Positions 1 through 64,000 of a stretch of DNA of 64,000 nt are shown in pieces. Position 1 is the first letter of the stretch, and every line of letters starts with the position of its first letter. Location of the stretch: positions 1 through 64,000 of IMG/VR virus record IMGVR_UViG_3300023048_000001; one strand, written 5' to 3'. The DNA comes from a virus (Duplodnaviria; Caudoviricetes). Below the pieces are notes generated by a model. That model had not been told where the DNA came from. It saw only the letters and a program-made list of their open reading frames with translations, and made no database searches. A program made the translations under genes and the position numbers.

Positions 1-2
1 CC

Positions 3-1790
3 TTCGTAAATATTGACATTGATTCATTCCTAGGTACATATGCATTCGATACTGTAAATGATATTGTTACTACGATGTATGCAATCTATGATAACTTTAA
101 TGCCTCAAACATTAACTATATCTTCTTTGCTACATTGAATGATGCTATGAGTTTGAAGAAATCTAGTTCAGATATCTTTAAGACATCATGGGTAGCTCTA
201 GACATATCACAAAATGTTCTACCGGGTGAAAATAACTACAATACAGATATCGTGGATGTACAGCCGGGCGGTGCGTGTGATATTGATGAAAACATTGTGG
301 TACCAACTCCACCACCATTACCATCACCATCACCAACACCATCAGTTACACCAACGGTAACTCCATCCATAAGTATGACTGTAACTCCATCGGTTACGGC
401 AACGGTTTCATTTACACCTACACAGACACAGACACCGGCTCCAACTGGTACACCAGTACCTACACCGACAGCAACGGCAACCATTACACCTACTGTCACA
501 ACTACACCAGTTCCAACAAGCACACCAGATGTAACTGTAACTGTTACCCAAACTGTTACCCCAACATTGACAGCAACAATTACGCCTACTGTGACTGCAA
601 CTATTTCTATAACGCCAACACCATCCGTAACACCATCGGCAACATACTTGCCAGTTACGAATTATGATACGGCAGTTCAGAATAGTAACGCATTGGTTTA
701 CTACAAGTTCGATGATATCAACTCAACCATTGCAAAGGATAGCTCATTGTATGGTCGTGATGCTTTCTATAATGGTAATATCACTCAAGACGAAGATGGT
801 CTGTTCCCTCAGTCTGGCCGTTCAATCACATTCAATAGTGATTACAATCAGGGTAACTTTGTATTGAATGATTATGATACTTACTTGGACCTAGATGGTG
901 ATTTCACAATCGAAGTGTTCGCTGATGCCGTGGCTGCTGATCAAGCATCTGCATTACCGATGTTGGTATATGTTCCATATGATGCTCAATCCTTCCAGCC
1001 ACAGTTCATGCTTTACATTGACACCACAACCGGTAAGTATGCATTCCGTATTGCAACTACAGATCAGTCATTCGTTGAAGTTCAATCGGATGTAGATGCT
1101 GATGGTACCGCATATATGATCACATGTAAGCGTGAAGGTAATACAATTCATATGTTCATCAATGGTGTTGAAGTATCATCTGCAACTGCAACTGGTGCAA
1201 CATTGTTGGCTCATACTTATGGTATCGCTCTAGGTGGTGCACCATACAGTATACCAAGTGTGAATAACTACATTGGTGGATTGGATAACTTCTCACTATA
1301 TGGTGGAGCATTGGATGATTCAGATATTCGTCATCACTATGAGGTTGTCTCAGGTATTTTGATTTCACCATCTCCAACACCTACACCAACTGTTACACCA
1401 ACTGTTACACCAACAATGACAATTACTCCTACATTGACAATTACACCAACGATCACTGCATCTGTTACACCTTCAGTAACAGCTACGCCACCAGTGACCA
1501 GAACAGTAACGCCTTCTGTAACGAGTACTCAGACCCCAGCAGCGTCACCTGAGCCTACCCATACTGTAACTCCAACACCTTCACAGGCTGGATCATATCA
1601 GTGGGTATTCGTAAGCTCACAGTTGATTGATGGGTGTCAGCCACCAAATACATCACAGTGTGGTGACTTCCCATCACCAACTATAACTTGTGATGCTAGC
1701 ATGATTGGGTCACAGGTAAATTGTCCAACTTGTGCAAATGGAACTAGTGGTGATACCACAGATTCATTATATGAATGTCGTTTACAATAA
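3..1790 (+). CDS. Mucin-like virion fibre protein, 5'-truncated by the window: PTS stalk, LamG/ConA-like domain, PTS stalk, Cys-rich tip
   Basis: The frame is open from position 3, upstream of the ORF-track ATG at 75. TPTVTPSVT repeats; LamG signature YYKFDD...DSS...FTIEVF...INGVEV...GGLDNFSLY; six Cys in the last ~55 aa. Confidence 0.75.
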
Positions 1791-1802
1791 ACGACATTCA
1801 TT

Positions 1803-1810
1803 CATAAATA
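1803..1810 (+). promoter_or_regulatory. T4-type late promoter (CATAAATA)
   Basis: Matches the TATAAATA core, 24 nt upstream of ATG 1835. Confidence 0.7.
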
Positions 1811-1834
1811 ATTGATTATTGGATAGTAGAAGAA

Positions 1835-4800
1835 ATGGCTAACACGCTAGGTGAAAACATCAAACAATTGTTCAGACGTTTTAGTGATGGTGCATTAGTC
1901 GCTAAGAATGATTCGTATGATGTCGTGTCTGGTCATCAGCATATCCAAGAAGTTCCATCAACTATATGGTCAATCGTTCACGCTAAGGATTCAACATCCT
2001 TTAGTGTGAACGTATTCATTAATAATGAATTAGTTAAATGTGATGTTGAGATTGTAGATGATTGTAATATATTACTAATCTTCTCTGAGGCTGTTGCAGG
2101 GTATGCAAATCTATTATTTTTAATAGACCCAAATGAAGTTAATAATTGTGCACCACTACCAACAGCATCGCCAACACCAAATGTGACGGTTACTGTTACA
2201 ATTACTCCTACATTGACGCCTACCATGACGCCAACGTTAACGATGAGTATGACACCGACTATTTCGGTAACACCATCAATTACCGCGTCTGCAACTTTAA
2301 CTCCATCACCTACAATAACGATATCGCCATCGGCAACATCTGGTGTGTCACCGACCCCAACACTAACATCTTCAGTTACACCAACAGTTACAAGCTCTGT
2401 GACTATGACACCAACTGTAACGTTAACAAGATCAGCAGCGGTGACTCTAACACCGACAGTAACTCTAACACAGACACCAGAGATTACATTGTCACCAACT
2501 GTAACGTTAACACCATCATCAACAGTAACACCTACCATCACCAACACACCATCGCCTACAAGAACATTTACACCGACCCCATCGGTAACCTTGACGCAGC
2601 ACAACTGTAACTTCGATGGTTCATCATTGAATGGTTGGGCAAACTCTGGTGCAGAGATGGTCGCAGACCCAACCAACTCTTCAGTTCAAGTTATTGGTGT
2701 ACCAGAATATAGCTATGCATACATCAACTGTGTGCAGCCATTCGATATGTCCACACAGATAACTGTTGATGTTTATATGTCAAACTTGCTGACAGTTGCC
2801 GATGTATTGATTGGTTGTGATTCAACCGGTCATGGTATTATGGCTAGACTTGACTCAAGAAATTATAATAACACCGACCCAACCGACCCAAATCCAACTC
2901 TATACTGTGGATTTTTACAAAACTATTCATGGACAGGTTGGGACCAGAGCAGCGATCCAACACTAGGGAGCAATCTGCCTAAGTATGCATTAGCAACTGG
3001 TGTATGGAAAACCATAACTATTAAGGTAAATAGTCTGACTGATGCAGGTATTGTCCTTGATATGGTTATCGATGGTGCAGTTGTTGCAACATCAGTTCCA
3101 TTACAACAATTTGGTAACTTCGTTGGCATCAATGGTGATAGAAATGATACATCATATGCATACATGCGTAACTTTGCAGTTAAGCGTGATCTGTTCATTA
3201 CACCTACACCTACGGCAACACAGACAGTTACACCTACACAGACACCATCTGTTACTAAGACAATTACTATAACACCATCAGTAACTAGAAGTATTACAAT
3301 AACTAGGTCTGTAACTCCTACAATTACAATCACTCCTACAATATCATCAACGCCTACACCAACTCCATCAAATGGATGGGCAGCGTTTGCCCATAGATAT
3401 TGGAGAATGAATATCACAGCCAATAATGGTGACTCATCATACGTTGCTGTGACAGAATTGAGTTTGTATAATGACACCGGATCAGCAACAAATTTGGTTA
3501 ACCCAGCATTAGCTACTACTAACTACATTGAATCTGGTGAAGCAAACACTGATAATAGTGGTAGCTTTGCATTTGATGGTGATAACTCAACAAAATGGAC
3601 ATCAAACACAAACACCGGTTATATTGGCTGGGACTTTGGAACAACACAAATAGTCAAAACTGTTGGCGTAATTGGTAACTATAGCGTTGGTGATCAAACT
3701 GCTAGTGCCCCTAGAAACTTCACAATCCAGTATTCTGACAACAATTCAACTTGGACAACGGCATTAACTGTAACTAACCAAACCAATTGGGCTGCAAGTG
3801 AGAAGCGAGTATTTACTCTAGATGCATTCCAACCAACACCAACACCAACTATTACACCAACGTTGACTAAAACACCAACGCTGACGCCAACAATTTCATT
3901 AACACCTTCATTAACAGCATCAGTATCGGTATCTCCGACTGTATCGATAACACCATCAGTTACAGGAACACCACCAGTTACCCTTACACACACAATTACA
4001 CCATCAGTATCCTTATCTTCTTCAGTTACAGGAACACCATCAGTTACGCCTACCAGTACTACAACACCTACAATCTCGCTAACACCTTCATTAACAGCAT
4101 CAGTATCGGTATCTCCGACTGTATCGATAACACCATCAGTTACAGGAACACCACCAGTTACACAGACATCATCTGTAACGCCATCTGTTACCGGTACACC
4201 ACCAGTCACACATACATTAACACCATCACCTACAATCACCTTAACGCCTTCCGTAACTGGTACCCCACCAGTAACTCCAACCAGTACTGCAACACCCACA
4301 ATCTCATTAACACCATCAGTGACAGCTACACCACCGGTAACCGCTACACGTACCGTTACGCCAACAATTTCAGTAACACCTTCAGTAACATTAACTGCTT
4401 CAGTTACAGGAACACCACCAGTAACTCCAACCAGTACTGCAACACCTACAATCTCATTAACACCATCAGTGACGGGAACACCACCGGTTACACAAACTAT
4501 TACACCTACTGTGACAGCTACACAGACTATTTCAGTAACTCCATCAGTAACAGCAACCCCTTCGGTTACTATTACACGTACTATTACACCTACAGTAAGC
4601 CTAACGCCTTCAGTAACTGGTACACCACCAGTTACACCAACTCACACTGCCACACCTACAATCTCATTAACACCATCAGTAACTGGAACACCACCAGTCA
4701 CACCAACAATGACAGCATCAGTAACACCAACAATAAGTTTGACACCTTCAATCACCTCAACTGTCACACCATCGGTTACCGTGACAGTTTCCCATCCAGT

Positions 4801-7480
4801 ATTGGGATTCAGTTTGGTTGATGCCTCAAGCGGAAGTACATTACCAACAAATCAGGCATTAGCAGCATCGGGTACGACTGGTGATGCTACGCAGGGTGTG
4901 GGTTGCAATGGTGTTGCTGCAAGCTGCTCCGGTAGTGGAACTGCACCTAAATCAACATTAAATATTAAGGTTAAACCATCAGGTGGTAATGGCCCATACA
5001 CTGTTAAAATAACAAATGTTGCTAGAACACAGAATGTCACGGATTGTCTACAGTTTGGTTATGGTACCGACCAATCAACAATATTGAACAACACATCACA
5101 GAACAATATAACCAACGAACAATTCTTTGTTGGTGATGGTACTACCGTCACTGCACCATTAACTGTTGGTGGTACTGCAATCTATTCATATAATGGGATT
5201 CCAACAGTTTACCTAACTGATTGGAGAGGTACTTTTGCATTATCTACATCACCACGTACTAACCTAGCAAATCCATCAAGCTATGGTAGTAACTGGACGC
5301 AGGGTGCTGCAACTGGTACGTTCAATTATTCTACTGTAGCCGGACCATCTGGTGCTGTGACTGCACGCCGTTCAGTGTTGATTATTACAGCACCAGCCAA
5401 TGCTGGTTTAAGATTGAGTGGGCCTAATCAAATTGTTCTTGGCAGAACATATGTTGCTACATGCTATGTGAAAGGTATTACCGGTAGTGAATCATTTAAG
5501 TTCTATCATGGTGGTACCGATAATACTGATGGTCCTACGGCAAACACATATCCATTGATTAATCTAACTACTGACTTCACCCGTCAGCAGGTTCGCTATA
5601 CATCTATAACAGGCGCAAGCGCATTAGGTATGGACCTAGTAGTCGGATCACCAGTTGGTCAGGGGTTTGATATTGATAATATTCAAATAGAAGAATTACC
5701 AAACGTAATACCTAACACAACAAATTGGGCAAGTAGTGCAGATATTGGAGTTACAACCGCAACAATCAACGCACCGGATGGTACATCTACAGCTAAAATA
5801 TTAACTAAATTGACAGCATCAGCAGCCAAGGCATCAGCACTACCTGTAGCTACGTCCTTCGTAACATCACCTAGTGATGTATGGGAAGCATTATTTTGGG
5901 TATCTGGTACATCGACATCAACTAAAATAACATGTGGCCTTCGTGCTGGTGGGTCAGACGTTTGGGGTTCTAGTTTAACTGATCTTGACATAGCTATAAT
6001 ATCTGGTAGCGGTACGGTTCAAACACAGTCAAACCTACCTGCTGCTGTAATCATTACTGGTTTGTCAAATGGTGGCTGGACATTGGTGCGTATCCGTAGA
6101 AAGAACATGGCTGCCGGTGTGAGCTTGACCCTAAGCGTATATCCAGATACCAACACATCTTCAACCTTAAATGCTGCTAACATGGTTTGGGAAGCCCGCC
6201 TTTATAAGGTCCAAGATGGGACATCATTTATTAAGACAACGACAGCAGCCCTTACTGTAACAGATTACACTATTGCGCAGCCGGGTACAGTGACGCTATC
6301 GCCTGCACCAGCATCAGGTGTACCATTAACTTGGACTGGTATCCAGAATGTTGTAAACTTGAGTTTACCTCAGAATTTAACATTGACTGATAACGGTGAT
6401 GGTACATTTGGGCCATTAACTCTTCTTGGTGATTGTAATCAAACTACTAGTGCTATGGATGGTACACTAAGCTTGCAGGTAAGCGATTACTATAATTTCA
6501 CGCAGACTTTGAGTATTCCATACACAGTTAAGCGTACTTTCTTAACACCGACACCAACACCAACAATGACACCAACCCCATCGCCATCATTGACACCACC
6601 GATGGATATACAAGAAATAGATATGACTCAGAGTACTATTGATCCATCGATCAGTTTTACGAGAACAACATCAAAGTCTTATTATGATAATAATGGTGTG
6701 TTACAGTCAGCAGCAGCTAACGTTTGGCCTCTAGAATATGATCCAGCGACTTTACAGGTTCTTGGTAGAAGCGTATGGGAACAGAGAACAAACCTATTAG
6801 CTTATTCTGCTCCTACTACTAACTGGACAGCAATTGGAGCAACTAATACTGATGGTGTTACTGCACCTGATGGCTCATCAGTATCTAGGTTGGTGACAAT
6901 TACATCAGCTACAGTGAATCAAGGATTGATCCAAGGTCCAACTGGCATATCACATACAATTGGTAGTAATTATGCTATATCTTCATATGCATTAGCTGGT
7001 TCAGTTGGTTGGATGTGTATACAGGATACGGCAGGTTATGCTAGCAAATATGTACAGTCTACGAATACTGTAACTGCTGGTCCTTATAATAATGCAACTT
7101 CTGTATCTACATATCTGCAACCACTACCTAATAATTGGGTTCGTTTTGGTGGAACCTATGTTCCAGCAGTAAGCAACAATCTATCTACACGACTATGGCC
7201 GATTAATAATGGTGCTAGTAATGGTGCAGTAGGTGATTCTGCATATTTCTTTGGTGCACAGGTAGAATTGGGTACAAATCCAAGTCCATATATCCCAACT
7301 ACGACTGCTGCTGTAACAAGAACACCAGACGTTGCAGTCATTGCAGTTCCATCTAATGTCACCAAGATTGTATTCATTTTCTCTGATGGGACGGTACAGC
7401 AAGCATCTGTCACTAGTGGCACTAATTTCACTATTCCATCTTACAATAAGATAATTAAAACTATAAGACTATACAGCTAA
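1835..7480 (+). CDS. Giant modular virion fibre/adhesin (1881 aa): anchor domain, PTS stalks, lectin-like domain, F5/8-type discoidin domain, C-terminal phage spike/fibre CBM-like domain
   Basis: Discoidin-like RYWRMNIT...AFDGDNSTKW...WDFG...PRNFTIQYSD; the C-terminal SFTRT...RTNLL...GAQVELG...YIPTTTAAVTR motif is typical of phage fibre proteins; four PTS tracts. Confidence 0.75.
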   Translation: MANTLGENIKQLFRRFSDGALVAKNDSYDVVSGHQHIQEVPSTIWSIVHAKDSTSFSVNVFINNELVKCDVEIVDDCNILLIFSEAVAGYANLLFLIDPNEVNNCAPLPTASPTPNVTVTVTITPTLTPTMTPTLTMSMTPTISVTPSITASATLTPSPTITISPSATSGVSPTPTLTSSVTPTVTSSVTMTPTVTLTRSAAVTLTPTVTLTQTPEITLSPTVTLTPSSTVTPTITNTPSPTRTFTPTPSVTLTQHNCNFDGSSLNGWANSGAEMVADPTNSSVQVIGVPEYSYAYINCVQPFDMSTQITVDVYMSNLLTVADVLIGCDSTGHGIMARLDSRNYNNTDPTDPNPTLYCGFLQNYSWTGWDQSSDPTLGSNLPKYALATGVWKTITIKVNSLTDAGIVLDMVIDGAVVATSVPLQQFGNFVGINGDRNDTSYAYMRNFAVKRDLFITPTPTATQTVTPTQTPSVTKTITITPSVTRSITITRSVTPTITITPTISSTPTPTPSNGWAAFAHRYWRMNITANNGDSSYVAVTELSLYNDTGSATNLVNPALATTNYIESGEANTDNSGSFAFDGDNSTKWTSNTNTGYIGWDFGTTQIVKTVGVIGNYSVGDQTASAPRNFTIQYSDNNSTWTTALTVTNQTNWAASEKRVFTLDAFQPTPTPTITPTLTKTPTLTPTISLTPSLTASVSVSPTVSITPSVTGTPPVTLTHTITPSVSLSSSVTGTPSVTPTSTTTPTISLTPSLTASVSVSPTVSITPSVTGTPPVTQTSSVTPSVTGTPPVTHTLTPSPTITLTPSVTGTPPVTPTSTATPTISLTPSVTATPPVTATRTVTPTISVTPSVTLTASVTGTPPVTPTSTATPTISLTPSVTGTPPVTQTITPTVTATQTISVTPSVTATPSVTITRTITPTVSLTPSVTGTPPVTPTHTATPTISLTPSVTGTPPVTPTMTASVTPTISLTPSITSTVTPSVTVTVSHPVLGFSLVDASSGSTLPTNQALAASGTTGDATQGVGCNGVAASCSGSGTAPKSTLNIKVKPSGGNGPYTVKITNVARTQNVTDCLQFGYGTDQSTILNNTSQNNITNEQFFVGDGTTVTAPLTVGGTAIYSYNGIPTVYLTDWRGTFALSTSPRTNLANPSSYGSNWTQGAATGTFNYSTVAGPSGAVTARRSVLIITAPANAGLRLSGPNQIVLGRTYVATCYVKGITGSESFKFYHGGTDNTDGPTANTYPLINLTTDFTRQQVRYTSITGASALGMDLVVGSPVGQGFDIDNIQIEELPNVIPNTTNWASSADIGVTTATINAPDGTSTAKILTKLTASAAKASALPVATSFVTSPSDVWEALFWVSGTSTSTKITCGLRAGGSDVWGSSLTDLDIAIISGSGTVQTQSNLPAAVIITGLSNGGWTLVRIRRKNMAAGVSLTLSVYPDTNTSSTLNAANMVWEARLYKVQDGTSFIKTTTAALTVTDYTIAQPGTVTLSPAPASGVPLTWTGIQNVVNLSLPQNLTLTDNGDGTFGPLTLLGDCNQTTSAMDGTLSLQVSDYYNFTQTLSIPYTVKRTFLTPTPTPTMTPTPSPSLTPPMDIQEIDMTQSTIDPSISFTRTTSKSYYDNNGVLQSAAANVWPLEYDPATLQVLGRSVWEQRTNLLAYSAPTTNWTAIGATNTDGVTAPDGSSVSRLVTITSATVNQGLIQGPTGISHTIGSNYAISSYALAGSVGWMCIQDTAGYASKYVQSTNTVTAGPYNNATSVSTYLQPLPNNWVRFGGTYVPAVSNNLSTRLWPINNGASNGAVGDSAYFFGAQVELGTNPSPYIPTTTAAVTRTPDVAVIAVPSNVTKIVFIFSDGTVQQASVTSGTNFTIPSYNKIIKTIRLYS
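3900..4161 (+). repeat. Exact 82-bp direct repeat (3900-3981 and 4080-4161) inside the PTS stalk
   Basis: Identical sequence at a 180-bp offset, read directly. Confidence 0.9.
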
Positions 7481-7770
7481 TGAATATTACTTTTTTAAAA
7501 TTTTATGACGAACAAGCTGCACTATTTGCAATGGGGATGTATACTGACAATGATGGTAATTTCATATTTAATGACCCAAATTATTCAATAGACATAATAG
7601 GGATTATCTATGATGGGGGAACATATCAATATAATGATGATGGAACCACTACCGTTGTAGATGAGCCAACACCTCGTGATGGGTGGCATGTTAATTTCTT
7701 GGGTGATCTAGATTCTTCCCTGATGGATTACATCATAACCCCTAAAAATCCAGTCAGGATATTCGCCTAA
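7480..7770 (+). CDS. Small fibre-associated protein (companion/chaperone-like)
   Basis: Coupled by TAATG to the fibre gene; the FLKF...IDIIGIIY...GWHVN...PKNPVRIFA pattern is seen next to phage fibre genes. Confidence 0.6.
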   Translation: MNITFLKFYDEQAALFAMGMYTDNDGNFIFNDPNYSIDIIGIIYDGGTYQYNDDGTTTVVDEPTPRDGWHVNFLGDLDSSLMDYIITPKNPVRIFA

Positions 7771-7788
7771 CTAATATAGGAGAGTGCT

Positions 7789-7796
7789 AATAAATA
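7789..7796 (+). promoter_or_regulatory. Late promoter (AATAAATA)
   Basis: 26 nt upstream of the revised start at 7823. Confidence 0.6.
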
Positions 7797-7822
7797 GTAG
7801 GATTAAAGAATCCATTATTACT

Positions 7823-10800
7823 ATGATTATAACTTTCCGTCAGGGTATCATTACCGGCCAGATTTCGCAGAATTTCATTCAGTTAGTGAATGGAAAGGTT
7901 AATATCAACGTTGATGTACAACGTTTAGATATGGCCTTTGCGTATGGTTCAATGGATTATCTTTTTACTGAATCAGAAAATATTGTTGGTGCTTGGGGAC
8001 CATTTACTAACAATACTAATACTTACCTATATTGGGATATCGATCTATCTACTGGTATCCGCACTTTTGGTACGTCAAAATATGCTTTGACTTTCGGTGC
8101 AGTTTTACCTACAAGTCCTAATATTGATCAACACTTTTTCGATTATAATGATAATAAGATGAAAGTGTGGGATGGTAAACGTTGGAATGAGAAGCTTCGC
8201 GTATTCGCAGGATACGTGCAGGGTGGTGCAGTTCTAAATTCTCAATCCTTTGGATCACAGGTAAATCTAAATGCGCAAATTTCTTTGGGATATATTCTTT
8301 ATGATAGTAATAGGAATCCTCTTAAAATTTCTGACAAAACTGGAAGATCAGTATTTGTAACTACTGAAAGCTCAATCTACACACAGAATGATATCCATAA
8401 TGCTTACAAGATAGATGCCGTTCTAATGGATGGTAAAGCTCTTGAGCCAATTCCTGCTTTCCATTGTATTACATGGAAAGGTCCAAAACAGATCGGTGTT
8501 GCATCATATGTTGATTACACGAGACCATGTATTGGTGTATCAGTTGAAAAGTCAGGTAAGGATGATGTAAAACAATTCATTACGAAAGGGTTTGTGACCA
8601 ATTATAATAATTGGAATTTTACTGCTGCACCAAACACCCCACTTTTCGTAGGATCAACTGGCGAAATAACCACCACTGTTCCACAGCAATATTCACTTCA
8701 GAAGATTGGGCATGTCGTATCACCAGATACGATCTTTGTTGATCTTCAGGAAATCATCTTAATTGAAAACATAGTAACTGTACCATCACCTACACCTACA
8801 ATTACTCCGACATCAACTTTAACACCAACTGCAACGCGTTCACCAACGCCTACAGCCACATCTAGTGCAACACCAAGTCCTACGCCATCGGTAACTGCCA
8901 CCGTAACTCAGACTCCGGTACCGACTGTAACACCAAGCGTTACGCGTTCAATAATGCCTAGTATTTCTACTACTACAACAGTAACCCCAACACTTACTGC
9001 GACTCCACAGGCCACAATTACTCCAACTCCAACTCCATCGGTTACAGCTAGTGCAGTACCAGTGAGTGGAGACTCTGATGTTCTAGTATTATTATATGCT
9101 GGATTGGATGATGCAGACCCAAGATTGGCACTATCTGTTCTATCTGATTCTACTGTTCGTACAGACATCAGTGACTTCTCAGTTAACTGGCCGCAGATTC
9201 AATCGGCAACATTACTACAATCATTGACTGAAAATGCAAGTGTTGGTAATAAAATTACACGAAAGATAAGAGTAGGTGATTTGGGTGCTAGCGGTAATTT
9301 CATCTCAGTAAATGCACCAGATTCATTTACCCCAACATTTAATGGTTACGATAGAAGCCTATTCAAATCTGGTAGTTTCTCCAATGGAGCATTCAATCAG
9401 TATTCCGGTGGAACATCACAGATGCAACCATATATAGACAGAATAGCAAATAGTCCAGAGGGTGTATTAGCATTAACATCTTATGCTGTTGATACATTCA
9501 CCAATCTACAATATGGTATTATTAAATATGAGGCACTTGAGAACATTGATGAATTATTGATGTTCTATAATGGTACTCAGTTAACAGTCACTGTTACAAA
9601 TCCAGAAATATTCCAAAGCTATCAGCTAATAGGTATTGCAGGTGTAGACACCTTACCTAATGGTAAGGCATTCATGTTAGGTATGGATAATGGATATATG
9701 GCAGTATTTGTTATTGATGTAACAAATCTTGATACTACAGCACTTACTGTTACTGTAACATATAGAAAACTTTCATCAGGTGTAGCACCAACCAATGGTC
9801 TATTCCATGATGCTGATAACTTTAGCTATAATGCTGATGTTTATGAAATAAAGGCATCAGGTAGCAGATACTATATTTCTGGTGTAAGTAGATCATTTGC
9901 TTCACGTCAATCGATATTAGATGGCTGTAGTGATAAAAATTATCAACAACTATATTCATTTGTAATTGCATATAATGTTGACACTGATGACACTGATGCT
10001 GTTTATTTTGGTACCACATATGATTATGGTTATGTCTCAGTTACAGATGATTATGCATTCAAGATCGATCCAGACCTAAGCACTGCACCGGGTAATGGTA
10101 GTATCTTAAATGTTTATGCATTAGGTAATGGTGAAGCATTATTAAAGACCAATCAATATTTTAACTCAGTCTCACCACCGGGATATGACTTACGTCTACG
10201 TACCGTAAAACAAAATGATGGTAGTATTAATATCTACACATTTGGTGGTGGAACATATAGATACATTCCTACACAAAACATAATATATACATCGAATGTA
10301 AATGAAATGTATGCTGACATGCCTGTTATATCAATAACTGATTCAGGTAATTCTGCATGTCCAGATGCCTATAATAATATTGTTATCGACACATGGGCCG
10401 GTAAACTCGGAACACCATTTGTTATTACACCATCTGCAACACCACAACCATCACCAACACCAACACTAACCCCTGCACCAGTGCAGGCTAATAGTTATGA
10501 TCCAGTAATTCTTGCTGATTCTCCAACATCGTATTGGTCGTTTAATAGTAATAGCAATGATGATATATCTGGATCACCATTGACATTAAATGGTGTAACA
10601 TCATTAGTCAGAGACGTGTATGGTAATACATTGCAAATTAATGGTGCTAATTCTGGTGCATCAATATCTAATACTATTTCATTATCTTCAAATTTCTCAA
10701 TGGAAGCATGGATTAAGCCTTCATCTTTCAGTGGATATGGTACTATTTTTGGTGATTCCAGAGATGGGTATTATGGATTACAGTTTGATTCCACCGGAAC

Positions 10801-11122
10801 CCTTTATCTATATGTACAAAACTTCAATACAGTATTAATCCCTACAGGAACATTTGTTATTGGTAATACATATCATATCGTGGTTACTGTTGATAGTGAT
10901 CGTAATATAACCACATATGTAAATAGTTCAAAGACTGGTGGAACTGATCTTTACCCTAGTGATAATGTGTTAACTGTTGGCTTTATAGGTACAGATGCTG
11001 ATGGTGAAACTTTCTATGGGAATATCGGAAATCCTGCTCTTTACTTGAACACCGTATTGACTCAAACGCAGGTAACGGCACATTACAATGCAGGAATCAC
11101 TGGATATAAGTACCCACTATAA
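7823..11122 (+). CDS. Mucin-like virion fibre protein: conserved N-terminal anchor, PTS stalk, unknown domain, C-terminal LamG
   Basis: Start revised to ATG 7823 (MIITFRQGII) because it aligns with the paralogue MKINFRQGII at 61005 and follows the late promoter; LamG-like YDPVILADSPTSYWSF...FSMEAWIKP. Confidence 0.75.
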   Translation: MIITFRQGIITGQISQNFIQLVNGKVNINVDVQRLDMAFAYGSMDYLFTESENIVGAWGPFTNNTNTYLYWDIDLSTGIRTFGTSKYALTFGAVLPTSPNIDQHFFDYNDNKMKVWDGKRWNEKLRVFAGYVQGGAVLNSQSFGSQVNLNAQISLGYILYDSNRNPLKISDKTGRSVFVTTESSIYTQNDIHNAYKIDAVLMDGKALEPIPAFHCITWKGPKQIGVASYVDYTRPCIGVSVEKSGKDDVKQFITKGFVTNYNNWNFTAAPNTPLFVGSTGEITTTVPQQYSLQKIGHVVSPDTIFVDLQEIILIENIVTVPSPTPTITPTSTLTPTATRSPTPTATSSATPSPTPSVTATVTQTPVPTVTPSVTRSIMPSISTTTTVTPTLTATPQATITPTPTPSVTASAVPVSGDSDVLVLLYAGLDDADPRLALSVLSDSTVRTDISDFSVNWPQIQSATLLQSLTENASVGNKITRKIRVGDLGASGNFISVNAPDSFTPTFNGYDRSLFKSGSFSNGAFNQYSGGTSQMQPYIDRIANSPEGVLALTSYAVDTFTNLQYGIIKYEALENIDELLMFYNGTQLTVTVTNPEIFQSYQLIGIAGVDTLPNGKAFMLGMDNGYMAVFVIDVTNLDTTALTVTVTYRKLSSGVAPTNGLFHDADNFSYNADVYEIKASGSRYYISGVSRSFASRQSILDGCSDKNYQQLYSFVIAYNVDTDDTDAVYFGTTYDYGYVSVTDDYAFKIDPDLSTAPGNGSILNVYALGNGEALLKTNQYFNSVSPPGYDLRLRTVKQNDGSINIYTFGGGTYRYIPTQNIIYTSNVNEMYADMPVISITDSGNSACPDAYNNIVIDTWAGKLGTPFVITPSATPQPSPTPTLTPAPVQANSYDPVILADSPTSYWSFNSNSNDDISGSPLTLNGVTSLVRDVYGNTLQINGANSGASISNTISLSSNFSMEAWIKPSSFSGYGTIFGDSRDGYYGLQFDSTGTLYLYVQNFNTVLIPTGTFVIGNTYHIVVTVDSDRNITTYVNSSKTGGTDLYPSDNVLTVGFIGTDADGETFYGNIGNPALYLNTVLTQTQVTAHYNAGITGYKYPL

Positions 11123-12177
11123 TGTCATTATTTTCTAATTTTAAAAAAGTTCTTTTAAATAAAAAGACCGGTAACATAATTAACACAGACAAGAATCTTG
11201 AAAAATTTCAGGATGGGTTTACTTATGCATCAACAATACCATCATCACAATGGACCATAAATCACAATTTTGATTCTACTGATATCATTGTGGAGATTTT
11301 CATTTATGACGATAATAAGAATCTTATTAAGGTAAAACCAGTTGTCACTTTCATGGATGGGAAATCAATATTAGTTGATTTCCTCGGTGAACAGGTAACT
11401 GGTAAAGCAACTCTATTATTCTTTGGTACAACATTGGACCCAATGGATTTGGTAACACCATCCCCAAGCCCTACCAGCACTCTGACGCCAACCCCTACAC
11501 CAACAGCATCATCATCACCAACTCCTACCCCAACGATTTCATTATCGTTGACACCTTCACGTACACCAAAGCCAACCAATACAGCAACACCTTCTGTTAC
11601 GGCATCTGTCACACCAACGTTAACCATTACGCCAAGTTTGACACCATCACCAACACAAACATTGACACCAACAGCAACATCGTCGGTAACACCATCAGTG
11701 ACAGCATCAGTAACCCCAACGGTTTCGTTTACGCCATCGTCAACGGTTACGCCAACGCCTACAGCAACCCCTGAAGTTACCTCAACATTAACTCCAACAC
11801 CTGAACCATCAGTTTCCCCAACGTTGACACCTACAGCTACGGTAACTCCAACAATGACTGTAACTCCAACGTTGTCAGAAACACCTTCAATAACACCAAC
11901 ACAGACCCCATCTGAAAGTGTATCACCAACACCTTCACCAACAATTTCATTCACTCCAACGCTTACCTCAACCAGAACACCAACTGTTACGCCTACGATT
12001 TCCGTAACACCTTCAATAACACCAACGTTATCAGTTACGCCATCAATAAGCCCAACAATTTCTCTATCTGGATCGGTGACACCAACTATTACTGTAACTC
12101 CAAGTATCTCACCTTCAATGGAGCCGACACCTTCAATGTCAGCATCATTTGCAACACCAACACCGTCTAGTACCTAA
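11122..12177 (+). CDS. Anchor domain plus headless mucin-like PTS tail (351 aa)
   Basis: N-terminal PSSQWTINHNF...GKATLLFF module resembles the N-terminus of 1835..7480; the last ~240 aa are almost entirely T/S/P/V. Confidence 0.75.
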   Translation: MSLFSNFKKVLLNKKTGNIINTDKNLEKFQDGFTYASTIPSSQWTINHNFDSTDIIVEIFIYDDNKNLIKVKPVVTFMDGKSILVDFLGEQVTGKATLLFFGTTLDPMDLVTPSPSPTSTLTPTPTPTASSSPTPTPTISLSLTPSRTPKPTNTATPSVTASVTPTLTITPSLTPSPTQTLTPTATSSVTPSVTASVTPTVSFTPSSTVTPTPTATPEVTSTLTPTPEPSVSPTLTPTATVTPTMTVTPTLSETPSITPTQTPSESVSPTPSPTISFTPTLTSTRTPTVTPTISVTPSITPTLSVTPSISPTISLSGSVTPTITVTPSISPSMEPTPSMSASFATPTPSST

Positions 12178-12185
12178 GGATTAGT

Positions 12186-12989
12186 ATGAAAAATAAACCA
12201 TATTTTGATCAACCATTTGCAAACTTTTGGTATGATGAGCAATTTGTAACATATATCACTAATACGATGGCCGTATTCTCAGAACTATATGTTAAGATTG
12301 GTAAGAATGATTTTGATTCACAGAGTTCTCTGGTTAAGGTTCCAGTCCGTTATGGTGGTGCAGATCGTGTTGTGGATGCAATTATTGCTGGAAATACACA
12401 GAACGTCCCGTTAAGATTACCAGTTATCTCAATCAAATTAGCTGATGTTCAGCCGGATCGTTCGCGCGCCAAAGGTACTGGAACTACCGAAAGAAGAGTA
12501 TTCAAGACTCGCGGTGGTTCTCTTCCTGATGACTTGACAGTCATGCACAGAAGAACAGCTAACCCTTATGAGTTCTTCTTTGAAGTGAATTTCTTTGTAT
12601 CAAATGAACTACAGAAGTTCCAGTTGCAGGAACAAATTTTAACGATCTTTGATCCATCCATTCAGATTCAAACAAGTGATGACCCATTTGATGGAACCAA
12701 AATTTATAACCTTGATTTGGTAAGTGTAAATTTCGAAGAAAATTATCCGGCAGGAACAGATAAGAAAATCATCCAGTTCAGCATGATTATGAGCGCTCAT
12801 GGTTGGTTGCAGGTTCCGCTAGATTTTAGACTTGACTACATTAAAAGAGTCATGCTTAAGGTTACCAAACTTGATCAGAATGATAGTTACTTTGAACAAA
12901 TTGAGGCTGAAATCAATCGCCCCGCAGATGAAGATGGCTATGAAACTATCATTGATGTAGACAAAATGGATGATTTACCGAGAGAATAA
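12186..12989 (+). CDS. Tail sheath stabiliser/terminator (T4 gp15-like)
   Basis: YDEQ...FSELYV...KVPVRYG...RLPVIS...PYEF...EQILTIFDP motifs; directly upstream of the sheath gene. Confidence 0.8.
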   Translation: MKNKPYFDQPFANFWYDEQFVTYITNTMAVFSELYVKIGKNDFDSQSSLVKVPVRYGGADRVVDAIIAGNTQNVPLRLPVISIKLADVQPDRSRAKGTGTTERRVFKTRGGSLPDDLTVMHRRTANPYEFFFEVNFFVSNELQKFQLQEQILTIFDPSIQIQTSDDPFDGTKIYNLDLVSVNFEENYPAGTDKKIIQFSMIMSAHGWLQVPLDFRLDYIKRVMLKVTKLDQNDSYFEQIEAEINRPADEDGYETIIDVDKMDDLPRE

Positions 12990-13012
12990 TCCAAAATTAG
13001 AATTACATATTC

Positions 13013-13020
13013 TATAAATA
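13013..13020 (+). promoter_or_regulatory. Late promoter (TATAAATA, exact T4 consensus)
   Basis: 33 nt upstream of the sheath ATG; GGGAG RBS follows. Confidence 0.8.
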
Positions 13021-13053
13021 TTTAAAAATCAATATTAAATGGGAGATTTTTAA

Positions 13054-15183
13054 ATGGCATCAAACTTAATTTCACCGGGCGTATCGGTCAATATCATTGA
13101 TCAGTCATTCTACGTTTCTGGTATCGCTTCATCTGTTCCGTTGCTATTCATTGCAACTGCTGACCAGAAATTGCAGGCTGATGGTGTCACACCAGCGCTA
13201 GGTACTTATGACTATGGTGTTCTCCGTGAAGTAACGTCTGTCCAGCAGTCACAGAACCTTTTCGGTACTCCTAGATTCCTAACTTCCCCAACTGGTGATG
13301 CATATCACGGTGATGCTCGTAACGAATATGGCCTAGACGCCATCAATAAAGCTTTGGAAATTGTAGACCGCGTGTATGTTATTCGTGCAAACGTTAACCT
13401 AGATGACTCAATCGAAAGCATTCAGGGCCTATGGGAAAGAAAGATTTCCGATGCTGCTGACTATTTGAACACTCTTGTTCAGAGCTATGTTGACCAGACT
13501 AATCTAGCAAATGGTTTCCTACCATCTGATCCGGGTTATGTAGAAACTGTAACTGGTGAACAGTTGAAGACACTAGTAAACGAAGCATTAGCTGATACAC
13601 TAGCGTCATTCTCATTCTCATCACAGAAGTTCCAGAACGCATTCATTCAGGACCATGATGTTCCACACGCTGGTTATCAGGATGTTCTATTCACAACATC
13701 AGGTGGTTTCCTACAGCTATCAGATATCACAGGTCTTCTTCCAGCTTCACGCTATAGCGCTGATGTTGAAGTAGTAAGTGGTACTGGTACTCAGGTTGTC
13801 AACGTCTCACTATTGGGTCGTCAGGCTGTCACCTTTGGTGATCTAGTCAGCTATTTGACAGCACATCTAGGTGCTGCCGGTTCCGCACAGCTACTAAACG
13901 GTAGATTGCGTTTAACCTCAAGCCTAGCTGGGGTAACATCATCTGTTAATATAATTGCTGACGGCGTAAGCGGTTCACTACCATTGTTCGCAAGCCTAAA
14001 CCTATATCAGTCATTGGATGTTCCTGTTGATGGTACCGGTTCTGGTGCACTAAACATTTATGATTCAACATATACAACTATCGTTGGTTCATACACTGGT
14101 TTGGATGATATGATTGATAGTTGGACAAGTGGTAACGTCATTCCAGATGAATTTACTGCTGCTGAAGCTGAGGGTCTATTGTCTGCTGCTGGTTCAGATT
14201 TTGAATTCACCAATGAATTCAAAAATTACACTATTCTAGGTGCTAACGATGCAGCACGTCGTGCTGCCATTGTTAAGGCTCTTCAGGCTGCAATTAATGA
14301 TCCATCATCTGGTGTAACTTCAGATGCATTGGATTACAACGTTGTTGCATGTCCGGGTTACTTCGAAACTTCAGATGAACTAGTACGTCTATCACAGTCT
14401 GTACGTTCAGAAGTATTCGTAGTTGGTGAAACACCATTCGATAAGGCTCCTACAGGTCCAAGCGGTATCACAACATGGGCTGTAACTCCTGCAAGAACAA
14501 ACAACAGCCTAATTGGTTACTGGTATGGTCATGGTATTTCTTCAAACCTTGACGGTGCTGACATCATGACATCTGCTGGATCAACCGCTGTTAGAACTAT
14601 CCTATACAACGATTCAGTCGGTGAACTATGGTATGCACCAGCCGGTGTAACAAGAGGTACATGCCCACACCTAAGCAATGTAGGTTATGTAACTGGTACA
14701 TTAGGTACTGCAACAACATTTACACAGAACTACCTAGATGATGGTACTCGTGATTCATTGTACGAAAACCCAAAAAATATCAACCCAATTTCATACATTC
14801 CGGGTCGTGGTATTTTGGTAATGGGTCAGAAGACATCACAGACTGCAACATCAGCATTGGATAGAATCAACGTTCAGCGCATGACCTTGTACATCAAGCG
14901 TCAGCTAAGAAAGGCATTGTTCGCATTCTTGTTCGAACCAAACGACAAGAAGACTTGGGATTCAGTCAAGTCCATGGTTGACAATTTCATGAGTACTCTG
15001 GTTTCACGTAGAGGTCTATATGACTACCTAGTAGTTTGCGACGCATCTAACAACACAGGTGACACTATTGACAACAACGAACTTCATGTAGCTGTTTACA
15101 TGAAGCCAGTCAAGGCAGTAGAGTTTATCTACGTTGACGTGACACTTGTAAACACTGGTACTGATCTATCCACTGTAGTTTAA
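13054..15183 (+). CDS. Contractile tail sheath protein (T4 gp18-like)
   Basis: SPGVSV N-terminus; WYAPAGVTRG, INPI, GQKT, ALDRINVQR, LFEPND, KPVKAVEFI. Confidence 0.95.
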   Translation: MASNLISPGVSVNIIDQSFYVSGIASSVPLLFIATADQKLQADGVTPALGTYDYGVLREVTSVQQSQNLFGTPRFLTSPTGDAYHGDARNEYGLDAINKALEIVDRVYVIRANVNLDDSIESIQGLWERKISDAADYLNTLVQSYVDQTNLANGFLPSDPGYVETVTGEQLKTLVNEALADTLASFSFSSQKFQNAFIQDHDVPHAGYQDVLFTTSGGFLQLSDITGLLPASRYSADVEVVSGTGTQVVNVSLLGRQAVTFGDLVSYLTAHLGAAGSAQLLNGRLRLTSSLAGVTSSVNIIADGVSGSLPLFASLNLYQSLDVPVDGTGSGALNIYDSTYTTIVGSYTGLDDMIDSWTSGNVIPDEFTAAEAEGLLSAAGSDFEFTNEFKNYTILGANDAARRAAIVKALQAAINDPSSGVTSDALDYNVVACPGYFETSDELVRLSQSVRSEVFVVGETPFDKAPTGPSGITTWAVTPARTNNSLIGYWYGHGISSNLDGADIMTSAGSTAVRTILYNDSVGELWYAPAGVTRGTCPHLSNVGYVTGTLGTATTFTQNYLDDGTRDSLYENPKNINPISYIPGRGILVMGQKTSQTATSALDRINVQRMTLYIKRQLRKALFAFLFEPNDKKTWDSVKSMVDNFMSTLVSRRGLYDYLVVCDASNNTGDTIDNNELHVAVYMKPVKAVEFIYVDVTLVNTGTDLSTVV

Positions 15184-15204
15184 TCTACAGAAATAAGAAA
15201 AAAG

Positions 15205-15228
15205 AAACCCGCCTTTCGGCGGGTTTTT
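15205..15228. terminator. Bidirectional intrinsic terminator
   Basis: AAACCCGCC-TTTC-GGCGGGTTT hairpin with T/A tracts between convergent genes. Confidence 0.85.
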
Positions 15229-15246
15229 ATTGGGATATTATATTGA

Positions 15247-15990
15247 TTACTGGATTTTGTGTTCGTAGTAATCTTTCAAACGAGATTCAAGCTTAGCTTT
15301 GAAGTCTTTATCAAGCATCTTGTACTTGTCTTTACCATAAACTTCAATAGCCTTAGGTAGGAACTCACCAACGTTAGAGCCAACCATTTCTTTCTTTAAC
15401 TTATTTAAACTTAGTTTAAGAACTTCTTTGTGGCCTAGGTCTTCACTAGCACGTTCAACTCTATCATCTACTTCTTTCTTAGCATCAAAATACTGAGCTA
15501 GTTTTGTATTAAGTTGATTTACGAGTTCAACATATGACTTCTCAAAAGCATTTCTGGTATTGAGAGCATTGGTCTGCTCATAAGACGAACCCTTATCGTC
15601 ATCATCACTACCTTCATCAGGTGTTGCATCATTGAAGAATTTAAAGAAAGCACTCTTGAAATCTGATGAACGCTTAGCATCTGATAGAAAGGTATCGATA
15701 TTATGGCGTTTTGGAAGTCTTGGGGTTGATATAAAAATAGCGTGGCGATTGTCTTCACTATGACGACCGATCTTAATACCTTCCTTGCCCTTTACAATAT
15801 AAAGTTCAAGGTTATTGTATTTCTTGTTCTTGATTAGTCTACCTACATTCAACTTGATTTTGTCAGTTGAATAATCTACGTGACCATCATCAGCCATGTC
15901 AATGATTTTTTGAAGGACAAGCATAGCCTCATTATCTACAGGCTTTTTGTCGAAAAGCTCATAAAGTAAATGTTCTTTGAAGGATTGCAT
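15247..15990 (-). CDS. Hypothetical late protein, possible internal head protein
   Basis: 247-aa charged ORF; N-terminus MQSFKEHLLYE resembles T4 capsid-targeting leaders; late promoter at 16015-16022. Confidence 0.55.
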   Translation of the reverse strand: MQSFKEHLLYELFDKKPVDNEAMLVLQKIIDMADDGHVDYSTDKIKLNVGRLIKNKKYNNLELYIVKGKEGIKIGRHSEDNRHAIFISTPRLPKRHNIDTFLSDAKRSSDFKSAFFKFFNDATPDEGSDDDDKGSSYEQTNALNTRNAFEKSYVELVNQLNTKLAQYFDAKKEVDDRVERASEDLGHKEVLKLSLNKLKKEMVGSNVGEFLPKAIEVYGKDKYKMLDKDFKAKLESRLKDYYEHKIQ

Positions 15991-16014
15991 AGTTCTCTCA
16001 TTAATTGTTTTTAT

Positions 16015-16101
16015 TATTTATCAAAGAAGAACACCCATACCTTAATATCGTTGAGTTTAAGGTAATGATTTGTCCAGATTTTTTCTGCCAGTTGATAAAT
16101 A
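16015..16101. promoter_or_regulatory. Divergent late promoter pair (GATAAATA at 16015-16022 on -, 16094-16101 on +)
   Basis: 24 and 27 nt upstream of the starts at 15990 and 16129. Confidence 0.7.
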
Positions 16102-16128
16102 ATAAGAAATCAGCATTGGAGATTCTGA

Positions 16129-16713
16129 ATGGCAACATTACAAGACGTTGGTAACGATACCGGTAGTATTGGTATTTACCAGCCAAAAATTAGAAACAAG
16201 TGGAGATTGACATTCATTGGTGTTGGTAACAGCATTGATGACGGTGAAGCTTTGACCGTTCAGGCCGTAACTGCTGAGCGTCCTAAGTTGAACTTTGAAA
16301 AGATCACGCTTGATCGTTACAACTCTCGCGTATTCATTGCTGGTAAACACAGCTTTGATCCTATGAACATTACGTTTGAAGATGATATTGGTGGTAAGGT
16401 AGCTACGTCTATTCAGAACCAGCTTGAAAGACAGCAGAACATCATCGCTCAGACTCCTAGCCCATTGCTACCATCATCTGCCGCTGGTGAACTATATAAA
16501 TTCTCCATTAGAATTGACATGTTGGATGGTGGTGAAGTTATTCTTGAATCATGGTCTATCGAAGGTTGCTGGTTAGAGAGCGTCGATTGGACTGACCTTG
16601 ACTACACTGCAAGTGAACAGGTTAAGATTAACATCACAGTTAGCTATGACCATGCACGTCAGAGAAACACTGGTACAGAGTTAGATGCTCACAACGGCTC
16701 AGGCCCACTATAA
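16129..16713 (+). CDS. Tail tube protein (T4 gp19-like)
   Basis: QPKIRNKWR...RPKL...YNSRVFIAGK...ITFEDD...ESWSIEGCW...LDY...YDHA. Confidence 0.88.
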   Translation: MATLQDVGNDTGSIGIYQPKIRNKWRLTFIGVGNSIDDGEALTVQAVTAERPKLNFEKITLDRYNSRVFIAGKHSFDPMNITFEDDIGGKVATSIQNQLERQQNIIAQTPSPLLPSSAAGELYKFSIRIDMLDGGEVILESWSIEGCWLESVDWTDLDYTASEQVKINITVSYDHARQRNTGTELDAHNGSGPL

Positions 16714-16731
16714 GGTTATTTCAACCTCATC

Positions 16732-16760
16732 GAAAAGCCCCTTTTTAGGGGCTTTTCTTT
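16732..16760 (+). terminator. Intrinsic terminator after the tail tube gene
   Basis: GAAAAGCCCCT-TTTT-AGGGGCTTTTC plus T tract. Confidence 0.85.
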
Positions 16761-16761
16761 T

Positions 16762-16769
16762 TATAAATA
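16762..16769 (+). promoter_or_regulatory. Late promoter (TATAAATA)
   Basis: 18 nt upstream of ATG 16788. Confidence 0.75.
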
Positions 16770-16787
16770 TATTAAACAGGATGTATC

Positions 16788-17330
16788 ATGACCATAGTAT
16801 TTAAACCAAAATTCTCCATTGATCGTATTCAGTCGAATTATTTTTCTAGAAGTTTAGATACTTCACTCGCTACATTCATTACAAATAATTTTACCTCTGA
16901 TACATCAAGTATCAGCAGTCAGGCTGTGACATTACCAGCTACTGGTGTTGATAAAGTTTTTTTATCATCTATTATAATCGATTATGGTAATGGACCTATT
17001 TCTCAAGGACTAGATTCCATTCTATTAATTAATAGAAATGTGATAAATGGGACAACCGCAACCAGTGATATTTTTGGTAATGAAATAGTTGCATATGGTA
17101 GCGTTGATTTTAAAACATCATCCAAGGACACCGCTAGGCAGATTATAGTAGCTAACTTAAAGATGACAAATGTACTCTCATATGCCTCTGCAAGTTTGCA
17201 AGCAACATACTATGCACAAATAGATAGTATCGTCATTGATGTTAAATCGGGTAAATACACTGTAGACAAATATAAAAGTACTTTGCTGAATTTGTCTAAG
17301 CAGATTGCAAGGGTACTATTGAACAAATAA
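16788..17330 (+). CDS. Hypothetical late protein
   Basis: 180-aa ORF with AGGA RBS and late promoter, in the tail cluster. Confidence 0.6.
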   Translation: MTIVFKPKFSIDRIQSNYFSRSLDTSLATFITNNFTSDTSSISSQAVTLPATGVDKVFLSSIIIDYGNGPISQGLDSILLINRNVINGTTATSDIFGNEIVAYGSVDFKTSSKDTARQIIVANLKMTNVLSYASASLQATYYAQIDSIVIDVKSGKYTVDKYKSTLLNLSKQIARVLLNK

Positions 17331-17331
17331 T

Positions 17332-18198
17332 ATGGCACAAATAATTAGACCAAACACATTTACTCCAACTAGAAAGCTTAAAAACTCTATTGGCTCAGCA
17401 GATACCCTCGACTCACAAGGCTTTCCAGCTTTAGCAGCCGATATTCCTGATCGCTTTGCTACTACTGAGCAACCTAAGTTAAAGTTTTTATTCACAGTTA
17501 CTTTCTATCCAAGAGAAGAAAACATGACGCTTCCAGAAACGGGAGTGGATAACATGGATGAGAATAGTTTTGCATTGAAGCGTGCGACACGACCTAATCC
17601 ACAAATCACATATCAGGATGTTAACTTTTACAATTATAGAACAAAGATTGCAACTAAAACTGATTACGGTACAGTCTCTCTAACATTCTATGATGATGTA
17701 GTCCATAGAGCGCACTCGATTTTCACAAATTATCTAACTACGGTAAGCCCTATCTTCAGCGTAAATAAGGATCAAATTGATCTTCTAAAAGAGATTGATG
17801 ACGATACTGGCTTGATCAGGGGATCAAGTATTGGACGCTTAAATAAAGGTGCAGGACCATTTAAATATATGCGTGTAACCCACTACATGATAAATCCCAT
17901 GGGAAATGATCCAATGGATAGAACCATGTCACAGATGGTTCATTATGACTATATAAATCCTAAGATTGTTAATTTTAATCTTGATGAACTAGACATGTCA
18001 CAATCTGATGTTAGCAGCATTGAATTCGTATTCAACTATGATTCTGTAAACGTTGTTTACGACAACCCATTGGTTGCATCTAATAACAATAGCGCAACAT
18101 CGACATCTGACAATACACAGAATGTAAAAGCAACATCAGTCAATCCAACAGTAACCGTCTCCCCAGCAGGTGATGTTAATGGAATAGGTATCTCATAA
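17332..18198 (+). CDS. Tail-tube-fold baseplate protein (tube initiator/cap, gp54/gp48-like)
   Basis: KFLFTVTF...RATRP...NFYNYRTK...TVSLTFYDD...LDELDM...FNYDSV parallels the tube protein motifs. Confidence 0.65.
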   Translation: MAQIIRPNTFTPTRKLKNSIGSADTLDSQGFPALAADIPDRFATTEQPKLKFLFTVTFYPREENMTLPETGVDNMDENSFALKRATRPNPQITYQDVNFYNYRTKIATKTDYGTVSLTFYDDVVHRAHSIFTNYLTTVSPIFSVNKDQIDLLKEIDDDTGLIRGSSIGRLNKGAGPFKYMRVTHYMINPMGNDPMDRTMSQMVHYDYINPKIVNFNLDELDMSQSDVSSIEFVFNYDSVNVVYDNPLVASNNNSATSTSDNTQNVKATSVNPTVTVSPAGDVNGIGIS

Positions 18199-18647
18199 TG
18201 GCATGGGCTAAAGGTTTATATACAGCAAAAAACCCACACAAATATCTAGGTGATTTGGACAAAATCATTTATCGATCTTCATGGGAGCGTTCATTTTTTG
18301 AATTCCTCGATGATAATCCACATATTATAAATTGGGCATCAGAACCATTCCCTATCCCTTACATGAAACCAACTATGGTAAATAATAAGCCTACTGTTAA
18401 GAAAGCTAATTATTTCCCTGATTTATTTGTGGAATATGTAGATAAGGAAGGTAATGTTCATCAAGAATTACTTGAAATCAAGCCTCAAAAACAAACAAAG
18501 CCTTCAAGATCAAAGAAGGCTACTGTAAAAATACAGGAAGACTATGCATTCGCTGTTAACACCGCCAAGTGGAAGGCCGCTAAGGACTGGTGTAAGCATA
18601 ATGGAATGGATTTTAAAATAGTCACAGAAAAGTCAATATATCTGTAA
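18198..18647 (+). CDS. Head completion nuclease (T4 gp4-like, TnsA-type PD-(D/E)xK)
   Basis: NPHKYLGD...IYRSSWE...WASEP...YFPD...EIKP...NTAKWKAA. Confidence 0.88.
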   Translation: MAWAKGLYTAKNPHKYLGDLDKIIYRSSWERSFFEFLDDNPHIINWASEPFPIPYMKPTMVNNKPTVKKANYFPDLFVEYVDKEGNVHQELLEIKPQKQTKPSRSKKATVKIQEDYAFAVNTAKWKAAKDWCKHNGMDFKIVTEKSIYL

Positions 18648-18653
18648 TTTTGC

Positions 18654-18661
18654 CATAAATA
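18654..18661 (+). promoter_or_regulatory. Late promoter (CATAAATA)
   Basis: 22 nt upstream of ATG 18684. Confidence 0.65.
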
Positions 18662-18683
18662 TAAACAAATACTGGAATTTATA

Positions 18684-20216
18684 ATGGGATTTAAAAACTT
18701 CCTACAAGAAAACGCATCAGCCGGTTCAACAAGTGCAAGTTCAATTGCTTCAGGTGACTCACGTACAGCACGTAGTGAACACCGTTCAGCCGACAATGAC
18801 TGGCATTCAACCCGTGACCGTGAGAAGCATGATGAGAAACATTATGCTGGAATGCGTGAGAAGATTTCCGCTGCCAAGGAAAAATCCGCAGCACAGAAGA
18901 AAAAGAAAGGCTCATTCAAAAGTTTTTTATTTGGTAAAACAAATGAAGCATTTGATATGGGTGATGTTGTCTCACGCCTAAAGAATGTAGATATGGAATC
19001 ATCTGCCTCCGGTCAGGAAGACTCCGTAGTATCCTATGGTGTTGAGGACGATAAGGGTAATATAATGCGTATTACCGTCCGCGCCCATCAGGCAAAAGAA
19101 TTTGAAGAAACTCTAGCTACTCAGCTAGCAGACAATAAAGAAAACAAGAAGAATGGTATCAATCTTCAGGGTAATTCACTTGCTGAAATTCTTTATAATT
19201 TAAGAGATACATTTGAAATTATCACTGTTGACTTCCCTATTATTCCTAAGGATGTAGTCTACAATGCTGACATGGCGAGCAAAGCTCCTGCTGTTGGTAT
19301 GGCAACTGATGAAGATGCAGGTGGTGATTTGGATGCAGGTTTTGATAATTTTGATCAAGGTGCTGATCTATCAGCCGATTCATTAGGTGGTGATGCTGGT
19401 TCAGACGGCCTAGGTGATGATCTAGGTGATGACCTTGGCGATGGCACTGGTGGTGCTGATGATGGCCTTGGTGGTGATCTAGGTGGCGATACTGGACTAG
19501 GTGGTGGTACTGGTGATGATCTTGATTTAGAAGGTGATAATGTTGAAGACTTTTCAGAAGACCCAGCAGCATCAGATGATCAAGGTTCCATTCTACAAAG
19601 CATTATTTCCATGTTGAAAGCACAGGCTAATGCACAGGAAGCAACATCCAATGCTGCTGCTGAAGAAGCTCGCGCAAAGCAGTCCGAATGGTCAGCAATC
19701 GCAGCCGATAAGGAAGTTCGCAGACAGGAAGAGCTAGCTAGAGTTGATGCACAGTATCAGGCTCAGAAGAAGAAGGATAAGGAAGCTAAGAAATATGCAG
19801 ACCTTGCCCGATTTAATGTTGAAAAAGCTCAAGGTGGTATGAGAGAATCATTTCTTATGGCCGCACTAAAGCTAAATGAAGATCAATTTGATGACCCACG
19901 AGCGCTTCAGAAACAGAAGGACAGTTTGACATCAAAGTATCAGCTAAATGCTGGTGACAGTGCTGAAACCAAAATCTACAAGCAGAAAATGTATAAATTA
20001 GAACTGACACAGTTGGATAGCAGAATTGCTGCTGCCCGTTTGACTGCACAGTTTAATGCTGATAATCAGGCTCAGAACCAAAACAATCAGCAACAGCAGA
20101 ATCCTAACCAACAGCAACAGCCACAACCAAATCAAAATGCACCAGTCCCAAACACAGCAGCACCAAGCGCTGGACAAGGTGCGGGTACCTCACCATCTAA
20201 TAGTGGAGTAAACTAA
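18684..20216 (+). CDS. Low-complexity late protein, probable prohead core/internal head protein
   Basis: MGFKNFLQE leader, Gly/Asp-rich tract, coiled coil, Q/N-rich tail. Confidence 0.55.
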   Translation: MGFKNFLQENASAGSTSASSIASGDSRTARSEHRSADNDWHSTRDREKHDEKHYAGMREKISAAKEKSAAQKKKKGSFKSFLFGKTNEAFDMGDVVSRLKNVDMESSASGQEDSVVSYGVEDDKGNIMRITVRAHQAKEFEETLATQLADNKENKKNGINLQGNSLAEILYNLRDTFEIITVDFPIIPKDVVYNADMASKAPAVGMATDEDAGGDLDAGFDNFDQGADLSADSLGGDAGSDGLGDDLGDDLGDGTGGADDGLGGDLGGDTGLGGGTGDDLDLEGDNVEDFSEDPAASDDQGSILQSIISMLKAQANAQEATSNAAAEEARAKQSEWSAIAADKEVRRQEELARVDAQYQAQKKKDKEAKKYADLARFNVEKAQGGMRESFLMAALKLNEDQFDDPRALQKQKDSLTSKYQLNAGDSAETKIYKQKMYKLELTQLDSRIAAARLTAQFNADNQAQNQNNQQQQNPNQQQQPQPNQNAPVPNTAAPSAGQGAGTSPSNSGVN

Positions 20217-20707
20217 TGCGTTTTGAATCTTTAGAAGAACTCATTGTGTATTTTGTTAAGGGTGACAAGAACGTTCAGGACTATGACATTGAACTCACTG
20301 TCAGGCCGGAAATTGCTCCTGCTAAAGATTCAAATGATGAAGTTGAACCCGAAGATGGTGTGGAACCAGCCGAGGAATTGGTAACAGAATCCACAAAGGT
20401 TAGATTGACTGGCTTGAATGGTTTGAGTATCATGGAAGCATCCATTGGTGATGAAAATATTTTATACGTTGATTCCTATGAAGCAGTAAAGGATTACTGT
20501 GGAACAGGTAAGATCAATGTGTTTGGTAAAACTCTAGTCGTTAATATGTGCGAAATGAATGATGTTGCACAAACACAAATGTCCATTGACATCAACGGCG
20601 TTTCTTCTTATAATGTTGACTTTAAATTACGCTTACTTTCTGAAAAGCCAGAGGGTTCGCCGGTAATTCAATTAAAGGAAGTATTATTGGATGTCAAACA
20701 AGTATAA
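20216..20707 (+). CDS. Hypothetical acidic protein
   Basis: 163-aa ORF, translationally coupled on both sides. Confidence 0.6.
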   Translation: MRFESLEELIVYFVKGDKNVQDYDIELTVRPEIAPAKDSNDEVEPEDGVEPAEELVTESTKVRLTGLNGLSIMEASIGDENILYVDSYEAVKDYCGTGKINVFGKTLVVNMCEMNDVAQTQMSIDINGVSSYNVDFKLRLLSEKPEGSPVIQLKEVLLDVKQV

Positions 20708-21311
20708 ATCCCCGTTCATCCTAAGAGAAGATTTCATTTCACCTGAGTGGTGTGAAGAAATTATTTTATCTTTGAAACACAATGTCCCTAATAGGGACAT
20801 TAAAAAGAATCCCATCAAGACCATGAAATTTAATGCTCTTGCTGAACTACGTCTGTTACCTAAGGTTGATGACCTTTTAGATGAAGCAGAAGAATATTAT
20901 GGCTTCACTGCTGTAGACACAAAACAATTTGTGTTTGAATGGTACACTGAAGGTTATAATGCAATCACTCCCACCTCGGACAATTCTAATTTTTTTGCTG
21001 GTAAGTGGCATAAGATGAAAGATATTGACTTTACAATCATTATCTTCTTATCATCCTCAAAGGGTAGCGACTTACGTGATACGTTCGTTGAATCATTTGG
21101 TGGTGAGCTAGAATTCATTAACCATGATTTGACAATCAAACCTAAAGCGGGCACAATGGTTATGTTCCCCTCAAACCATTATTTCTTGAACACTGTGTCT
21201 AGCGTGTCTCTAGGAAATAGCAACATGATCCGAATCCATGTAACAGCAAGCACACCATTCCAATACTCACCTAATGATTATCAGGGTGACCATAGAGTTT
21301 GGTTTAAATAG
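20691..21311 (+). CDS. 2OG-Fe(II) oxygenase / prolyl-4-hydroxylase-fold protein, metal ligands apparently lost
   Basis: Fold motifs IIFLS...FGGELEF...IKPKAGTMVMFPS; the expected HxD reads TSD and the distal His position reads N. Confidence 0.7.
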   Translation: MSNKYKSPFILREDFISPEWCEEIILSLKHNVPNRDIKKNPIKTMKFNALAELRLLPKVDDLLDEAEEYYGFTAVDTKQFVFEWYTEGYNAITPTSDNSNFFAGKWHKMKDIDFTIIIFLSSSKGSDLRDTFVESFGGELEFINHDLTIKPKAGTMVMFPSNHYFLNTVSSVSLGNSNMIRIHVTASTPFQYSPNDYQGDHRVWFK

Positions 21312-21319
21312 GAAGCACC

Positions 21320-21445
21320 ATGAGTTTTAATTTAATTCTAGATGTTGAGTCGAATGTAGATAATGTGACAATTTCGGTTGATCCGTTTCTTCAGGTTGAA
21401 ACAACAGAAGATATTCTCAATATTAATTTCACAACAACTAACTAA
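21320..21445 (+). CDS. Small 41-aa ORF absent from the ORF track
   Basis: AGGAAG RBS, ATG 21320, MSFNLILDVESNVDNVTISVDPFLQVETTEDILNINFTTTN, TAA; fills the intergenic gap. Confidence 0.5.
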   Translation: MSFNLILDVESNVDNVTISVDPFLQVETTEDILNINFTTTN

Positions 21446-21456
21446 GGTAATTTAAG

Positions 21457-21780
21457 ATGACTACAAAGAAAGAAGATTCCTCATTTATCGTTCCAAGCAG
21501 CCCAACAGACCGCAAGGCGATTCGCGAAAAGATTATTGAAATCAGTAAACTTCTAATTGAAATCAAGGATTTGAATTCAGCAAAGAAGGATTTCGCCAAT
21601 GATCTATATGAGAATTTCAAGGTTCCAAAGAAGTTGATTAATAAGCTTGCAAAGGCTCAGATGGATCACAACTATACCGAAGTGACTGAAGAGAATTCAA
21701 CCTTCGAATTGATTGCAGAAGCTATCATGACCACAACTGGTCCTGCACCAGCAGCACCAACAGCTTCAGACGAAGACTGA
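21457..21780 (+). CDS. dsDNA-binding protein (T4 DsbA-like)
   Basis: Helical 107-aa protein, IIEIS...KKD...ENFKVPKKLINKLAK pattern, adjacent to replication genes. Confidence 0.65.
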   Translation: MTTKKEDSSFIVPSSPTDRKAIREKIIEISKLLIEIKDLNSAKKDFANDLYENFKVPKKLINKLAKAQMDHNYTEVTEENSTFELIAEAIMTTTGPAPAAPTASDED

Positions 21781-21809
21781 TTGTTAAAACAAACTAGGTT
21801 AGATATACT
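21781..21809 (+). promoter_or_regulatory. Sigma70-like promoter for the DNA polymerase operon
   Basis: TTGTTA (21781-86), 17 nt spacer, TATACT (21804-09). Confidence 0.5.
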
Positions 21810-21841
21810 AAGGTGGGCAGAAATGCCCACCTTTTGTTTTT
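21810..21841 (+). terminator. Intrinsic terminator hairpin
   Basis: AAGGTGGGCA-GAAA-TGCCCACCTT followed by TTGTTTT. Confidence 0.75.
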
Positions 21842-21850
21842 GGAGAGAGT

Positions 21851-24451
21851 ATGACATATATTTCAGCAGCGTTAACGGAAGACAGGAAGCATGTCGCCGT
21901 TTGGGAGCGTGATGACGCTGGCCTTAGATCGACTAAGTATTATGATGCACCATATTACTTCTACACTGAAGATAAGAATGGTAAGTATAAAGATATTTAC
22001 GGTAAAAAGTTAAAGAAAACTGAGTTTGCTTCTTCTCGTGAATTTTATGATGAAAGAAAGCGAAACAAAGAAGATGGTATCTCGATGTATGAATCAGATA
22101 TCCAACCACACTATAAGGTTATTTCTGAACATTATTATCAGAAGCCTGTAGGTAAGCTAAACTTTACCCTATTCGATATTGAGACGGACTATGATCCGGC
22201 TAGAGGCTATGGGTCAACTGACAATCCACACGATCCAGTAAGTGCAATTTCTATCTATCATCATCATTTAGATAAAATGCTGGTGTTTGCTGTACTTCCT
22301 AGTAATGATAAGTGGACAAAGAAAGATGTTCCAGATGACCTTAAAGCACTATCAACCATCATAATTTGTAAAAATGAAAAGGAACTTCTTGAAAGATTTC
22401 TAGATGAGATTCAAGACTCTGATATCATCAGTGGTTGGAATAGTTCGTTCTTCGACGTTCCATATCTCTATATGAGAATGAAGAAATACTACAGTGAAGC
22501 AATGGCTAATCGCCTATCCTTCTATGATGCACCAAAGCCAAGAACTAAGGAAATTGAAGTATACGCCGGACAGACTCAGCTACAGGTTGATATCTTTGGT
22601 CGTGTGCATATCGATTACCTTGAGCTATTTAAGAAGTTAGAACAGACCACGAGACCATCATTCTCATTGGAAGCTATCTCTGAAGAGATTATGCCCGAAC
22701 TAACCAAGTTGTCTTATGAGGGAACATTGTTCACGTTGTATCATGACAATTTTCCAGAGTTCTTAAGATACAACGTTAGAGATACGGAAGTTCTAAAGGG
22801 TTTTGAAGAAAAGCTAGGCTACATGGAAGTCGCAATTCTTTCCTATCACTCAAATACTTCGTTGATGAACGATACTTTAGGAACGGTTAAGAACGTTGAA
22901 TGTGCGATGATTAATCGTTGTCATTATAAGATGGATGCTCGTGCGCCAGATTCAAAAGAGCCTGACTATCGTAATGGTAATGAGAAATTCGCTGGTGCCC
23001 TTGTTCTTGATCCTATTGTAGGTATGCATAAGTGGGTGTTCTCGGTAGACGTTAACTCACTATATCCTTCAGCACTCAGAACCCTGAACGCAAGTCCAGA
23101 AACGATTGTTGGTCAGTTCCACAATGATTTCGTAGCTTTCGATGAAATCACAGAAAAGACCGATAGACGATTGACTTTGTTGTTAGAGAATGGTGATAGT
23201 GAAACGCATGAAGCGCGCGAATGGCCTGTAATTTTCAAGTCACGTCAGTGGTGTTTAAGCGGGTTTGGTACAGTATTCTCACAGGAAGTCAAAGGATTCA
23301 TTCCTGAAATTCTGGAAGAATGGTATTCAGATAGAAAAATCTTCAAAGCTAAGAAGTCAGAAGCTAAGAAGAAGGCCGCAGAATATCCTAAGGGTTCACC
23401 AGAAAATCTTAAGTATGAGCAAGAAGCCGCTTACTATGATCGAGTACAGACGATTAAGAAGCTTCTCCTTAACTCAACCTATGGTTGCTTGGGTAATCAG
23501 TTCTTCAAGTTCTATGATATTCGTTTAGCAGAATCAACCACTCGTACTGGTCGTGCTGCACTGATGCACATGGTAAAGACTGTTGCGTATCACCTAGACG
23601 GCGAATATACGTATCCATCACCATCATGCATCTATTCAGATACAGACTCATGTTATGCGCTGGCCCCTGTTGAAACTCTTGAAGAGGCAGTGAAGGTTGC
23701 CAAGATCATTGAGAAGAAAGTAAACAATTCATTCCCTAAATTTTCCGAGGATGTATTATTCTGTTCAAAGGATTACCAGAGTCTTATCAAGGCCGAGTTG
23801 GATACCATTGCTGATAACAGCATCTTCGTAAAGAAGAAGTTCTATATCATGCATTTGCTATATGCCGATGGAGCCCCATCCGAAAAGATGAAGGTTATGG
23901 GTCTTCAGATTAAGAAGACAACCATTCCTAAGCCAATTAGTAAGAAGCTAACAGCCTTTCTTGAAGACTTTCTCAAGGGTAAAGACTGGAAGATCATTGC
24001 TAAGGAAGTGGTGGCCTACAAGGAAGATTTGATTCAGCAAGAAGTAATGAATGTTGGTCTTCCTAAGGGTATTAAAGGTATTGAAGGTTACACGATGCGT
24101 TTCAATGCTAAGGAACCTAATCTAAGACTTCCGGGTCACGTTGCAGCAGCCATGTTCTATAACAAGTGCTTGGAGGTGTATGGAGACAAGGAATCACCAA
24201 AAATTATTTCTGGAAACAAAATCAAGACCTATTATCTTACAAAGAAGTTTGATATCTTCAAAAGTATTGCTCTTCCTACAGACTTGAAGCATCCACCAGA
24301 ATGGTTCACCAAGCATTTCGCACACTTGATTGACCGTGAAGGGCAGTTAACCAGATTGGTAGATAAACCACTACAATCTATTCTAACAGCAATCGGTGAG
24401 TACTCGCCAACACCGCGTACAATTATCATGGATGAAATGTTTGAGTATTAA
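21851..24451 (+). CDS. Family B DNA polymerase (T4 gp43-like)
   Basis: Exonuclease FDIET and GWNSSFFD; polymerase DVNSLYPS, KKLLLNSTYG, YSDTDS. Confidence 0.97.
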   Translation: MTYISAALTEDRKHVAVWERDDAGLRSTKYYDAPYYFYTEDKNGKYKDIYGKKLKKTEFASSREFYDERKRNKEDGISMYESDIQPHYKVISEHYYQKPVGKLNFTLFDIETDYDPARGYGSTDNPHDPVSAISIYHHHLDKMLVFAVLPSNDKWTKKDVPDDLKALSTIIICKNEKELLERFLDEIQDSDIISGWNSSFFDVPYLYMRMKKYYSEAMANRLSFYDAPKPRTKEIEVYAGQTQLQVDIFGRVHIDYLELFKKLEQTTRPSFSLEAISEEIMPELTKLSYEGTLFTLYHDNFPEFLRYNVRDTEVLKGFEEKLGYMEVAILSYHSNTSLMNDTLGTVKNVECAMINRCHYKMDARAPDSKEPDYRNGNEKFAGALVLDPIVGMHKWVFSVDVNSLYPSALRTLNASPETIVGQFHNDFVAFDEITEKTDRRLTLLLENGDSETHEAREWPVIFKSRQWCLSGFGTVFSQEVKGFIPEILEEWYSDRKIFKAKKSEAKKKAAEYPKGSPENLKYEQEAAYYDRVQTIKKLLLNSTYGCLGNQFFKFYDIRLAESTTRTGRAALMHMVKTVAYHLDGEYTYPSPSCIYSDTDSCYALAPVETLEEAVKVAKIIEKKVNNSFPKFSEDVLFCSKDYQSLIKAELDTIADNSIFVKKKFYIMHLLYADGAPSEKMKVMGLQIKKTTIPKPISKKLTAFLEDFLKGKDWKIIAKEVVAYKEDLIQQEVMNVGLPKGIKGIEGYTMRFNAKEPNLRLPGHVAAAMFYNKCLEVYGDKESPKIISGNKIKTYYLTKKFDIFKSIALPTDLKHPPEWFTKHFAHLIDREGQLTRLVDKPLQSILTAIGEYSPTPRTIIMDEMFEY

Positions 24452-24488
24452 AATTAACCGTGACATAATGTCAAAAATGAGCTAAATA

Positions 24489-25229
24489 ATGGAAAAATTA
24501 GATAAAAGAATTGTTGACTATATTCAGTCGGTGATCAAAACCTGCACAATGTGCAACATTGATCAGGTATCGATTGAAACTAACATTGTTAGAGGTCAGG
24601 CCATTGATAGCGGTAAGAATATCATTCTCTTCACGGAGAGTGATATTCCTGCCAATCTACCATTTACCGCACTTGGTATTGGTAGAGTCAAGGTCTTTTC
24701 ATCCCGTGTTTCAGTATTGAATCCAGATGAATTGGAAATTTCCTTCGAAAGTAAGGATATGGACAATGGCGATAAAGTAGCCAAGAAGCTTTTGCTTAAG
24801 AGTAAGAGAACAAAGTTTGATTTCTCTTGTACTACTCCTACGCAAATCAAAGCACCAAAAAAGTATGGTGATACACCGGGATATATTTTTAAGGTTGGTG
24901 AAGAAACCTTACGTGTCATCACCAAGGCATCAGCAGCCATGGAAATGAAGAAGATTTCTTTCTCAAATGAGAAAGATGGTTCAGTCAGATTCGTAGCAGC
25001 AGATGATGAAGGTGATATGTTGAACCATACCATTGCAACCAGTTATGAGGTTTGTGATGGTGTAGATAATGAAAATTTCTTCTACAGTTACGACACAAAA
25101 GATATTCTTCCTCTGTTTAAGACGGCATTGGGTAACAATGATTATGTTGAAGTTTCAATCTCACGTCAGCGCGGTATTATGGAATTTAATATCAACAATA
25201 TGAGACTGCTAGTAATCCCTGAGAAATAA
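24489..25229 (+). CDS. Probable sliding clamp (gp45-like)
   Basis: 246 aa, two-domain beta-rich pattern, between the polymerase and RNase H genes; divergent, so the call rests on size and context. Confidence 0.55.
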   Translation: MEKLDKRIVDYIQSVIKTCTMCNIDQVSIETNIVRGQAIDSGKNIILFTESDIPANLPFTALGIGRVKVFSSRVSVLNPDELEISFESKDMDNGDKVAKKLLLKSKRTKFDFSCTTPTQIKAPKKYGDTPGYIFKVGEETLRVITKASAAMEMKKISFSNEKDGSVRFVAADDEGDMLNHTIATSYEVCDGVDNENFFYSYDTKDILPLFKTALGNNDYVEVSISRQRGIMEFNINNMRLLVIPEK

Positions 25230-25237
25230 GGATAGAT

Positions 25238-25534
25238 ATGATTAAATTAATTAAAGACTTCTTTGAATATAAGAAGAGAGCAAGAGTAGAAACCTCTACT
25301 AAGCCACATTTCACCATGAACACCGTTGCTGGTGAAAATGATGATGTCAAGGATGGGTTTAAGGTTGAGATGGACTGGAATAAAGCATTCATTGATCAGC
25401 TTCGTAGTGCCGGTTATCAGGGCATCAATGATGAAAAGGTCATCGAGGCTTACCTGTACAAGATTTTCTCTACCGCACGTTCGAAGAGTTTCTTGGATCA
25501 AGATTTGCTGAACTATGAGCCTAAAGACGAATGA
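25238..25534 (+). CDS. Hypothetical protein
   Basis: 98-aa ORF with AAGGA RBS, overlapping the next gene. Confidence 0.6.
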   Translation: MIKLIKDFFEYKKRARVETSTKPHFTMNTVAGENDDVKDGFKVEMDWNKAFIDQLRSAGYQGINDEKVIEAYLYKIFSTARSKSFLDQDLLNYEPKDE

Positions 25535-26502
25535 AGACATATTTACTTGTAGACATGTCTAATATTTTGTATAGAGCATTCTATGCAAATATTAGAGAAG
25601 ATGAAGACATTCTAGTTAGCATGTGCCATCACTCTGGTCTAATGACCATGCAGTATCTAAACAACAAGTATAATCCTGATGAAATCGTTGCAGTATTTGA
25701 CTCCACGTCATGGAGAAAGGCATACACCAAGTATGCCTCCATTAGCCATAAGAAGTACAAAGGAAATAGACGCCAGAACCTTACTGTAAGGCAGCAGGAA
25801 CAGTTGGCAGTCTTTGATAACCACATTGTGGAGTTCTATGAATTCATTAGGGATCATTCATCCTTAATTGTTCTGAAAGCTCCTATGTTAGAATGTGATG
25901 ACCTTGTAGCTGAGTTTATTGACTCTCATCCTGACGATAAACATATCTTGATCAGTACCGATAAAGACTTTATGCAGTTGTTGGATAATAAGAATGTAAC
26001 TTTGATCGAACCTGATAAAGAGAAGCAAAGAACTCTTGATGACTGGAATGGTGACTCAAAGCATTTTATGTTTGAGAAATGCATCCGTGGTGATACATCA
26101 GATAACGTTCAATCTTCTTATCCAAAGATTCGTAAAACTAAGATTGATGAGGCATATACTGATTCATATTTAAGAACTAATCTTATGAATCATGAATTCG
26201 ATGTTGAAGTCCTACAGGATGATGGAACTATGAAAACACATCATTATAAAACTGAAGACCTTTACATTGAAAATATATTGTTGATGGATTTGAGACAGCA
26301 GCCACCAGAAATTAAAAGAACAATGAAGAAGGCTGTAACAAAAGCTCTTAAAGAAAGAGGAACCTTCAATCTCATCCAATTCTATAAATTCTGTGGTAAG
26401 CATGAGCTTGAACGAATTCAGGACAACCCAAAGACCATCACTAAGATGCTTAATACAAGGGCTAAGCCCGAGTTTGGTGATTTAGGTGATATCTTCGGTT
26501 AA
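25531..26502 (+). CDS. rnh: 5'-3' exonuclease / T4 RNase H-like flap nuclease
   Basis: LLVD...YRAF, VFD...WRK, YKGNR, ECDDLVA, STDKDFMQL, GDTSDNV. Confidence 0.9.
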   Translation: MKTYLLVDMSNILYRAFYANIREDEDILVSMCHHSGLMTMQYLNNKYNPDEIVAVFDSTSWRKAYTKYASISHKKYKGNRRQNLTVRQQEQLAVFDNHIVEFYEFIRDHSSLIVLKAPMLECDDLVAEFIDSHPDDKHILISTDKDFMQLLDNKNVTLIEPDKEKQRTLDDWNGDSKHFMFEKCIRGDTSDNVQSSYPKIRKTKIDEAYTDSYLRTNLMNHEFDVEVLQDDGTMKTHHYKTEDLYIENILLMDLRQQPPEIKRTMKKAVTKALKERGTFNLIQFYKFCGKHELERIQDNPKTITKMLNTRAKPEFGDLGDIFG

Positions 26503-26915
26503 GGTGTAGGTGGTTGGGTAGGATGATTATTTGATTCAGCCCAATCAAGCTTACTGAAGTTTACGGTTTCCCAACGTTTACCTGTAGCGGTATACAAGCC
26601 AAAGATTCCCGTGGAAAGACCGATGATAGTAGTCACAAAAGTAGATTGGGCTGGTGTTGGGCCACCCACTACATCAACGATAGTACAAGCTAATCCTTGT
26701 GCCTGATGCAACGCCATCCCACCATCAATAAATATCTTTAGAACAGCAGCATCACATTTCTGTTGCATGAACGTTGGGATAGATTTATACCACATGTATA
26801 GGTTGACCACCATCGCGCCATATGCGATAAGCATACCTCTAGGAATGATACGCCATGCATCGATGCTTTCGGCAGCGATGAGTGAAATTTTTCTGATTCT
26901 TGTTAGCTTATCCAT
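26499..26915 (-). CDS. Two-TM membrane protein, putative holin
   Basis: DAWRIIPR followed by a hydrophobic helix, second helix FVTTIIGLSTGIFGLY; late promoter AATAAATA at 26938-26945. Confidence 0.5.
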   Translation of the reverse strand: MDKLTRIRKISLIAAESIDAWRIIPRGMLIAYGAMVVNLYMWYKSIPTFMQQKCDAAVLKIFIDGGMALHQAQGLACTIVDVVGGPTPAQSTFVTTIIGLSTGIFGLYTATGKRWETVNFSKLDWAESNNHPTQPPTP

Positions 26916-26957
26916 GGTCCGTAAGTCTGTTTCCTAATATTTATTTTTATTGTTGAA

Positions 26958-27707
26958 ATGCCAAGAAAGAAAAGAGTTCTCCCACCTAAAAAGGGCGGTC
27001 GCCCTCGTCGCTGTCTTCCATTCGAAGAAGCACGTTTTATTATATTAAATGAAAGACTTTCTTCTTCAAGAGAGTACGCTAAATGGTGGCTGTTCAATAA
27101 ACCAGTCAGAATCCCTAAGAGACCTGATCGTGCCTATGAGAAAGATTGGCAGGGATGGAATTATTTCCTAGGAACACACAATATCTTTCCACAGAAACGT
27201 ATTGCTACCCGACCATTCGAAGAAGCCAAGGCTTTTGTTAGATCATTGCGATTATCTACAATCGAAGACTGGAATCTTTATATTAAAAGTGGTAATCTGC
27301 CACTCGACATACCAAGAAGACCAGATTTTTGTTATCGTGAATCTAAGAAGGTTGAGCGTGGTGGTGTTTGGTACAGTTGGAGTGATTGGCTAGGCTCTAA
27401 GAGTATGGCAAATCAAATTGAAGCAGTCAGATCACAAATATTAGCCATTTTGATTGTTAAGCCTGATCAGGTTCCTTCTAATGTATATCAGTTCGTCTCG
27501 GTGAGAGGTTTCGATATAGATATTAAGGACAAGATTAAAAGAGAAGGCTTACAAGTTTTAAGAGGCTATGAAATGGGAGACTTTGATTGGAATAAGGCAT
27601 TAAAGTCAAAATACCAGAATTATTATGGTGTGGCAGATCATTTCACAATTAGTAATGTTAATGATGTGTTCTATTTTTTTGACATGAATATGAAAAGGTA
27701 CGTTTAA
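26958..27707 (+). CDS. DNA-binding protein with two integrase-repeat-like units
   Basis: Duplicated PFEEA...L.S...IP.RPD..Y...W..W..FLG/WLG unit; basic N-terminus with GRPR. Confidence 0.55.
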   Translation: MPRKKRVLPPKKGGRPRRCLPFEEARFIILNERLSSSREYAKWWLFNKPVRIPKRPDRAYEKDWQGWNYFLGTHNIFPQKRIATRPFEEAKAFVRSLRLSTIEDWNLYIKSGNLPLDIPRRPDFCYRESKKVERGGVWYSWSDWLGSKSMANQIEAVRSQILAILIVKPDQVPSNVYQFVSVRGFDIDIKDKIKREGLQVLRGYEMGDFDWNKALKSKYQNYYGVADHFTISNVNDVFYFFDMNMKRYV

Positions 27708-27731
27708 GCCGGTTCACGCTTTTCTAACCCC

Positions 27732-27739
27732 CATAAATA
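27732..27739 (+). promoter_or_regulatory. Late promoter (CATAAATA)
   Basis: 39 nt upstream of ATG 27779. Confidence 0.6.
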
Positions 27740-27778
27740 TTTTCGACTAAACGAATATATTTTAAGGAGAGGATAGTC

Positions 27779-28237
27779 ATGACTCAGAACGTACCCCATG
27801 TAACAGCACTAGATTTGTTTAACAACGGTATTGACTACGAAGTAGTTGTACTAAAGCAGGATCGTAATAACGGTGACGTATATTTCATCAGAACCGATTA
27901 CCTTGACGAAATTGACTACCAGCGTATCGGCCAGATTTTAACTCGCAGAGATGCAGGTCGTATGGAAGCTTGGGATTTATTCAGCGGCATTACCCTAGGT
28001 AATGGCATGAATGCTCTTGAATACTTCCACCAGTTTGTAAAGGTAAAGACTCGCTCAGGCGAAATCATGGCACCAAACCCACGCCGTCAGGGTTCAGCAG
28101 CACCTAAGCTTCTAAATGCACAGTCATTTGCTCAGGCAGCAGCACAGAATAGAGCAAATGCTGCAAATGAGACTGCCACCCAGCAGGCCGCAGCACCAAA
28201 GAAGGCTGGTCGTCCACCAAAACAAGATAAGCAGTAA
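27779..28237 (+). CDS. Hypothetical late protein with C-terminal AT-hook-like KKAGRPPK
   Basis: 152 aa; strong AAGGAG/GAGG RBS. Confidence 0.65.
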   Translation: MTQNVPHVTALDLFNNGIDYEVVVLKQDRNNGDVYFIRTDYLDEIDYQRIGQILTRRDAGRMEAWDLFSGITLGNGMNALEYFHQFVKVKTRSGEIMAPNPRRQGSAAPKLLNAQSFAQAAAQNRANAANETATQQAAAPKKAGRPPKQDKQ

Positions 28238-28263
28238 TAAATCACTGTTAAATCAAGTTTAAT

Positions 28264-28289
28264 GAAAGGGTAGGATTTCCTACCCTTTC
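28264..28289 (+). terminator. Hairpin, likely a leaky terminator or RNA stability element
   Basis: GAAAGGGTAGGA-TT-TCCTACCCTTTC with only a short T tract. Confidence 0.6.
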
Positions 28290-28321
28290 CGTTTAAAACC
28301 ATTTAAAAATAGAGGATAATA

Positions 28322-29719
28322 ATGGATACAAACTCAATTTTCGTACAAATTGCTAGTTACCGTGATCACCAGCTAATCCCAACGCTGCTAGACATGGTAT
28401 CAAAAGCATCATCACCAGAATTACTAAGAGTTACCGTTTGCTGGCAGCATGCCGCTGACGAAACTATTGAAGATTTCGTAGATAATGGATTCGATGTCGT
28501 CTCCACCGATGAAATCCTAGGCGATAAGGTTCATAGCCTAACAGTCAAGGGAGCTAAGGTCGAGTTAATCGACTTGCATTATCTTTCAACTCATGGCGCT
28601 TGCTGGGCACGTAATAAGATTCAGCAGCATTACCAAAATGAGAAATACACCCTACAGCTTGATTCCCACCATAGATTCGTTGAGAAGTGGGATTCTCAAT
28701 TGATTGATATGTTGGAGTCTGTAAGAGACGTAAGTCCGAAGCCTCTATTGACGGCTTACATCCCTTCTTTTGATCCAGAAAATGATCCAGAAGGTCGTGT
28801 ACAGGAACCTTGGAAGATGGACTTTGATCGTTTTATTCCAGAAGGTGCCGTATTCTTCCGTCCATCAACTATTGATGACTGGCGTGAACGTGATAAGCCA
28901 ATGCTTTCCCGCTTCTACAGCGCACACTTTGCCTTCGCTGATGGTTCATTTGCCACTGAAGTACAGCATGATCCAGAATACTTCTTCCATGGTGAAGAGA
29001 TTTCAATCGGTGTTCGTGCATTTACTCATGGCTACGATCTATACCACCCACACCGTACCGTTGCATGGCACGAATATACCCGCAAGGGACGTGTAAAGGT
29101 TTGGGATGACCACACTACCCAGCAGAAAGTAAAGGGTAAGATTAATGAAGATTGGCTAGAAAGAAACAACAGTTGCCATGCACGTAACCGTATTCTTTTC
29201 GGCATGGATGGTCAAGACCCATCACAGATTGATTTTGGTAAGTATGGTTTTGGTACTGTACGTACTGTAAAGCAGTTCGAAGAGTATGCAGGTATGAGCT
29301 TCAAGCTACGTGGTGTTCAGCAGAAGGTTCTAGATAATGTTGAACCAACTCTTGACTACCAGACTTACGAGACTGATGAAGAGTTTAAAGCAACTATTGC
29401 TCGCTCAAATGATATCCGTGTATGTATCCACAAGAATGACGTTACATGGTTTAACCCGGATACCCAGCAGGTAGAGAAGTATCCCGACACCGATTTCGAT
29501 TTCTGGTATGTTGGTGCACATGATGCTGATGGTGTTGAAATCTACCGTAAGGACTTGTCCGAAGGTGAGATTGCTACATACTTAAAGAACGGTGAGTGGA
29601 TCGATTATCGCTTCATCTTTATGTGTGATCCGAATAAAATTGCGAAGACTTATACGGTCCTTCCTCATAGTAAATCTAAGGAATGGCTAGAAAGAATTGT
29701 ACGCTCAGCAGATAGCTGA
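28322..29719 (+). CDS. GT60-family polypeptide alpha-N-acetylglucosaminyltransferase (Gnt1/Gnt2-like)
   Basis: IFVQIASYRD, GACWAR, LQLDSHHRF..WD, FYSAHFAF, HDPEYFFHGEEI..RAFTHGYDLYHP, WHEY are hallmark motifs of the GT60 (Pfam GlcNAc) family. Confidence 0.88.
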   Translation: MDTNSIFVQIASYRDHQLIPTLLDMVSKASSPELLRVTVCWQHAADETIEDFVDNGFDVVSTDEILGDKVHSLTVKGAKVELIDLHYLSTHGACWARNKIQQHYQNEKYTLQLDSHHRFVEKWDSQLIDMLESVRDVSPKPLLTAYIPSFDPENDPEGRVQEPWKMDFDRFIPEGAVFFRPSTIDDWRERDKPMLSRFYSAHFAFADGSFATEVQHDPEYFFHGEEISIGVRAFTHGYDLYHPHRTVAWHEYTRKGRVKVWDDHTTQQKVKGKINEDWLERNNSCHARNRILFGMDGQDPSQIDFGKYGFGTVRTVKQFEEYAGMSFKLRGVQQKVLDNVEPTLDYQTYETDEEFKATIARSNDIRVCIHKNDVTWFNPDTQQVEKYPDTDFDFWYVGAHDADGVEIYRKDLSEGEIATYLKNGEWIDYRFIFMCDPNKIAKTYTVLPHSKSKEWLERIVRSADS

Positions 29720-29726
29720 GCGTCAC

Positions 29727-29734
29727 AATAAATA
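29727..29734 (+). promoter_or_regulatory. Late promoter (AATAAATA) for the carbamoyltransferase-GT operon
   Basis: 24 nt upstream of ATG 29759, the same spacing as for structural genes. Confidence 0.65.
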
Positions 29735-29758
29735 CCGGTATAAGAATAAAGAGAAAAC

Positions 29759-32089
29759 ATGAAAGATAAATTAATCCTATCCGCTTATGGATCACACAAT
29801 GCTGCAATAGCAATGTATTATAAGGGTGAATATAGGGTAATTGAAGTCGAAAGGTGGTTAAATTCCAAGAATATTGGGTTAACCACCTACATGCCGTGTA
29901 AACATCCACAGATTGTTTTCGATGAGATTACTGACTATTTGCTATCTACCACAGATCGCAGCGATGTAGACGTTTTCCTTACTGACTATGTTCAGAGAAT
30001 TACCCCCAAGTTCCATGTAAAAGAAGCTCTAGGCTTCGACCACCATACTGCTCATGCAGCAACTGCATTCTACCAGTCTCCTTACAAGGAGTCTTTGGTG
30101 TTCACGTTTGATGGTGGTGGCGATAATGGGTACTTCAACGTCTACCTTGCAAGCCGCCAGAATGGTATCAAGTTAATTGACAAGTTTGATCAGGATTTGG
30201 GATTCCCATATATGATCATCGGTGATTACTTGAATGATATTAAGAAAGAATCATTAAGTATTGGTAACCTAGTTTATGCAGGAAAGATTATGGGACTATG
30301 TTCCTATGGTCAGATTCATGACGATTGGGTTCCACATTTTGATGAGTTCTATTCGCAGTTCAACTACATTGGTAACTCCTTCATCGGTGGTGCAGAAGCA
30401 CGCTATACTGCATTAACAACATTATTCAAGGCTATTGGTTTTGAAGATTTTGATTTTGAGACCAGTAGATATGAAGGCCAGTTAGCATGGGACATCGCTG
30501 CTACCTCACAAAAGGCTTTTGAAAATCAGTTCTTCAAGTACGCACAGAAATATCTTGATTCATATCCTGATATGCCAGTGTCTATGGCTGGTGGCTGTGC
30601 CCTAAACGTTTTGTTAAATTCAAAACTATTAGCTTTAAGAAATAACAAAGTATTCGTTCCACCTAATGTCAATGACTGTGGTATCGCCTCTGGTGGTCTT
30701 CTCTGGTATTTGAAACCAGATGGTCAGGTTGATCTAACCTATTCTGGAACTCATGTTCTAGATAAGAACCAGTTTGGTACGTTTGTGCAGGAATACGACC
30801 TAGTTGTTCATGAAAACGTAACGGTTGAAGATTTGGCTCAGTACATTGCTGATGGTAACATTGTTGGTATGATTCAGGGTAATTCAGAACATGGTTCTCG
30901 TGCACTTGGAAACCGAAGCATTATTTGTGCACCGGGTGAAGGCATGAAGGATGTATTGAATAATAAGGTGAAGCATCGTGAATGGTATCGCCCATTTGCA
31001 CCTATTGCTCGCCTAGATGATGCATACAAGTACTTTGAAATTGATGAGGGTGTAGAGTCCCGTCACATGGTTTTCGTTGCTAACGTCCGTGAAGAATGGA
31101 GAAGCACACTTCCTGCAATTACGCATGAAGACTTCACCGCCCGTCTTCAGACTGTCACCAAGAGCCAGAACACCTTGATCTATGATCTAATCACCGAATT
31201 TGAAAAGATTACAGGTTATGGCGTTATTTTGAACACTTCGTTCAATGTTGATGGTAAGCCAATCCTAACCCGTTTATCAGATGCATTTAAAATTCTTCGT
31301 GATACTCAGTTGGATGCAGTTTACTTTGAAGGCAAACTGATCATGCGTCATACCAATGACACCTTTAAGAAGACTAAGGAAGAAGCGGTTAAAGTAGCTA
31401 AAACTGACGACACTTCCATCTATGTTCTATCTTTCAAGGAAGATAAGGCTGCAATGGTTCAGGATATGGATAAGATTAAGGAATTGATTCGTGATGGCCG
31501 CAAGATCGGTGTCATGATTCCAGATTACAACTATCCAGTTTATGCTGAGGTTCTACCAGAAAGTGACTCGTTGAAGTATTTCAAGATCGGCAATCGTCAG
31601 CGTTATTATGATAGTCGTTTGATTAAACCATTTAAATTAAAGAAACAGGATGTCGTTGAGTATTCCAGATATATTAAGCTACTTTGGTGTAAGGAAATTT
31701 TACATGCCAACTTGTTTAACACAAAGTATCATCTATATGTAAATCTTGATGAAATGGCAATCCGTGAGTACGCATACAATATTTCTCGTGATGTCGATCT
31801 GCTTTCAATCTTCGCTAAGACTGATGATAATATCATTATCACTTCCAAGAAGAATTTAGGTAGCATTTTCACTCCTGAATATGTTTTGAAGCGTTTCAAT
31901 AAAGAAATTGAGACTTATCCTACAGCAGCATTGTTCTGTGGTAATGATGAGAATCTTGAATGGATGTTCAATAATTACGAGGGTGTATTGTTGTGGTATG
32001 TAGGTATGGATATGTTTGGTGAAGACCATGATTACCTACTCGTCTCGGCAATCGAAAACGAAAGCAGATATAAGTTCTTAGACGCATGA
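29759..32089 (+). CDS. O-carbamoyltransferase (NodU/CmcH/TobZ family) with a C-terminal HtrL-like extension
   Basis: HHTAHAATAF, DGGGD, GKIMGL, AGGCALNV, NDCG, RALGNRSI, KHREWYRPFAP, TARLQTV, LNTSFNVDGKPI; extra ~240 aa with KLLWCKE...NLFNTKYHLYVN. Confidence 0.92.
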   Translation: MKDKLILSAYGSHNAAIAMYYKGEYRVIEVERWLNSKNIGLTTYMPCKHPQIVFDEITDYLLSTTDRSDVDVFLTDYVQRITPKFHVKEALGFDHHTAHAATAFYQSPYKESLVFTFDGGGDNGYFNVYLASRQNGIKLIDKFDQDLGFPYMIIGDYLNDIKKESLSIGNLVYAGKIMGLCSYGQIHDDWVPHFDEFYSQFNYIGNSFIGGAEARYTALTTLFKAIGFEDFDFETSRYEGQLAWDIAATSQKAFENQFFKYAQKYLDSYPDMPVSMAGGCALNVLLNSKLLALRNNKVFVPPNVNDCGIASGGLLWYLKPDGQVDLTYSGTHVLDKNQFGTFVQEYDLVVHENVTVEDLAQYIADGNIVGMIQGNSEHGSRALGNRSIICAPGEGMKDVLNNKVKHREWYRPFAPIARLDDAYKYFEIDEGVESRHMVFVANVREEWRSTLPAITHEDFTARLQTVTKSQNTLIYDLITEFEKITGYGVILNTSFNVDGKPILTRLSDAFKILRDTQLDAVYFEGKLIMRHTNDTFKKTKEEAVKVAKTDDTSIYVLSFKEDKAAMVQDMDKIKELIRDGRKIGVMIPDYNYPVYAEVLPESDSLKYFKIGNRQRYYDSRLIKPFKLKKQDVVEYSRYIKLLWCKEILHANLFNTKYHLYVNLDEMAIREYAYNISRDVDLLSIFAKTDDNIIITSKKNLGSIFTPEYVLKRFNKEIETYPTAALFCGNDENLEWMFNNYEGVLLWYVGMDMFGEDHDYLLVSAIENESRYKFLDA

Positions 32090-32937
32090 AATTCATAACA
32101 GCAATTTTTAACGGGTTACATGGTTCTAAGTTTGGTGGAAGATTGAATAGAGATAGGCACTACACCTACTCTATTCGTACTCTAGCTAATTTAGGACATC
32201 CAATGGTGTGTTACATCGCAACAGATGATATGCCATTTGTACAAGAGTACTTGGCTAAGCATGAAGTAACTAACATTGAGTTTAGAGAATATGATCTTGA
32301 ATCTTTTGAATACCATAAAAAGATTCAAGAGATTAAAGAAATAAACAAAGCGGTATATGCTGAAGACAACGTGTGGGAATATCGTTCAGTTGAACTGATG
32401 TGGTTGAAGTTGTTCTGGTTAAAGCAGGAAGCTGACACTATGGCTGACATGGATAAAGTGTTTTGGATAGATGCTGGATTATCACATGGTGGTATCATGC
32501 CTAAAAAGTATAATGAAAGCCCATTGGATGAATATGAGCAATCATTCCGTAACATTAAGGCTTTCAATCCTAAATTAGCATCTAAGCTTGATAATCTAAC
32601 ACAAGAATCATTGTTTACCTTTTATTGTAACAACAGACAGCATCATTACCCACCACTTTATTCTCATGATAATGTAATGAGCGGTAGTGTTGTGGCAGGG
32701 TTGTTTGGTGGTAGAGTTTCTGATGTGAAGACTCTATTTGAGAAGGGTAAGGAAATTATTGATTATATTGTTACAGAAGACACTCTTCTACAAGAAGAAC
32801 TAATTCTGACATTAGTACATCAACATAATCCGGGACTCTTCCGTGCATTTGATTTTGATACATGGTACCACGAAGACTGGAATTGCTTTGATCCATCAAT
32901 GAAATCATTTAGCGCATTCTTCGAAGGTCTTGCATGA
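32086..32937 (+). CDS. HtrL/YibB-like putative glycosyltransferase
   Basis: FITAIFN...KLFWL...FWIDAGLSH...AGLFGG...EELIL; paralogous to the N-terminus of 33678..35318. Confidence 0.7.
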   Translation: MKFITAIFNGLHGSKFGGRLNRDRHYTYSIRTLANLGHPMVCYIATDDMPFVQEYLAKHEVTNIEFREYDLESFEYHKKIQEIKEINKAVYAEDNVWEYRSVELMWLKLFWLKQEADTMADMDKVFWIDAGLSHGGIMPKKYNESPLDEYEQSFRNIKAFNPKLASKLDNLTQESLFTFYCNNRQHHYPPLYSHDNVMSGSVVAGLFGGRVSDVKTLFEKGKEIIDYIVTEDTLLQEELILTLVHQHNPGLFRAFDFDTWYHEDWNCFDPSMKSFSAFFEGLA

Positions 32938-33665
32938 GTGGCTATGATTGGGATAGCAAGATAGTTTTCGTTACTCTAGCCATTGGCGAAGAGTATCTAG
33001 AAAAGTGTTTGACATTGGTGCAGAGTGTGATGAAATTCACACACTCTGACATCTATATCATGACTGATCTACCCGAGCTAGCCCAATCTCATGCTAACTA
33101 TTATGGTAAGCGCATGAAGATTGTGGATATTCATGAATATCCATTATACACATCACACATCGATGGTAAGTTTAATTATCATTTGAAGTCAGTAGCATTA
33201 TGGTCTGTGTCAAGAATGTGTAGTGAAGTTATGATTTACGTTGATGCTGACACATTCCTCTTCGGATGGGATAGCAGTATTTCCAGATACGTTAATGGAT
33301 TTGAAGAAACTCTTATGTGTCGCTTCAGAGAACGTGTATCAGACAACACCAGCCTCGCTAGATTCGTCCCTAACAAGGCCGCAGCACATGGCGTAGACTT
33401 CCATACTATAGATGCTAGGTTGGCCGTAGAGACCGTTATGGTGCTTACCAGAGGCTCTTTAACTACTGAGTTCCTTCAGGTATGGAAAGACATCACAGAT
33501 TTCTCAATTGAAAATAAAATTGATCCATTTATTGAAGCTTTTGAGCTTGCATTGGCAATTCACAGGAGCAACATGAACACAATAAATGTAAATAACAAGA
33601 CACCGTTCGCAGATAGTTTCAGGACGGTACATAATAATAAACTAATATCTACGAACATAATTTAA
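32934..33665 (+). CDS. GT-A fold putative glycosyltransferase
   Basis: FVTLAIGEEY, YIMTD, FNYHLK, IYVDAD (DxD); ATGA-coupled within the operon. Confidence 0.65.
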   Translation: MSGYDWDSKIVFVTLAIGEEYLEKCLTLVQSVMKFTHSDIYIMTDLPELAQSHANYYGKRMKIVDIHEYPLYTSHIDGKFNYHLKSVALWSVSRMCSEVMIYVDADTFLFGWDSSISRYVNGFEETLMCRFRERVSDNTSLARFVPNKAAAHGVDFHTIDARLAVETVMVLTRGSLTTEFLQVWKDITDFSIENKIDPFIEAFELALAIHRSNMNTINVNNKTPFADSFRTVHNNKLISTNII

Positions 33666-33677
33666 ATTAGGATTGGC

Positions 33678-35318
33678 ATGAGTAAAAATTTAACACTAGT
33701 GACAGCTTTGTTCAATATCGGTCGTGGGGAAATGGACACCGATTTTAAACGTTCATTTGACCATTACATTGAATGTTTTGAAAGACTGTTGAGATTAGAC
33801 TTTCCAATGGTCATTTACATTGAAGCAGCAAATGAACACATTGTTTGGAAGCATAGAAAGCCAGAAAACACCCGAGTCATTCTTAAGACTTTGGAAGATG
33901 TTCGCAACTTTCCATTTAATGATAAAATTCAGAAGATCAGAACTGATAAGAATTGGTACGGTCAGGCTGGCTGGCTAGAGAATAGTACTCAGGCTAGACT
34001 AGAACTATACAATCCAGTTGTCATGAGCAAGCAGTTCATGTTGAATGATGCTTCGCTATTTAATCACTTTGATTCGAAGTATTATATGTGGATCGATGCT
34101 GGCCTATCAAACACTGTAAACATTGAACAGTATTTTGATGCTGAATTTGAGCAGAGAATTACACCACACCTTAAGAAGATGATGTATATTGCATTCCCTT
34201 ATGATGGTCAGGTTGAAGTTCATGGTTTCACCAAGTCAGCAATGAATCGTTTTGCTGGTAAGGATACGGAATACGTTTGCCGTGGTGGCCTATTCGGTGG
34301 TTCTAAGGATGCCATCAATGAGATGAATGACATCTACTACCATACATTGAATGACACGCTAAGCAATGGCTACATGGGTACAGAAGAGAGCATCTTTACC
34401 ATCATGTCATATCAGCACCCTAAGAAGTGTAATATTCAGTTCATTGATGGTAATGGTTTGATCGTCAAGTTCCTAGACGATCTTAAGCAGAACAGAATTG
34501 AAGCTGAGCCAGAGTTCCCACTCGCGTTCTATACGTTGACCTTCAACATTCCAAAGCAGTTTGAAATGTGGGCAGAATCCCTAAAGACAGCGTATCCTCA
34601 GGACTTCGATAAGGTTAAGAAGTACGTCATTGACAACTCAAATGATCCAGACGTTGCCGCCGAGTATTCAGAACTATTCAAAAAGTACAATTGCGAAGTA
34701 TTCAAGTTCGACAACATCGGTATTAATGATGGTCGCCAGTTTGCAGCAGAGCATTTCGACAAGAGTAATCACAAATACATGATCTTCTTCGAAGATGACA
34801 TGCTTATGTTTGAAAATGGTAATAGCCGTTGTGTAAGTGGTTTCACGACATGGCAGGCTGACTTGTTCAACAAGTGCATGGAAATCGTTGAGGATGAAGA
34901 CCTAGATTACTTAAAGCTTGTGTTCTCTGAGTTCTATGGTAATAACCACAATGATTGGGGATTCAAGAATGTCCCATCATCAAAGAGAGAAGAACTCTAT
35001 CCAGATACCGGCGATGCTGATAAGCGTTGGAAGACAAAGATTCATTATACCCATTCGTACAAAGGTCTCCCATATTCTGTAGGTCATTATCACTACTGCA
35101 ACTGGCCTATTTTGTTCACCAAGAGAGGAAACAAGAGAATCTTCTTGGATGATAAGTACGAACATCTTTATGAGCAGAACTGGATGAGTCTAGCCGCACA
35201 GTTCCAGCATGACGGTTCAATGAAGTCCGCTTGTTTGTTGGCAACACCAGTAAATCATTTTAGAAAGTACCATTATAGAGAAGGTACAAGACGAGAAAAT
35301 AAGCATTATAAAAATTAA
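33678..35318 (+). CDS. Two-domain glycosyltransferase: HtrL/YibB N-domain plus GT2-like C-domain
   Basis: LVTALFNIGR...Y...SKQFML...YMWIDAG...GGLFGG...GTEESI; then VIDNS...NIGINDGRQ...IFFEDD. Confidence 0.8.
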   Translation: MSKNLTLVTALFNIGRGEMDTDFKRSFDHYIECFERLLRLDFPMVIYIEAANEHIVWKHRKPENTRVILKTLEDVRNFPFNDKIQKIRTDKNWYGQAGWLENSTQARLELYNPVVMSKQFMLNDASLFNHFDSKYYMWIDAGLSNTVNIEQYFDAEFEQRITPHLKKMMYIAFPYDGQVEVHGFTKSAMNRFAGKDTEYVCRGGLFGGSKDAINEMNDIYYHTLNDTLSNGYMGTEESIFTIMSYQHPKKCNIQFIDGNGLIVKFLDDLKQNRIEAEPEFPLAFYTLTFNIPKQFEMWAESLKTAYPQDFDKVKKYVIDNSNDPDVAAEYSELFKKYNCEVFKFDNIGINDGRQFAAEHFDKSNHKYMIFFEDDMLMFENGNSRCVSGFTTWQADLFNKCMEIVEDEDLDYLKLVFSEFYGNNHNDWGFKNVPSSKREELYPDTGDADKRWKTKIHYTHSYKGLPYSVGHYHYCNWPILFTKRGNKRIFLDDKYEHLYEQNWMSLAAQFQHDGSMKSACLLATPVNHFRKYHYREGTRRENKHYKN

Positions 35319-35321
35319 TGT

Positions 35322-35356
35322 TTGACACTACATTGGGGATCAATTATGATCCCCAA
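35322..35356 (+). promoter_or_regulatory. Sigma70-like promoter overlapped by a 24-bp palindrome
   Basis: TTGACA (35322-27), 17 nt spacer, TATGAT (35345-50); TTGGGGATCA-ATTA-TGATCCCCAA at 35333-35356. Confidence 0.65.
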
Positions 35357-35376
35357 GTCATTTATGAGGATTTAAA

Positions 35377-35811
35377 ATGTCATTTCCATATGCAGATGGT
35401 ATCTTTCGCACCGCAGATGGGTCCGAACTTCAATTGGAATTTCATCTGAAAGAAAAGTCACAATACAATGGCATTGTTTTCCATAAAAACGAAATCATTA
35501 AAATGTTTGAAAAGTTAAAGTTCTCATCGAACAAATTGATTGGTAATTGGGATCAATATTTTCTAAATTATGACTTAGGTACAGTTTGGGCTTCTGTAGA
35601 CTCTATACTTTTCTATGATCATCGAATTGTACTCAAATTTAAAATTTTAGATACACCTGTTGGTAAAACAAACAAAGAAATGTGGGATACGCTCATTAAT
35701 GTGAAGCATGAATTTTTTGTATCACTAACACATAATAATGGTAAAAATCTTTCATTTTTAACAATTAATTACACCCCAAAATTTGAACCATCGGTACCAG
35801 CTAATGCTTAA
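35377..35811 (+). CDS. Hypothetical protein resembling a degenerate prohead protease (gp21-like)
   Basis: NGIVF...LIGNWD...KFKILDTPVG resembles gp21 NGRxY...GELxHP...KxKILDTPxG; catalytic His and Ser motifs not evident. Confidence 0.45.
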   Translation: MSFPYADGIFRTADGSELQLEFHLKEKSQYNGIVFHKNEIIKMFEKLKFSSNKLIGNWDQYFLNYDLGTVWASVDSILFYDHRIVLKFKILDTPVGKTNKEMWDTLINVKHEFFVSLTHNNGKNLSFLTINYTPKFEPSVPANA

Positions 35812-36247
35812 AACTATTCATCAAATTGTAAGTCACAATGATTCAATGTTTGCAACTGAAAAATACCTTGTAAGCCGTGACCATTCAGTATACGAAGATG
35901 GGAACCACTATTTTAGTTATAATTTCTTCATTTCAAGAAAGGAAGTTATTATTCCTGTCAAGAAGCCTAAAGAAGGTCAGCCTAAAGAAGAAATCAGAAT
36001 TATTGATAGCAAATGCCCGCATTTCTTAGTTAAGAATGAATATGGCGTGTATGTTCCAGCAGATAAATCAATAACAAAAATGCTGGATTATTATGGTGTT
36101 GAGCATAAGTATTTTCAGCGTTACTATCAAGATATGAAAGCAATGGATATTGATGCCCACCGAGAACTGGAACCTTCTCAGATGTGGTTCAGCGATTACT
36201 ATACAATTTGGAAATTTAATGACCAAGAAAAAGAAACTGGAAAATAA
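35804..36247 (+). CDS. Hypothetical protein
   Basis: ATG 35804 overlaps the end of the upstream gene; preferred over the TTG at 35783. Confidence 0.55.
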   Translation: MLKTIHQIVSHNDSMFATEKYLVSRDHSVYEDGNHYFSYNFFISRKEVIIPVKKPKEGQPKEEIRIIDSKCPHFLVKNEYGVYVPADKSITKMLDYYGVEHKYFQRYYQDMKAMDIDAHRELEPSQMWFSDYYTIWKFNDQEKETGK

Positions 36248-36623
36248 CTGGCTCCGCGAACTAATCCCTGATCGTTTCAGTGATTTGGATTACTTGTATG
36301 CTTCCGTACTGTACAAAGGTTTAGTGTTCTTTTGGACGAAAGATGATGGTGAGAAGACACTTCGATACCAGTGGGAACACGTAGAACAGATGAGAGCCGA
36401 GCAGGATGCGGATTACCTATCTGAGACAAAATCATGGGATGATCGTTATGACCATTTCAAAATAATTTACGATGAGTTAGCCGAAGCATATACTTGGGCT
36501 ACTGGCTTCGATGATAGAATGAACAGATCGTATGATTCTATCAAGGAAAGGCAGCGTGAGCGCGAGTTAGATGATAAGCATTTAGCCAATATCATCAAGC
36601 ACAGATGTTCTATGTGGACCTGA
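36219..36623 (+). CDS. Hypothetical protein
   Basis: ATG 36219 is in frame with track ORF 36150..36623; ends IIKHRCSMWT. Confidence 0.55.
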   Translation: MTKKKKLENNWLRELIPDRFSDLDYLYASVLYKGLVFFWTKDDGEKTLRYQWEHVEQMRAEQDADYLSETKSWDDRYDHFKIIYDELAEAYTWATGFDDRMNRSYDSIKERQRERELDDKHLANIIKHRCSMWT

Positions 36624-37468
36624 TGATAATATTTAATTTTCCAGATAGAGCATGCCAAACTCTTGATGAGCTTTCACAGAAGGCGTATTACATAACGCAT
36701 TACGAACATGTTAAAACATATCTTGGATACTTCGGTCACATAAGATTGATCGATGCTGATACCACTATTGTCACTGATAGACACAACAATAACTTTACTG
36801 TGGCTCTCCATGGTAAAGGCAAGAAGATCATATTCGATTACTCTGATTTTGATTACAATGTCCTCGATATGACTCTTTTTGACAGTAGAACACCGTACTT
36901 TAAATTTCATACCACGAAGAACACTAACCCTAGATGCATAGCATTCCCACCAATGTCTTTCACGGATTGGGATGATTACCACTACCTTAAAGACAGCATA
37001 AGTTACAATCCACAGGGAAGTATCTTCTATAAGTGCAGAATCTATGGTGGTGCTACTGAGCGTAGAACTCAGGTATTAGATATGCTCAAGGGCTACTATG
37101 GCGTACCCGTTGACTTTACATTCGTAATGCAGTCTAATTATTTCCAATCTATGAACGATTGCAGGATAAATGTTATTGTTCCGGGTGCTAGGAATGATAT
37201 CCTTGACAGGACTCATCTTCAGTCGTTTGCATACGGAATCCCTGTAATCACTCCTTACATATCCACGATCCTTCCATTTGGTATGCAGTTTGAACCAAAT
37301 GTGGATTACATTGAATGTGCGAGCGATTTCAGTGATGTCATCGAATTGATAGATAGGTATAAGGACAATAAAAAATATCTTGACTTTATATCCAATAACT
37401 GTAAGAATAAATTTAGTAAAACATGTTCATTAGAAGCAGTTCAAAGTTGGGTGTTACAGAACATTTGA
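36623..37468 (+). CDS. GT-B fold putative glycosyltransferase (GT1-like/exostosin-like C-terminal domain)
   Basis: TGATG coupling; R.QVL...YFQSM..CRINVIVPG...R.HLQSFAYGIPVI...FEPNVDYIEC..DFSD. Confidence 0.65.
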   Translation: MIIFNFPDRACQTLDELSQKAYYITHYEHVKTYLGYFGHIRLIDADTTIVTDRHNNNFTVALHGKGKKIIFDYSDFDYNVLDMTLFDSRTPYFKFHTTKNTNPRCIAFPPMSFTDWDDYHYLKDSISYNPQGSIFYKCRIYGGATERRTQVLDMLKGYYGVPVDFTFVMQSNYFQSMNDCRINVIVPGARNDILDRTHLQSFAYGIPVITPYISTILPFGMQFEPNVDYIECASDFSDVIELIDRYKDNKKYLDFISNNCKNKFSKTCSLEAVQSWVLQNI

Positions 37469-37483
37469 TTCAGGTTTCATACA

Positions 37484-37491
37484 GATAAATA
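37484..37491 (+). promoter_or_regulatory. Late promoter (GATAAATA)
   Basis: 17 nt upstream of ATG 37509. Confidence 0.55.
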
Positions 37492-37508
37492 ATGGTAGGA
37501 TATACCCA

Positions 37509-37685
37509 ATGAAGACAAATCATCCAGATTTTGATGAATTGACTCAGAAGCTTAATAGGGAAGCTAAAACCTTTCCTAAAAGAGAACAGGGATGGTGTGA
37601 TGGATGTGATGCTAATATAGTAGCTACAAATACACGCTGTTCTGTTTGTGGATTTAAACTTAAAACTAAACATAGGAAACGATAA
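37509..37685 (+). CDS. 58-aa zinc-ribbon protein absent from the ORF track
   Basis: AGGA RBS; MKTNHPDF...WCDGC...RCSVCGFKLKTKHRKR (CxxC-x10-CxxC). Confidence 0.7.
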   Translation: MKTNHPDFDELTQKLNREAKTFPKREQGWCDGCDANIVATNTRCSVCGFKLKTKHRKR

Positions 37686-37713
37686 CATGTCTTTCACTTA
37701 GACGATTAACGCA

Positions 37714-38553
37714 ATGAAGGCCACCAAGCAGGCCAAGAATCAGTCCATTATTCAACATGGTCTGAGTGTTTGGAGTTACACTCTTCGCCTACTCAATGGC
37801 GATACCGAAGGCTTCCGTTTACCGCAATGGTACAACGACTATAAAGATGAAATTTATAGTAACCTTCACGATTACAAAACCATTAAGCATTATAACATTT
37901 GGCACGATATTGGTAAGCCTTTCTGCATCACTTTTGATGAGAATGGTAAGCACCATTTCCCTGACCATGCCAAGAAATCTAAAGAAATTTGGGATTCTCA
38001 CTTCCCGGATAGGACTGTCATTTCGACTTTGATCGAACATGATATGGATTTCCATACCCTAAAAGCTGATCAAATCCTTGAGCAGGGTCTATCTACACAA
38101 GACCTCTGTACGCTCATGGTTACCGCTCTAGCAGAGTTGCATTCTAATGCCTCTATGTTCGGTGGCATTGAATCAGACAGCTTTAAGATCAAGTTTAAGA
38201 AGCTTGAAAAGCTCGGTAACCAAATCTGTAAGAAGCTATTTGATCACGCTTACATGTATGTCCTTGTTCGTAATGATTTGAGTAAAGCACAGCAGGCCGT
38301 ACAGGCTGCACATGCTGCTATTGAATCTGGCCGCAAGTTTCTTAAGCCCGGCGATGAACACCCATCTGTCATCCTATGTTCTGTTAAGAGTGAAGCAAAA
38401 TTACTTAAATGTGCTGATGAATTTCGGGCACAGGGTATTGACTTTACCATCTTCAGAGAGCCAGATATTGGGAATCAGGCAACAGCATTGGCTTCTCGAC
38501 CCCTTGTTGGTAAGGACCGTAAAGCCTTCTCTAGATTTCAGTTGTTAACTTAA
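37714..38553 (+). CDS. HD-domain protein fused to peptidyl-tRNA hydrolase type 2 (Pth2-like)
   Basis: QHG...WHDIGKP...HA...HDM (HD domain); YVLVRNDL...AVQAAHAA...FREPDIGNQATALA (Pth2-like). Possible upstream start at 37687 (see findings). Confidence 0.75.
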   Translation: MKATKQAKNQSIIQHGLSVWSYTLRLLNGDTEGFRLPQWYNDYKDEIYSNLHDYKTIKHYNIWHDIGKPFCITFDENGKHHFPDHAKKSKEIWDSHFPDRTVISTLIEHDMDFHTLKADQILEQGLSTQDLCTLMVTALAELHSNASMFGGIESDSFKIKFKKLEKLGNQICKKLFDHAYMYVLVRNDLSKAQQAVQAAHAAIESGRKFLKPGDEHPSVILCSVKSEAKLLKCADEFRAQGIDFTIFREPDIGNQATALASRPLVGKDRKAFSRFQLLT

Positions 38554-38562
38554 GGAAATAAA

Positions 38563-39150
38563 ATGCATATTGAATATAATAAAAATCCATTATACAGTGC
38601 TGTCGTTTTGAACGATACGGATAAAGAATTATTTAAACTTAAGATAAGAGTCTATGTCATGGAAAACATGCTATTAGATGGTGGTATCTATCTTGAAGAT
38701 ACGAAACATTTTGATTTAAAAATGGCAAGACGTTATCTATCAGTTACCTATAATGAGGATGGTGAAACGACTAGCATTGATACTAGAACTGATGAAATGT
38801 ATAAAATTCTTTCCAATGAATTATCATACATGCACTGTGGTGACTGTACATGTGTGGCAATGTCATGTGATAAATGTTTTGCTGAAGAAATATTGGGAAT
38901 TGATACTCTTAAAGGATTAGGTAAGCACTCAGCATATAAAATCGATGCCGCATTTGGTAGCAAAAATGAAAAGGATATTGATGAAGCACTGGAACATTTA
39001 AAAAATTATGATCCAACACCGAAAGACCCCGAAAAATGGGATCGTGTAGGAGGATATGAGCAATATATGGAACGTTGGAAGGCTGAAGGTAAAGTTGCTT
39101 ATGACTGGTTAGCCAACTATGCTAAAACTAATTTTGGAGTAGATGTATGA
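38563..39150 (+). CDS. Hypothetical protein with HCGDC-x5-SCDKC metal-binding motif
   Basis: 195-aa ORF with AAGGA RBS. Confidence 0.65.
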   Translation: MHIEYNKNPLYSAVVLNDTDKELFKLKIRVYVMENMLLDGGIYLEDTKHFDLKMARRYLSVTYNEDGETTSIDTRTDEMYKILSNELSYMHCGDCTCVAMSCDKCFAEEILGIDTLKGLGKHSAYKIDAAFGSKNEKDIDEALEHLKNYDPTPKDPEKWDRVGGYEQYMERWKAEGKVAYDWLANYAKTNFGVDV

Positions 39151-39542
39151 ATTACACAGTATTAGCATACAATGCAAGCTATTCGAACCGTTGTGGTGAT
39201 TATTATCGCAGTGATTTTGAATATGAAACTTTTACTGATCCTGATAAGGCAATTGAATTTGCTGCAAGATATTATCTTAGAAAGATGAATGACTCGGAGG
39301 ATTATGAATTAACATTCTTATTCAATGGTCTCCACAAGTGGCATATCGATGAAGAAGATGAAACTTACGCTAATCTTCCTGATATTGAAGATGCTGCATA
39401 CAGAATGGCATTGACCAAGAATGCTGCACTCAAAGCAGCCAAAGAAAAAGAACAGGCTGAAGCTCTTGCCAGACAGCAAGAACGTAAAAGAAACGAAGAT
39501 TTAAAATTACTCGCTCAACTAAAACAACAATATGGAGAATAA
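39147..39542 (+). CDS. Hypothetical protein
   Basis: ATGA overlap, GGAG RBS, C-terminal coiled coil. Confidence 0.6.
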   Translation: MNYTVLAYNASYSNRCGDYYRSDFEYETFTDPDKAIEFAARYYLRKMNDSEDYELTFLFNGLHKWHIDEEDETYANLPDIEDAAYRMALTKNAALKAAKEKEQAEALARQQERKRNEDLKLLAQLKQQYGE

Positions 39543-39543
39543 C

Positions 39544-39906
39544 ATGACAAAAGAACAGTATCTATCAATCAAAGCATCTTGGAAGAAATTCATTGCAGAT
39601 GGTCGTCACAAGAAATACAAGCAGCCATACACCGGCATTGCTTACGGCCCTTACAGGAAGATTGAATGCTTCTATTGGAAGTCCGATCTTGTAGCCATTC
39701 ATCATTACGTCTATGCACTAATTCGTCGTCGTGATCCTAAAACTATCTTCTCAGAGGCTAGTCTTAACACGGTAGAACAATTACTCAGATGGTATCGCCA
39801 TCGTTCATCTGAATCAGACATAGAGAATCATGTAAAGCCTTTACTTGCACCATTTGGTGAAAACTTCACATTTGATATGTTCAAAGAGTTGGTTGCTAAA
39901 GTTTAA
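39544..39906 (+). CDS. Hypothetical protein
   Basis: GGAG RBS at 39533-36 favours ATG 39544. Confidence 0.6.
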   Translation: MTKEQYLSIKASWKKFIADGRHKKYKQPYTGIAYGPYRKIECFYWKSDLVAIHHYVYALIRRRDPKTIFSEASLNTVEQLLRWYRHRSSESDIENHVKPLLAPFGENFTFDMFKELVAKV

Positions 39907-39919
39907 CTAGCACATAAAG

Positions 39920-39946
39920 AAAGCCCACCATTCGGTGGGCTTTTGT
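39920..39946. terminator. Bidirectional intrinsic terminator
   Basis: AAAGCCCACC-ATTC-GGTGGGCTTT between convergent genes. Confidence 0.85.
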
Positions 39947-41137
39947 TTAGCTAATCTCGTTAATTACCGTTGATGTTGACGGGTTAACTGATACCGTCAG
40001 GGTGTAGATGATAACAATTTCATCATCTGCACTCTTACGAATAGGAGAGAAGACCAAGTGAGTTAGTAAGCGCTCGCGCTCATTAGCTGTAGTAATAGAA
40101 TCATTTGCACTACCAGCATCCTTGCCCGGTACTACTGCATAATTCACATTGCCACAAATACCAACTGAAAGATTATTAAAGAAGTCATTAACATTTCCTG
40201 ATGTACAGGATAGCGAGACTGAAGATGCCGCACCAGTTGCTTTACTTTCAAAATTTAGAAAACCATATGACTGAAGTGAAAGAATAGATGGATATGTTCC
40301 ATTAGTAACATCAGTGATATAGACAAAAACATGATCGTTAATCTGGTCACCGCTTACAATCCAACCACCACCATTAATACCTTCACAGATATCACCATAA
40401 GTGATTTCACCTGCAAGGCCTGTACCCGAGCTAGGAAGCTTCAGTACAGCATTAAAGATTGTGCCATCAACGGTTAGGGTGATGTTATATTGCCCATTTG
40501 GAGATAGTGTAGAGACATCAGAAGACTTCTTGTCACCAACATTGACCGTAGCATAGCCGGAAGAATCACGAGCAGGCTGACCCGCAGTGTATAGCCCGAT
40601 TTCATCAAAGTCGAAGTATTCATCAGCAGCACCTTGTGATGCATCAGTAATGCTTGCGACCTGACCATCAGGCTCATTCTGGTTTAAATAAACAGTGACA
40701 ATAACGTTTGATTTTGTACCAACTTCCTGAGAAACTGTGTTATCTGTACCACTATCATCACTAGGAACAGCACCACCACCGGGACGGACGTTATTAGCAT
40801 CAGCAGAACCCGGATCAGTACCAACTAGTGCACTGGTCTCATCAACGATTTCAGAATATGTTTCGTTATAAAGGCGAGACTCCCAACCGCTCCCATCACG
40901 GCCATCATTGGCTGGGCGATACACAGTCTGGCCGCTGGAATCAGTAAAAGTACCACCATTACCAAAAGCCATGCGATAGACATAATAATTATCTTCCTTG
41001 GCTAATGCTCTAGCGATAACACGAGTCATGTTTTGTGGATGAATTGCATTATACTGGTCTAATAGAACTTTCCCAGTTTTAAGGCTTTTTGCCAGAACAT
41101 GACCGGTAATGCTGACATTAAAATTTTCGTTACTCAT
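39947..41137 (-). CDS. Virion structural protein (baseplate/fibre-attachment type)
   Basis: Start revised to 41137 (MSNENF), with GGAG RBS and a late promoter at 41163-41170; MAFGNGG...FDEIGLY...LLTHLVFSPIRKS...IIYTL motifs of myovirus baseplate-associated proteins. Confidence 0.65.
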   Translation of the reverse strand: MSNENFNVSITGHVLAKSLKTGKVLLDQYNAIHPQNMTRVIARALAKEDNYYVYRMAFGNGGTFTDSSGQTVYRPANDGRDGSGWESRLYNETYSEIVDETSALVGTDPGSADANNVRPGGGAVPSDDSGTDNTVSQEVGTKSNVIVTVYLNQNEPDGQVASITDASQGAADEYFDFDEIGLYTAGQPARDSSGYATVNVGDKKSSDVSTLSPNGQYNITLTVDGTIFNAVLKLPSSGTGLAGEITYGDICEGINGGGWIVSGDQINDHVFVYITDVTNGTYPSILSLQSYGFLNFESKATGAASSVSLSCTSGNVNDFFNNLSVGICGNVNYAVVPGKDAGSANDSITTANERERLLTHLVFSPIRKSADDEIVIIYTLTVSVNPSTSTVINEIS

Positions 41138-41225
41138 TAAATAGATTGCTCCAAGATATCTGTATTTATCGTTGTTGAAAACATGAGGATATGGTATGTT
41201 TGCAATCATTTTCACGGAGAACATT

Positions 41226-42416
41226 ATGGGTGGTAACGCAATTAAAGATGCAAGACGTGTCCCTAAAGAGGAATATGTACAGTTATGCCATGAATTACAT
41301 GAACTATTCCCCGAGTTAAAGATGAAACCGGTCAAGGCATATAGACAGAAGCCGGATTTTGGTGATATTGATATCGTGGTAGAAACAAGCCCTACGTTGG
41401 ATATCCCAGCATTAATCAAAGAACGTATGGGTCCAGACTTGACCTATTATCACAACAATATGTTCTTTTCCTTTGAATATAAGGGTGTTCAGGTTGATTT
41501 CATTTCTATGAGTCCAGACATCTTCCTTTCTGCATTAAATTACTTTGCATGGAATGATTTGGGTAATTTTATTGGTCGAACTGCCCGCTCAGTTAATTTC
41601 AAGTATGGACATGAAGGCTTGATGTATGAACTACGTCTTGGTGACCACTACAAGCAAGCTATCACTGTATCTACAGATACTAAAGCTATCCTTGAGTTTC
41701 TAGGGTATGAATATGCTCCTTGGGAGACTGGGTTTGATACCGAAGATGAAATCTTTACTTATGCTGCAAGTAGCACTATCTTCAATTCATTGTATTTCGA
41801 TCTTGACGAACAGGGCCACAATGACCGTGTAAGAAATAGAAAGAGAAAGATGTATCAGAAGATGTTGGCTTACCTTGAAGCTAATGGTATTAAACCTAAG
41901 TCAAAGAAGACATCAGAAGAGTGTAAAGAATTTTATGAACTAGCCAGAAAGGTATTTGGTGATGCATTCCACAAAATCGTATTAAGCGAAACTGAAAAAT
42001 ATGAAAAGGGATTAAAATTTAAAGAAGTCTACAATGGTGATATAGTTTCGGAAATTACTGGTCTAACTGGTAAAGACCTTGGCACATTTATGAGTACCTT
42101 GAAGAACAATGAAGTATGGATGGGTGAATCTGCATGGGATAGATTTATTGATGCTTGTCTTGAAGACGAATATTATGCAACTGATGCTATCGGTGCGCAT
42201 ATTGATAGAACATTTGTACATAAACAGTTATTACTATCACCAGATGAAAAGAAAGCTATAACAGATTCATTGGATGGTGAAACATTAATCTATGGTACAT
42301 CGTCGCAGAGTGCTGGAATAGATGTTGCAATTCACAAAGCTGGCGACAAATTATATCGTTACATCTATCATTATTATACTAAAACTGATATTATCGAAGA
42401 ACTTATGTACAGGTGA
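41226..42416 (+). CDS. Nucleotidyltransferase (Pol beta/PolX superfamily)
   Basis: MGGNA start after GGAG RBS; FGDIDIV and VQVDFI catalytic motifs; sigma70-like TTGTTG-17-TATGTT at 41172-41200. Confidence 0.75.
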   Translation: MGGNAIKDARRVPKEEYVQLCHELHELFPELKMKPVKAYRQKPDFGDIDIVVETSPTLDIPALIKERMGPDLTYYHNNMFFSFEYKGVQVDFISMSPDIFLSALNYFAWNDLGNFIGRTARSVNFKYGHEGLMYELRLGDHYKQAITVSTDTKAILEFLGYEYAPWETGFDTEDEIFTYAASSTIFNSLYFDLDEQGHNDRVRNRKRKMYQKMLAYLEANGIKPKSKKTSEECKEFYELARKVFGDAFHKIVLSETEKYEKGLKFKEVYNGDIVSEITGLTGKDLGTFMSTLKNNEVWMGESAWDRFIDACLEDEYYATDAIGAHIDRTFVHKQLLLSPDEKKAITDSLDGETLIYGTSSQSAGIDVAIHKAGDKLYRYIYHYYTKTDIIEELMYR

Positions 42417-42426
42417 ACAGGTTTAA

Positions 42427-42789
42427 ATGGAATACTATATTTTTACAGAAAATAATGAGTGGGAAGGCGAGATTTGGAACTTCTACATCCCTATGACTAA
42501 ATCTCATAGGGATGCAGTTGATGCGCTGATTCAATCTACTGATGAATTTGATAGTCCTTACTCAATATCTACTCATAGTCTTAGTGAGAGCGAAGTTGAA
42601 GACTTGACTGATGATGCAGACGATGAAGGTTACATGCCTTCAGATATCAAATGTGAGCCTATCAACCCTCGTTTAGTTGAACTATTTCCAATCATCGATA
42701 TCACCAAGAATGACCCATTCTACAAGGGTGCTTGTTGGTTGAATGAAGATTTTGATGTGGATTTAGATGAAGACGGTGAAGATGAATGA
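42427..42789 (+). CDS. Hypothetical acidic protein
   Basis: 120-aa ORF in the operon. Confidence 0.6.
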   Translation: MEYYIFTENNEWEGEIWNFYIPMTKSHRDAVDALIQSTDEFDSPYSISTHSLSESEVEDLTDDADDEGYMPSDIKCEPINPRLVELFPIIDITKNDPFYKGACWLNEDFDVDLDEDGEDE

Positions 42790-43019
42790 GAAGAATGACT
42801 TGGACTGAATTACAAGATAGTGGATTGCTGTGGTGGATCAATAGAATCCTCCACACTTTTGGGGTTGCTATAGTAATTTCTAAAAATGCAGAGGGATTAA
42901 TTGATGGAGTATATCCAGCAGAAGTTGACTTCAGAGGGTTCTCCGAAGAATCTGAAGCCAACGGATATGCAAAGGTGAATACCTTTATTAAACAGAAATT
43001 CGGAGCAACTGATGAATAA
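42786..43019 (+). CDS. Hypothetical protein
   Basis: 77 aa, overlaps both neighbours; GLLWWINRILHTFG...FRGFSE. Confidence 0.6.
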   Translation: MRRMTWTELQDSGLLWWINRILHTFGVAIVISKNAEGLIDGVYPAEVDFRGFSEESEANGYAKVNTFIKQKFGATDE

Positions 43020-44007
43020 TTTTGATTTACAATACACAAATGTAATGAAGCGCGTCATCGACACTGGTGTTGATCGTCCAGACCGTACCGGAATAGGCTC
43101 TAGAGCCATTTGGGGTGCTATGGTAGACGTTGACTTGGCTGATGGTTTCCCGATCCCTACAACGCGAAAGACAACGTTTAGGATCGCTTTTGAGGAAACT
43201 TGGTGGATGCTTCGTGGTGAGACGGACACAAAGAAGCTTGAAGAGAAGAAGATCAATATCTGGAAGGGGAATACGACCAGAGAGTTCCTTGATAATCGTG
43301 GACTACATCGCCTTCCCGAAGGCCACATGGGTAAAGGATACGGGTTTCAGTGGAGAAACTTTGGTGGTAATTATAAAATAGAAAAGATTTATAATTCTTT
43401 CTCTGAAGTTGTAGATGAGAATGGAAACATCCTGATATCAAAAGAAGCATTTGATGAATTCAATGATCCATTCTTTACAAATACCAGATATGATTACACT
43501 AAATCAGATGGTAAAGGTATTGATCAGATAATCAATGTCCTTGAAGGTATGAAGAAAGACCCGAATGGTCGTCGTCATATCATTTCAGGGTGGAATCCAC
43601 AACAGCTTCATGAAATGGCTCTCCCACCATGCCACTTGTACAATCAGTATCAAATCCTTAATGGAAAGCTGAACTCATCCTTCGTGATGCGCTCACATGA
43701 TTGGCTCTATGGTGGTCCATTCAATTTTATGGGATACGCTTTGCTTAATATTGCTTTTGCAAAGTACCTTGGACTTGAACCCGGACATCTAACCTACTTT
43801 GGTAATGATGTTCACATTTATGACAACCAAATTGAAATGGCTAAGGAACAGGTTCTAAGAGACTCATTCGATCTACCAAAGATTGAATTGGTTAAGCCAG
43901 TGAAGACCTTAGATGACTTATTCGGACTACAACATGAGGATTTCGTATTCACAACTGAATATAAAGCTCATCCAGACTTCAAGAATAAGCCTAAAATGGC
44001 AGTTTAA
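43012..44007 (+). CDS. thyA: Thymidylate synthase
   Basis: DRTGIG, YGFQWR, RRHI, ALPPCH, RSHD..GGPFN, DVHIY. Confidence 0.96.
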   Translation: MNNFDLQYTNVMKRVIDTGVDRPDRTGIGSRAIWGAMVDVDLADGFPIPTTRKTTFRIAFEETWWMLRGETDTKKLEEKKINIWKGNTTREFLDNRGLHRLPEGHMGKGYGFQWRNFGGNYKIEKIYNSFSEVVDENGNILISKEAFDEFNDPFFTNTRYDYTKSDGKGIDQIINVLEGMKKDPNGRRHIISGWNPQQLHEMALPPCHLYNQYQILNGKLNSSFVMRSHDWLYGGPFNFMGYALLNIAFAKYLGLEPGHLTYFGNDVHIYDNQIEMAKEQVLRDSFDLPKIELVKPVKTLDDLFGLQHEDFVFTTEYKAHPDFKNKPKMAV

Positions 44008-44033
44008 AAAAAGCCCGCTTTCGCGGGCTTTTT
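44008..44033. terminator. Bidirectional intrinsic terminator
   Basis: AAAAAGCCCGC-TTTC-GCGGGCTTTTT. Confidence 0.9.
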
Positions 44034-44034
44034 A

Positions 44035-47000
44035 TTATAGGTATTTCTTAATACTGAAGTTATCCCACATATAGACATCACCGGTTCCTATACCCGAGTT
44101 GGTTGAACCACTGGTTAGCGTAGTTGGTGTTAATACCATCGAGAACTGTGTTGCAGAAGATGGGAAGGTAACATAAGTGACAAATGTTCCAGTACCATTT
44201 AAGTTATTGGAAGTAGAATAATATGTATTTGTACCATCACCAATGTTTACATTCAAATACTGAACAGCAGCATTCGTTGCTAGATAATCAAATTGTATTT
44301 TGTAGGTAATGGCTTGAGTGTTTGAGATTGCTCCACTCAATTTTGCTGTTACTGTACCCAATGCCAATGATACTGTGGACACTAATCTACCAGCATTAAT
44401 ACTCAACACACAGTTAGTACCACTGAATGCCGATGGTACTGAACCTGTTGAGAATGTACCATCAGTAACCAATTCTGGACCTGCCGCAGTTAATGTAACT
44501 GATGGTGTTAGCGTTGGTGTCACTGATCGTGTTTGTGTTAATGATGGTGTGATTGATAATGTTGGCGTTACTGTTGGTGTAATCGTTCTGGTCACTGTAA
44601 TTGAAGGTGTTGCGGTTACACTCGGAGTCACTGATTTGGTTGGTGTTACCGATGGTGTGATTGAAATAGTTGGTGAAACTGTTAATGTAGGTGTAACAGT
44701 TGGTGATACCGTCTTGGTAACGCTTGGTGTTACGGTAATTGTACCCGTCACTGATGGGGTCGCTGTCAATGTTGGCGTTGTTGTCAGCGTTGGGCTCATT
44801 GTTGGTGAAAGTGTCAGCGTAGGCGTCACAGCCATTGAAGTGGTTGCAGTAACTGATGGCGTAACTGTTATTGTCTGTGTCACTGTTGGTGATGGTGTTG
44901 GCGTTGGGGTATCGGTCAACGTTGGAGTAACAGTCACACTTGGTGTCACGGTAATCGTTGGTGAAGCTGTCACGGTATTTGTCACTGTTGGCGTGAATGT
45001 CACGCTTGGTGTCATTGAAATAGTGGATGTCAATGTTGGCGTAACAGTTAATGTAGGACTCAATGTAACTGATGGGGTTAATGTGATTGTTGGTGTAATT
45101 GATGCTGTAACTGTTGGTGTTACCGTTACTGATGGTGTAGTAGTGGTGGATGGTGTTGTTGTTACCGATGGAGTCACCGAAATGGTTTGAGTCACTGATG
45201 GTGAAACTGTTGGGGTAGGTGTTGCTGTCATACCTGAAGTGCCAGTAACTGATGGTGTTACTGTATTTGTAGGTGTAAGTGTTGGTGACACGGTTGCAGT
45301 TACAGAAGGCGTCATTGATGCTGTAGTTGAAATTGTTGGTGTGACTGTTGGCGTAGCTGACAATGAGATGGTAGCCGTGACTGATGGTGTCACCGTCACT
45401 GAAGCTGTTGGTGTTGGTGATTCAGTTAATGTTGGTGTAGCAGTCATTGTTGGAGTCAATGTAACGGATGGAGTCACAGAAATTGACTGCGTAACTGTTG
45501 GACTTAAGGTTACCGATGGCGTTGCAGTCATTGATGGCGTCAACGTAACTGATGGCGTAACTGATACTGACTGAGTTTGTGTTGGTGTTGGGGTTACTGC
45601 TGGTGTATCAGTAACGGTAGGTGTCATAGTAACGCTTGGTGTAAGTGTTGGTGAAACTGTTTGTGTAACTGTTGGAGTCATTGATGGAGACACAGTAAGC
45701 GTGGCTGTAGTTGTTGGTGTAGGTGTAACAGCCGGAGTATCTGTCATCGTAGGCGTAACAGTAAATGATGGTGTTACCGTAGTGGATGCGGTTTGTGTTG
45801 GTGTAATTGTAGGTGACGGTGTAGCCGTCACTGAAGGACTTAATGAAACAGTAGCCGTGATAGTTGGTGTAATAGTTGCACTTACTGTCTGTGTAACAGT
45901 TGGAGTTACCGTAGGTGTTATTGTCGTAGTCGTTGTTGGTGTAGGGGTTGGACTATCTGACACTGTAGGTGTAATCGTAGCTGTAACGGATGGTGTTACA
46001 GACGCAGTTTCAGAAATAGTTGGGGTTACAGTCAATGTGGGTGTTGATGAAACTCCCGGAGTATTTGTCACTGTAACTGTAGGCGTCACAGACGCGCTCA
46101 CAGAAGCCGTCTGTGATGGTGTTAATGAGATTGTAGGCGTAACTGTAGAAGTCGCTGTAGGCGTTAGTGAGGCAGTCACAGATATGGTTGGCGTGACTGT
46201 TGCCGTAATAGAACTTGTAACTGATGGTGTTAGTGAGGGGCTGACTGTTGTAGACACGGTAGGAGTTGGAGTTACCGTAGCTGAAGCACTTAATGAAAGG
46301 CTTGGGCTGATGGTAACCGTAGCCGTTACAGTAGGGGTTGGTGATTTAGTTGTAGTTGGCGTATTTGATGGAGCCACCAGCGTACCACTTGGAGCCATCG
46401 TTGGGGTTACTGTCACAGATGGTGTAGCGGTGGTGGTTGGTGTTGGAGTTACAGGGACGTTATCACGAGTCACTTTATAGAATGCCAAATCTTCTATAAA
46501 GTATTGTTTTGTTCTAGCAGCAGGAATCTTATAGTTTGCATCATCAAATAATTTTATAGTTAATGTAAGATTGCTATCAGAAGGCATGTAAAGATAATAA
46601 GAAATTCTTCCACTATCACGGATAGGACAATAGATCATCAAATCTTGTTGTAGATCGGAAATAGAATCACCAAACAAGAAGGGGTTATTTGATGATAATG
46701 TTACGATGGCATATCGACATATACCTTGTTCATAGTCAAACGAGAAATGATAGTAGTTATTACCCGAAACCGGCATATTACTTGCTGTAAAGGTAGGGAA
46801 CTGAGTTTTGTTGGCTGAAGCAGAAATCAACTGAATCTGATTCTTACCATTCTGAAATCCAGTTTTAGTAGTGCCATAAGCTGGAACCCACTGATTAATG
46901 TTTTTGAACCAATTATCTATAGCCATCCAAGTCATTGTAGGAGTCATGGTAGGTGTGGCAGTAGCAGCAGGGGTCTTGGTAGGCTGTCTAGACGGTGTTA

Positions 47001-47196
47001 CCGTGGGTGTTGGTGTACGTGTTACTAGGGATGCAGCAGTCAGATAGGCATTGGTGGTAAGAACAGTGTATGTCTTCCCTTTGGATACTATTACGTATGA
47101 GATTAGAACACCATTTGTATAGTTGATTGATGTGACCGCACCATACATTACAATAGTACCACTTAGAAAATATACAAAATCGCCAATTTTAAACAT
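44035..47196 (-). CDS. Mucin-like virion fibre protein with a ~650-aa PTS stalk and CBM-like tip
   Basis: N-terminal ~250 aa paralogous to 51272..55909 (YYHFSFDYEQGICRY vs YYNFNFDYEQGTMRY); C-terminal ELVTDGTF...WDNFSIK; late promoter at 47220-47227. Confidence 0.8.
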   Translation of the reverse strand: MFKIGDFVYFLSGTIVMYGAVTSINYTNGVLISYVIVSKGKTYTVLTTNAYLTAASLVTRTPTPTVTPSRQPTKTPAATATPTMTPTMTWMAIDNWFKNINQWVPAYGTTKTGFQNGKNQIQLISASANKTQFPTFTASNMPVSGNNYYHFSFDYEQGICRYAIVTLSSNNPFLFGDSISDLQQDLMIYCPIRDSGRISYYLYMPSDSNLTLTIKLFDDANYKIPAARTKQYFIEDLAFYKVTRDNVPVTPTPTTTATPSVTVTPTMAPSGTLVAPSNTPTTTKSPTPTVTATVTISPSLSLSASATVTPTPTVSTTVSPSLTPSVTSSITATVTPTISVTASLTPTATSTVTPTISLTPSQTASVSASVTPTVTVTNTPGVSSTPTLTVTPTISETASVTPSVTATITPTVSDSPTPTPTTTTTITPTVTPTVTQTVSATITPTITATVSLSPSVTATPSPTITPTQTASTTVTPSFTVTPTMTDTPAVTPTPTTTATLTVSPSMTPTVTQTVSPTLTPSVTMTPTVTDTPAVTPTPTQTQSVSVTPSVTLTPSMTATPSVTLSPTVTQSISVTPSVTLTPTMTATPTLTESPTPTASVTVTPSVTATISLSATPTVTPTISTTASMTPSVTATVSPTLTPTNTVTPSVTGTSGMTATPTPTVSPSVTQTISVTPSVTTTPSTTTTPSVTVTPTVTASITPTITLTPSVTLSPTLTVTPTLTSTISMTPSVTFTPTVTNTVTASPTITVTPSVTVTPTLTDTPTPTPSPTVTQTITVTPSVTATTSMAVTPTLTLSPTMSPTLTTTPTLTATPSVTGTITVTPSVTKTVSPTVTPTLTVSPTISITPSVTPTKSVTPSVTATPSITVTRTITPTVTPTLSITPSLTQTRSVTPTLTPSVTLTAAGPELVTDGTFSTGSVPSAFSGTNCVLSINAGRLVSTVSLALGTVTAKLSGAISNTQAITYKIQFDYLATNAAVQYLNVNIGDGTNTYYSTSNNLNGTGTFVTYVTFPSSATQFSMVLTPTTLTSGSTNSGIGTGDVYMWDNFSIKKYL
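44488..46455 (-). repeat. Degenerate coding repeat for ~650 aa of (T/S)-X dipeptides
   Basis: Continuous TPSVT/TPTIT/TATPT tract in the translation. Confidence 0.9.
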
Positions 47197-47240
47197 GCCT
47201 ATCCTTGGATTATGGAAATTATTTATTTAAATGAGAAATA

Positions 47241-47266
47241 AAAAGGGAACCTTTCGGCTCCCTTTT
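47241..47266 (-). terminator. Intrinsic terminator
   Basis: Minus strand AAAAGGGAGCC-GAAA-GGTTCCCTTTT (G-U pair, GNRA loop). Confidence 0.8.
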
Positions 47267-47305
47267 AATAGGCATTTTCGGCAAATCTTTAATATGTGAT
47301 ATAAA

Positions 47306-48076
47306 TCACATTTCTGCTGGCTCATCAGGAACTACAGCCATAGGAATATCTGGTGTAGGTTCAGGGGTCACTACTGGCGGAGGTGTAGGTGTAATGTCTA
47401 CAATCAAATCATCAGGATAAGTCATATTCCAAATAGCAACCCATTTAGGATCAGTAATTTTTGGTTTAACTAATTCAGTTCTATCAGAGAAATACTGACA
47501 ATAACTGAACAATAGTTGCTGATCTGTGATCTGTGTAAAGAAAGTAGAGTCATCTAATTCGGTAGCCCAAAAATAAATCAAATCTTGAGTAACGATAAAT
47601 GGTGCAAATCTATCATGGTCAGAAGCACGGATATATTTAACCCAACTGGACATGATAGAGGGTTCGGTCACATAATCAATTACAGTATCATAAATCTGGA
47701 ACACTGTAGCCCACATGTATGCACTAAATGAGGTCAACTGAGTAAAATCAAAATAATTGGAAAGAGTAGCAGCATCAAAAGTTTGACCAGAAGCAACTAC
47801 AGTGCATTTTGTTACAAAGGTAGCCAAAGGGTCAAATGCATAACTAGCAACATCACTTTCATCAAATGATACAATAACAAAGGTAGGGCCATCGAAATAG
47901 TCTAAATGTCCATTAACTTCAGCAACTAAAATTCCCGGAGGATTATAGTAGTAATACCCTGAATTATCGTCATAGATTTTAGTTGAGTCAAAGGTATATA
48001 CATCACCGGGTGTCGTAGACAAGGCCGCATGATATCCATCTTCTACAGTGTAAATTTTTCTTATAGCGTATTTCAT
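47306..48076 (-). CDS. Hypothetical fibre-associated protein
   Basis: 256 aa directly downstream of the propeller gene; short Trp-containing helical repeats and a Pro-rich tail. Confidence 0.55.
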   Translation of the reverse strand: MKYAIRKIYTVEDGYHAALSTTPGDVYTFDSTKIYDDNSGYYYYNPPGILVAEVNGHLDYFDGPTFVIVSFDESDVASYAFDPLATFVTKCTVVASGQTFDAATLSNYFDFTQLTSFSAYMWATVFQIYDTVIDYVTEPSIMSSWVKYIRASDHDRFAPFIVTQDLIYFWATELDDSTFFTQITDQQLLFSYCQYFSDRTELVKPKITDPKWVAIWNMTYPDDLIVDITPTPPPVVTPEPTPDIPMAVVPDEPAEM

Positions 48077-48084
48077 ATATTTCC

Positions 48085-51000
48085 TTATGAGTAAGTATAG
48101 CCAATGGTGGTAGCATTTTCTCTTATTGTGACCGCATGTACTCTAACTGGTGGACCAACACTCAAGGTAGCATAGGTGAACTTTGCCGATGCAGGATAAC
48201 TAATAGTATTACCGCTACAATATTGTACTATTACTGAACTTCCAGTATTAGATATAAGATAAGTAAATGTATCAGTAGGTTGCGGTTTAACTAATAATAA
48301 ACCTGCCGGAGCCGATCCGGTTGCTAGACTGAGAGGTAAACTATTGGTTGCAACTGTTGCAGCACCCACTGTTGCAGCAACAGGATTATATGCTGATATG
48401 TATACATTGGTTGAACCGGCAACTCCAACCGAAACATATGAACTGGCGGTACTTGTTGATATACTTTGTGCTAAAACAATGCCGACTGGTACTGCACTTA
48501 GCACAGTTTGGGTAGATGTAGTAGCTAGAGTAAAAGTATCATCATTATTTATTTTATATACATTAATGTATGGAGCGACAGCTAACCCAAAAGCAACATA
48601 CTCTGCAAGACCGTCAACAGTTATAGTAGTATCAACGCAATACCAATTTCCTGTAAATGTGGTTAATATAGAAAATGACTCTGCTGATGAATTGAATTTG
48701 ATAGTTTTTCCACCAGCACCATTAGTATTGGCAAAAATATAATTACCACCCTTGGAAAATTTAAGTGCATTATATGTATATCCCATTGCTAATGTGCTCA
48801 AACGAGTAAATGTCCCATTGAAATTATTTTTGTAAACATATACGTTTGTTAACGCAGAAAGCGCAATGTACTTATTATCTGATGAGATATCTATCGCAGT
48901 AACAGCAGCAGCAATATCAGGAAATGGATTTGTCAATGGACTATAAGCACCATTATTTAATGTGAATGCTTGTGCGTTACCTACTGCGGAAGCATATCCA
49001 ACGAGCAATAAACTTGCATCAGAGCTTAAAACACAAACTTTTGCTGCATCACTAGCATAGCCTATTACTGGTATGTTAGTGCCATCATTAAACTTAGTTA
49101 ACTTCTGGACAGTGATGGGTGCTAAAGTAGAGTTTGCTGCTATAGCTACATAGGTATTAATGATATCATTATGTTGATCAACAACCGTATAATCAGTAGT
49201 TAATATTTTCTTTGCTGAAACAGTGAGCCCGTCTCGTAAAGCTAAACCGCCTCCCGATAATGGTGATGATATTTTAGCTAATCCACTAACTTTACTAGCA
49301 TAAGCATTACTAGTTAATGTACTATCAATATTGATAATATCACTAGCTCCCATTACATTTGAGCTTGTATATGATGTAGTAGTTGGTGGATTACCAGAAA
49401 GTACACTGTAATTATTTGATCCCGTAGAATTCCACTGTACGGTGTTATCTGAAGTTAGCGGTTCACTTACTACAGAACAAGCCCCTAGGCGGTTATAATT
49501 TTCTAATCCGCTACCATCAATAATATACATATCACTGACCTTCATAGGTAAGGTAACTTGTGATGATGTATTCACATCTCTCTTAAAGCATATACTAATA
49601 GGACCAGATAGAAATGATTTAAATTCACTAATATCAAAATTATTATATGTACCTACACCAGCATATATGGTCAAACTTTTTGAGCCTATATACAACAAGG
49701 CATTGGTAAGTCCTGTGTCGCTGGTAGAATTTATAATTAACTCAATATATACATTACTAAAGACACCATTAGAATATCCTACTGCATCGGCTGAAAGCTC
49801 TCTAATTCCATTAATGAAGCTACCACCAGTAGTAGATGAGAAATAGGTGCAACTTATAGAATTATCTTCTAAAGTTATAGAAAATCTAGATGGTCCATTA
49901 GCATAATTATAGTTATCGGATAGAGTGTTACCATTATAATTACCCGGAGCAATGACAGCAATGACATTGATTTGATTATCATATCTAACAATATTTGTGT
50001 TTGATGATAGTACTACGTAATTGTTATCAGAACTATAAGCAATTTGATTATAGTTATCTATTGGGTATGAATTAGGGTAGGATGTTATACTACCATTTGA
50101 TATTTTGTAAACTTTGGGTTGATAGCTACCAGTAAATAATACGGTGTATTTGTTTTTATTTGGATTATATAATATAGATTTAACTGGTGCAGTTAAAGCT
50201 TCAGGTAAAGCTACTGAAGGCATACCTGAAGCAATTGTGTATATTTGCATGTAAGGTGCAGAAGATGATCCTACTAACATGTATTTGTTGTCTGTGTTCT
50301 GGTTTGTATCAATACTAGTAACGTTAGTTAATCCAGATAGGGAGTATACTGGTTGATATGTTGGTATTGAAGTTGAAAAAAGAAAAGCAGATACTGATGT
50401 TTGGGTAGCCACATATATATAACCAGAATTTACATCTACTGAAACTGCTCTAGCACCTGCTGGCGGTAACGTGGCTGGATTAGCTGTTTTAGTCCAAGTA
50501 TCAGATCCTACTGTTTTAAGATAGAAGTTTACATAAGGTGTCGATCCGCCAACAATAATAAATGAATTATTATATGTGAACACACAATCAGTTACAGTTC
50601 CTGTTATACCATAACTGGTTATATTAGTATATGTATTTGCTCCAATATCTCTTTTATATATGTAAACATTGGAAGTTGCACCGGTTAATAGCATTAAAAA
50701 GTACATACCATCTGGTGAAAATCTAATCTTAGTCATAGTCAGTGTAGTTTGTACTTGAGAGAATATGCTCGTCCAATATGTATAACCATCTGCGCCCATT
50801 GTATTTCTGGTATAGAGCATAATTCTATTTGTATTAGATGAATCCCTAAAGGAAACTAATAAATGTGATCCATCAGAATTATAGGCGGCAGTGACATTTG
50901 TTAGGCCTGTAGGTAAGCTAGCTAGTGCAGATGACTCTACGGTCTGTGATCCACTATATGCATATTCACTTAAGCTGAAACCTATACCAACACGACCAAG

Positions 51001-51246
51001 GCCACTCGCAAATGTAGGTAAATTTGTATTATTAAGTGTAATACCAGTTTTGGATGCATAATAGCTACCATGAGTGGAACTAGCGGTTGTTACTGATAAG
51101 TCTAGACCATTATTAGAGTACCCATTTTTTGGATATGCATTAGTTAAATTGGCAGCACCTTCAGCGGTAAAAACACCCCATTTTGTAGATGGTATGGTTG
51201 CTGTTGTGTTATCAAATTTAAAATTATCAAAATATACGATGGACAT
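48085..51246 (-). CDS. Double beta-propeller (WD40/YVTN-like) virion protein, probable receptor-binding
   Basis: Repeats FSPDG.Y, ISSDNKY, FSKGGNY, PY.N.Y; late promoter at 51266-51273; no PTS stalk. Confidence 0.65.
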   Translation of the reverse strand: MSIVYFDNFKFDNTTATIPSTKWGVFTAEGAANLTNAYPKNGYSNNGLDLSVTTASSTHGSYYASKTGITLNNTNLPTFASGLGRVGIGFSLSEYAYSGSQTVESSALASLPTGLTNVTAAYNSDGSHLLVSFRDSSNTNRIMLYTRNTMGADGYTYWTSIFSQVQTTLTMTKIRFSPDGMYFLMLLTGATSNVYIYKRDIGANTYTNITSYGITGTVTDCVFTYNNSFIIVGGSTPYVNFYLKTVGSDTWTKTANPATLPPAGARAVSVDVNSGYIYVATQTSVSAFLFSTSIPTYQPVYSLSGLTNVTSIDTNQNTDNKYMLVGSSSAPYMQIYTIASGMPSVALPEALTAPVKSILYNPNKNKYTVLFTGSYQPKVYKISNGSITSYPNSYPIDNYNQIAYSSDNNYVVLSSNTNIVRYDNQINVIAVIAPGNYNGNTLSDNYNYANGPSRFSITLEDNSISCTYFSSTTGGSFINGIRELSADAVGYSNGVFSNVYIELIINSTSDTGLTNALLYIGSKSLTIYAGVGTYNNFDISEFKSFLSGPISICFKRDVNTSSQVTLPMKVSDMYIIDGSGLENYNRLGACSVVSEPLTSDNTVQWNSTGSNNYSVLSGNPPTTTSYTSSNVMGASDIINIDSTLTSNAYASKVSGLAKISSPLSGGGLALRDGLTVSAKKILTTDYTVVDQHNDIINTYVAIAANSTLAPITVQKLTKFNDGTNIPVIGYASDAAKVCVLSSDASLLLVGYASAVGNAQAFTLNNGAYSPLTNPFPDIAAAVTAIDISSDNKYIALSALTNVYVYKNNFNGTFTRLSTLAMGYTYNALKFSKGGNYIFANTNGAGGKTIKFNSSAESFSILTTFTGNWYCVDTTITVDGLAEYVAFGLAVAPYINVYKINNDDTFTLATTSTQTVLSAVPVGIVLAQSISTSTASSYVSVGVAGSTNVYISAYNPVAATVGAATVATNSLPLSLATGSAPAGLLLVKPQPTDTFTYLISNTGSSVIVQYCSGNTISYPASAKFTYATLSVGPPVRVHAVTIRENATTIGYTYS

Positions 51247-51271
51247 TATAATACTCGTTGTTGTTTATTTA

Positions 51272-54200
51272 TCATGTTTTTGGAATCAAAACTAGTCGCT
51301 TTATAGACATAATATCAATTTCTGGATTAGGCGCTGGTGCCAATACCATTCTTCTTAATGAATTAATTTGAATGATAGGTGCAGCCGGGGATAGTGAAAC
51401 TGAAGGTGTTGGTGTAGGTGACACAGTTCTAGTCATTGTAACTGTAGGCGTAGGCGAAGCCGTTATGCTACTAGTAAGTGTAGGTGTCGGTGTAAATGTT
51501 CTAGTTACAGACGGTGTTGGAGATGCTGATATAGAAACTGTTGCTGTAGCTGATGGTGTTGGTGACACTGCCGCAGACCTAGTTACAGAAGGTGTAGCCG
51601 TCAATGTTGGAGTCATCGTTAATGATGCTGTCACTGACGGAGTAACAGATGCAGTTATTGATGGTGTGACTGTTGCGGTCAATGAAGCCGTAACTGATGG
51701 GGTTACTGAAATAGTAGCAGTCATCGTAGGTGTAGCAGTAGGTGTAGGTGTAGGTGTTGAACTCACCACCGGTGGAGTAATCAAGGTATAAATCTTGATA
51801 TTGTCTACAGCACTGGTATTTGTAGATGTATCACCACTGAAACCAAAGTACATATTAGAATCAGCTACAGGATAGTAGTAAACCTTGCAATCATTATCTA
51901 CATATACGCTGATATAACGAATATCATTAAAGTAATCAAAACGAATTTCACCGTTATACCACTGACCAGCATTCAATGTACCAAACTCAGATGTAGCAGC
52001 AGGGTCATTATGATCAGTCCACGATGTAGCTGATGAGATACCAGAGCTTTCACCAGCAATGTTAGTCAACTTCAAATAGCTACCACTACCTGTTGCATCA
52101 TTACCAAAGAAGAAATCAAATGATGAGTTTGTACCCAAGTTGAAGTCAAAGTTGATTCTGTTGAAATACTTACCGACTGGAATACTATTGTAGGAGTAAT
52201 CATCACTACCATACACAAATGCAGGCTGTGGATTACCGATGCTATTATCTACAATACCACCAGCATTGGTGAATGCACTCAAACTAGTACCGTCATAGTA
52301 CTGAATCATTGTACCCTTATCGACATAGTAAGCATTCTGGATCAATCTGTTGTAGTTTGAACCTGCACCATTATTGTAGAACCAGCTAATTTCTGCCGCA
52401 CTGAATGACTTGAAGCAAATGAAAGCCGAATCAATACCACCAGCCCAACCGCTTGTGTGGAATCCATCGTTACCGATGATGAAGCTCTGAGTTACACCGT
52501 AGTAAGTTGAACTGTATGTCAATTGCTGGGTAGCACCATTATTAACGGTAATCTTTAATAGATGGAATGATGAATCGTAGGTGCCAACAACTGAGAACCA
52601 TGCATCTTTGATGCCGATTACATTAGAATAGACTGTAGATACATTGTCACCATTGTCAGAGATGGTTAGGAACACCTTATCCTGTGCTTTATCATAACCA
52701 AGTTTAATCTGCTTCTTGGTATCATCCCAACGAGACATGATTGACATTTCATTATACGTAATCTGTGCCAACAATGCAGAATCGATCTTAACGAAAGCGC
52801 CCAACGTAAAGTCAGTAGTTCCGTAGTTGACAACGTTTTCTGAGAAGGTGCTTTCTAATCTGCTATCAAAATTGGTGACAGGATTAAAGAATGCAGCATT
52901 ACCTTGCAAACCAGTTCCAGTAGTTACATTATATGGAGTCATCAAGACACCATCTTTAGCATCCATACGGGATGCTGTTGCAGGCTCTTCCATATCCCAC
53001 CAGTTATGCAACGAGTTTAGAATAGACTGTGCATTCTGGTCGTAGATGGTTGAAGGTGTGACAGAAATTGTAGGTGTTGGTGATGGAGTTCTTGTTAAAG
53101 TAGGCGTAATCGTTCTTGTAGCTGTCAACGTAGGCGTAATGGTACGGGTAGCGGTCAACGTTGGGGTAATTGTTCTGGTCAATGTCGGAGTCATTGTCAA
53201 TGATGCAGTAATTGATGGAGTCACTGAAATCGTTGGAGATACCGTTAATGATGCAGTTATTGACGGAGTTACTGAAATTGTAGGCGTAATTGATGGTGTC
53301 ACCGAAATTGTTGCGGTAACCGATGGTGTCAATGAAATTGTAGGTGTAATAGAATGTGATGCTGTTACTGATGGTGTGACTGTAATTGTAGGTGTTACTG
53401 TACGCGTAGCAGTAATCGTATGCGTTGGTGTCATCGTTACAGATGGTGTCATCGAAATAGTTGCAGTAACCGATGGTGTCAATGAGTGTGTTGGTGTTAC
53501 TGATGGCGTAATCGAAATTGTAGGTGTAATTGATGGAGTTACAGAAATTGTAGGAGTAATTGAACGCGTGGTTGTTATTGATGGTGTTAGTGAAATGGTT
53601 GGAGACACCGTATGTGTCGGTGTTCTTGATGGTGTAGTTGTAAGCGTTGGCGTAGGTGTTGGCGTCACAATGAAGCCAGCGTTGTAATGTGAGTTAATGT
53701 ATGTCGTGGTTAATGCATAATTATAGATAGCAAGTTCATCTATGCTACCAATGAATCTCTTATTTGGTAGATATGCAGATGAGAAGAGTTCTAGGTCAGT
53801 ATCACCAACATCCAAGATACCATTTCCCGGAATAGATGTAGTAGCAACAACATTCTTATTGATATACATTGTCAAACTTCTACCACTTCTTACTATCTGA
53901 TAGAGTCTTGAAACATCATCATTGATAGCAAAATTAGTGTTAAGAATAGTAGGCTGACCATTTACATATACTGTAAACACACCAAAGCCACTAGAATCTA
54001 GACCAAAGCTGTAGTTATAAAATCCTAACACTGGATCAGAAAACTTACCAAAAGCTGTTGGTTGGTCGTCAAGCTGTGATGCGCTGGCCTTCAGTGCAAA
54101 CTCAAAGGTAAAATCACCACCTGAGAAAGACAGATCGGAAACGTTATTAGAGATAGTGACTAAACCATTACCAGCATTTGCTGCTGACTTATCACCATAA

Positions 54201-55909
54201 TTTTGAAGCAAGCTTGACTGATTTAGAGTCAATAGTCCGTTAGTTACGCCATTATGGCTTCCCTTTGCATCAAGTAGAGACAGACCATTAGGTTCATCAA
54301 ATCGATAATAAGCAACAGGGACAGCCTGAAGAATCAATTGTCTGTAAGAGTCAACTGACGGAGTTAATGAAGGCGTTGGTGTTGGAGTTAAAGCCGTAGC
54401 ACTGCTATTCAACCAAAAAATATAATGGTTCTGAATCTGGAAGTCAGTCATCGCATAGCGATACATGCTGAAGTCATCCATAATTCCTGAATAGTTTTGT
54501 GTAGCATCATTGACGATACCACCAACATACAAGAAGTTATTTGTTGTTAGGTTGTTACCTAGAACTGGAACGGAAGCTAATTGTAAACCATTTGAGTAAA
54601 TCTTTAATGTGTTAGACTGGCGAATGATAGTAATCATTCTGTCAACATTGTCACCTAAGCTTAAACCTGAATTTAGAGTGTAACTACCTTGATCAGTTAC
54701 TAATTTGAACACTAATTGATTGGAAAAAGTCACCAATTCGAAAACATAAGTTCCACTGCTTAGTGGTAACTGGAATAGCGTAGCATTATGTGGTTGAGAA
54801 GCACCATTGATTGACAACTCAAAAGAGAAGTCACCTAGAATATTTTTATATCTGTTGTCGCTGTTAGCCACAACGTAAGATGCTTGAGTGCTACCAAATA
54901 GTGCAGAGAAGCCAGAACCATCAACAATAGGTGGTTGACCGATAGTAACGTTATGGTAAGTACCATTGATGTTATTACCACTATAATCTAGAACAGCGGT
55001 TCCAGTCATTTCATCAAATTTGTAATAAACGAGAGGCTTATCTGCGATCACGTTTCTTGCATACCCTGAAAGCGGAATTCTTACAGGTGTTCTAGATGGT
55101 GTTAACGATGGTGTAATCGTTGGTGTTAACGATGGTGATAATGTTGGGGTTGGTGTTAGTGAGATATTGGTGTTGATTTCTTTCAACAACGTATCTGACA
55201 AACGATAATCAAAGTTCTTGATTGGTGAGTGGTCATAATTTGAGTCTGTATAGAACTCAAGTGTTAAGGTGACATGGGATGCATCTGGTATGAAAACAAC
55301 AGATTCGAATCTACCACTATCACCAAATAGTCCTAGGACAATGGTGTCACCATGATTAATGTAAGAGTTTGATACTTCGAATAGGTCACCACGATTGGCT
55401 TTAAGGCTCAATCTGTAATAACGCATGGTTCCTTGTTCATAGTCAAAATTAAAATTATAATAGGTCTGCTGATCAACCGTAAAATTCTTCGTGAAAGACA
55501 CTGGAAGATTATCTGTTGATGCAGTGCTATTGAATTCGATTGAACGCCCTTGATCTACAGAGTCAATAGTACCATTGACTGTTGACCAGCCAGTAGTATT
55601 AGATGAAAGAAAAAGGTTTGGCTGAACTTCAAAGCTTGGTGTCATCGTCATAGACGGAGTAACTGAAGGCTCAGGAGTAGAGGTTACACTAACCGTAGGA
55701 GATAGCGTGGGTGTAGGCGTTGGAGTAATTAATGAAAATGCATTAGGGTATGCATTCTGCGCTGCAACTGTTTGTGTTGTACCATTGGATAACTTAACCA
55801 AATACGAAATCGTGCCGCTGCTATCAATTACTTGAGTGCAAACACCATATTCAACGGTATTAGAAGTTGACACAAAGTATATGATATCGTTGACATTAAA
55901 ATAATTCAT
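51272..55909 (-). CDS. Mucin-like virion fibre protein with three LamG domains and a further lectin-like domain (1545 aa)
   Basis: PLVYYKFDE, PVAYYRFDE, LHNWWDMEE LamG starts separated by PTS linkers; late promoter at 55932-55939. Confidence 0.8.
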   Translation of the reverse strand: MNYFNVNDIIYFVSTSNTVEYGVCTQVIDSSGTISYLVKLSNGTTQTVAAQNAYPNAFSLITPTPTPTLSPTVSVTSTPEPSVTPSMTMTPSFEVQPNLFLSSNTTGWSTVNGTIDSVDQGRSIEFNSTASTDNLPVSFTKNFTVDQQTYYNFNFDYEQGTMRYYRLSLKANRGDLFEVSNSYINHGDTIVLGLFGDSGRFESVVFIPDASHVTLTLEFYTDSNYDHSPIKNFDYRLSDTLLKEINTNISLTPTPTLSPSLTPTITPSLTPSRTPVRIPLSGYARNVIADKPLVYYKFDEMTGTAVLDYSGNNINGTYHNVTIGQPPIVDGSGFSALFGSTQASYVVANSDNRYKNILGDFSFELSINGASQPHNATLFQLPLSSGTYVFELVTFSNQLVFKLVTDQGSYTLNSGLSLGDNVDRMITIIRQSNTLKIYSNGLQLASVPVLGNNLTTNNFLYVGGIVNDATQNYSGIMDDFSMYRYAMTDFQIQNHYIFWLNSSATALTPTPTPSLTPSVDSYRQLILQAVPVAYYRFDEPNGLSLLDAKGSHNGVTNGLLTLNQSSLLQNYGDKSAANAGNGLVTISNNVSDLSFSGGDFTFEFALKASASQLDDQPTAFGKFSDPVLGFYNYSFGLDSSGFGVFTVYVNGQPTILNTNFAINDDVSRLYQIVRSGRSLTMYINKNVVATTSIPGNGILDVGDTDLELFSSAYLPNKRFIGSIDELAIYNYALTTTYINSHYNAGFIVTPTPTPTLTTTPSRTPTHTVSPTISLTPSITTTRSITPTISVTPSITPTISITPSVTPTHSLTPSVTATISMTPSVTMTPTHTITATRTVTPTITVTPSVTASHSITPTISLTPSVTATISVTPSITPTISVTPSITASLTVSPTISVTPSITASLTMTPTLTRTITPTLTATRTITPTLTATRTITPTLTRTPSPTPTISVTPSTIYDQNAQSILNSLHNWWDMEEPATASRMDAKDGVLMTPYNVTTGTGLQGNAAFFNPVTNFDSRLESTFSENVVNYGTTDFTLGAFVKIDSALLAQITYNEMSIMSRWDDTKKQIKLGYDKAQDKVFLTISDNGDNVSTVYSNVIGIKDAWFSVVGTYDSSFHLLKITVNNGATQQLTYSSTYYGVTQSFIIGNDGFHTSGWAGGIDSAFICFKSFSAAEISWFYNNGAGSNYNRLIQNAYYVDKGTMIQYYDGTSLSAFTNAGGIVDNSIGNPQPAFVYGSDDYSYNSIPVGKYFNRINFDFNLGTNSSFDFFFGNDATGSGSYLKLTNIAGESSGISSATSWTDHNDPAATSEFGTLNAGQWYNGEIRFDYFNDIRYISVYVDNDCKVYYYPVADSNMYFGFSGDTSTNTSAVDNIKIYTLITPPVVSSTPTPTPTATPTMTATISVTPSVTASLTATVTPSITASVTPSVTASLTMTPTLTATPSVTRSAAVSPTPSATATVSISASPTPSVTRTFTPTPTLTSSITASPTPTVTMTRTVSPTPTPSVSLSPAAPIIQINSLRRMVLAPAPNPEIDIMSIKRLVLIPKT

Positions 55910-55996
55910 TGTTCTTCATTTTCTTTAAAGCTATTTATGTTTTTATATTACGAATTGGAGTCCGAAATAATAAATAATTTACCAGAGAGCGTTCCC

Positions 55997-56230
55997 ATGC
56001 CTAACCAATTGATTCCTAAAAAAACTGAACACGTAATCGTTGCTTGCCTTGTAGGAATTCTTGTAGGAATTCTGGCAGGCTTGACAATTAAATATCCTTT
56101 TGAAGTTGAAAAGCTTCAAAAATATCAGACATTTTGTGGTCAGGCTAAAATAAAAACAGTAAAAGTAGGGTTTTCAGGTGATATCTATGCGATCACCTGT
56201 GATAATGGTGCCGAGGTTAGAGTTCGTTAA
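55997..56230 (+). CDS. Small single-TM late protein
   Basis: Start revised to ATG 55997, 20 nt after AATAAATA (55969-76); TM segment VIVACLVGILVGILAGL plus two Cys. Confidence 0.55.
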   Translation: MPNQLIPKKTEHVIVACLVGILVGILAGLTIKYPFEVEKLQKYQTFCGQAKIKTVKVGFSGDIYAITCDNGAEVRVR

Positions 56231-57009
56231 TCAGCTACAGGGATTGCTGTCATAAACGCGGTGATCGGAGCAGCATATGGTAGAGATACCGTAATCTGAT
56301 TTACATCATTAAATGTTACTACTGCATCAGTAATTAGGGTATTCGTGCTGGTATTGATCAAGGTAAATGCACAATATTGCACACCTAGAGTATGAATAAT
56401 CAAATGGTTCTGATTTGACTGATAATCATCATATCTCTGAACAATGGTCTGCGCCTTAAATGTGGTGGATGCGGCATTATATACCAACACCTGACCATCA
56501 GTAAGTGATGAAACATCAACGTCTCGTAAAGAGGCAAGTTTTAATTCTGAATATGAATCAAGCAATGAGTTGATGCTAGTAAATGAATATTCTGCACCGT
56601 TAAAGAAGAGAATGTTACCTTCAACAACACCGGATGACGCAACGTCATCCAAGTCTGTAAGATTACGAACCTTAGCAGATGTGATAGCAGAATCTAGCTG
56701 TGAAAAAACATCGAATAGAGAATTATTAGAGGTAAGACCTGAAACGTTATCCAGCGTGTTAAACGCTGTTGGATTAAAGGTATAGGTACTATTAATCCAG
56801 TTACTTCCCAACGTGGTAATTAGATTATTAAAATCAGATGGAATGGTGACATCGATATACTCAACACCATTATCTAGGCGTAGAACGTTTCTATCCGTGT
56901 CAAAATACATACGGCCTGTGGTGCTGGTGTCTGGAACTGTTGTTCTGTTTTCAACAACAAGATTAACAAGCTGTCCGCCAACAACCTCAATATTACCGAA
57001 ATACTTCAT
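56227..57009 (-). CDS. Short fibre protein
   Basis: LTDLDDV...GNILFFNG and LASLRDV...DGQVLVYN fibre repeats; C-terminal IHTLG module; late promoter at 57034-57041. Confidence 0.65.
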   Translation of the reverse strand: MKYFGNIEVVGGQLVNLVVENRTTVPDTSTTGRMYFDTDRNVLRLDNGVEYIDVTIPSDFNNLITTLGSNWINSTYTFNPTAFNTLDNVSGLTSNNSLFDVFSQLDSAITSAKVRNLTDLDDVASSGVVEGNILFFNGAEYSFTSINSLLDSYSELKLASLRDVDVSSLTDGQVLVYNAASTTFKAQTIVQRYDDYQSNQNHLIIHTLGVQYCAFTLINTSTNTLITDAVVTFNDVNQITVSLPYAAPITAFMTAIPVAD

Positions 57010-57042
57010 TTACTTACCCTTAGATTCTGTTTATATTTATTC

Positions 57043-60000
57043 TTAATACGTGATATCAGACTTTATCGTGAATGTGTCATCACCATTGTTGACATAAACA
57101 CGGATCGGAGCAGAAGCACCAGCCGCATAACCCGGAACGTTGAAACCAGCAATCAACATACTACTGTCCTGACTCCAAGATAATGTATCCTGTGTAATAT
57201 ATGTATTGGTTGGAGTTACAGGGTTTGTCAACAAAGTAAATGTATCATTGTTATTATTCTTCAAGATAAGAATGGTATTTGTTGATGTTGCAGATGAACC
57301 TAGGGCCAAATAGTTACCATTTGGTGAGAACATACCTGAAGCTAGCCCATTTGCTGGGATGGTAGGTGTAGATAACTTTGTAAATGTATCATCAAAATTA
57401 TTCTTATAGATGTGCAAGTATGGTGCTGAAGAATTTACAAAAGCCAAGTACTTACTGTCAGCAGACCATGTGCAACCATTTGTTAATCCTGAAGTTGGGA
57501 AGGTTGCCAATACACCAGATAAGCTGGTGAATGTTCCATCACCATTATTCTTATAGATGTTATAATATGGTGAGTTGGCGCTTGAAGTCACAGCCAAGTA
57601 GGTTCCATTTGGAGACCAACCCATACACGCAACAGTATATCCCGGCAATGATGCTGGGATTGCTAGTTTAGTAAAGGATGTACCAGTTCTACTATAGAAA
57701 TTGATGAATGGTGTTCCACCTAAACCGATAGCTAGAATATTATCAGTTGGTGAAAATGCAGATGAATATGCATTAGCAGTCAATGGTACATCAAGATTAG
57801 CTGTGATATCAGTAAAAGTGTCATCGCCATTATTTGTATAGACTAAAATTCTCGGTGTTGTAGTTGTTGAGTTAATAGTAAAGAAGTTACCAGTGAATGA
57901 TCTACTGATAGTATTCTGTGTATTTGCATAATTTGTTGGTCCAGTACCTAGACCACTGAATGATGCTCCATTATTTTTGTAGACAGTGAATTCATGTAGC
58001 GGTGCAGTTGTTCTGTTTTTGTTAGCCATTGCATAATTACTTGAACTGAAACCTACTGAGTTAACAGTCAATGCACCCGGCGTTGCCGTAGGTGTTGGAG
58101 TTTTAGATGGAGTAGGAGTTGGTGAGCTAGTTATAGATGGCGTTACCGTAATCGTAGCTGTAACTGTTGGTGTCACTGGTGCAGTTGTACTGGCTGTGAT
58201 TGTAGGAGTTGGAGTAGGTGTTACTGCTGGTGTTCCAGTTACAGAAGGTGTTGTTGATATTGTAGGTGTGATTGTCTGAGTAACTGGTGGTGTTCCGGTT
58301 ACTGAAGGCGTTGGTGAAATACTTCTGGTAATTGTTGGAGTAAATGTCACCGTTGGTGTTGTAGTTAGTGTAGGTGTTAACGAAATAGTCGTTGAAACTG
58401 TTGGTGTCACTGTTAACGCTGGTGAAAGCGAAACGGTTGCTGTGACTGTTGGTGACATCGTTACAGAAGGTGTTACTGTAATGGTAGGTGTCGTAGTTCT
58501 GGTTGGAGTTACAGACGGAGTGGTTGACACCGATGGTGTTACAGAAGCCGAAGGAGTTCCTGAGATTGTTGCGGTGACAGAAGGAGTAGCTGTCAATGCT
58601 GGTGATAATGAAACCGTTGTGGTCACTGAAGGCGTAGCTGTCAATGTTGGAGTAAATGTTAATGTTGGGGTGACCGTATGTGTAACTGGTGGAGTTCCAG
58701 TAACCGATGGTGTCACCGTAGCGGACGGTGTACCGGTTATCGATGTTGTGATCGAAGGTGTCAGTGAGATGGTTGGAGACACGGTTACCGTAGGTGTAAT
58801 AGTAACACCCGGTGTACCTGACACTGAAGGTGTTGGAGATACAGTTAATGTTGGGGTAGCCGTCACACCAGCAGTTGCAGTAATTGATGGCGTAACTGAG
58901 ATTGTCTGTGTAGGAGTAATCGTTACCGTTGGTGAAGGAGTCAACGATACTGAAGCACTCAATGTGATTGTCGGAGTGACTGATGCAGTTTGAGTAACTG
59001 AAGGTGTTGGCGTTGGAGTTACTGACGGACTCAATGAAACTGTTACACTTGGGGTTATAGTAATTGATTTAGTTACACTAGGTGTAATTGAAACTGTAGC
59101 CGATGGAGTCACAGTCAATGCTGGGGTTGCACTCACTGAAACCGTTGAGGTAACCGTAGGTGTGATGGACACAGTTCTAGTTACTGACGGTGTTATCGAT
59201 GCGGTAACTGTTGGAGTGGCTGTAACAGTATGTGTGGCCGTTGGTGTAGGTGTAAAGGTAATAGCCGGTGATCTGGTTACTGAAGGCGTAATTGATGGTG
59301 TTACTGAAATAGTAGCAGTCATCGTAGGTGTTGAAGTAACTGTCGGTGATGGTGAAATAGATGCTGTAATTGATGGAGTTACAGTTGCACTAGCAGTTTG
59401 TGTTGGTGTGACTGAAGGGGTAGCAGTCAGCGTTGGAGTAGCAGTAACACCCGGTGTGGATGAAACTGAAGGAGAAACAGTTACTGAAGCCGTAATCGTT
59501 GGAGTTACAGTCAATGTTGCAGATGCGGTGATTGATGGGGTTACTGTGGGTGACACCGATGTAGTAGCCGTAACCGAGGGTGTTGGACTATTTGATGCTG
59601 TTACCGATGGCGTAATAGACACCGTTGCACTCACTGAAGGCGTTCTTGACGCTGTAGGGGTTGGTGTAGCCAATCGTGTAGCAGTTGGTGTTTGAGACAG
59701 TGAACGCGTAACTGTAGGCGTTGGTGTAAAGGTTCTTGTCGCTGTTGGTGTATGAGATAGCGAACGGGTAGGCGTAGGAGTTGGTGTGGCACTGTGAGAT
59801 GCCGTTACAGATGGTGTTACAGTAATAGTTGGCGTTACAGTGCGAGTAGCTGTAGCAACCGGAGTTCCAGTTGCATGCGGAGTTCTTGAACTAGTAACTG
59901 TTGGGGTATTTGTTGTAGTCGGTGATGGAGTTACAGTACTTGTTTGAGTAGAGGTGACTGTAGGTGTTGGGCTACTCGATGGAGTAGGCGTATTTGAAAT

Positions 60001-61005
60001 AGTTGGTGTGATGCTAGGTGTGACAGACATCGTTGGTGTGGGAGTTACCGTACCGTGATTGAAATTAACATAATGCTCATTAAAATCGACATAGATGGTA
60101 TTAGGTGATACGATGTATCCAACTTTCTGGAAAGAGAAGTTGACATCGAATTGAGTAGTTAATTCACCATTTCTACCAACAAACAAAGCCGTGTGAACAG
60201 GTTCAGACCAATTCCAATCAGTTCTATTGATGACAAAGCCAACATTATGTAAGGTAACAATTTGTCCAGTAGAAACACTTCTTTCAGCCAAGGCAAATGC
60301 AGGCTGTGATAATTTCTGCTGATCAGCAAGTTCTAATGTATTGTAATTCTTCCAAGTGACGCAGAAATGCTTTGTTATATCTTCTTCTGCAACACCATTT
60401 GCCTGTGTGATTCTCTTATATGTAAAAGAATCCTTGGAATCATTTTTAAATTGGGTGATGGTTGTCTTGTTGTAGAACTCAAATCCACTATCTGTAAATC
60501 TTTTAATTGGATTTGAATTATTGTCTAGCACGATTACATCAGTTACACATGGTTGCAACACGTTAATCTGTGTTCCATTTGCCTGAGTGTTAACTCTTCC
60601 TGAAGCATCAATGGCTGCTGCAATCACACGGATACAATCAATCCAGTACTGCCCATTCCATGTTTTATACTTGAATGTGAATTTATCGAAATACATCTGG
60701 TTTTCGATAGGGTCAGATGGAGCTACCCATGAAAATGGATTTGCGCTAGTGTAACCAAAAGTTAAGGAAGCATCTTCAGTGCTGATATCCCAATATAGCC
60801 AGATAGCTTGACCTGATGGTAAGTCAGACCAAGCATTTGCAGTAGATGTAGATTCAGTGACAAGATAATTAGATGAACCATCTGCGAAGGAAATTAATGT
60901 TGGTGATGTACCAGCATTAAAATCAGCACCACCTGATGTGTTCAAAGTAATGAATCTTGGCAGCTTTTGGCTGTCAATTATTCCTTGTCTAAAATTGATC
61001 TTCAT
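57043..61005 (-). CDS. Mucin-like virion fibre protein: anchor, ~650-aa PTS stalk, C-terminal beta-propeller (1320 aa)
   Basis: N-terminus paralogous to 7823..11122; repeated YKNN.DDTFT...WSPNG.YLA blades. Confidence 0.8.
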   Translation of the reverse strand: MKINFRQGIIDSQKLPRFITLNTSGGADFNAGTSPTLISFADGSSNYLVTESTSTANAWSDLPSGQAIWLYWDISTEDASLTFGYTSANPFSWVAPSDPIENQMYFDKFTFKYKTWNGQYWIDCIRVIAAAIDASGRVNTQANGTQINVLQPCVTDVIVLDNNSNPIKRFTDSGFEFYNKTTITQFKNDSKDSFTYKRITQANGVAEEDITKHFCVTWKNYNTLELADQQKLSQPAFALAERSVSTGQIVTLHNVGFVINRTDWNWSEPVHTALFVGRNGELTTQFDVNFSFQKVGYIVSPNTIYVDFNEHYVNFNHGTVTPTPTMSVTPSITPTISNTPTPSSSPTPTVTSTQTSTVTPSPTTTNTPTVTSSRTPHATGTPVATATRTVTPTITVTPSVTASHSATPTPTPTRSLSHTPTATRTFTPTPTVTRSLSQTPTATRLATPTPTASRTPSVSATVSITPSVTASNSPTPSVTATTSVSPTVTPSITASATLTVTPTITASVTVSPSVSSTPGVTATPTLTATPSVTPTQTASATVTPSITASISPSPTVTSTPTMTATISVTPSITPSVTRSPAITFTPTPTATHTVTATPTVTASITPSVTRTVSITPTVTSTVSVSATPALTVTPSATVSITPSVTKSITITPSVTVSLSPSVTPTPTPSVTQTASVTPTITLSASVSLTPSPTVTITPTQTISVTPSITATAGVTATPTLTVSPTPSVSGTPGVTITPTVTVSPTISLTPSITTSITGTPSATVTPSVTGTPPVTHTVTPTLTFTPTLTATPSVTTTVSLSPALTATPSVTATISGTPSASVTPSVSTTPSVTPTRTTTPTITVTPSVTMSPTVTATVSLSPALTVTPTVSTTISLTPTLTTTPTVTFTPTITRSISPTPSVTGTPPVTQTITPTISTTPSVTGTPAVTPTPTPTITASTTAPVTPTVTATITVTPSITSSPTPTPSKTPTPTATPGALTVNSVGFSSSNYAMANKNRTTAPLHEFTVYKNNGASFSGLGTGPTNYANTQNTISRSFTGNFFTINSTTTTPRILVYTNNGDDTFTDITANLDVPLTANAYSSAFSPTDNILAIGLGGTPFINFYSRTGTSFTKLAIPASLPGYTVACMGWSPNGTYLAVTSSANSPYYNIYKNNGDGTFTSLSGVLATFPTSGLTNGCTWSADSKYLAFVNSSAPYLHIYKNNFDDTFTKLSTPTIPANGLASGMFSPNGNYLALGSSATSTNTILILKNNNNDTFTLLTNPVTPTNTYITQDTLSWSQDSSMLIAGFNVPGYAAGASAPIRVYVNNGDDTFTIKSDITY
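58080..60050 (-). repeat. Degenerate coding repeat for ~650 aa of (T/S)-X dipeptides
   Basis: Continuous PTS tract in the translation. Confidence 0.9.
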
Positions 61006-61024
61006 GATAATCCAAATATTCTAA

Positions 61025-61032
61025 TATTTATA
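61025..61032 (-). promoter_or_regulatory. Late promoter (TATAAATA)
   Basis: 19 nt upstream of ATG 61005. Confidence 0.75.
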
Positions 61033-61039
61033 TATTAGA

Positions 61040-64000
61040 TCATGGAGAAACATATCGGGTAGCAGTTTTAATGATTAAATTTCCCCACATGAACTGTCCA
61101 CCAGAACCAGACTGAGTTGTATTATCAAATGTTATCAATACGAACTTATCATTGTATGGGAAAGCTACCGGCCACGGCTGTGTGCTTCCACCACCATCCT
61201 GTGCAGCATCAAGATTACCAAGGAAATTCATTGATGAATCATAAACCAGCATGGTTGATCGGCCACCAGTTAAGATATAATCCTGACCATTAACAACAAA
61301 ATGCTTAGTTCCTTCATATCCTTGGCGGGTAGTATCCGCACCAACCAAAGTCCAATTGACAAGATCAGTTGAAGTTGCTAGTGCAGCATAAAAAGGTGAT
61401 CCGCTGAATGTAGTATTATCAACTATAGTGTAAGCTAATTTATAAGTGGTTCCATCGAACAGCATGCATGGATCATATGTGCCAGCATCAGCAGATAGTT
61501 TTCCCGGTAGATTTAGGATAGTTCCATTATTAAGAGTAAATCTACCACCACCAATTAAATTGTCAGTTGTGTGGAAATGTTCTACCTGAATAGTACCACC
61601 CGTACCAAACCCATTACCCCACGTAGCAAGATACATTTCAAATGAACCATCAGCATTCTTAACTATCTGTCCTGCAATATCTGAGGTTAGTACACCACCA
61701 CGTTCAATGATTATGGCAGAATCTTGTGAAACGGTGTAGGTAGTTAAATCTAATGAATAGACACCGATATAGCCAGCACCAGATGAATCAAATGAAGTCG
61801 CTGAGAATTGAACAACACCATTTGTGATAATTGGGCTATTGTCTGGATTTACGACAATGGAAAAATCTCTCATCTTCGAAGTACCGCAGATTCCTGATTT
61901 GAAATCTGAATATTTGAACGTAGCTGACTCTCCACTGAGTAGGCCAAATGCTGAATAGAATGTATTGATGGCAGTTGGATTCTCCATGAATGCAAATTTA
62001 TTATTTAAAGAATAATTTTCAGAGGTATACCATCCCGCCCCAATATCGTAATAAGAAATCACAGTATCATTTATCAAACTCATACCAATCTTAAATGGCA
62101 CAGTTGGTATACCAATCGATACACCATTAGAAAAGTATTGAGTACCATTTTGTTTAACCATAATAGATAGGTAACCATTCTGATTATTAAAAATTACACC
62201 TACGAAGTTATTGGCATCCTGAGCAACACCCGCAAATGTAATTTGGTAATTTGATGCACCAGATGGCATTTGTGTAATAGTGGATGATACGAATGCTTGA
62301 GGTGATACTAGAGGATCGCCCTGACCTAATAACGTTATAGAGGTGACTGCACCATTTATCGTTAGATTGGTGCCATCAGTATTATATGTAGATAGGCTAT
62401 CACCCAAACTTATTAAGTCTGTTAAACTAGATAAGTTATTATTAAAATCCAACGCATTACCCATAGGCTGAATATCAAAGTTTGATACTGTAGCCGCTGT
62501 AGTATAATGCTGGGATAACGGAGCTACTTCAAAAACTGCTACTGGACTTGCTGTTGGTGTTACAGAAGGAGTAGGCGTTGGCGTTATAGAAGTTTCACCC
62601 GTTGGCGTGAAACCAACAGGAATTGGATAGTCGAATTCGCTGTTTAGTGTTATATACTGGAAGTTCTGTAAACCATAATAGGTTGAACCGCCGAATTGGA
62701 ATATTGCGGAGCCGGGAGTAAACGTTTGAGTTGGATTAGTTCCAGTTGACGGATCACTATCATCAGCCCAAGTTCCGTTTAATCCATACCAGATATAACC
62801 AAGATCAAAGTCTACTGCCATCATGCATAGGTCACCTCTATCAGCAACACCTAAGTTAACCGAGACAATATCGCCCGTAGCATTTCTCAACACAACTGGA
62901 TTTCTATACGGTTGGATACCATAACCACCTGTTGGATTATCAAGTGATTGATAGGTAGAGGTGGTCGGCATCATACCGTACATTGGCCCCTCAAGGAAAG
63001 CTTGCGCAGTACTATTAGCTAGGAATTTATAACCCATGATATACTTACCAGTGGTAAACTGTCTTATGGATTTAACCCAACCATGCCCCATAGTATCAAT
63101 TTTATCGGCTTCATATTTTGATGGGAATGTATATAGATCATTTCCCGTGCTTAAATCCATAGGGTTTAAAGATGTTATCAAAGTACCTGAAGTAGTAATG
63201 GATGGCGTAGGGCTTGGTGATGGTGTAGGACTTGGTGTTTGTGTTATAGAAGGATTTTGAATGGCTAATGTTGCATGTGCCGCAACACGAGCAGGTGTAA
63301 GAACCCTGCTGTAATAAGCAAAGTCACTACCAAAGCCAACAGGAATATCACTATACTGTAAGCGGCCCATAACGTTCATTCTACCATACAGGGTAGGCGT
63401 TTCATTCACGGTAGCAGAAGCTACAAGAACACCATTTTCATATAGACAAGCTATTTTTGTGAAATTATCAAAGGTAAACACCACATGTAGTGTTTGCCCC
63501 AACGAATTAGTGTTTGGTGAAATAATATCTGTGTTCAACACACGCGCATTTAATGTACCATTATTATACCAAATAGCTGTACCACCACCCAAGTTATCCC
63601 ATTCAGCACCCATAATAATCTTATGGGTAGCACCACCGGTAATTTTAATGATAGCTTCAAGTGTAAATGAACTTGAAATTTCAGTAACCATTGGGCAGTA
63701 TGCAAGATTTGTCTCAACTGCAAGAACATTTGCCGATGCCGATGAACCATATCGTAATGGTGATGATCCAAGCTTAAGGTTGGTGGATGTTGAATATATG
63801 CCAGTATTACCATTCCCTGAGCTATCAATCATAGCTGTTGAACCGCTTGCTTCATCTAGTTTCCAATATGCTGTTGGACTATCAGACATTACAATACCTT
63901 CATATGTTGTAGGTAGAGGTGATGAAACAGTCACAGATGGTGTGATTGTTGGAGTCATTGTTGGAGTAGCAGTCAATGATGCTGTTGGAGTAATAGAAAG
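61040..64000 (-). CDS. Mucin-like fibre protein, 5'-truncated by the window: PTS, LamG, SPRY-like, ConA-like and glycosidase-like propeller domains
   Basis: Frame is open to the window edge; PTAYWKLDE (LamG); MAVDFDLGYIWYGLNGTW (SPRY-like); YDP...ATSTDLVNW...YEG (five-blade GH-like). Confidence 0.75.
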   Translation of the reverse strand, partial: LSITPTASLTATPTMTPTITPSVTVSSPLPTTYEGIVMSDSPTAYWKLDEASGSTAMIDSSGNGNTGIYSTSTNLKLGSSPLRYGSSASANVLAVETNLAYCPMVTEISSSFTLEAIIKITGGATHKIIMGAEWDNLGGGTAIWYNNGTLNARVLNTDIISPNTNSLGQTLHVVFTFDNFTKIACLYENGVLVASATVNETPTLYGRMNVMGRLQYSDIPVGFGSDFAYYSRVLTPARVAAHATLAIQNPSITQTPSPTPSPSPTPSITTSGTLITSLNPMDLSTGNDLYTFPSKYEADKIDTMGHGWVKSIRQFTTGKYIMGYKFLANSTAQAFLEGPMYGMMPTTSTYQSLDNPTGGYGIQPYRNPVVLRNATGDIVSVNLGVADRGDLCMMAVDFDLGYIWYGLNGTWADDSDPSTGTNPTQTFTPGSAIFQFGGSTYYGLQNFQYITLNSEFDYPIPVGFTPTGETSITPTPTPSVTPTASPVAVFEVAPLSQHYTTAATVSNFDIQPMGNALDFNNNLSSLTDLISLGDSLSTYNTDGTNLTINGAVTSITLLGQGDPLVSPQAFVSSTITQMPSGASNYQITFAGVAQDANNFVGVIFNNQNGYLSIMVKQNGTQYFSNGVSIGIPTVPFKIGMSLINDTVISYYDIGAGWYTSENYSLNNKFAFMENPTAINTFYSAFGLLSGESATFKYSDFKSGICGTSKMRDFSIVVNPDNSPIITNGVVQFSATSFDSSGAGYIGVYSLDLTTYTVSQDSAIIIERGGVLTSDIAGQIVKNADGSFEMYLATWGNGFGTGGTIQVEHFHTTDNLIGGGRFTLNNGTILNLPGKLSADAGTYDPCMLFDGTTYKLAYTIVDNTTFSGSPFYAALATSTDLVNWTLVGADTTRQGYEGTKHFVVNGQDYILTGGRSTMLVYDSSMNFLGNLDAAQDGGGSTQPWPVAFPYNDKFVLITFDNTTQSGSGGQFMWGNLIIKTATRYVSP

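What the first reader, a model, noticed from the sequence alone, without database searches (positions are those of the whole stretch)
28322..37468. Candidate phage mucin O-glycosylation system: a GT60 GlcNAc transferase cluster alongside eight mucin-stalk virion proteins (viral glycocalyx)
Seen: a GT60 enzyme with an intact DSH motif, then a carbamoyltransferase, HtrL-like, GT-A, HtrL+GT2 and GT-B genes. The same window has at least eight proteins with hundreds of PTVT/PSVT/PTIT units and no signal peptides. Established: GT60 enzymes add alpha-GlcNAc to protein hydroxyls. Dictyostelium Gnt1 acts on Skp1 hydroxyproline, while Dictyostelium Gnt2/ModB and Trypanosoma cruzi OGNT2 act on Thr in mucin repeats (the Dictyostelium PsA substrate has PTVT repeats). 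Some actinobacteriophages and giant viruses are known to glycosylate their virions. Inference: GT60 primes the Thr/Ser stalks in the host cytoplasm and the other enzymes extend and cap the glycan. This would give stiff, protease-resistant bottle-brush fibres holding lectin heads away from the virion, a eukaryote-style mucin coat on a T4-like phage. I do not know of a described example.
Basis: partly seen in the sequence, partly recalled or inferred. Interest (0 to 1): 0.95.

Follow-up and report, generated by a model that had tools for sequence, protein, structure and literature searches.

The report
Phage mucin-type fibre glycosylation module
A large uncultured phage carries a GT60 sugar transferase, the family that starts mucin-type glycosylation in protists. 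Comparative genomics ties this enzyme to long Pro-Thr-Ser stalks in virion fibre proteins and, separately, in bacterial type VI secretion spikes, which points to a widespread, undescribed protein-glycosylation system.

Summary
Window 28322-29719 encodes a GT60/PF11397 enzyme (E 2.3e-78) with an invariant DSH (DxH) motif. It is followed by a NodU/CmcH-type carbamoyltransferase, two weak GT-A-like ORFs, a 546-aa dual GT-A protein and a weak GT-B-like ORF. Eight window ORFs (nine in the contig) hold about 3,470 aa of PTVT-type tracts between anchor domains and lectin-like heads.

The window is the start of a 174.6-kb metagenomic jumbo myophage related to Xanthomonas phage XacN1, where the cluster is syntenic.

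The proposed GT60-to-PTS link passed every comparative test I could run:
- 52% of 83 viral GT60 loci have a PTS-rich ORF within 10 kb, against 4% of 117 random loci.
- 11 of 12 complete GT60+ viral genomes are PT-tract rich, against 1 of 20 random ones.
- 4 of 4 deposited GT60+ jumbo phages are PT-tract rich, against 0 of 6 GT60-less relatives.
- In Burkholderiaceae T6SS clusters, only the GT60-adjacent VgrG spikes carry (TP)n tails (5 of 5, against 0 of 16 paralogs).

The conserved core is GT60 plus the dual GT-A protein (76 of 84 loci). The GT60 model is closest to polypeptide GalNAc-transferases (Z about 20). XacN1 virions contain periodic acid-Schiff (PAS)-positive proteins (PMC5852040).

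No glycan has been shown on any PTS tract. An earlier scan note on this genome raised the same idea. Verdict: a well-supported new variant of virion glycosylation.

The parts
28322..29719 (+). GT60-family (PF11397) glycosyltransferase. GT-A catalytic domain at residues 1-335 with a DSH (DxH) motif at 114-116. C-terminal beta-rich domain at about 355-465, function unknown. Predicted initiating polypeptide Ser/Thr HexNAc transferase.
   Evidence: PF11397 E 2.3e-78. AF2 pLDDT 85.9. The top 29 PDB entries by VIA-align are polypeptide GalNAc-transferases (Z 18-21).
29759..32089 (+). NodU/CmcH-type carbamoyltransferase with a 247-aa C-terminal extension of unknown family. Accessory enzyme, probably O-carbamoylating a sugar.
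   Evidence: PF02543 and PF16861 match. It is not a NodU equivalog (176 bits against a cut-off of 1000). Present in 17 of 84 GT60 loci. An ATAAATA motif lies 31 nt upstream.
32086..32937 (+). Weak HtrL/YibB-like ORF, a putative single-domain GT-A. Accessory.
   Evidence: TIGR02192 E 5.7e-6, below cut-off. Homolog in 24 of 84 loci.
32934..33665 (+). Putative GT-A-like ORF (weak). Accessory.
   Evidence: DUF1647 E 0.004. (Atlas feature lead; GT8 on 20% of one cluster). Homolog in 7 of 84 loci.
33678..35318 (+). Dual GT-A glycosyltransferase and the conserved partner of GT60. The N-domain (1-269) is HtrL_YibB, GT6-like. The C-domain (276-546) is an inverting-type GT-A with an EDD motif. Predicted to add two further sugars or to polymerise a disaccharide.
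   Evidence: Found on the same strand and next to or near GT60 in 76 of 84 loci. pLDDT 90. C-domain Z 16.5 to B4GALNT1. N-domain Z 13 to GT6 enzymes.
36605..37468 (+). GT-B-like (Glyco_trans_1_2-like) ORF. Weakly supported accessory.
   Evidence: Homolog in 5 of 84 loci.
27779..28237 (+). Conserved 152-aa ORF directly upstream of GT60, function unknown, carrying the late-type ATAAATA motif 46 nt upstream. A hairpin separates it from GT60.
   Evidence: (16 of 84 loci; syntenic in XacN1).
3..1790 (+). PTS protein 1 (5' end runs off the window). Two PT tracts flank a Laminin_G_3 domain.
1835..7480 (+). PTS protein 2 (1881 aa). Four PT tracts, an F5/8 type C domain and a C-terminal 'tail protein' domain (phrog_5939).
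   Evidence: An ATAAATA motif lies 31 nt upstream.
7784..11122 (+). PTS protein 3 (1112 aa). The N-terminal 310-aa domain is shared with PTS protein 7. Has a C-terminal Laminin_G_3 head.
11122..12177 (+). PTS protein 4 (351 aa). A 90-aa N-domain followed by a 260-aa PT tract running to the C-terminus.
44035..47196 (-). PTS protein 5 (1053 aa). An N-terminal 240-aa anchor domain is shared with PTS protein 6 and PTS protein 9. It has a 680-aa PT tract.
   Evidence: ATAAATA 30 nt upstream.
51272..55909 (-). PTS protein 6 (1545 aa). Four PT tracts and three Laminin_G_3 matches.
   Evidence: ATAAATA 29 nt upstream.
57043..61005 (-). PTS protein 7 (1320 aa). A 690-aa PT tract and a C-terminal beta-propeller head.
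   Evidence: TATAAATA 26 nt upstream.
61040..64000 (-). PTS protein 8. It runs off the window to contig position 65950 (about 1635 aa) and has three PT tracts.

Best explanation
This is a phage-encoded, cytoplasmic, mucin-type protein O-glycosylation module.

Proposed mechanism:
1. The GT60 enzyme (28322-29719) transfers a HexNAc, most likely alpha-GlcNAc from UDP-GlcNAc, onto Thr/Ser hydroxyls of the (P-T/S-x-T/S)n stalks. These stalks sit in eight or nine large virion fibre proteins, each built as an N-terminal anchor domain, a PT stalk and lectin-like heads.
2. The conserved dual GT-A partner (33678-35318) then adds two further sugars or a short repeat.
3. In this lineage, accessory enzymes decorate the chain. 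They are the carbamoyltransferase, the small GT-A-like ORFs, the GT-B-like ORF, and a second six-gene sugar-modifying operon at contig 65984-70736, directly upstream of the fibre genes.

The products would be densely glycosylated, extended stalks that hold carbohydrate-binding heads away from the particle.

Shown here: family membership and the catalytic motif, the fold, the conserved two-gene core, the genomic association with PT tracts in two unrelated contexts, and a shared late-type promoter motif.

Inferred: the acceptor, the sugar, the order of steps, virion incorporation and the physical role.
For: 1. Family. PF11397 matches at E 2.3e-78 and the DxH motif is invariant. [quoted passage not shown] Characterised GT60 enzymes make GlcNAc-alpha1-O-Thr on T. 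cruzi mucins (PMC9472816).

2. Fold. The AF2 model (pLDDT 85.9) is closest to polypeptide GalNAc-transferases: Z 18-21, rmsd 3.8 A, about 280 residues, 29 entries in a row. The next classes score lower, LARGE1 at 16.7 and K4CP at 15.6.

3. Local co-occurrence. 43 of 83 viral GT60 loci have a PTS-rich ORF within 10 kb, against 5 of 117 random loci (p 3e-15). Density is 70 against 2.3 tract residues per 10 kb. 12 of 16 GT60 clusters at 70% identity are positive.

4. Whole genomes. 11 of 12 GT60+ viral genomes at least 90% complete have 8-64 pattern hits, against 1 of 20 random complete genomes (p 1e-6). XacN1, Xoo-sp13, RAS14 and CM1 have 39-50 hits. Six GT60-less jumbo relatives have 0-4.

5. 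Reverse test. 9 of 44 viral records with a (TP)4T tract carry PF11397, against 0 of 48 random records (p 8e-4).

6. Independent context. In Burkholderiaceae T6SS clusters that contain GT60, all 20 neighbouring VgrGs end in Pro/Thr/Ser repeat tails. Within five genomes, 5 of 5 GT60-adjacent VgrGs have (TP)n runs and 0 of 16 paralogs do.

7. Conserved core. GT60 and the dual GT-A gene lie on the same strand, adjacent or near, in 76 of 84 loci.

8. Experimental hint. XacN1 virions have periodic acid-Schiff (PAS)-positive bands, and its authors proposed the phage glycosyltransferases as the cause (PMC5852040).

9. Acceptor precedent. PTVTPTP-type tracts are heavily glycosylated in T. cruzi gp72 (PMC3630849).

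10. Expression and location. The ATAAATA motif lies 25-46 nt upstream of PTS, sheath and tube genes, of the ORF before GT60 and of the carbamoyltransferase (14 of its 20 occurrences in the window). The enzymes have no transmembrane or signal segments.
Against: - No glycan has been shown on any PT tract, and the periodic acid-Schiff (PAS)-positive XacN1 bands were not identified.
- PT tracts are plentiful in some phage genomes without GT60. Examples are a complete 181-kb genome with 25 hits and a provirus with 41. Pro/Thr-rich linkers are generally regarded as working as unglycosylated spacers too (my own knowledge, not checked here).
- One complete GT60+ genome (175 kb) has essentially no tract.
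- HtrL/YibB genes sit in LPS-core clusters of enterobacteria, and NodU-type enzymes act on free oligosaccharides. The partner enzymes therefore do not in themselves point to a protein acceptor.
- Many of the viral loci are related, so the counts overstate independence.
- The sugar donor cannot be read from the sequence.
- Virion location of the PTS proteins rests on synteny, PHROG hits and promoter motifs only.
Confidence: 0.68

Rival explanations
1. The glycosyltransferase cluster remodels a host cell-surface glycan (LPS core, O-antigen, EPS or capsule) during infection, for example to stop progeny adsorbing to debris or to exclude other phages. The PT tracts are plain unglycosylated linkers.
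For: The N-domain of the dual GT-A protein belongs to HtrL_YibB, a family placed in enterobacterial LPS-core gene clusters (placement from my own knowledge). NodU-type carbamoyltransferases act on oligosaccharides. Sugar-modifying clusters of jumbo cyanophages have been read as surface-polysaccharide systems (PMC7824862). Soluble enzymes without transmembrane segments fit cytoplasmic-face LPS enzymes equally well.
Against: This does not explain why GT60 tracks PT tracts across phage genomes. It also does not explain why only the GT60-adjacent VgrG paralogs carry (TP)n tails in T6SS clusters. The characterised GT60 members cited here (the T. cruzi OGNT enzymes) and GT27 enzymes act on polypeptides (PMC7185993, PMC9472816). 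The GT60 model is closest to polypeptide transferases.
Confidence: 0.12
2. GT60 glycosylates some other protein target, such as capsid, sheath or tube termini as in mycobacteriophages, or a host protein. The association with PT tracts is a lineage or habitat correlate.
For: Mycobacteriophage glycans sit on capsid and tail-tube C-termini (Freeman 2023, cited in PMC12619734). One complete GT60+ genome lacks PT tracts. The viral loci are phylogenetically clustered.
Against: The association holds in 12 of 16 GT60 clusters at 70% identity. It holds against GT60-less relatives of the same polymerase lineage. It also holds in an unrelated bacterial T6SS context with a within-genome paralog control. 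In one GT60 cluster, 19 of 19 loci have a PTS ORF within 10 kb, and in the loci read in detail (such as L047 and L020) it lies directly upstream on the same strand.
Confidence: 0.13
3. The enzymes hypermodify phage DNA by glycosylating a hydroxymethylated base, to evade restriction.
For: Phage glycosyltransferases often act on DNA (Pyle 2024, cited in PMC12619734). A ThyA-family gene is present at 43012-44007. The C-domain of the dual GT-A protein gives a non-significant hit to TET-associated glycosyltransferase (E 0.045).
Against: No Tet/JBP gene was found in this contig, XacN1, Xoo-sp13 or RAS14, although the control genomes did not ring either. XacN1 DNA was mapped with ordinary restriction enzymes such as NaeI and SpeI (PMC5852040). 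The ThyA match is full length at 6.8e-75, as expected of a normal thymidylate synthase. This reading offers no explanation for the PT-tract or VgrG associations.
Confidence: 0.04

Closest known systems
GT60 polypeptide alpha-GlcNAc transferases of protists (T. cruzi TcOGNT1/2; Dictyostelium GntB/Gnt2)
   Same: Same Pfam/CAZy family and the same DxH motif. The acceptor-like sequences are Thr/Pro-rich repeats of the PTVT type. The initial sugar is later extended by other transferases (PMC9472816, PMC7185993, PMC3630849).
   Different: The protist enzymes are Golgi membrane proteins acting on secreted or GPI-anchored mucins. The phage enzyme is soluble, with no signal or transmembrane segment, and would act in the bacterial cytoplasm on virion proteins. 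It has an extra C-terminal beta domain. Its activity has not been measured.
Animal polypeptide GalNAc-transferases (GT27), initiators of mucin-type O-glycosylation
   Same: Closest solved structures to the catalytic domain (Z 18-21). Same DxH (DSH) metal motif. The substrates are dense Ser/Thr/Pro tracts.
   Different: No sequence-level match. No ricin-type lectin domain was detected. Different CAZy family and probably a different sugar.
Xanthomonas phage XacN1 virion glycoproteins (Yoshikawa et al. 2018, PMC5852040)
   Same: Closest cultured relative. GT60 is 63% identical, the five-gene cluster ORF334-330 is syntenic, and 50 PT-pattern hits include ORF369-372 beside the tail sheath. Virion proteins stain with periodic acid-Schiff (PAS).
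   Different: The paper named only 'glycosyltransferase family protein'. It did not identify the stained bands and did not note the PT tracts, GT60 or the dual GT-A partner.
Mycobacteriophage virion O-glycosylation (Freeman et al. 2023, cited in PMC12619734)
   Same: Phage-encoded glycosyltransferases modify virion proteins inside the host cell.
   Different: The glycans sit on short C-terminal tails of capsid and tail-tube subunits, not on stalks hundreds of residues long. The hosts are Actinobacteria. Whether the same enzyme family is used was not examined here.
Glycosylated fibrils and capsids of giant viruses (Mimivirus, chloroviruses)
   Same: Virus-encoded cytoplasmic glycosylation of surface fibres. 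The dual GT-A protein gives Foldseek matches to Mimivirus R699.
   Different: These are eukaryotic viruses with different enzymes and different acceptor proteins. No GT60 to PT-tract relationship has been reported for them.

Membership tests
CAZy GT60 / Pfam PF11397 (GlcNAc transferase) | Profile match above the curated cut-off over the whole catalytic domain | tested here: met
   264.6 bits against a cut-off of 21, covering profile positions 1-350 of 352.
CAZy GT60 / Pfam PF11397 (GlcNAc transferase) | DxH motif in place of DxD (hallmark of GT27 and GT60, PMC7185993) | tested here: met
   D114-S115-H116 is invariant in 27 sequences.
CAZy GT60 / Pfam PF11397 (GlcNAc transferase) | GT-A fold | tested here: met
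   AF2 pLDDT 85.9; Z 15-21 to many GT-A enzymes.
CAZy GT60 / Pfam PF11397 (GlcNAc transferase) | Retaining transfer of GlcNAc from UDP-GlcNAc to a protein Thr/Ser/Hyp hydroxyl | not testable with these tools
   Needs an enzyme assay. Only genomic association with PT tracts is available.
CAZy GT60 / Pfam PF11397 (GlcNAc transferase) | Structural similarity to a solved GT60 member (Skp1 GlcNAc transferase Gnt1) | tested here: inconclusive
   No Gnt1 entry appears among the rows listed. I could not check whether it is in the library or ranked lower.
GT27 polypeptide GalNAc-transferases | Catalytic-domain architecture | tested here: met
   Z 18-21, rmsd 3.8 A, about 280 aligned residues.
GT27 polypeptide GalNAc-transferases | Sequence-level family membership | tested here: not met
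   no Pfam or PDB sequence match to GT27 enzymes. It is therefore not filed as GT27.
GT27 polypeptide GalNAc-transferases | C-terminal ricin-type lectin domain | tested here: inconclusive
   residues 355-465 give only a CBM_6 hit at E 0.13. This domain was not folded or searched on its own.
NodU/CmcH carbamoyltransferases | Carbam_trans_N and Carbam_trans_C domains above their cut-offs | tested here: met
   87.7 and 193.9 bits.
NodU/CmcH carbamoyltransferases | NodU equivalog (NF041651) | tested here: not met
   176 bits against a cut-off of 1000. It is a family member but not a NodU ortholog.
HtrL_YibB (PF09612) | Profile match above the cut-off | tested here: met
   33678-35318 N-domain scores 79.1 bits against 24.1. 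The ORF at 32086-32937 fails (TIGR02192 26 bits against 264.9).
Bifunctional dual GT-A polymerases (LARGE1, K4CP, PmHS2) | Two GT-A domains in one chain | tested here: met
Bifunctional dual GT-A polymerases (LARGE1, K4CP, PmHS2) | Processive synthesis of an alternating disaccharide polymer | not testable with these tools
   Whole-chain TM is only 0.22-0.28 with rmsd 18-24 A. The domain-level best matches are non-polymerising enzymes.

The most novel reading that the evidence does not exclude
Large environmental phages, and separately a family of bacterial T6SS spikes, build true mucin- or proteoglycan-like appendages. GT60 primes hundreds to thousands of Thr/Ser residues per particle in the bacterial cytoplasm. 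The dual GT-A partner polymerises or extends a defined glycan, which is then carbamoylated, acetylated or methylated. This would give the virion a glycocalyx that sets fibre stiffness, protease and immune shielding, and adhesion. It would be the first function for prokaryotic and viral GT60, and possibly the evolutionary source of protist mucin-type GlcNAc glycosylation.
Probability: 0.3. Interest if true: 0.92.

Novelty: new variant of a known kind. Interest (0 to 1): 0.8.

Why it matters
GT60 is known only from prokaryotes and protists, and I found no paper assigning a substrate to a prokaryotic or viral member. These results nominate one concrete substrate class, Pro/Thr/Ser repeat stalks of contractile-injection-machine appendages. 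They also show that the module is common: at least 568 IMG/VR contigs, over 6,500 protein clusters and at least 177 bacterial species.

If confirmed, phage virions would carry mucin-like glycan coats made without a secretory pathway. That bears on several questions:
- how large phages present receptor-binding heads;
- why XacN1 shows no visible tail fibres despite more than ten fibre-like genes;
- phage stability and immune recognition;
- how T6SS spikes are decorated.

The idea is directly testable in four cultured phages and in Paraburkholderia and Ralstonia strains.

Tried and rejected
- Complex prediction of GT60 with a 60-residue PT segment returned no verdict (score 0.00, controls not run). 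It counts neither for nor against binding.
- phmmer and a 27-sequence profile against PDB sequences found nothing relevant. The link to GT27 is therefore structural only.
- The strict T4 late promoter TATAAATA is not over-represented (3 matches against 6.5 expected). Only the positions of the relaxed ATAAATA motif are informative.
- The sigma-70 scan was below shuffle expectation (39 against 50).
- Megablast of the cluster against deposited phages found nothing.
- The generic PTS-window count is unreliable in high-GC bacterial loci, because off-frame ORFs are P/T/S/R-rich. I relied on explicit (TP)n runs in identified VgrG ORFs instead.
- The first reverse pattern, (TP)4T, also picks up ordinary linkers and giant-virus contigs. 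I therefore treated it only as a conditional-frequency test.
- The Tet/JBP search was empty, but its control genomes did not ring either, so it is weak evidence.
- Literature searches for GT60 or PF11397 with phage, for virion O-glycosylation, and for VgrG O-glycosylation found no description of this system.
- I considered calling the dual GT-A protein a polymerase and rejected it. The whole-chain similarity to LARGE1 and K4CP is only a shared two-domain layout.

Full report
**What the window is.** The window is the first 64 kb of a 174.6-kb IMG/VR virus contig, about 50% complete by CheckV. It encodes a tail sheath, tail tube, a T4-type family-B DNA polymerase and RNase H. Its nearest deposited relatives are the jumbo myophages Xanthomonas phage XacN1 and Xoo-sp13 and Stenotrophomonas phages CM1 and RAS14. 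DNA polymerase is 47-50% identical and GT60 60-63% identical. There is no nucleotide-level match. In XacN1 the order GT60, carbamoyltransferase, ORF332, ORF331, ORF330 is the same as in the window.

**The observation.**
- Window 28322-29719 is a strong PF11397/GT60 member (E 2.3e-78). D114-S115-H116 is invariant in 27 homologs.
- 29759-32089 is a NodU/CmcH-type carbamoyltransferase with an unexplained 247-aa tail.
- 33678-35318 has an HtrL_YibB N-domain and a second GT-A domain with an invariant EDD motif.
- The calls for 32086-32937 (HtrL-like), 32934-33665 (GT-A) and 36605-37468 (GT-B) rest on sub-threshold matches and Atlas leads.
- The three small ORFs at 35377-36623 have no family and no counterpart in related loci. 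They follow a hairpin and a sigma-70-like promoter, so I leave them out.
- Eight window ORFs carry tracts with at least 60% P/T/S, and a ninth lies at contig 76577-77773. Together they hold 3,466 tract residues, about 1,100 Thr and 500 Ser.
- These proteins are modular. Paralogous N-terminal domains (PTS3/PTS7; PTS5/PTS6/PTS9; PTS2/PTS4) are followed by PT stalks. The heads are Laminin_G_3, F5/8 type C or beta-propeller domains, and PTS2 ends in a PHROG 'tail protein' domain.
- Neither the enzymes nor the PTS proteins show signal or transmembrane segments.

**What the enzymes look like.**
- The GT60 AF2 model has pLDDT 85.9. By VIA-align, its 29 best PDB entries are all polypeptide GalNAc-transferases (Z 18-21, rmsd about 3.8 A, about 280 residues). 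LARGE1 follows at 16.7 and K4CP at 15.6.
- This agrees with the published placement of GT60 beside GT27. [quoted passage not shown]
- The characterised T. cruzi GT60 enzymes make GlcNAc-alpha1-O-Thr on mucins (PMC9472816).
- The 546-aa protein (pLDDT 90) is two GT-A domains. The C-domain is closest to B4GALNT1 and other inverting enzymes (Z 14-16.5). The N-domain is closest to GT6-type retaining enzymes (Z about 13).
- Whole-chain matches to LARGE1, K4CP, LH3 and Mimivirus R699 reflect the two-domain layout only.

**Conserved core.** GT60 relatives occur on at least 568 IMG/VR contigs and in over 6,500 protein clusters, but in only four of 50,697 deposited phage genomes. I examined 84 loci: 83 IMG/VR loci plus the XacN1 locus.
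- The dual GT-A gene lies on the same strand, adjacent or within 5 kb, in 76 loci, in two arrangements.
- The carbamoyltransferase occurs in 17, the HtrL-like ORF in 24, the GT-A-like ORF in 7 and the GT-B-like ORF in 5.
- The module is therefore GT60 plus the dual GT-A protein, with lineage-specific accessories.

**Does GT60 go with PT tracts?** I ran four tests.
1. Local co-occurrence.
   - 43 of 83 viral GT60 loci hold a PTS-rich ORF within 10 kb, against 5 of 117 loci picked by a random 14-mer (p 3e-15). Density is 70 against 2.3 tract residues per 10 kb.
   - In one GT60 cluster, all 19 loci have a PTS ORF within 10 kb. In the loci I read in detail (such as L047 and L020), the PTS ORFs lie directly upstream of GT60 on the same strand.
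   - 12 of 16 GT60 clusters at 70% identity are positive. Three of the four negative clusters have tract hits elsewhere in their records.
2. Whole genomes.
   - I used the pattern P[TS]x[TS]P[TS]x[TS]P. 11 of 12 GT60+ viral genomes at least 90% complete have 8-64 hits, with reversed-pattern controls of 0-2.
   - Only 1 of 20 random complete genomes is positive, and that one is a Pro-Ser hexanucleotide repeat (p 1e-6).
3. Within the polymerase lineage.
   - XacN1 has 50 hits, Xoo-sp13 40, RAS14 39 and CM1 39.
   - RsoM2USA has 1, SCTP-2 0, Turkey3 0, PBECO4 0 and SD-2_S15 0. Phosso has 4, equal to its control.
   - In XacN1 the tracts lie in ORF369-372 beside the tail sheath, syntenic with the window's PTS1-4. 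Others lie in ORF325, ORF350 and elsewhere.
4. Reverse direction.
   - 9 of 44 viral records with a (TP)4T tract carry PF11397, against 0 of 48 random records (p 8e-4).
   - However, several tract-rich records, two of them complete, lack GT60. GT60 implies tracts, but tracts do not imply GT60.

**An independent context.** A scan of one genome per prokaryotic species found the family in at least 177 species.
- 29 of the best 80 loci are Burkholderiaceae and relatives, with GT60 (sometimes in tandem) inside a T6SS cluster. It lies between TssF/G/A with a fimbrial-domain protein on one side and VgrG on the other.
- All 20 VgrGs seen in those clusters end in a Pro/Thr/Ser tandem-repeat tail. Nine have (TP)n, up to 118 residues. 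The others have (TEPPP)n, (PSETPP)n, (PDET)n, (PEPST)n and similar repeats.
- Within five genomes, the five GT60-adjacent VgrGs have (TP)n runs of 52-118 residues. None of 16 other VgrG paralogs has one, including two that are 60-63% identical. These orthologs are not independent, but the paralogs are a within-genome control.
- Another 29 bacterial loci pair GT60 with the dual GT-A gene as in phages. Several of them have unmistakable PT-tract ORFs next door.

**Other support.**
- XacN1 virions contain at least two periodic acid-Schiff (PAS)-positive proteins, and the authors suggested ORF328 and ORF334 as the cause (PMC5852040). They also saw no tail fibres by EM and found no fibre homologs. 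Thin glycosylated stalks could explain that, but this is inference.
- T. cruzi gp72 carries a PTVTPTPP...TPTPTP domain that is heavily glycosylated through GlcNAc (PMC3630849).
- Of 20 ATAAATA motifs in the window, 14 lie 25-46 nt upstream of an ORF start. These include four PTS genes, the sheath and tube genes, the ORF before GT60 and the carbamoyltransferase. This suggests common late expression.
- A six-gene sugar-modifying operon lies at contig 65984-70736, directly upstream of the four giant PTS genes on the same strand. It encodes GT2, a hexapeptide acyltransferase, a Capsule_synth protein, two weak MptE/Maf-like proteins and a weak TylF-like methyltransferase. An earlier scan note had flagged it.

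**Rivals.**
- Host-surface glycan remodelling fits the HtrL and NodU family backgrounds, but it does not explain the tract association or the VgrG paralog contrast.
- DNA hypermodification is unlikely. No Tet/JBP gene was found (a weak test). The ThyA homolog looks ordinary. XacN1 DNA was cut with standard restriction enzymes.
- Another protein acceptor remains possible.
- The docking attempt gave no verdict.

**Verdict.** The core interpretation is supported by comparative genomics in two independent settings, but it is biochemically untested. It is a new variant of virus-encoded virion glycosylation, using a family whose prokaryotic and viral members had no known substrate. I put the probability that GT60 glycosylates the PT stalks at about 0.68, and interest at 0.8.

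Noticed in passing
L336, L340-L364, L388 (bacterial genome loci); L416-L437: In Burkholderiaceae T6SS clusters, the same GT60 family (45-66% identical) sits next to a fimbrial-domain protein. The cluster's VgrG always ends in a Pro/Thr/Ser tandem-repeat tail, (TP)n up to 118 aa. Other VgrG paralogs in the same genomes have none. This suggests glycosylated T6SS spikes, and I found no paper on it.
   Followed up: partly
window 1804, 13014, 16021(-), 16095, 16763, 18655, 26944(-), 27733, 29728, 47226(-), 51272(-), 55938(-), 57040(-), 61031(-): An ATAAATA motif lies 25-46 nt upstream of 14 ORF starts, out of 20 occurrences in the window. It is probably the late promoter of this phage group, a relaxed form of T4's TATAAATA.
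   Followed up: partly
contig G000 65984-70736 (-), locus L438:1984-6736: A second six-gene sugar-modifying operon lies directly upstream of the giant PTS genes on the same strand. It encodes GT2, a hexapeptide acyltransferase, a Capsule_synth (KpsC/S-like) protein, two weak MptE/Maf-like ORFs and a weak TylF-like methyltransferase.
   Followed up: partly
window 43012-44007 (+): Full-length ThyA-family gene (PF00303, E 6.8e-75). I did not test whether it is a thymidylate synthase or a hydroxymethylase.
   Followed up: no
window 35322-35356: A near-consensus sigma-70 promoter (TTGACA-17-TATGAT) overlaps a 10-bp hairpin just after the dual GT-A gene. It precedes three small unconserved ORFs (35377-36623) that interrupt the glycosylation genes.
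   Followed up: no
window 37714-38553 (+): A 279-aa protein with a C-terminal PTH2 peptidyl-tRNA hydrolase domain (E 2.7e-5). It fits the translation-related gene load of XacN1-like phages.
   Followed up: no
window 39947-41419 (-) and 41196-42416 (+): Two convergent ORFs overlap by 224 bp. The second matches a PHROG 'DNA polymerase' family (phrog_24943, E 8e-28), although a complete family-B polymerase lies at 21851-24451. The start codons are uncertain.
   Followed up: no
IMG/VR records G001 (181 kb, complete), G015 (provirus), G011, G038: These phage records have very many PT-pattern hits (25 to 148) but no PF11397 gene. Either the stalks are unglycosylated or another enzyme family serves them.
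   Followed up: no
window 28322-29719, residues 355-465: The GT60 enzyme has a conserved C-terminal beta-rich domain with no family (CBM_6 only at E 0.13). It may be a tract-binding or glycan-binding module, analogous to the lectin domain of GalNAc-transferases.
   Followed up: no

What the first reader, a model, noticed from the sequence alone, without database searches (positions are those of the whole stretch)
29759..32089. Carbamoyltransferase fused to a degenerate HtrL-like domain: possible carbamoylated virion glycan
Seen: a complete NodU/CmcH enzyme plus ~240 aa that echo the neighbouring HtrL proteins (KLLW..E...NLFNTKY.LYVNLD vs KQFML..A..NHFDSKYYMWIDAG) but lack WIDAG. Established: NodU and NolO O-carbamoylate GlcNAc of Nod factors, and a phage homologue is known to carbamoylate 5-hydroxymethylcytosine. 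Inference: the fused domain targets the enzyme to the glycan, and carbamoyl caps could block host glycosidases or mimic host glycans. DNA modification remains a live alternative.
Basis: partly seen in the sequence, partly recalled or inferred. Interest (0 to 1): 0.7.

Follow-up and report, generated by a model that had tools for sequence, protein, structure and literature searches.

The report
Phage sugar-carbamoylating enzyme with pseudo-glycosyltransferase tail
A giant phage encodes an intact sugar-carbamoylating enzyme fused to a worn-down glycosyltransferase-like domain inside a conserved sugar-adding gene block, so it most likely caps the sugar coat of the phage's own mucin-like proteins, not its DNA; no sugar has been measured.

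Summary
ORF 29759-32089 (776 aa) is a complete TobZ/NodU-type O-carbamoyltransferase (residues 1-530), a flexible linker of about 18 residues, and a 228-aa domain. That domain folds like HtrL/YibB (GT-A) but has lost most HtrL signature residues, including WIDAG.

The fusion is conserved in XacN1-like jumbo phages. It always sits in a five-gene block: GT60 transferase, the fusion, an HtrL-like gene, a DxD GT-A gene, and an HtrL+GT2 gene.

The DNA-modification alternative is largely excluded:
- The enzyme core groups with cyanophage carbamoyltransferases from sugar clusters, not with the clade linked to dCMP hydroxymethylase.
- It keeps the TobZ-type RALGNRS motif.
- The phage's only thymidylate-synthase homologue is His147/Asn177, the dUMP type.
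- One complete relative with the fusion has no such homologue and no TET.
- Published work shows XacN1 DNA is cut by BssHII and NaeI, and its virions carry Schiff-positive glycoproteins.

The window also encodes several proteins with Thr/Ser/Pro tracts of about 700 residues, which are plausible acceptors.

Best reading: the enzyme O-carbamoylates a phage-made glycan, probably protein-linked. This is inferred, not measured. The role of the degenerate domain is open. This scan had already noted and followed up the same fusion in other jumbo-phage genomes, with the same conclusion.

The parts
29759..31348 (+). O-carbamoyltransferase core (residues 1-530): a Kae1-like domain plus a YrdC-like domain.
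   Evidence: Pfam PF02543 and PF16861; PHROG 1601 over the full length. Alignment to TobZ keeps HHTAHAA (95-101), FDGGGD (117-122), NDCGIASG (305-312), GNSEHGSRALGNRS (374-387) and LNTSFN (491-496).
31349..31402 (+). Charged flexible linker (residues 531-548).
   Evidence: pLDDT is below 50 for the first 14 residues of the domain model and low up to residue 18. This stretch is not conserved among relatives.
31403..32089 (+). Degenerate HtrL-like GT-A domain (residues 549-776) plus the stop codon. Its own invariant residues are G728, E741 and D758.
   Evidence: Fold search, hhalign with controls, Atlas features, loss of HtrL signature residues, invariant columns.
28322..29719 (+). GT60-family glycosyltransferase (PF11397), the first gene of the block.
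   Evidence: Pfam E 2.3e-78; PHROG 24687. It holds the same position in XacN1, Xoo-sp13, L006 and L008.
32086..32937 (+). HtrL-like glycosyltransferase with an intact WIDAG. Its start overlaps the fusion's stop codon (ATGA).
   Evidence: NCBIfam HtrL_YibB E 5.7e-6; hhalign to the HtrL profile gives 98.5% probability; overlap seen.
32934..33665 (+). Small GT-A-like protein with a DxD motif (VDADTF). It is fast-evolving and absent from the L007 genome.
   Evidence: Sequence; weak DUF1647 hit; 24-31% identity to distant orthologues; missing in L007.
33678..35318 (+). HtrL domain fused to a GT2-like domain, the last gene of the block.
   Evidence: PF09612 E 5.5e-22. Relatives carry PF09612 plus PF00535. 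A terminator-like hairpin lies at 35333-35356.
44035..47196 (-). Candidate acceptor: a 1053-aa protein with a Thr/Ser/Pro tract of about 700 residues.
   Evidence: Composition ST 0.41, P 0.11; the STP-rich region spans residues 228-935.
57043..61005 (-). Candidate acceptor: a 1320-aa protein with a Thr/Ser/Pro tract of about 700 residues and a beta-propeller domain.
43012..44007 (+). Thymidylate-synthase homologue of the dUMP type (His147/Asn177). It is relevant as a negative for the DNA route.
   Evidence: PF00303 E 6.8e-75; PPCH...PFN motifs.

Best explanation
The protein is a soluble two-module enzyme. Its N-terminal TobZ/NodU-type module would use ATP and carbamoyl phosphate to make carbamoyl-AMP and transfer the carbamoyl group to a sugar hydroxyl.

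Its C-terminal module is a diverged HtrL-type GT-A domain that has lost the family's signature residues. It most likely holds the acceptor glycan or a nucleotide sugar, or docks the enzyme to the glycosylation machinery.

The enzyme works within a conserved, largely translationally coupled cytoplasmic block. That block starts with a GT60-type transferase and contains three further glycosyltransferase genes. The glycan they build is most likely attached to the phage's own mucin-like Thr/Ser/Pro-rich proteins, and the carbamoyl group caps it.

Shown here: domain identities, fold, intact catalytic motifs, conserved synteny, clade membership, and absence of a hydroxymethyl-pyrimidine route. Inferred: the acceptor, the order of reactions, and the role of the degenerate domain.
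For: - The carbamoyltransferase is intact.
- The C-terminal domain has an HtrL/GT-A fold with degenerate signature residues.
- The five-gene block keeps its order in XacN1, Xoo-sp13 and the IMG/VR loci L006 and L008, even where the C-domain is only 22-27% identical; L007 keeps the same order but lacks the DxD GT-A gene.
- ATGA start-stop overlaps link the fusion to the next two genes.
- No cassette protein has a membrane-like segment.
- The enzyme core is sister (support 100/99) to cyanophage carbamoyltransferases that sit among nucleotide-sugar epimerases, glycosyltransferases and a protein O-fucosyltransferase.
- The core (62-87% identity) and GT60 (60-82%) are more conserved than the DNA polymerase (47-72%).
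- Several proteins carry Thr/Ser/Pro tracts of about 700 residues together with lectin-like domains. The TPTVTP coding pattern is enriched in XacN1, Xoo-sp13 and G001.
- XacN1 virions show at least two Schiff-positive glycoprotein bands (PMC5852040).
- In viruses, HtrL domains are repeatedly fused to sugar-tailoring methyltransferases.
Against: - No glycan or carbamoyl group has been measured on any of these phages.
- The glycoproteins of XacN1 are not identified.
- The mucin-like proteins are not shown to be virion parts or to be glycosylated.
- Characterised members of this enzyme family act on small molecules (tobramycin, Nod factors, cephems, novobiocin), not on protein-linked glycans.
- The complete relative G002 has only one hit to the specific TPTVTP pattern.
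- The tree has 14 phage sequences and no cellular references.
Confidence: 0.55

Rival explanations
1. Bifunctional enzyme. The HtrL-like domain is still an active glycosyltransferase using other catalytic residues. It adds a sugar that the fused carbamoyltransferase then caps, as in viral proteins that fuse a glycosyltransferase to a methyltransferase. The acceptor class is the same as in the best explanation.
For: The domain keeps its own invariant residues G728, E741 and D758, plus an acidic residue near the HtrL EE position. Some relatives retain Asp at the WIDAG position. The domain has been kept as an open frame across very divergent genomes. Viral fusions of an intact HtrL domain with methyltransferases are common.
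Against: Most strongly conserved polar HtrL positions are lost: R88, D140, E180, H182, R202 and the GG of GG.FGG. The WIDAG Asp varies as N/D/S/T. The domain evolves far faster than the enzyme core. There is no Pfam HtrL hit even at E 10.
Confidence: 0.22
2. The block remodels a host surface glycan (LPS core, O-antigen or exopolysaccharide) during infection, for example to block superinfection. The carbamoyl group goes on that glycan.
For: HtrL/YibB is named from the E. coli LPS core locus (family descriptions). P. aeruginosa LPS core carries a 7-O-carbamoyl heptose (PMC7168646). A jumbo-phage survey proposed surface-polysaccharide roles for phage glycosyltransferase clusters (PMC7824862).
Against: The cassette has no membrane segments, flippase, polymerase or lipid-carrier enzymes. 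The lead enzyme belongs to the GT60 family, whose Pfam description is a cytoplasmic protein-glycosylating enzyme acting on Skp1. Mucin-like proteins and virion glycoproteins offer a closer acceptor. The block is conserved across phages whose hosts probably differ (window 39% GC; Xanthomonas and Stenotrophomonas phages).
Confidence: 0.12
3. The enzyme carbamoylates 5-hydroxymethylcytosine in phage DNA or nucleotides, like the enzyme validated by Yang et al. 2021.
For: It belongs to the same broad enzyme family. The gene lies near replication genes (DNA polymerase, clamp-like protein, RNase H). A thymidylate-synthase homologue lies 11 kb away. The GT2-like domain of the last cassette gene gives a weak TAGT hit (E 0.048).
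Against: - The carbamoyltransferases linked to a TS homologue (Xp15, Effie, BF503P1) form a separate long-branched clade (100/100), and the fusion clade lies elsewhere.
- The window enzyme has RALGNRS like TobZ. The validated enzyme and its phage relatives have Thr at TobZ position 423 and mostly Cys at 421.
- The jumbo-phage TS homologues are His147/Asn177, whereas those beside the other clade have Thr/Asp.
- The complete 340-kb relative G002 keeps the fusion but has no PF00303 and no TET/JBP match. No TET/JBP match was found in five genomes.
- XacN1 DNA was mapped with BssHII, NaeI and SpeI (PMC5852040).
- In the MetaGPA study, carbamoyltransferases flanked by glycosyltransferases were on unmodified contigs.
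Confidence: 0.04
4. The cassette makes a free carbamoylated small molecule (an oligosaccharide signal or secondary metabolite) rather than decorating a macromolecule.
For: All characterised family members act on small molecules (PDB titles). A survey proposed secondary-metabolite roles for cyanophage carbamoyltransferase clusters (PMC7824862).
Against: No scaffold-building, export or nucleotide-sugar synthesis genes were found in the block. The lead enzyme is GT60. Mucin-like proteins co-occur with the block.
Confidence: 0.07

Closest known systems
TobZ (PDB 3VEN), NodU/NolO, CmcH, NovN and GdmN O-carbamoyltransferases
   Same: The two-domain core has all the conserved motifs: HxxxH, the two Asp motifs, the G..E.G.RALG.RS loop and LNTSFN. 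The expected chemistry therefore goes through carbamoyl-AMP.
   Different: This protein carries an extra 246-aa HtrL-like domain. It is encoded by a phage inside a glycosyltransferase block. The likely acceptor is a glycan built by that block, not an antibiotic or Nod factor. The NodU equivalog score is far below its cut-off (176 against 1000 bits).
Cyanophage 'Nol-like' carbamoyltransferases (S-SCSM1, Bellamy)
   Same: These are the nearest unfused relatives (36-39% identity, sister clade with support 100/99). They also sit in sugar-metabolism and glycosyltransferase clusters.
   Different: They have no C-terminal HtrL-like domain, their neighbours differ, and their function is likewise untested.
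5-hydroxymethylcytosine carbamoyltransferase (Yang et al., eLife 2021, PMC8670742)
   Same: It belongs to the same enzyme superfamily, is phage-encoded and uses the same cofactors.
   Different: It lies in a different clade, differs at the residues tied to DNA modification, is linked to an Asp177 dCMP hydroxymethylase, and has no GT-like domain.
HtrL/YibB family (PF09612) and viral fusions of HtrL with methyltransferases
   Same: The GT-A-type fold is the same, and the architecture follows the same logic of an HtrL domain joined to a sugar-tailoring enzyme.
   Different: Here the HtrL signature is degenerate and undetected by the Pfam model. The partner enzyme is a carbamoyltransferase rather than a methyltransferase.
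XacN1 ORF333 / Xoo-sp13 gp303, annotated 'carbamoyl transferase'
   Same: These are full-length orthologues (about 50% identity overall) in the same gene block.
   Different: The published annotation mentions neither the fused domain nor a function. The XacN1 paper lists only two glycosyltransferases.

Membership tests
NodU/CmcH/TobZ O-carbamoyltransferases (PF02543 + PF16861) | Both Pfam domains score above their gathering cut-offs. | tested here: met
   87.7 bits (cut-off 24) and 193.9 bits (cut-off 27).
NodU/CmcH/TobZ O-carbamoyltransferases (PF02543 + PF16861) | Metal-binding HxxxH and Asp motifs of the Kae1-like domain, and the carbamoyl-phosphate/ATP loop of the YrdC-like domain. | tested here: met
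   The alignment to TobZ keeps HHTAHAA, FDGGGD, NDCGIASG, GNSEHGSRALGNRS, WYRPFAP and LNTSFN.
NodU/CmcH/TobZ O-carbamoyltransferases (PF02543 + PF16861) | ATP- and carbamoyl-phosphate-dependent O-carbamoylation activity. | not testable with these tools
   This needs an enzyme assay.
NodU proper (NCBIfam NF041651 equivalog) | Score above the equivalog cut-off. | tested here: not met
   176 bits against a cut-off of 1000.
5hmC carbamoyltransferase (eLife 2021) | Linkage to a thymidylate-synthase homologue with Asp at position 177 (dCMP hydroxymethylase). | tested here: not met
   The only TS homologue is His147/Asn177 and lies 11 kb away. The complete relative G002 has none.
5hmC carbamoyltransferase (eLife 2021) | Residues at TobZ positions 421 and 423 as in the validated enzyme. 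| tested here: not met
   The window has Gly/Arg as in TobZ. The validated enzyme and its Xp15, Effie and BF503P1 relatives have Thr at 423 and mostly Cys at 421.
5hmC carbamoyltransferase (eLife 2021) | Membership of the same clade. | tested here: not met
   The clades are separate, split with 100/100 support. Only phage sequences were sampled.
HtrL_YibB (PF09612) | A match to the family model. | tested here: not met
   No hit at E up to 10.
HtrL_YibB (PF09612) | Same fold. | tested here: met
   All eight Atlas family sets carry PF09612, with TM by query 0.67-0.78.
HtrL_YibB (PF09612) | Signature residues (WIDAG, GG.FGG, EE, and the conserved Arg, His and Glu). | tested here: not met
   Most are replaced. 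Retained are the Lys of the K..F block, the second Gly of FGG, and some aromatic residues.
HtrL_YibB (PF09612) | Profile-profile homology. | tested here: inconclusive
   Probability 48-64% and E about 1e-4, above the shuffled controls. Only 15% probability against the family of the neighbouring 283-aa gene.
GT-A glycosyltransferases with a DxD motif | A conserved metal-binding DxD. | tested here: not met
   The aligned position varies N/D/S/T, and the position two residues downstream (+2) is not conserved.

The most novel reading that the evidence does not exclude
Jumbo phages coat their own mucin-like fibre proteins with an O-glycan capped by a carbamoyl group. The capping enzyme is steered by a pseudo-glycosyltransferase domain that has been recruited as a glycan- or nucleotide-sugar-binding module. 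This would be the first carbamoylated protein-linked glycan known in any virus, and a new use for a dead GT-A domain.
Probability: 0.35. Interest if true: 0.7.

Novelty: new variant of a known kind. Interest (0 to 1): 0.55.

Why it matters
Virion glycosylation in phages is known from only a few cases. Carbamoyl caps on protein-linked glycans are, to my knowledge, undescribed.

If this holds, it adds a new glycan modification to phage surfaces, with possible effects on adsorption, stability and recognition. It also extends the substrate range of a well-studied enzyme family, and gives an example of a degenerate glycosyltransferase domain reused as a targeting module.

There is a practical point as well. 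A phage carbamoyltransferase should not be read as a DNA-modification marker unless the Asp177 hydroxymethylase linkage and the diagnostic residues are present.

XacN1, Xoo-sp13, RAS14 and CM1 are cultured, so the idea can be tested directly.

Tried and rejected
- Folding the full-length protein from a single sequence gave pLDDT 32 and was unusable.
- Pairwise BLAST of the C-terminal domain against the neighbouring genes found nothing significant.
- The tool's own hhalign on untrimmed alignments (A2 against A3) aligned only the last 59 columns, with probability 5.6%. I used trimmed alignments instead.
- Complex prediction of the C-domain with the downstream HtrL-like protein gave no verdict. 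This is not evidence either way.
- A megablast of the gene against the phage collection gave no match.
- A PDB sequence search with the GT60 protein gave no match.
- I recalled that phage RAS14 might carry 5cmdC, but found no paper to support it, so I make no such claim.
- The Cell Reports 2024 paper on DNA glycosyltransferases is not held in the library.
- The weak TAGT hit of the last cassette gene (E 0.048) is read as general GT-A likeness, because relatives carry GT2.
- XacN1 ORF325, next to the cassette, is not mucin-like in the part I examined.

Full report
**What the window is.** The window is the first 64 kb of a 174.6-kb IMG/VR virus record, estimated about 50% complete. Its family-B DNA polymerase, clamp-like protein and RNase H genes, and its gene order, match the XacN1-like jumbo phages of Xanthomonas and Stenotrophomonas.

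**The gene.** ORF 29759-32089 encodes 776 aa.
- Residues 1-530 are a complete O-carbamoyltransferase. Pfam finds Carbam_trans_N and Carbam_trans_C. PHROG 1601 matches end to end. TobZ is the best solved relative, E 7e-44.
- The TobZ alignment keeps the metal-binding HxxxH and Asp motifs and the carbamoyl-phosphate/ATP loop, so the enzyme looks active.
- Residues 531-548 form a charged, poorly predicted linker.
- Residues 549-776 form a compact alpha/beta domain.

**Is the tail HtrL-like?** Pairwise comparison with the neighbouring genes shows nothing, and Pfam is silent even at E 10. Three other lines agree, though.
- Profile-profile alignment to an HtrL family profile built from 69 sequences is colinear over about 200 columns. 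It gives E 7e-5 to 2e-4 and probability 48-64%. Twenty column-shuffled controls and a reversed control all score clearly lower.
- Language-model features place it beside HtrL_YibB clusters.
- An AlphaFold model built on a 16-row alignment (pLDDT 86) finds only HtrL-bearing clusters in the ESM Atlas, with TM 0.67-0.78. In the PDB it finds GT-A fold GT6 transferases.

About 55 positions are at least 85% conserved in HtrL, and most of the polar ones are replaced. The WIDAG Asp is Asn662 here and varies N/D/S/T in relatives. The domain has its own invariant residues: G728, E741 and D758.

The domain family is tiny. It has 12 hits among 1.84 billion representative proteins. At least five of these (one full-length protein and four fragments) also carry carbamoyltransferase sequence.

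**Context.** The fusion sits in a block of five genes:
- a GT60 transferase (PF11397, E 2e-78);
- the fusion;
- an HtrL-like gene with WIDAG;
- a small DxD GT-A gene;
- an HtrL+GT2 gene.

The order is the same in XacN1, Xoo-sp13 and IMG/VR loci L006 and L008. It holds even where the tail domain is only 22-27% identical. One relative, L007, lacks the DxD gene. The fusion and the next two genes are joined by ATGA overlaps. A terminator-like hairpin follows the last gene. None of the proteins has a membrane-like segment. The enzyme core and GT60 are more conserved than the DNA polymerase. The tail domain and the two small GT genes evolve fast.

**Glycan or DNA?** I retrieved phage relatives of the validated 5hmC carbamoyltransferase using a 77-residue stretch printed in the paper. 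These are Xp15, Acinetobacter phage Effie and Bacteroides phage BF503P1.
- Their enzymes are unfused. They lie within about 1.5 kb of a thymidylate-synthase homologue that carries Asp at position 177 and Thr at 147.
- In a maximum-likelihood tree they form a long separate branch (100/100). The seven fusions are monophyletic (96/97). The fusions are sister (100/99) to cyanophage enzymes that lie among nucleotide-sugar epimerases, glycosyltransferases and a protein O-fucosyltransferase.
- At the positions the MetaGPA study tied to DNA modification, the fusions read RALGNRS like TobZ. The other clade has Thr at 423 and mostly Cys at 421.
- The single TS homologue of the window, XacN1, Xoo-sp13 and G001 is His147/Asn177.
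- The complete 340-kb relative G002 keeps the fusion but has no TS-family match and no TET/JBP match. No TET/JBP match was found in any of the five genomes searched.
[quoted passage not shown] It also detected at least two Schiff-positive virion proteins (PMC5852040).

Together these make DNA carbamoylation unlikely.

**Likely acceptor.** The window encodes several very large proteins with Thr/Ser/Pro tracts of up to about 700 residues. They also carry LamG, discoidin or beta-propeller domains. The TPTVTP coding pattern occurs 12-15 times in XacN1, Xoo-sp13 and G001, against 0-1 for the control pattern. It occurs only once in G002. The Pfam description of PF11397 names the cytoplasmic enzyme that glycosylates Skp1. 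From general knowledge, other GT60 members start mucin-type chains in protists. This makes the mucin-like proteins the most economical acceptors. It remains inference.

**Mechanism and open points.** I commit to O-carbamoylation of a sugar in the cassette's glycan, with the degenerate GT-A module acting as a binding or docking domain (confidence 0.55). The main variant is that the tail is still an active transferase (0.22). Host-surface glycan remodelling (0.12), a free small molecule (0.07) and DNA modification (0.04) follow. A complex prediction between the tail domain and the next gene's product gave no verdict.

**Earlier notes of this scan.** Other readers and one follow-up agent described the same fusion in other jumbo-phage genomes and reached the same reading. 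I treated these as leads. The mucin-tract lead was checked here. The fusion reading was re-derived independently. New evidence added here is the G002 gene-content argument, the tree against the TS-linked clade, and the evolutionary rate contrast.

Noticed in passing
window 43012-44007 (+): The thymidylate-synthase homologue has an unusual RSHDWLYGGPFN active-site stretch and about 40 extra residues (123-159) that do not align to the solved enzymes. It is of the Asn177 type, but whether it is a plain synthase or a dUMP hydroxymethylase was not resolved.
   Followed up: partly
window 44035-47196 (-), 57043-61005 (-), 1835-7480 (+), 51272-55909 (-), 11122-12177 (+): A family of giant proteins carries Thr/Ser/Pro tracts of up to about 700 residues together with LamG, discoidin or beta-propeller domains. 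These tracts cause the strong GC-skew peaks at 44-46 kb and 58-60 kb.
   Followed up: partly
window 18198-18647 (+): A TnsA-like endonuclease N-terminal domain (PF08722, E 8.5e-24) lies in a 149-aa protein upstream of the replication genes.
   Followed up: no
window 20691-21311 (+): There is a weak 2OG-Fe(II) oxygenase hit (PF13640, E 6e-4, below the cut-off). Its catalytic residues were not checked here.
   Followed up: no
window 37714-38553 (+): A 279-aa protein has a C-terminal peptidyl-tRNA hydrolase PTH2 domain (E 2.7e-5).
   Followed up: no
window 25531-26502 (+): The 5'-3' exonuclease (RNase H-like) has a weak HU-type DNA-binding hit at its C-terminus (PF00216, E 0.005).
   Followed up: no
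window 29701-29723 and 35333-35356: A perfect 9-bp-stem hairpin overlaps the GT60 stop codon, with no T-run on the + strand. A 10-bp-stem terminator-like hairpin lies just after the last cassette gene.
   Followed up: no
L007 10736-13337 (genome G002): In this complete 340-kb relative the small DxD GT-A gene is missing from the cassette. The genome also has no thymidylate-synthase family gene.
   Followed up: partly
L016 3915-5486 (Ralstonia phage RsoM2USA): Another jumbo phage carries an unfused carbamoyltransferase with RALGNRS that branches at the base of the sugar-type clade. All its neighbours are annotated as hypothetical proteins.
   Followed up: no
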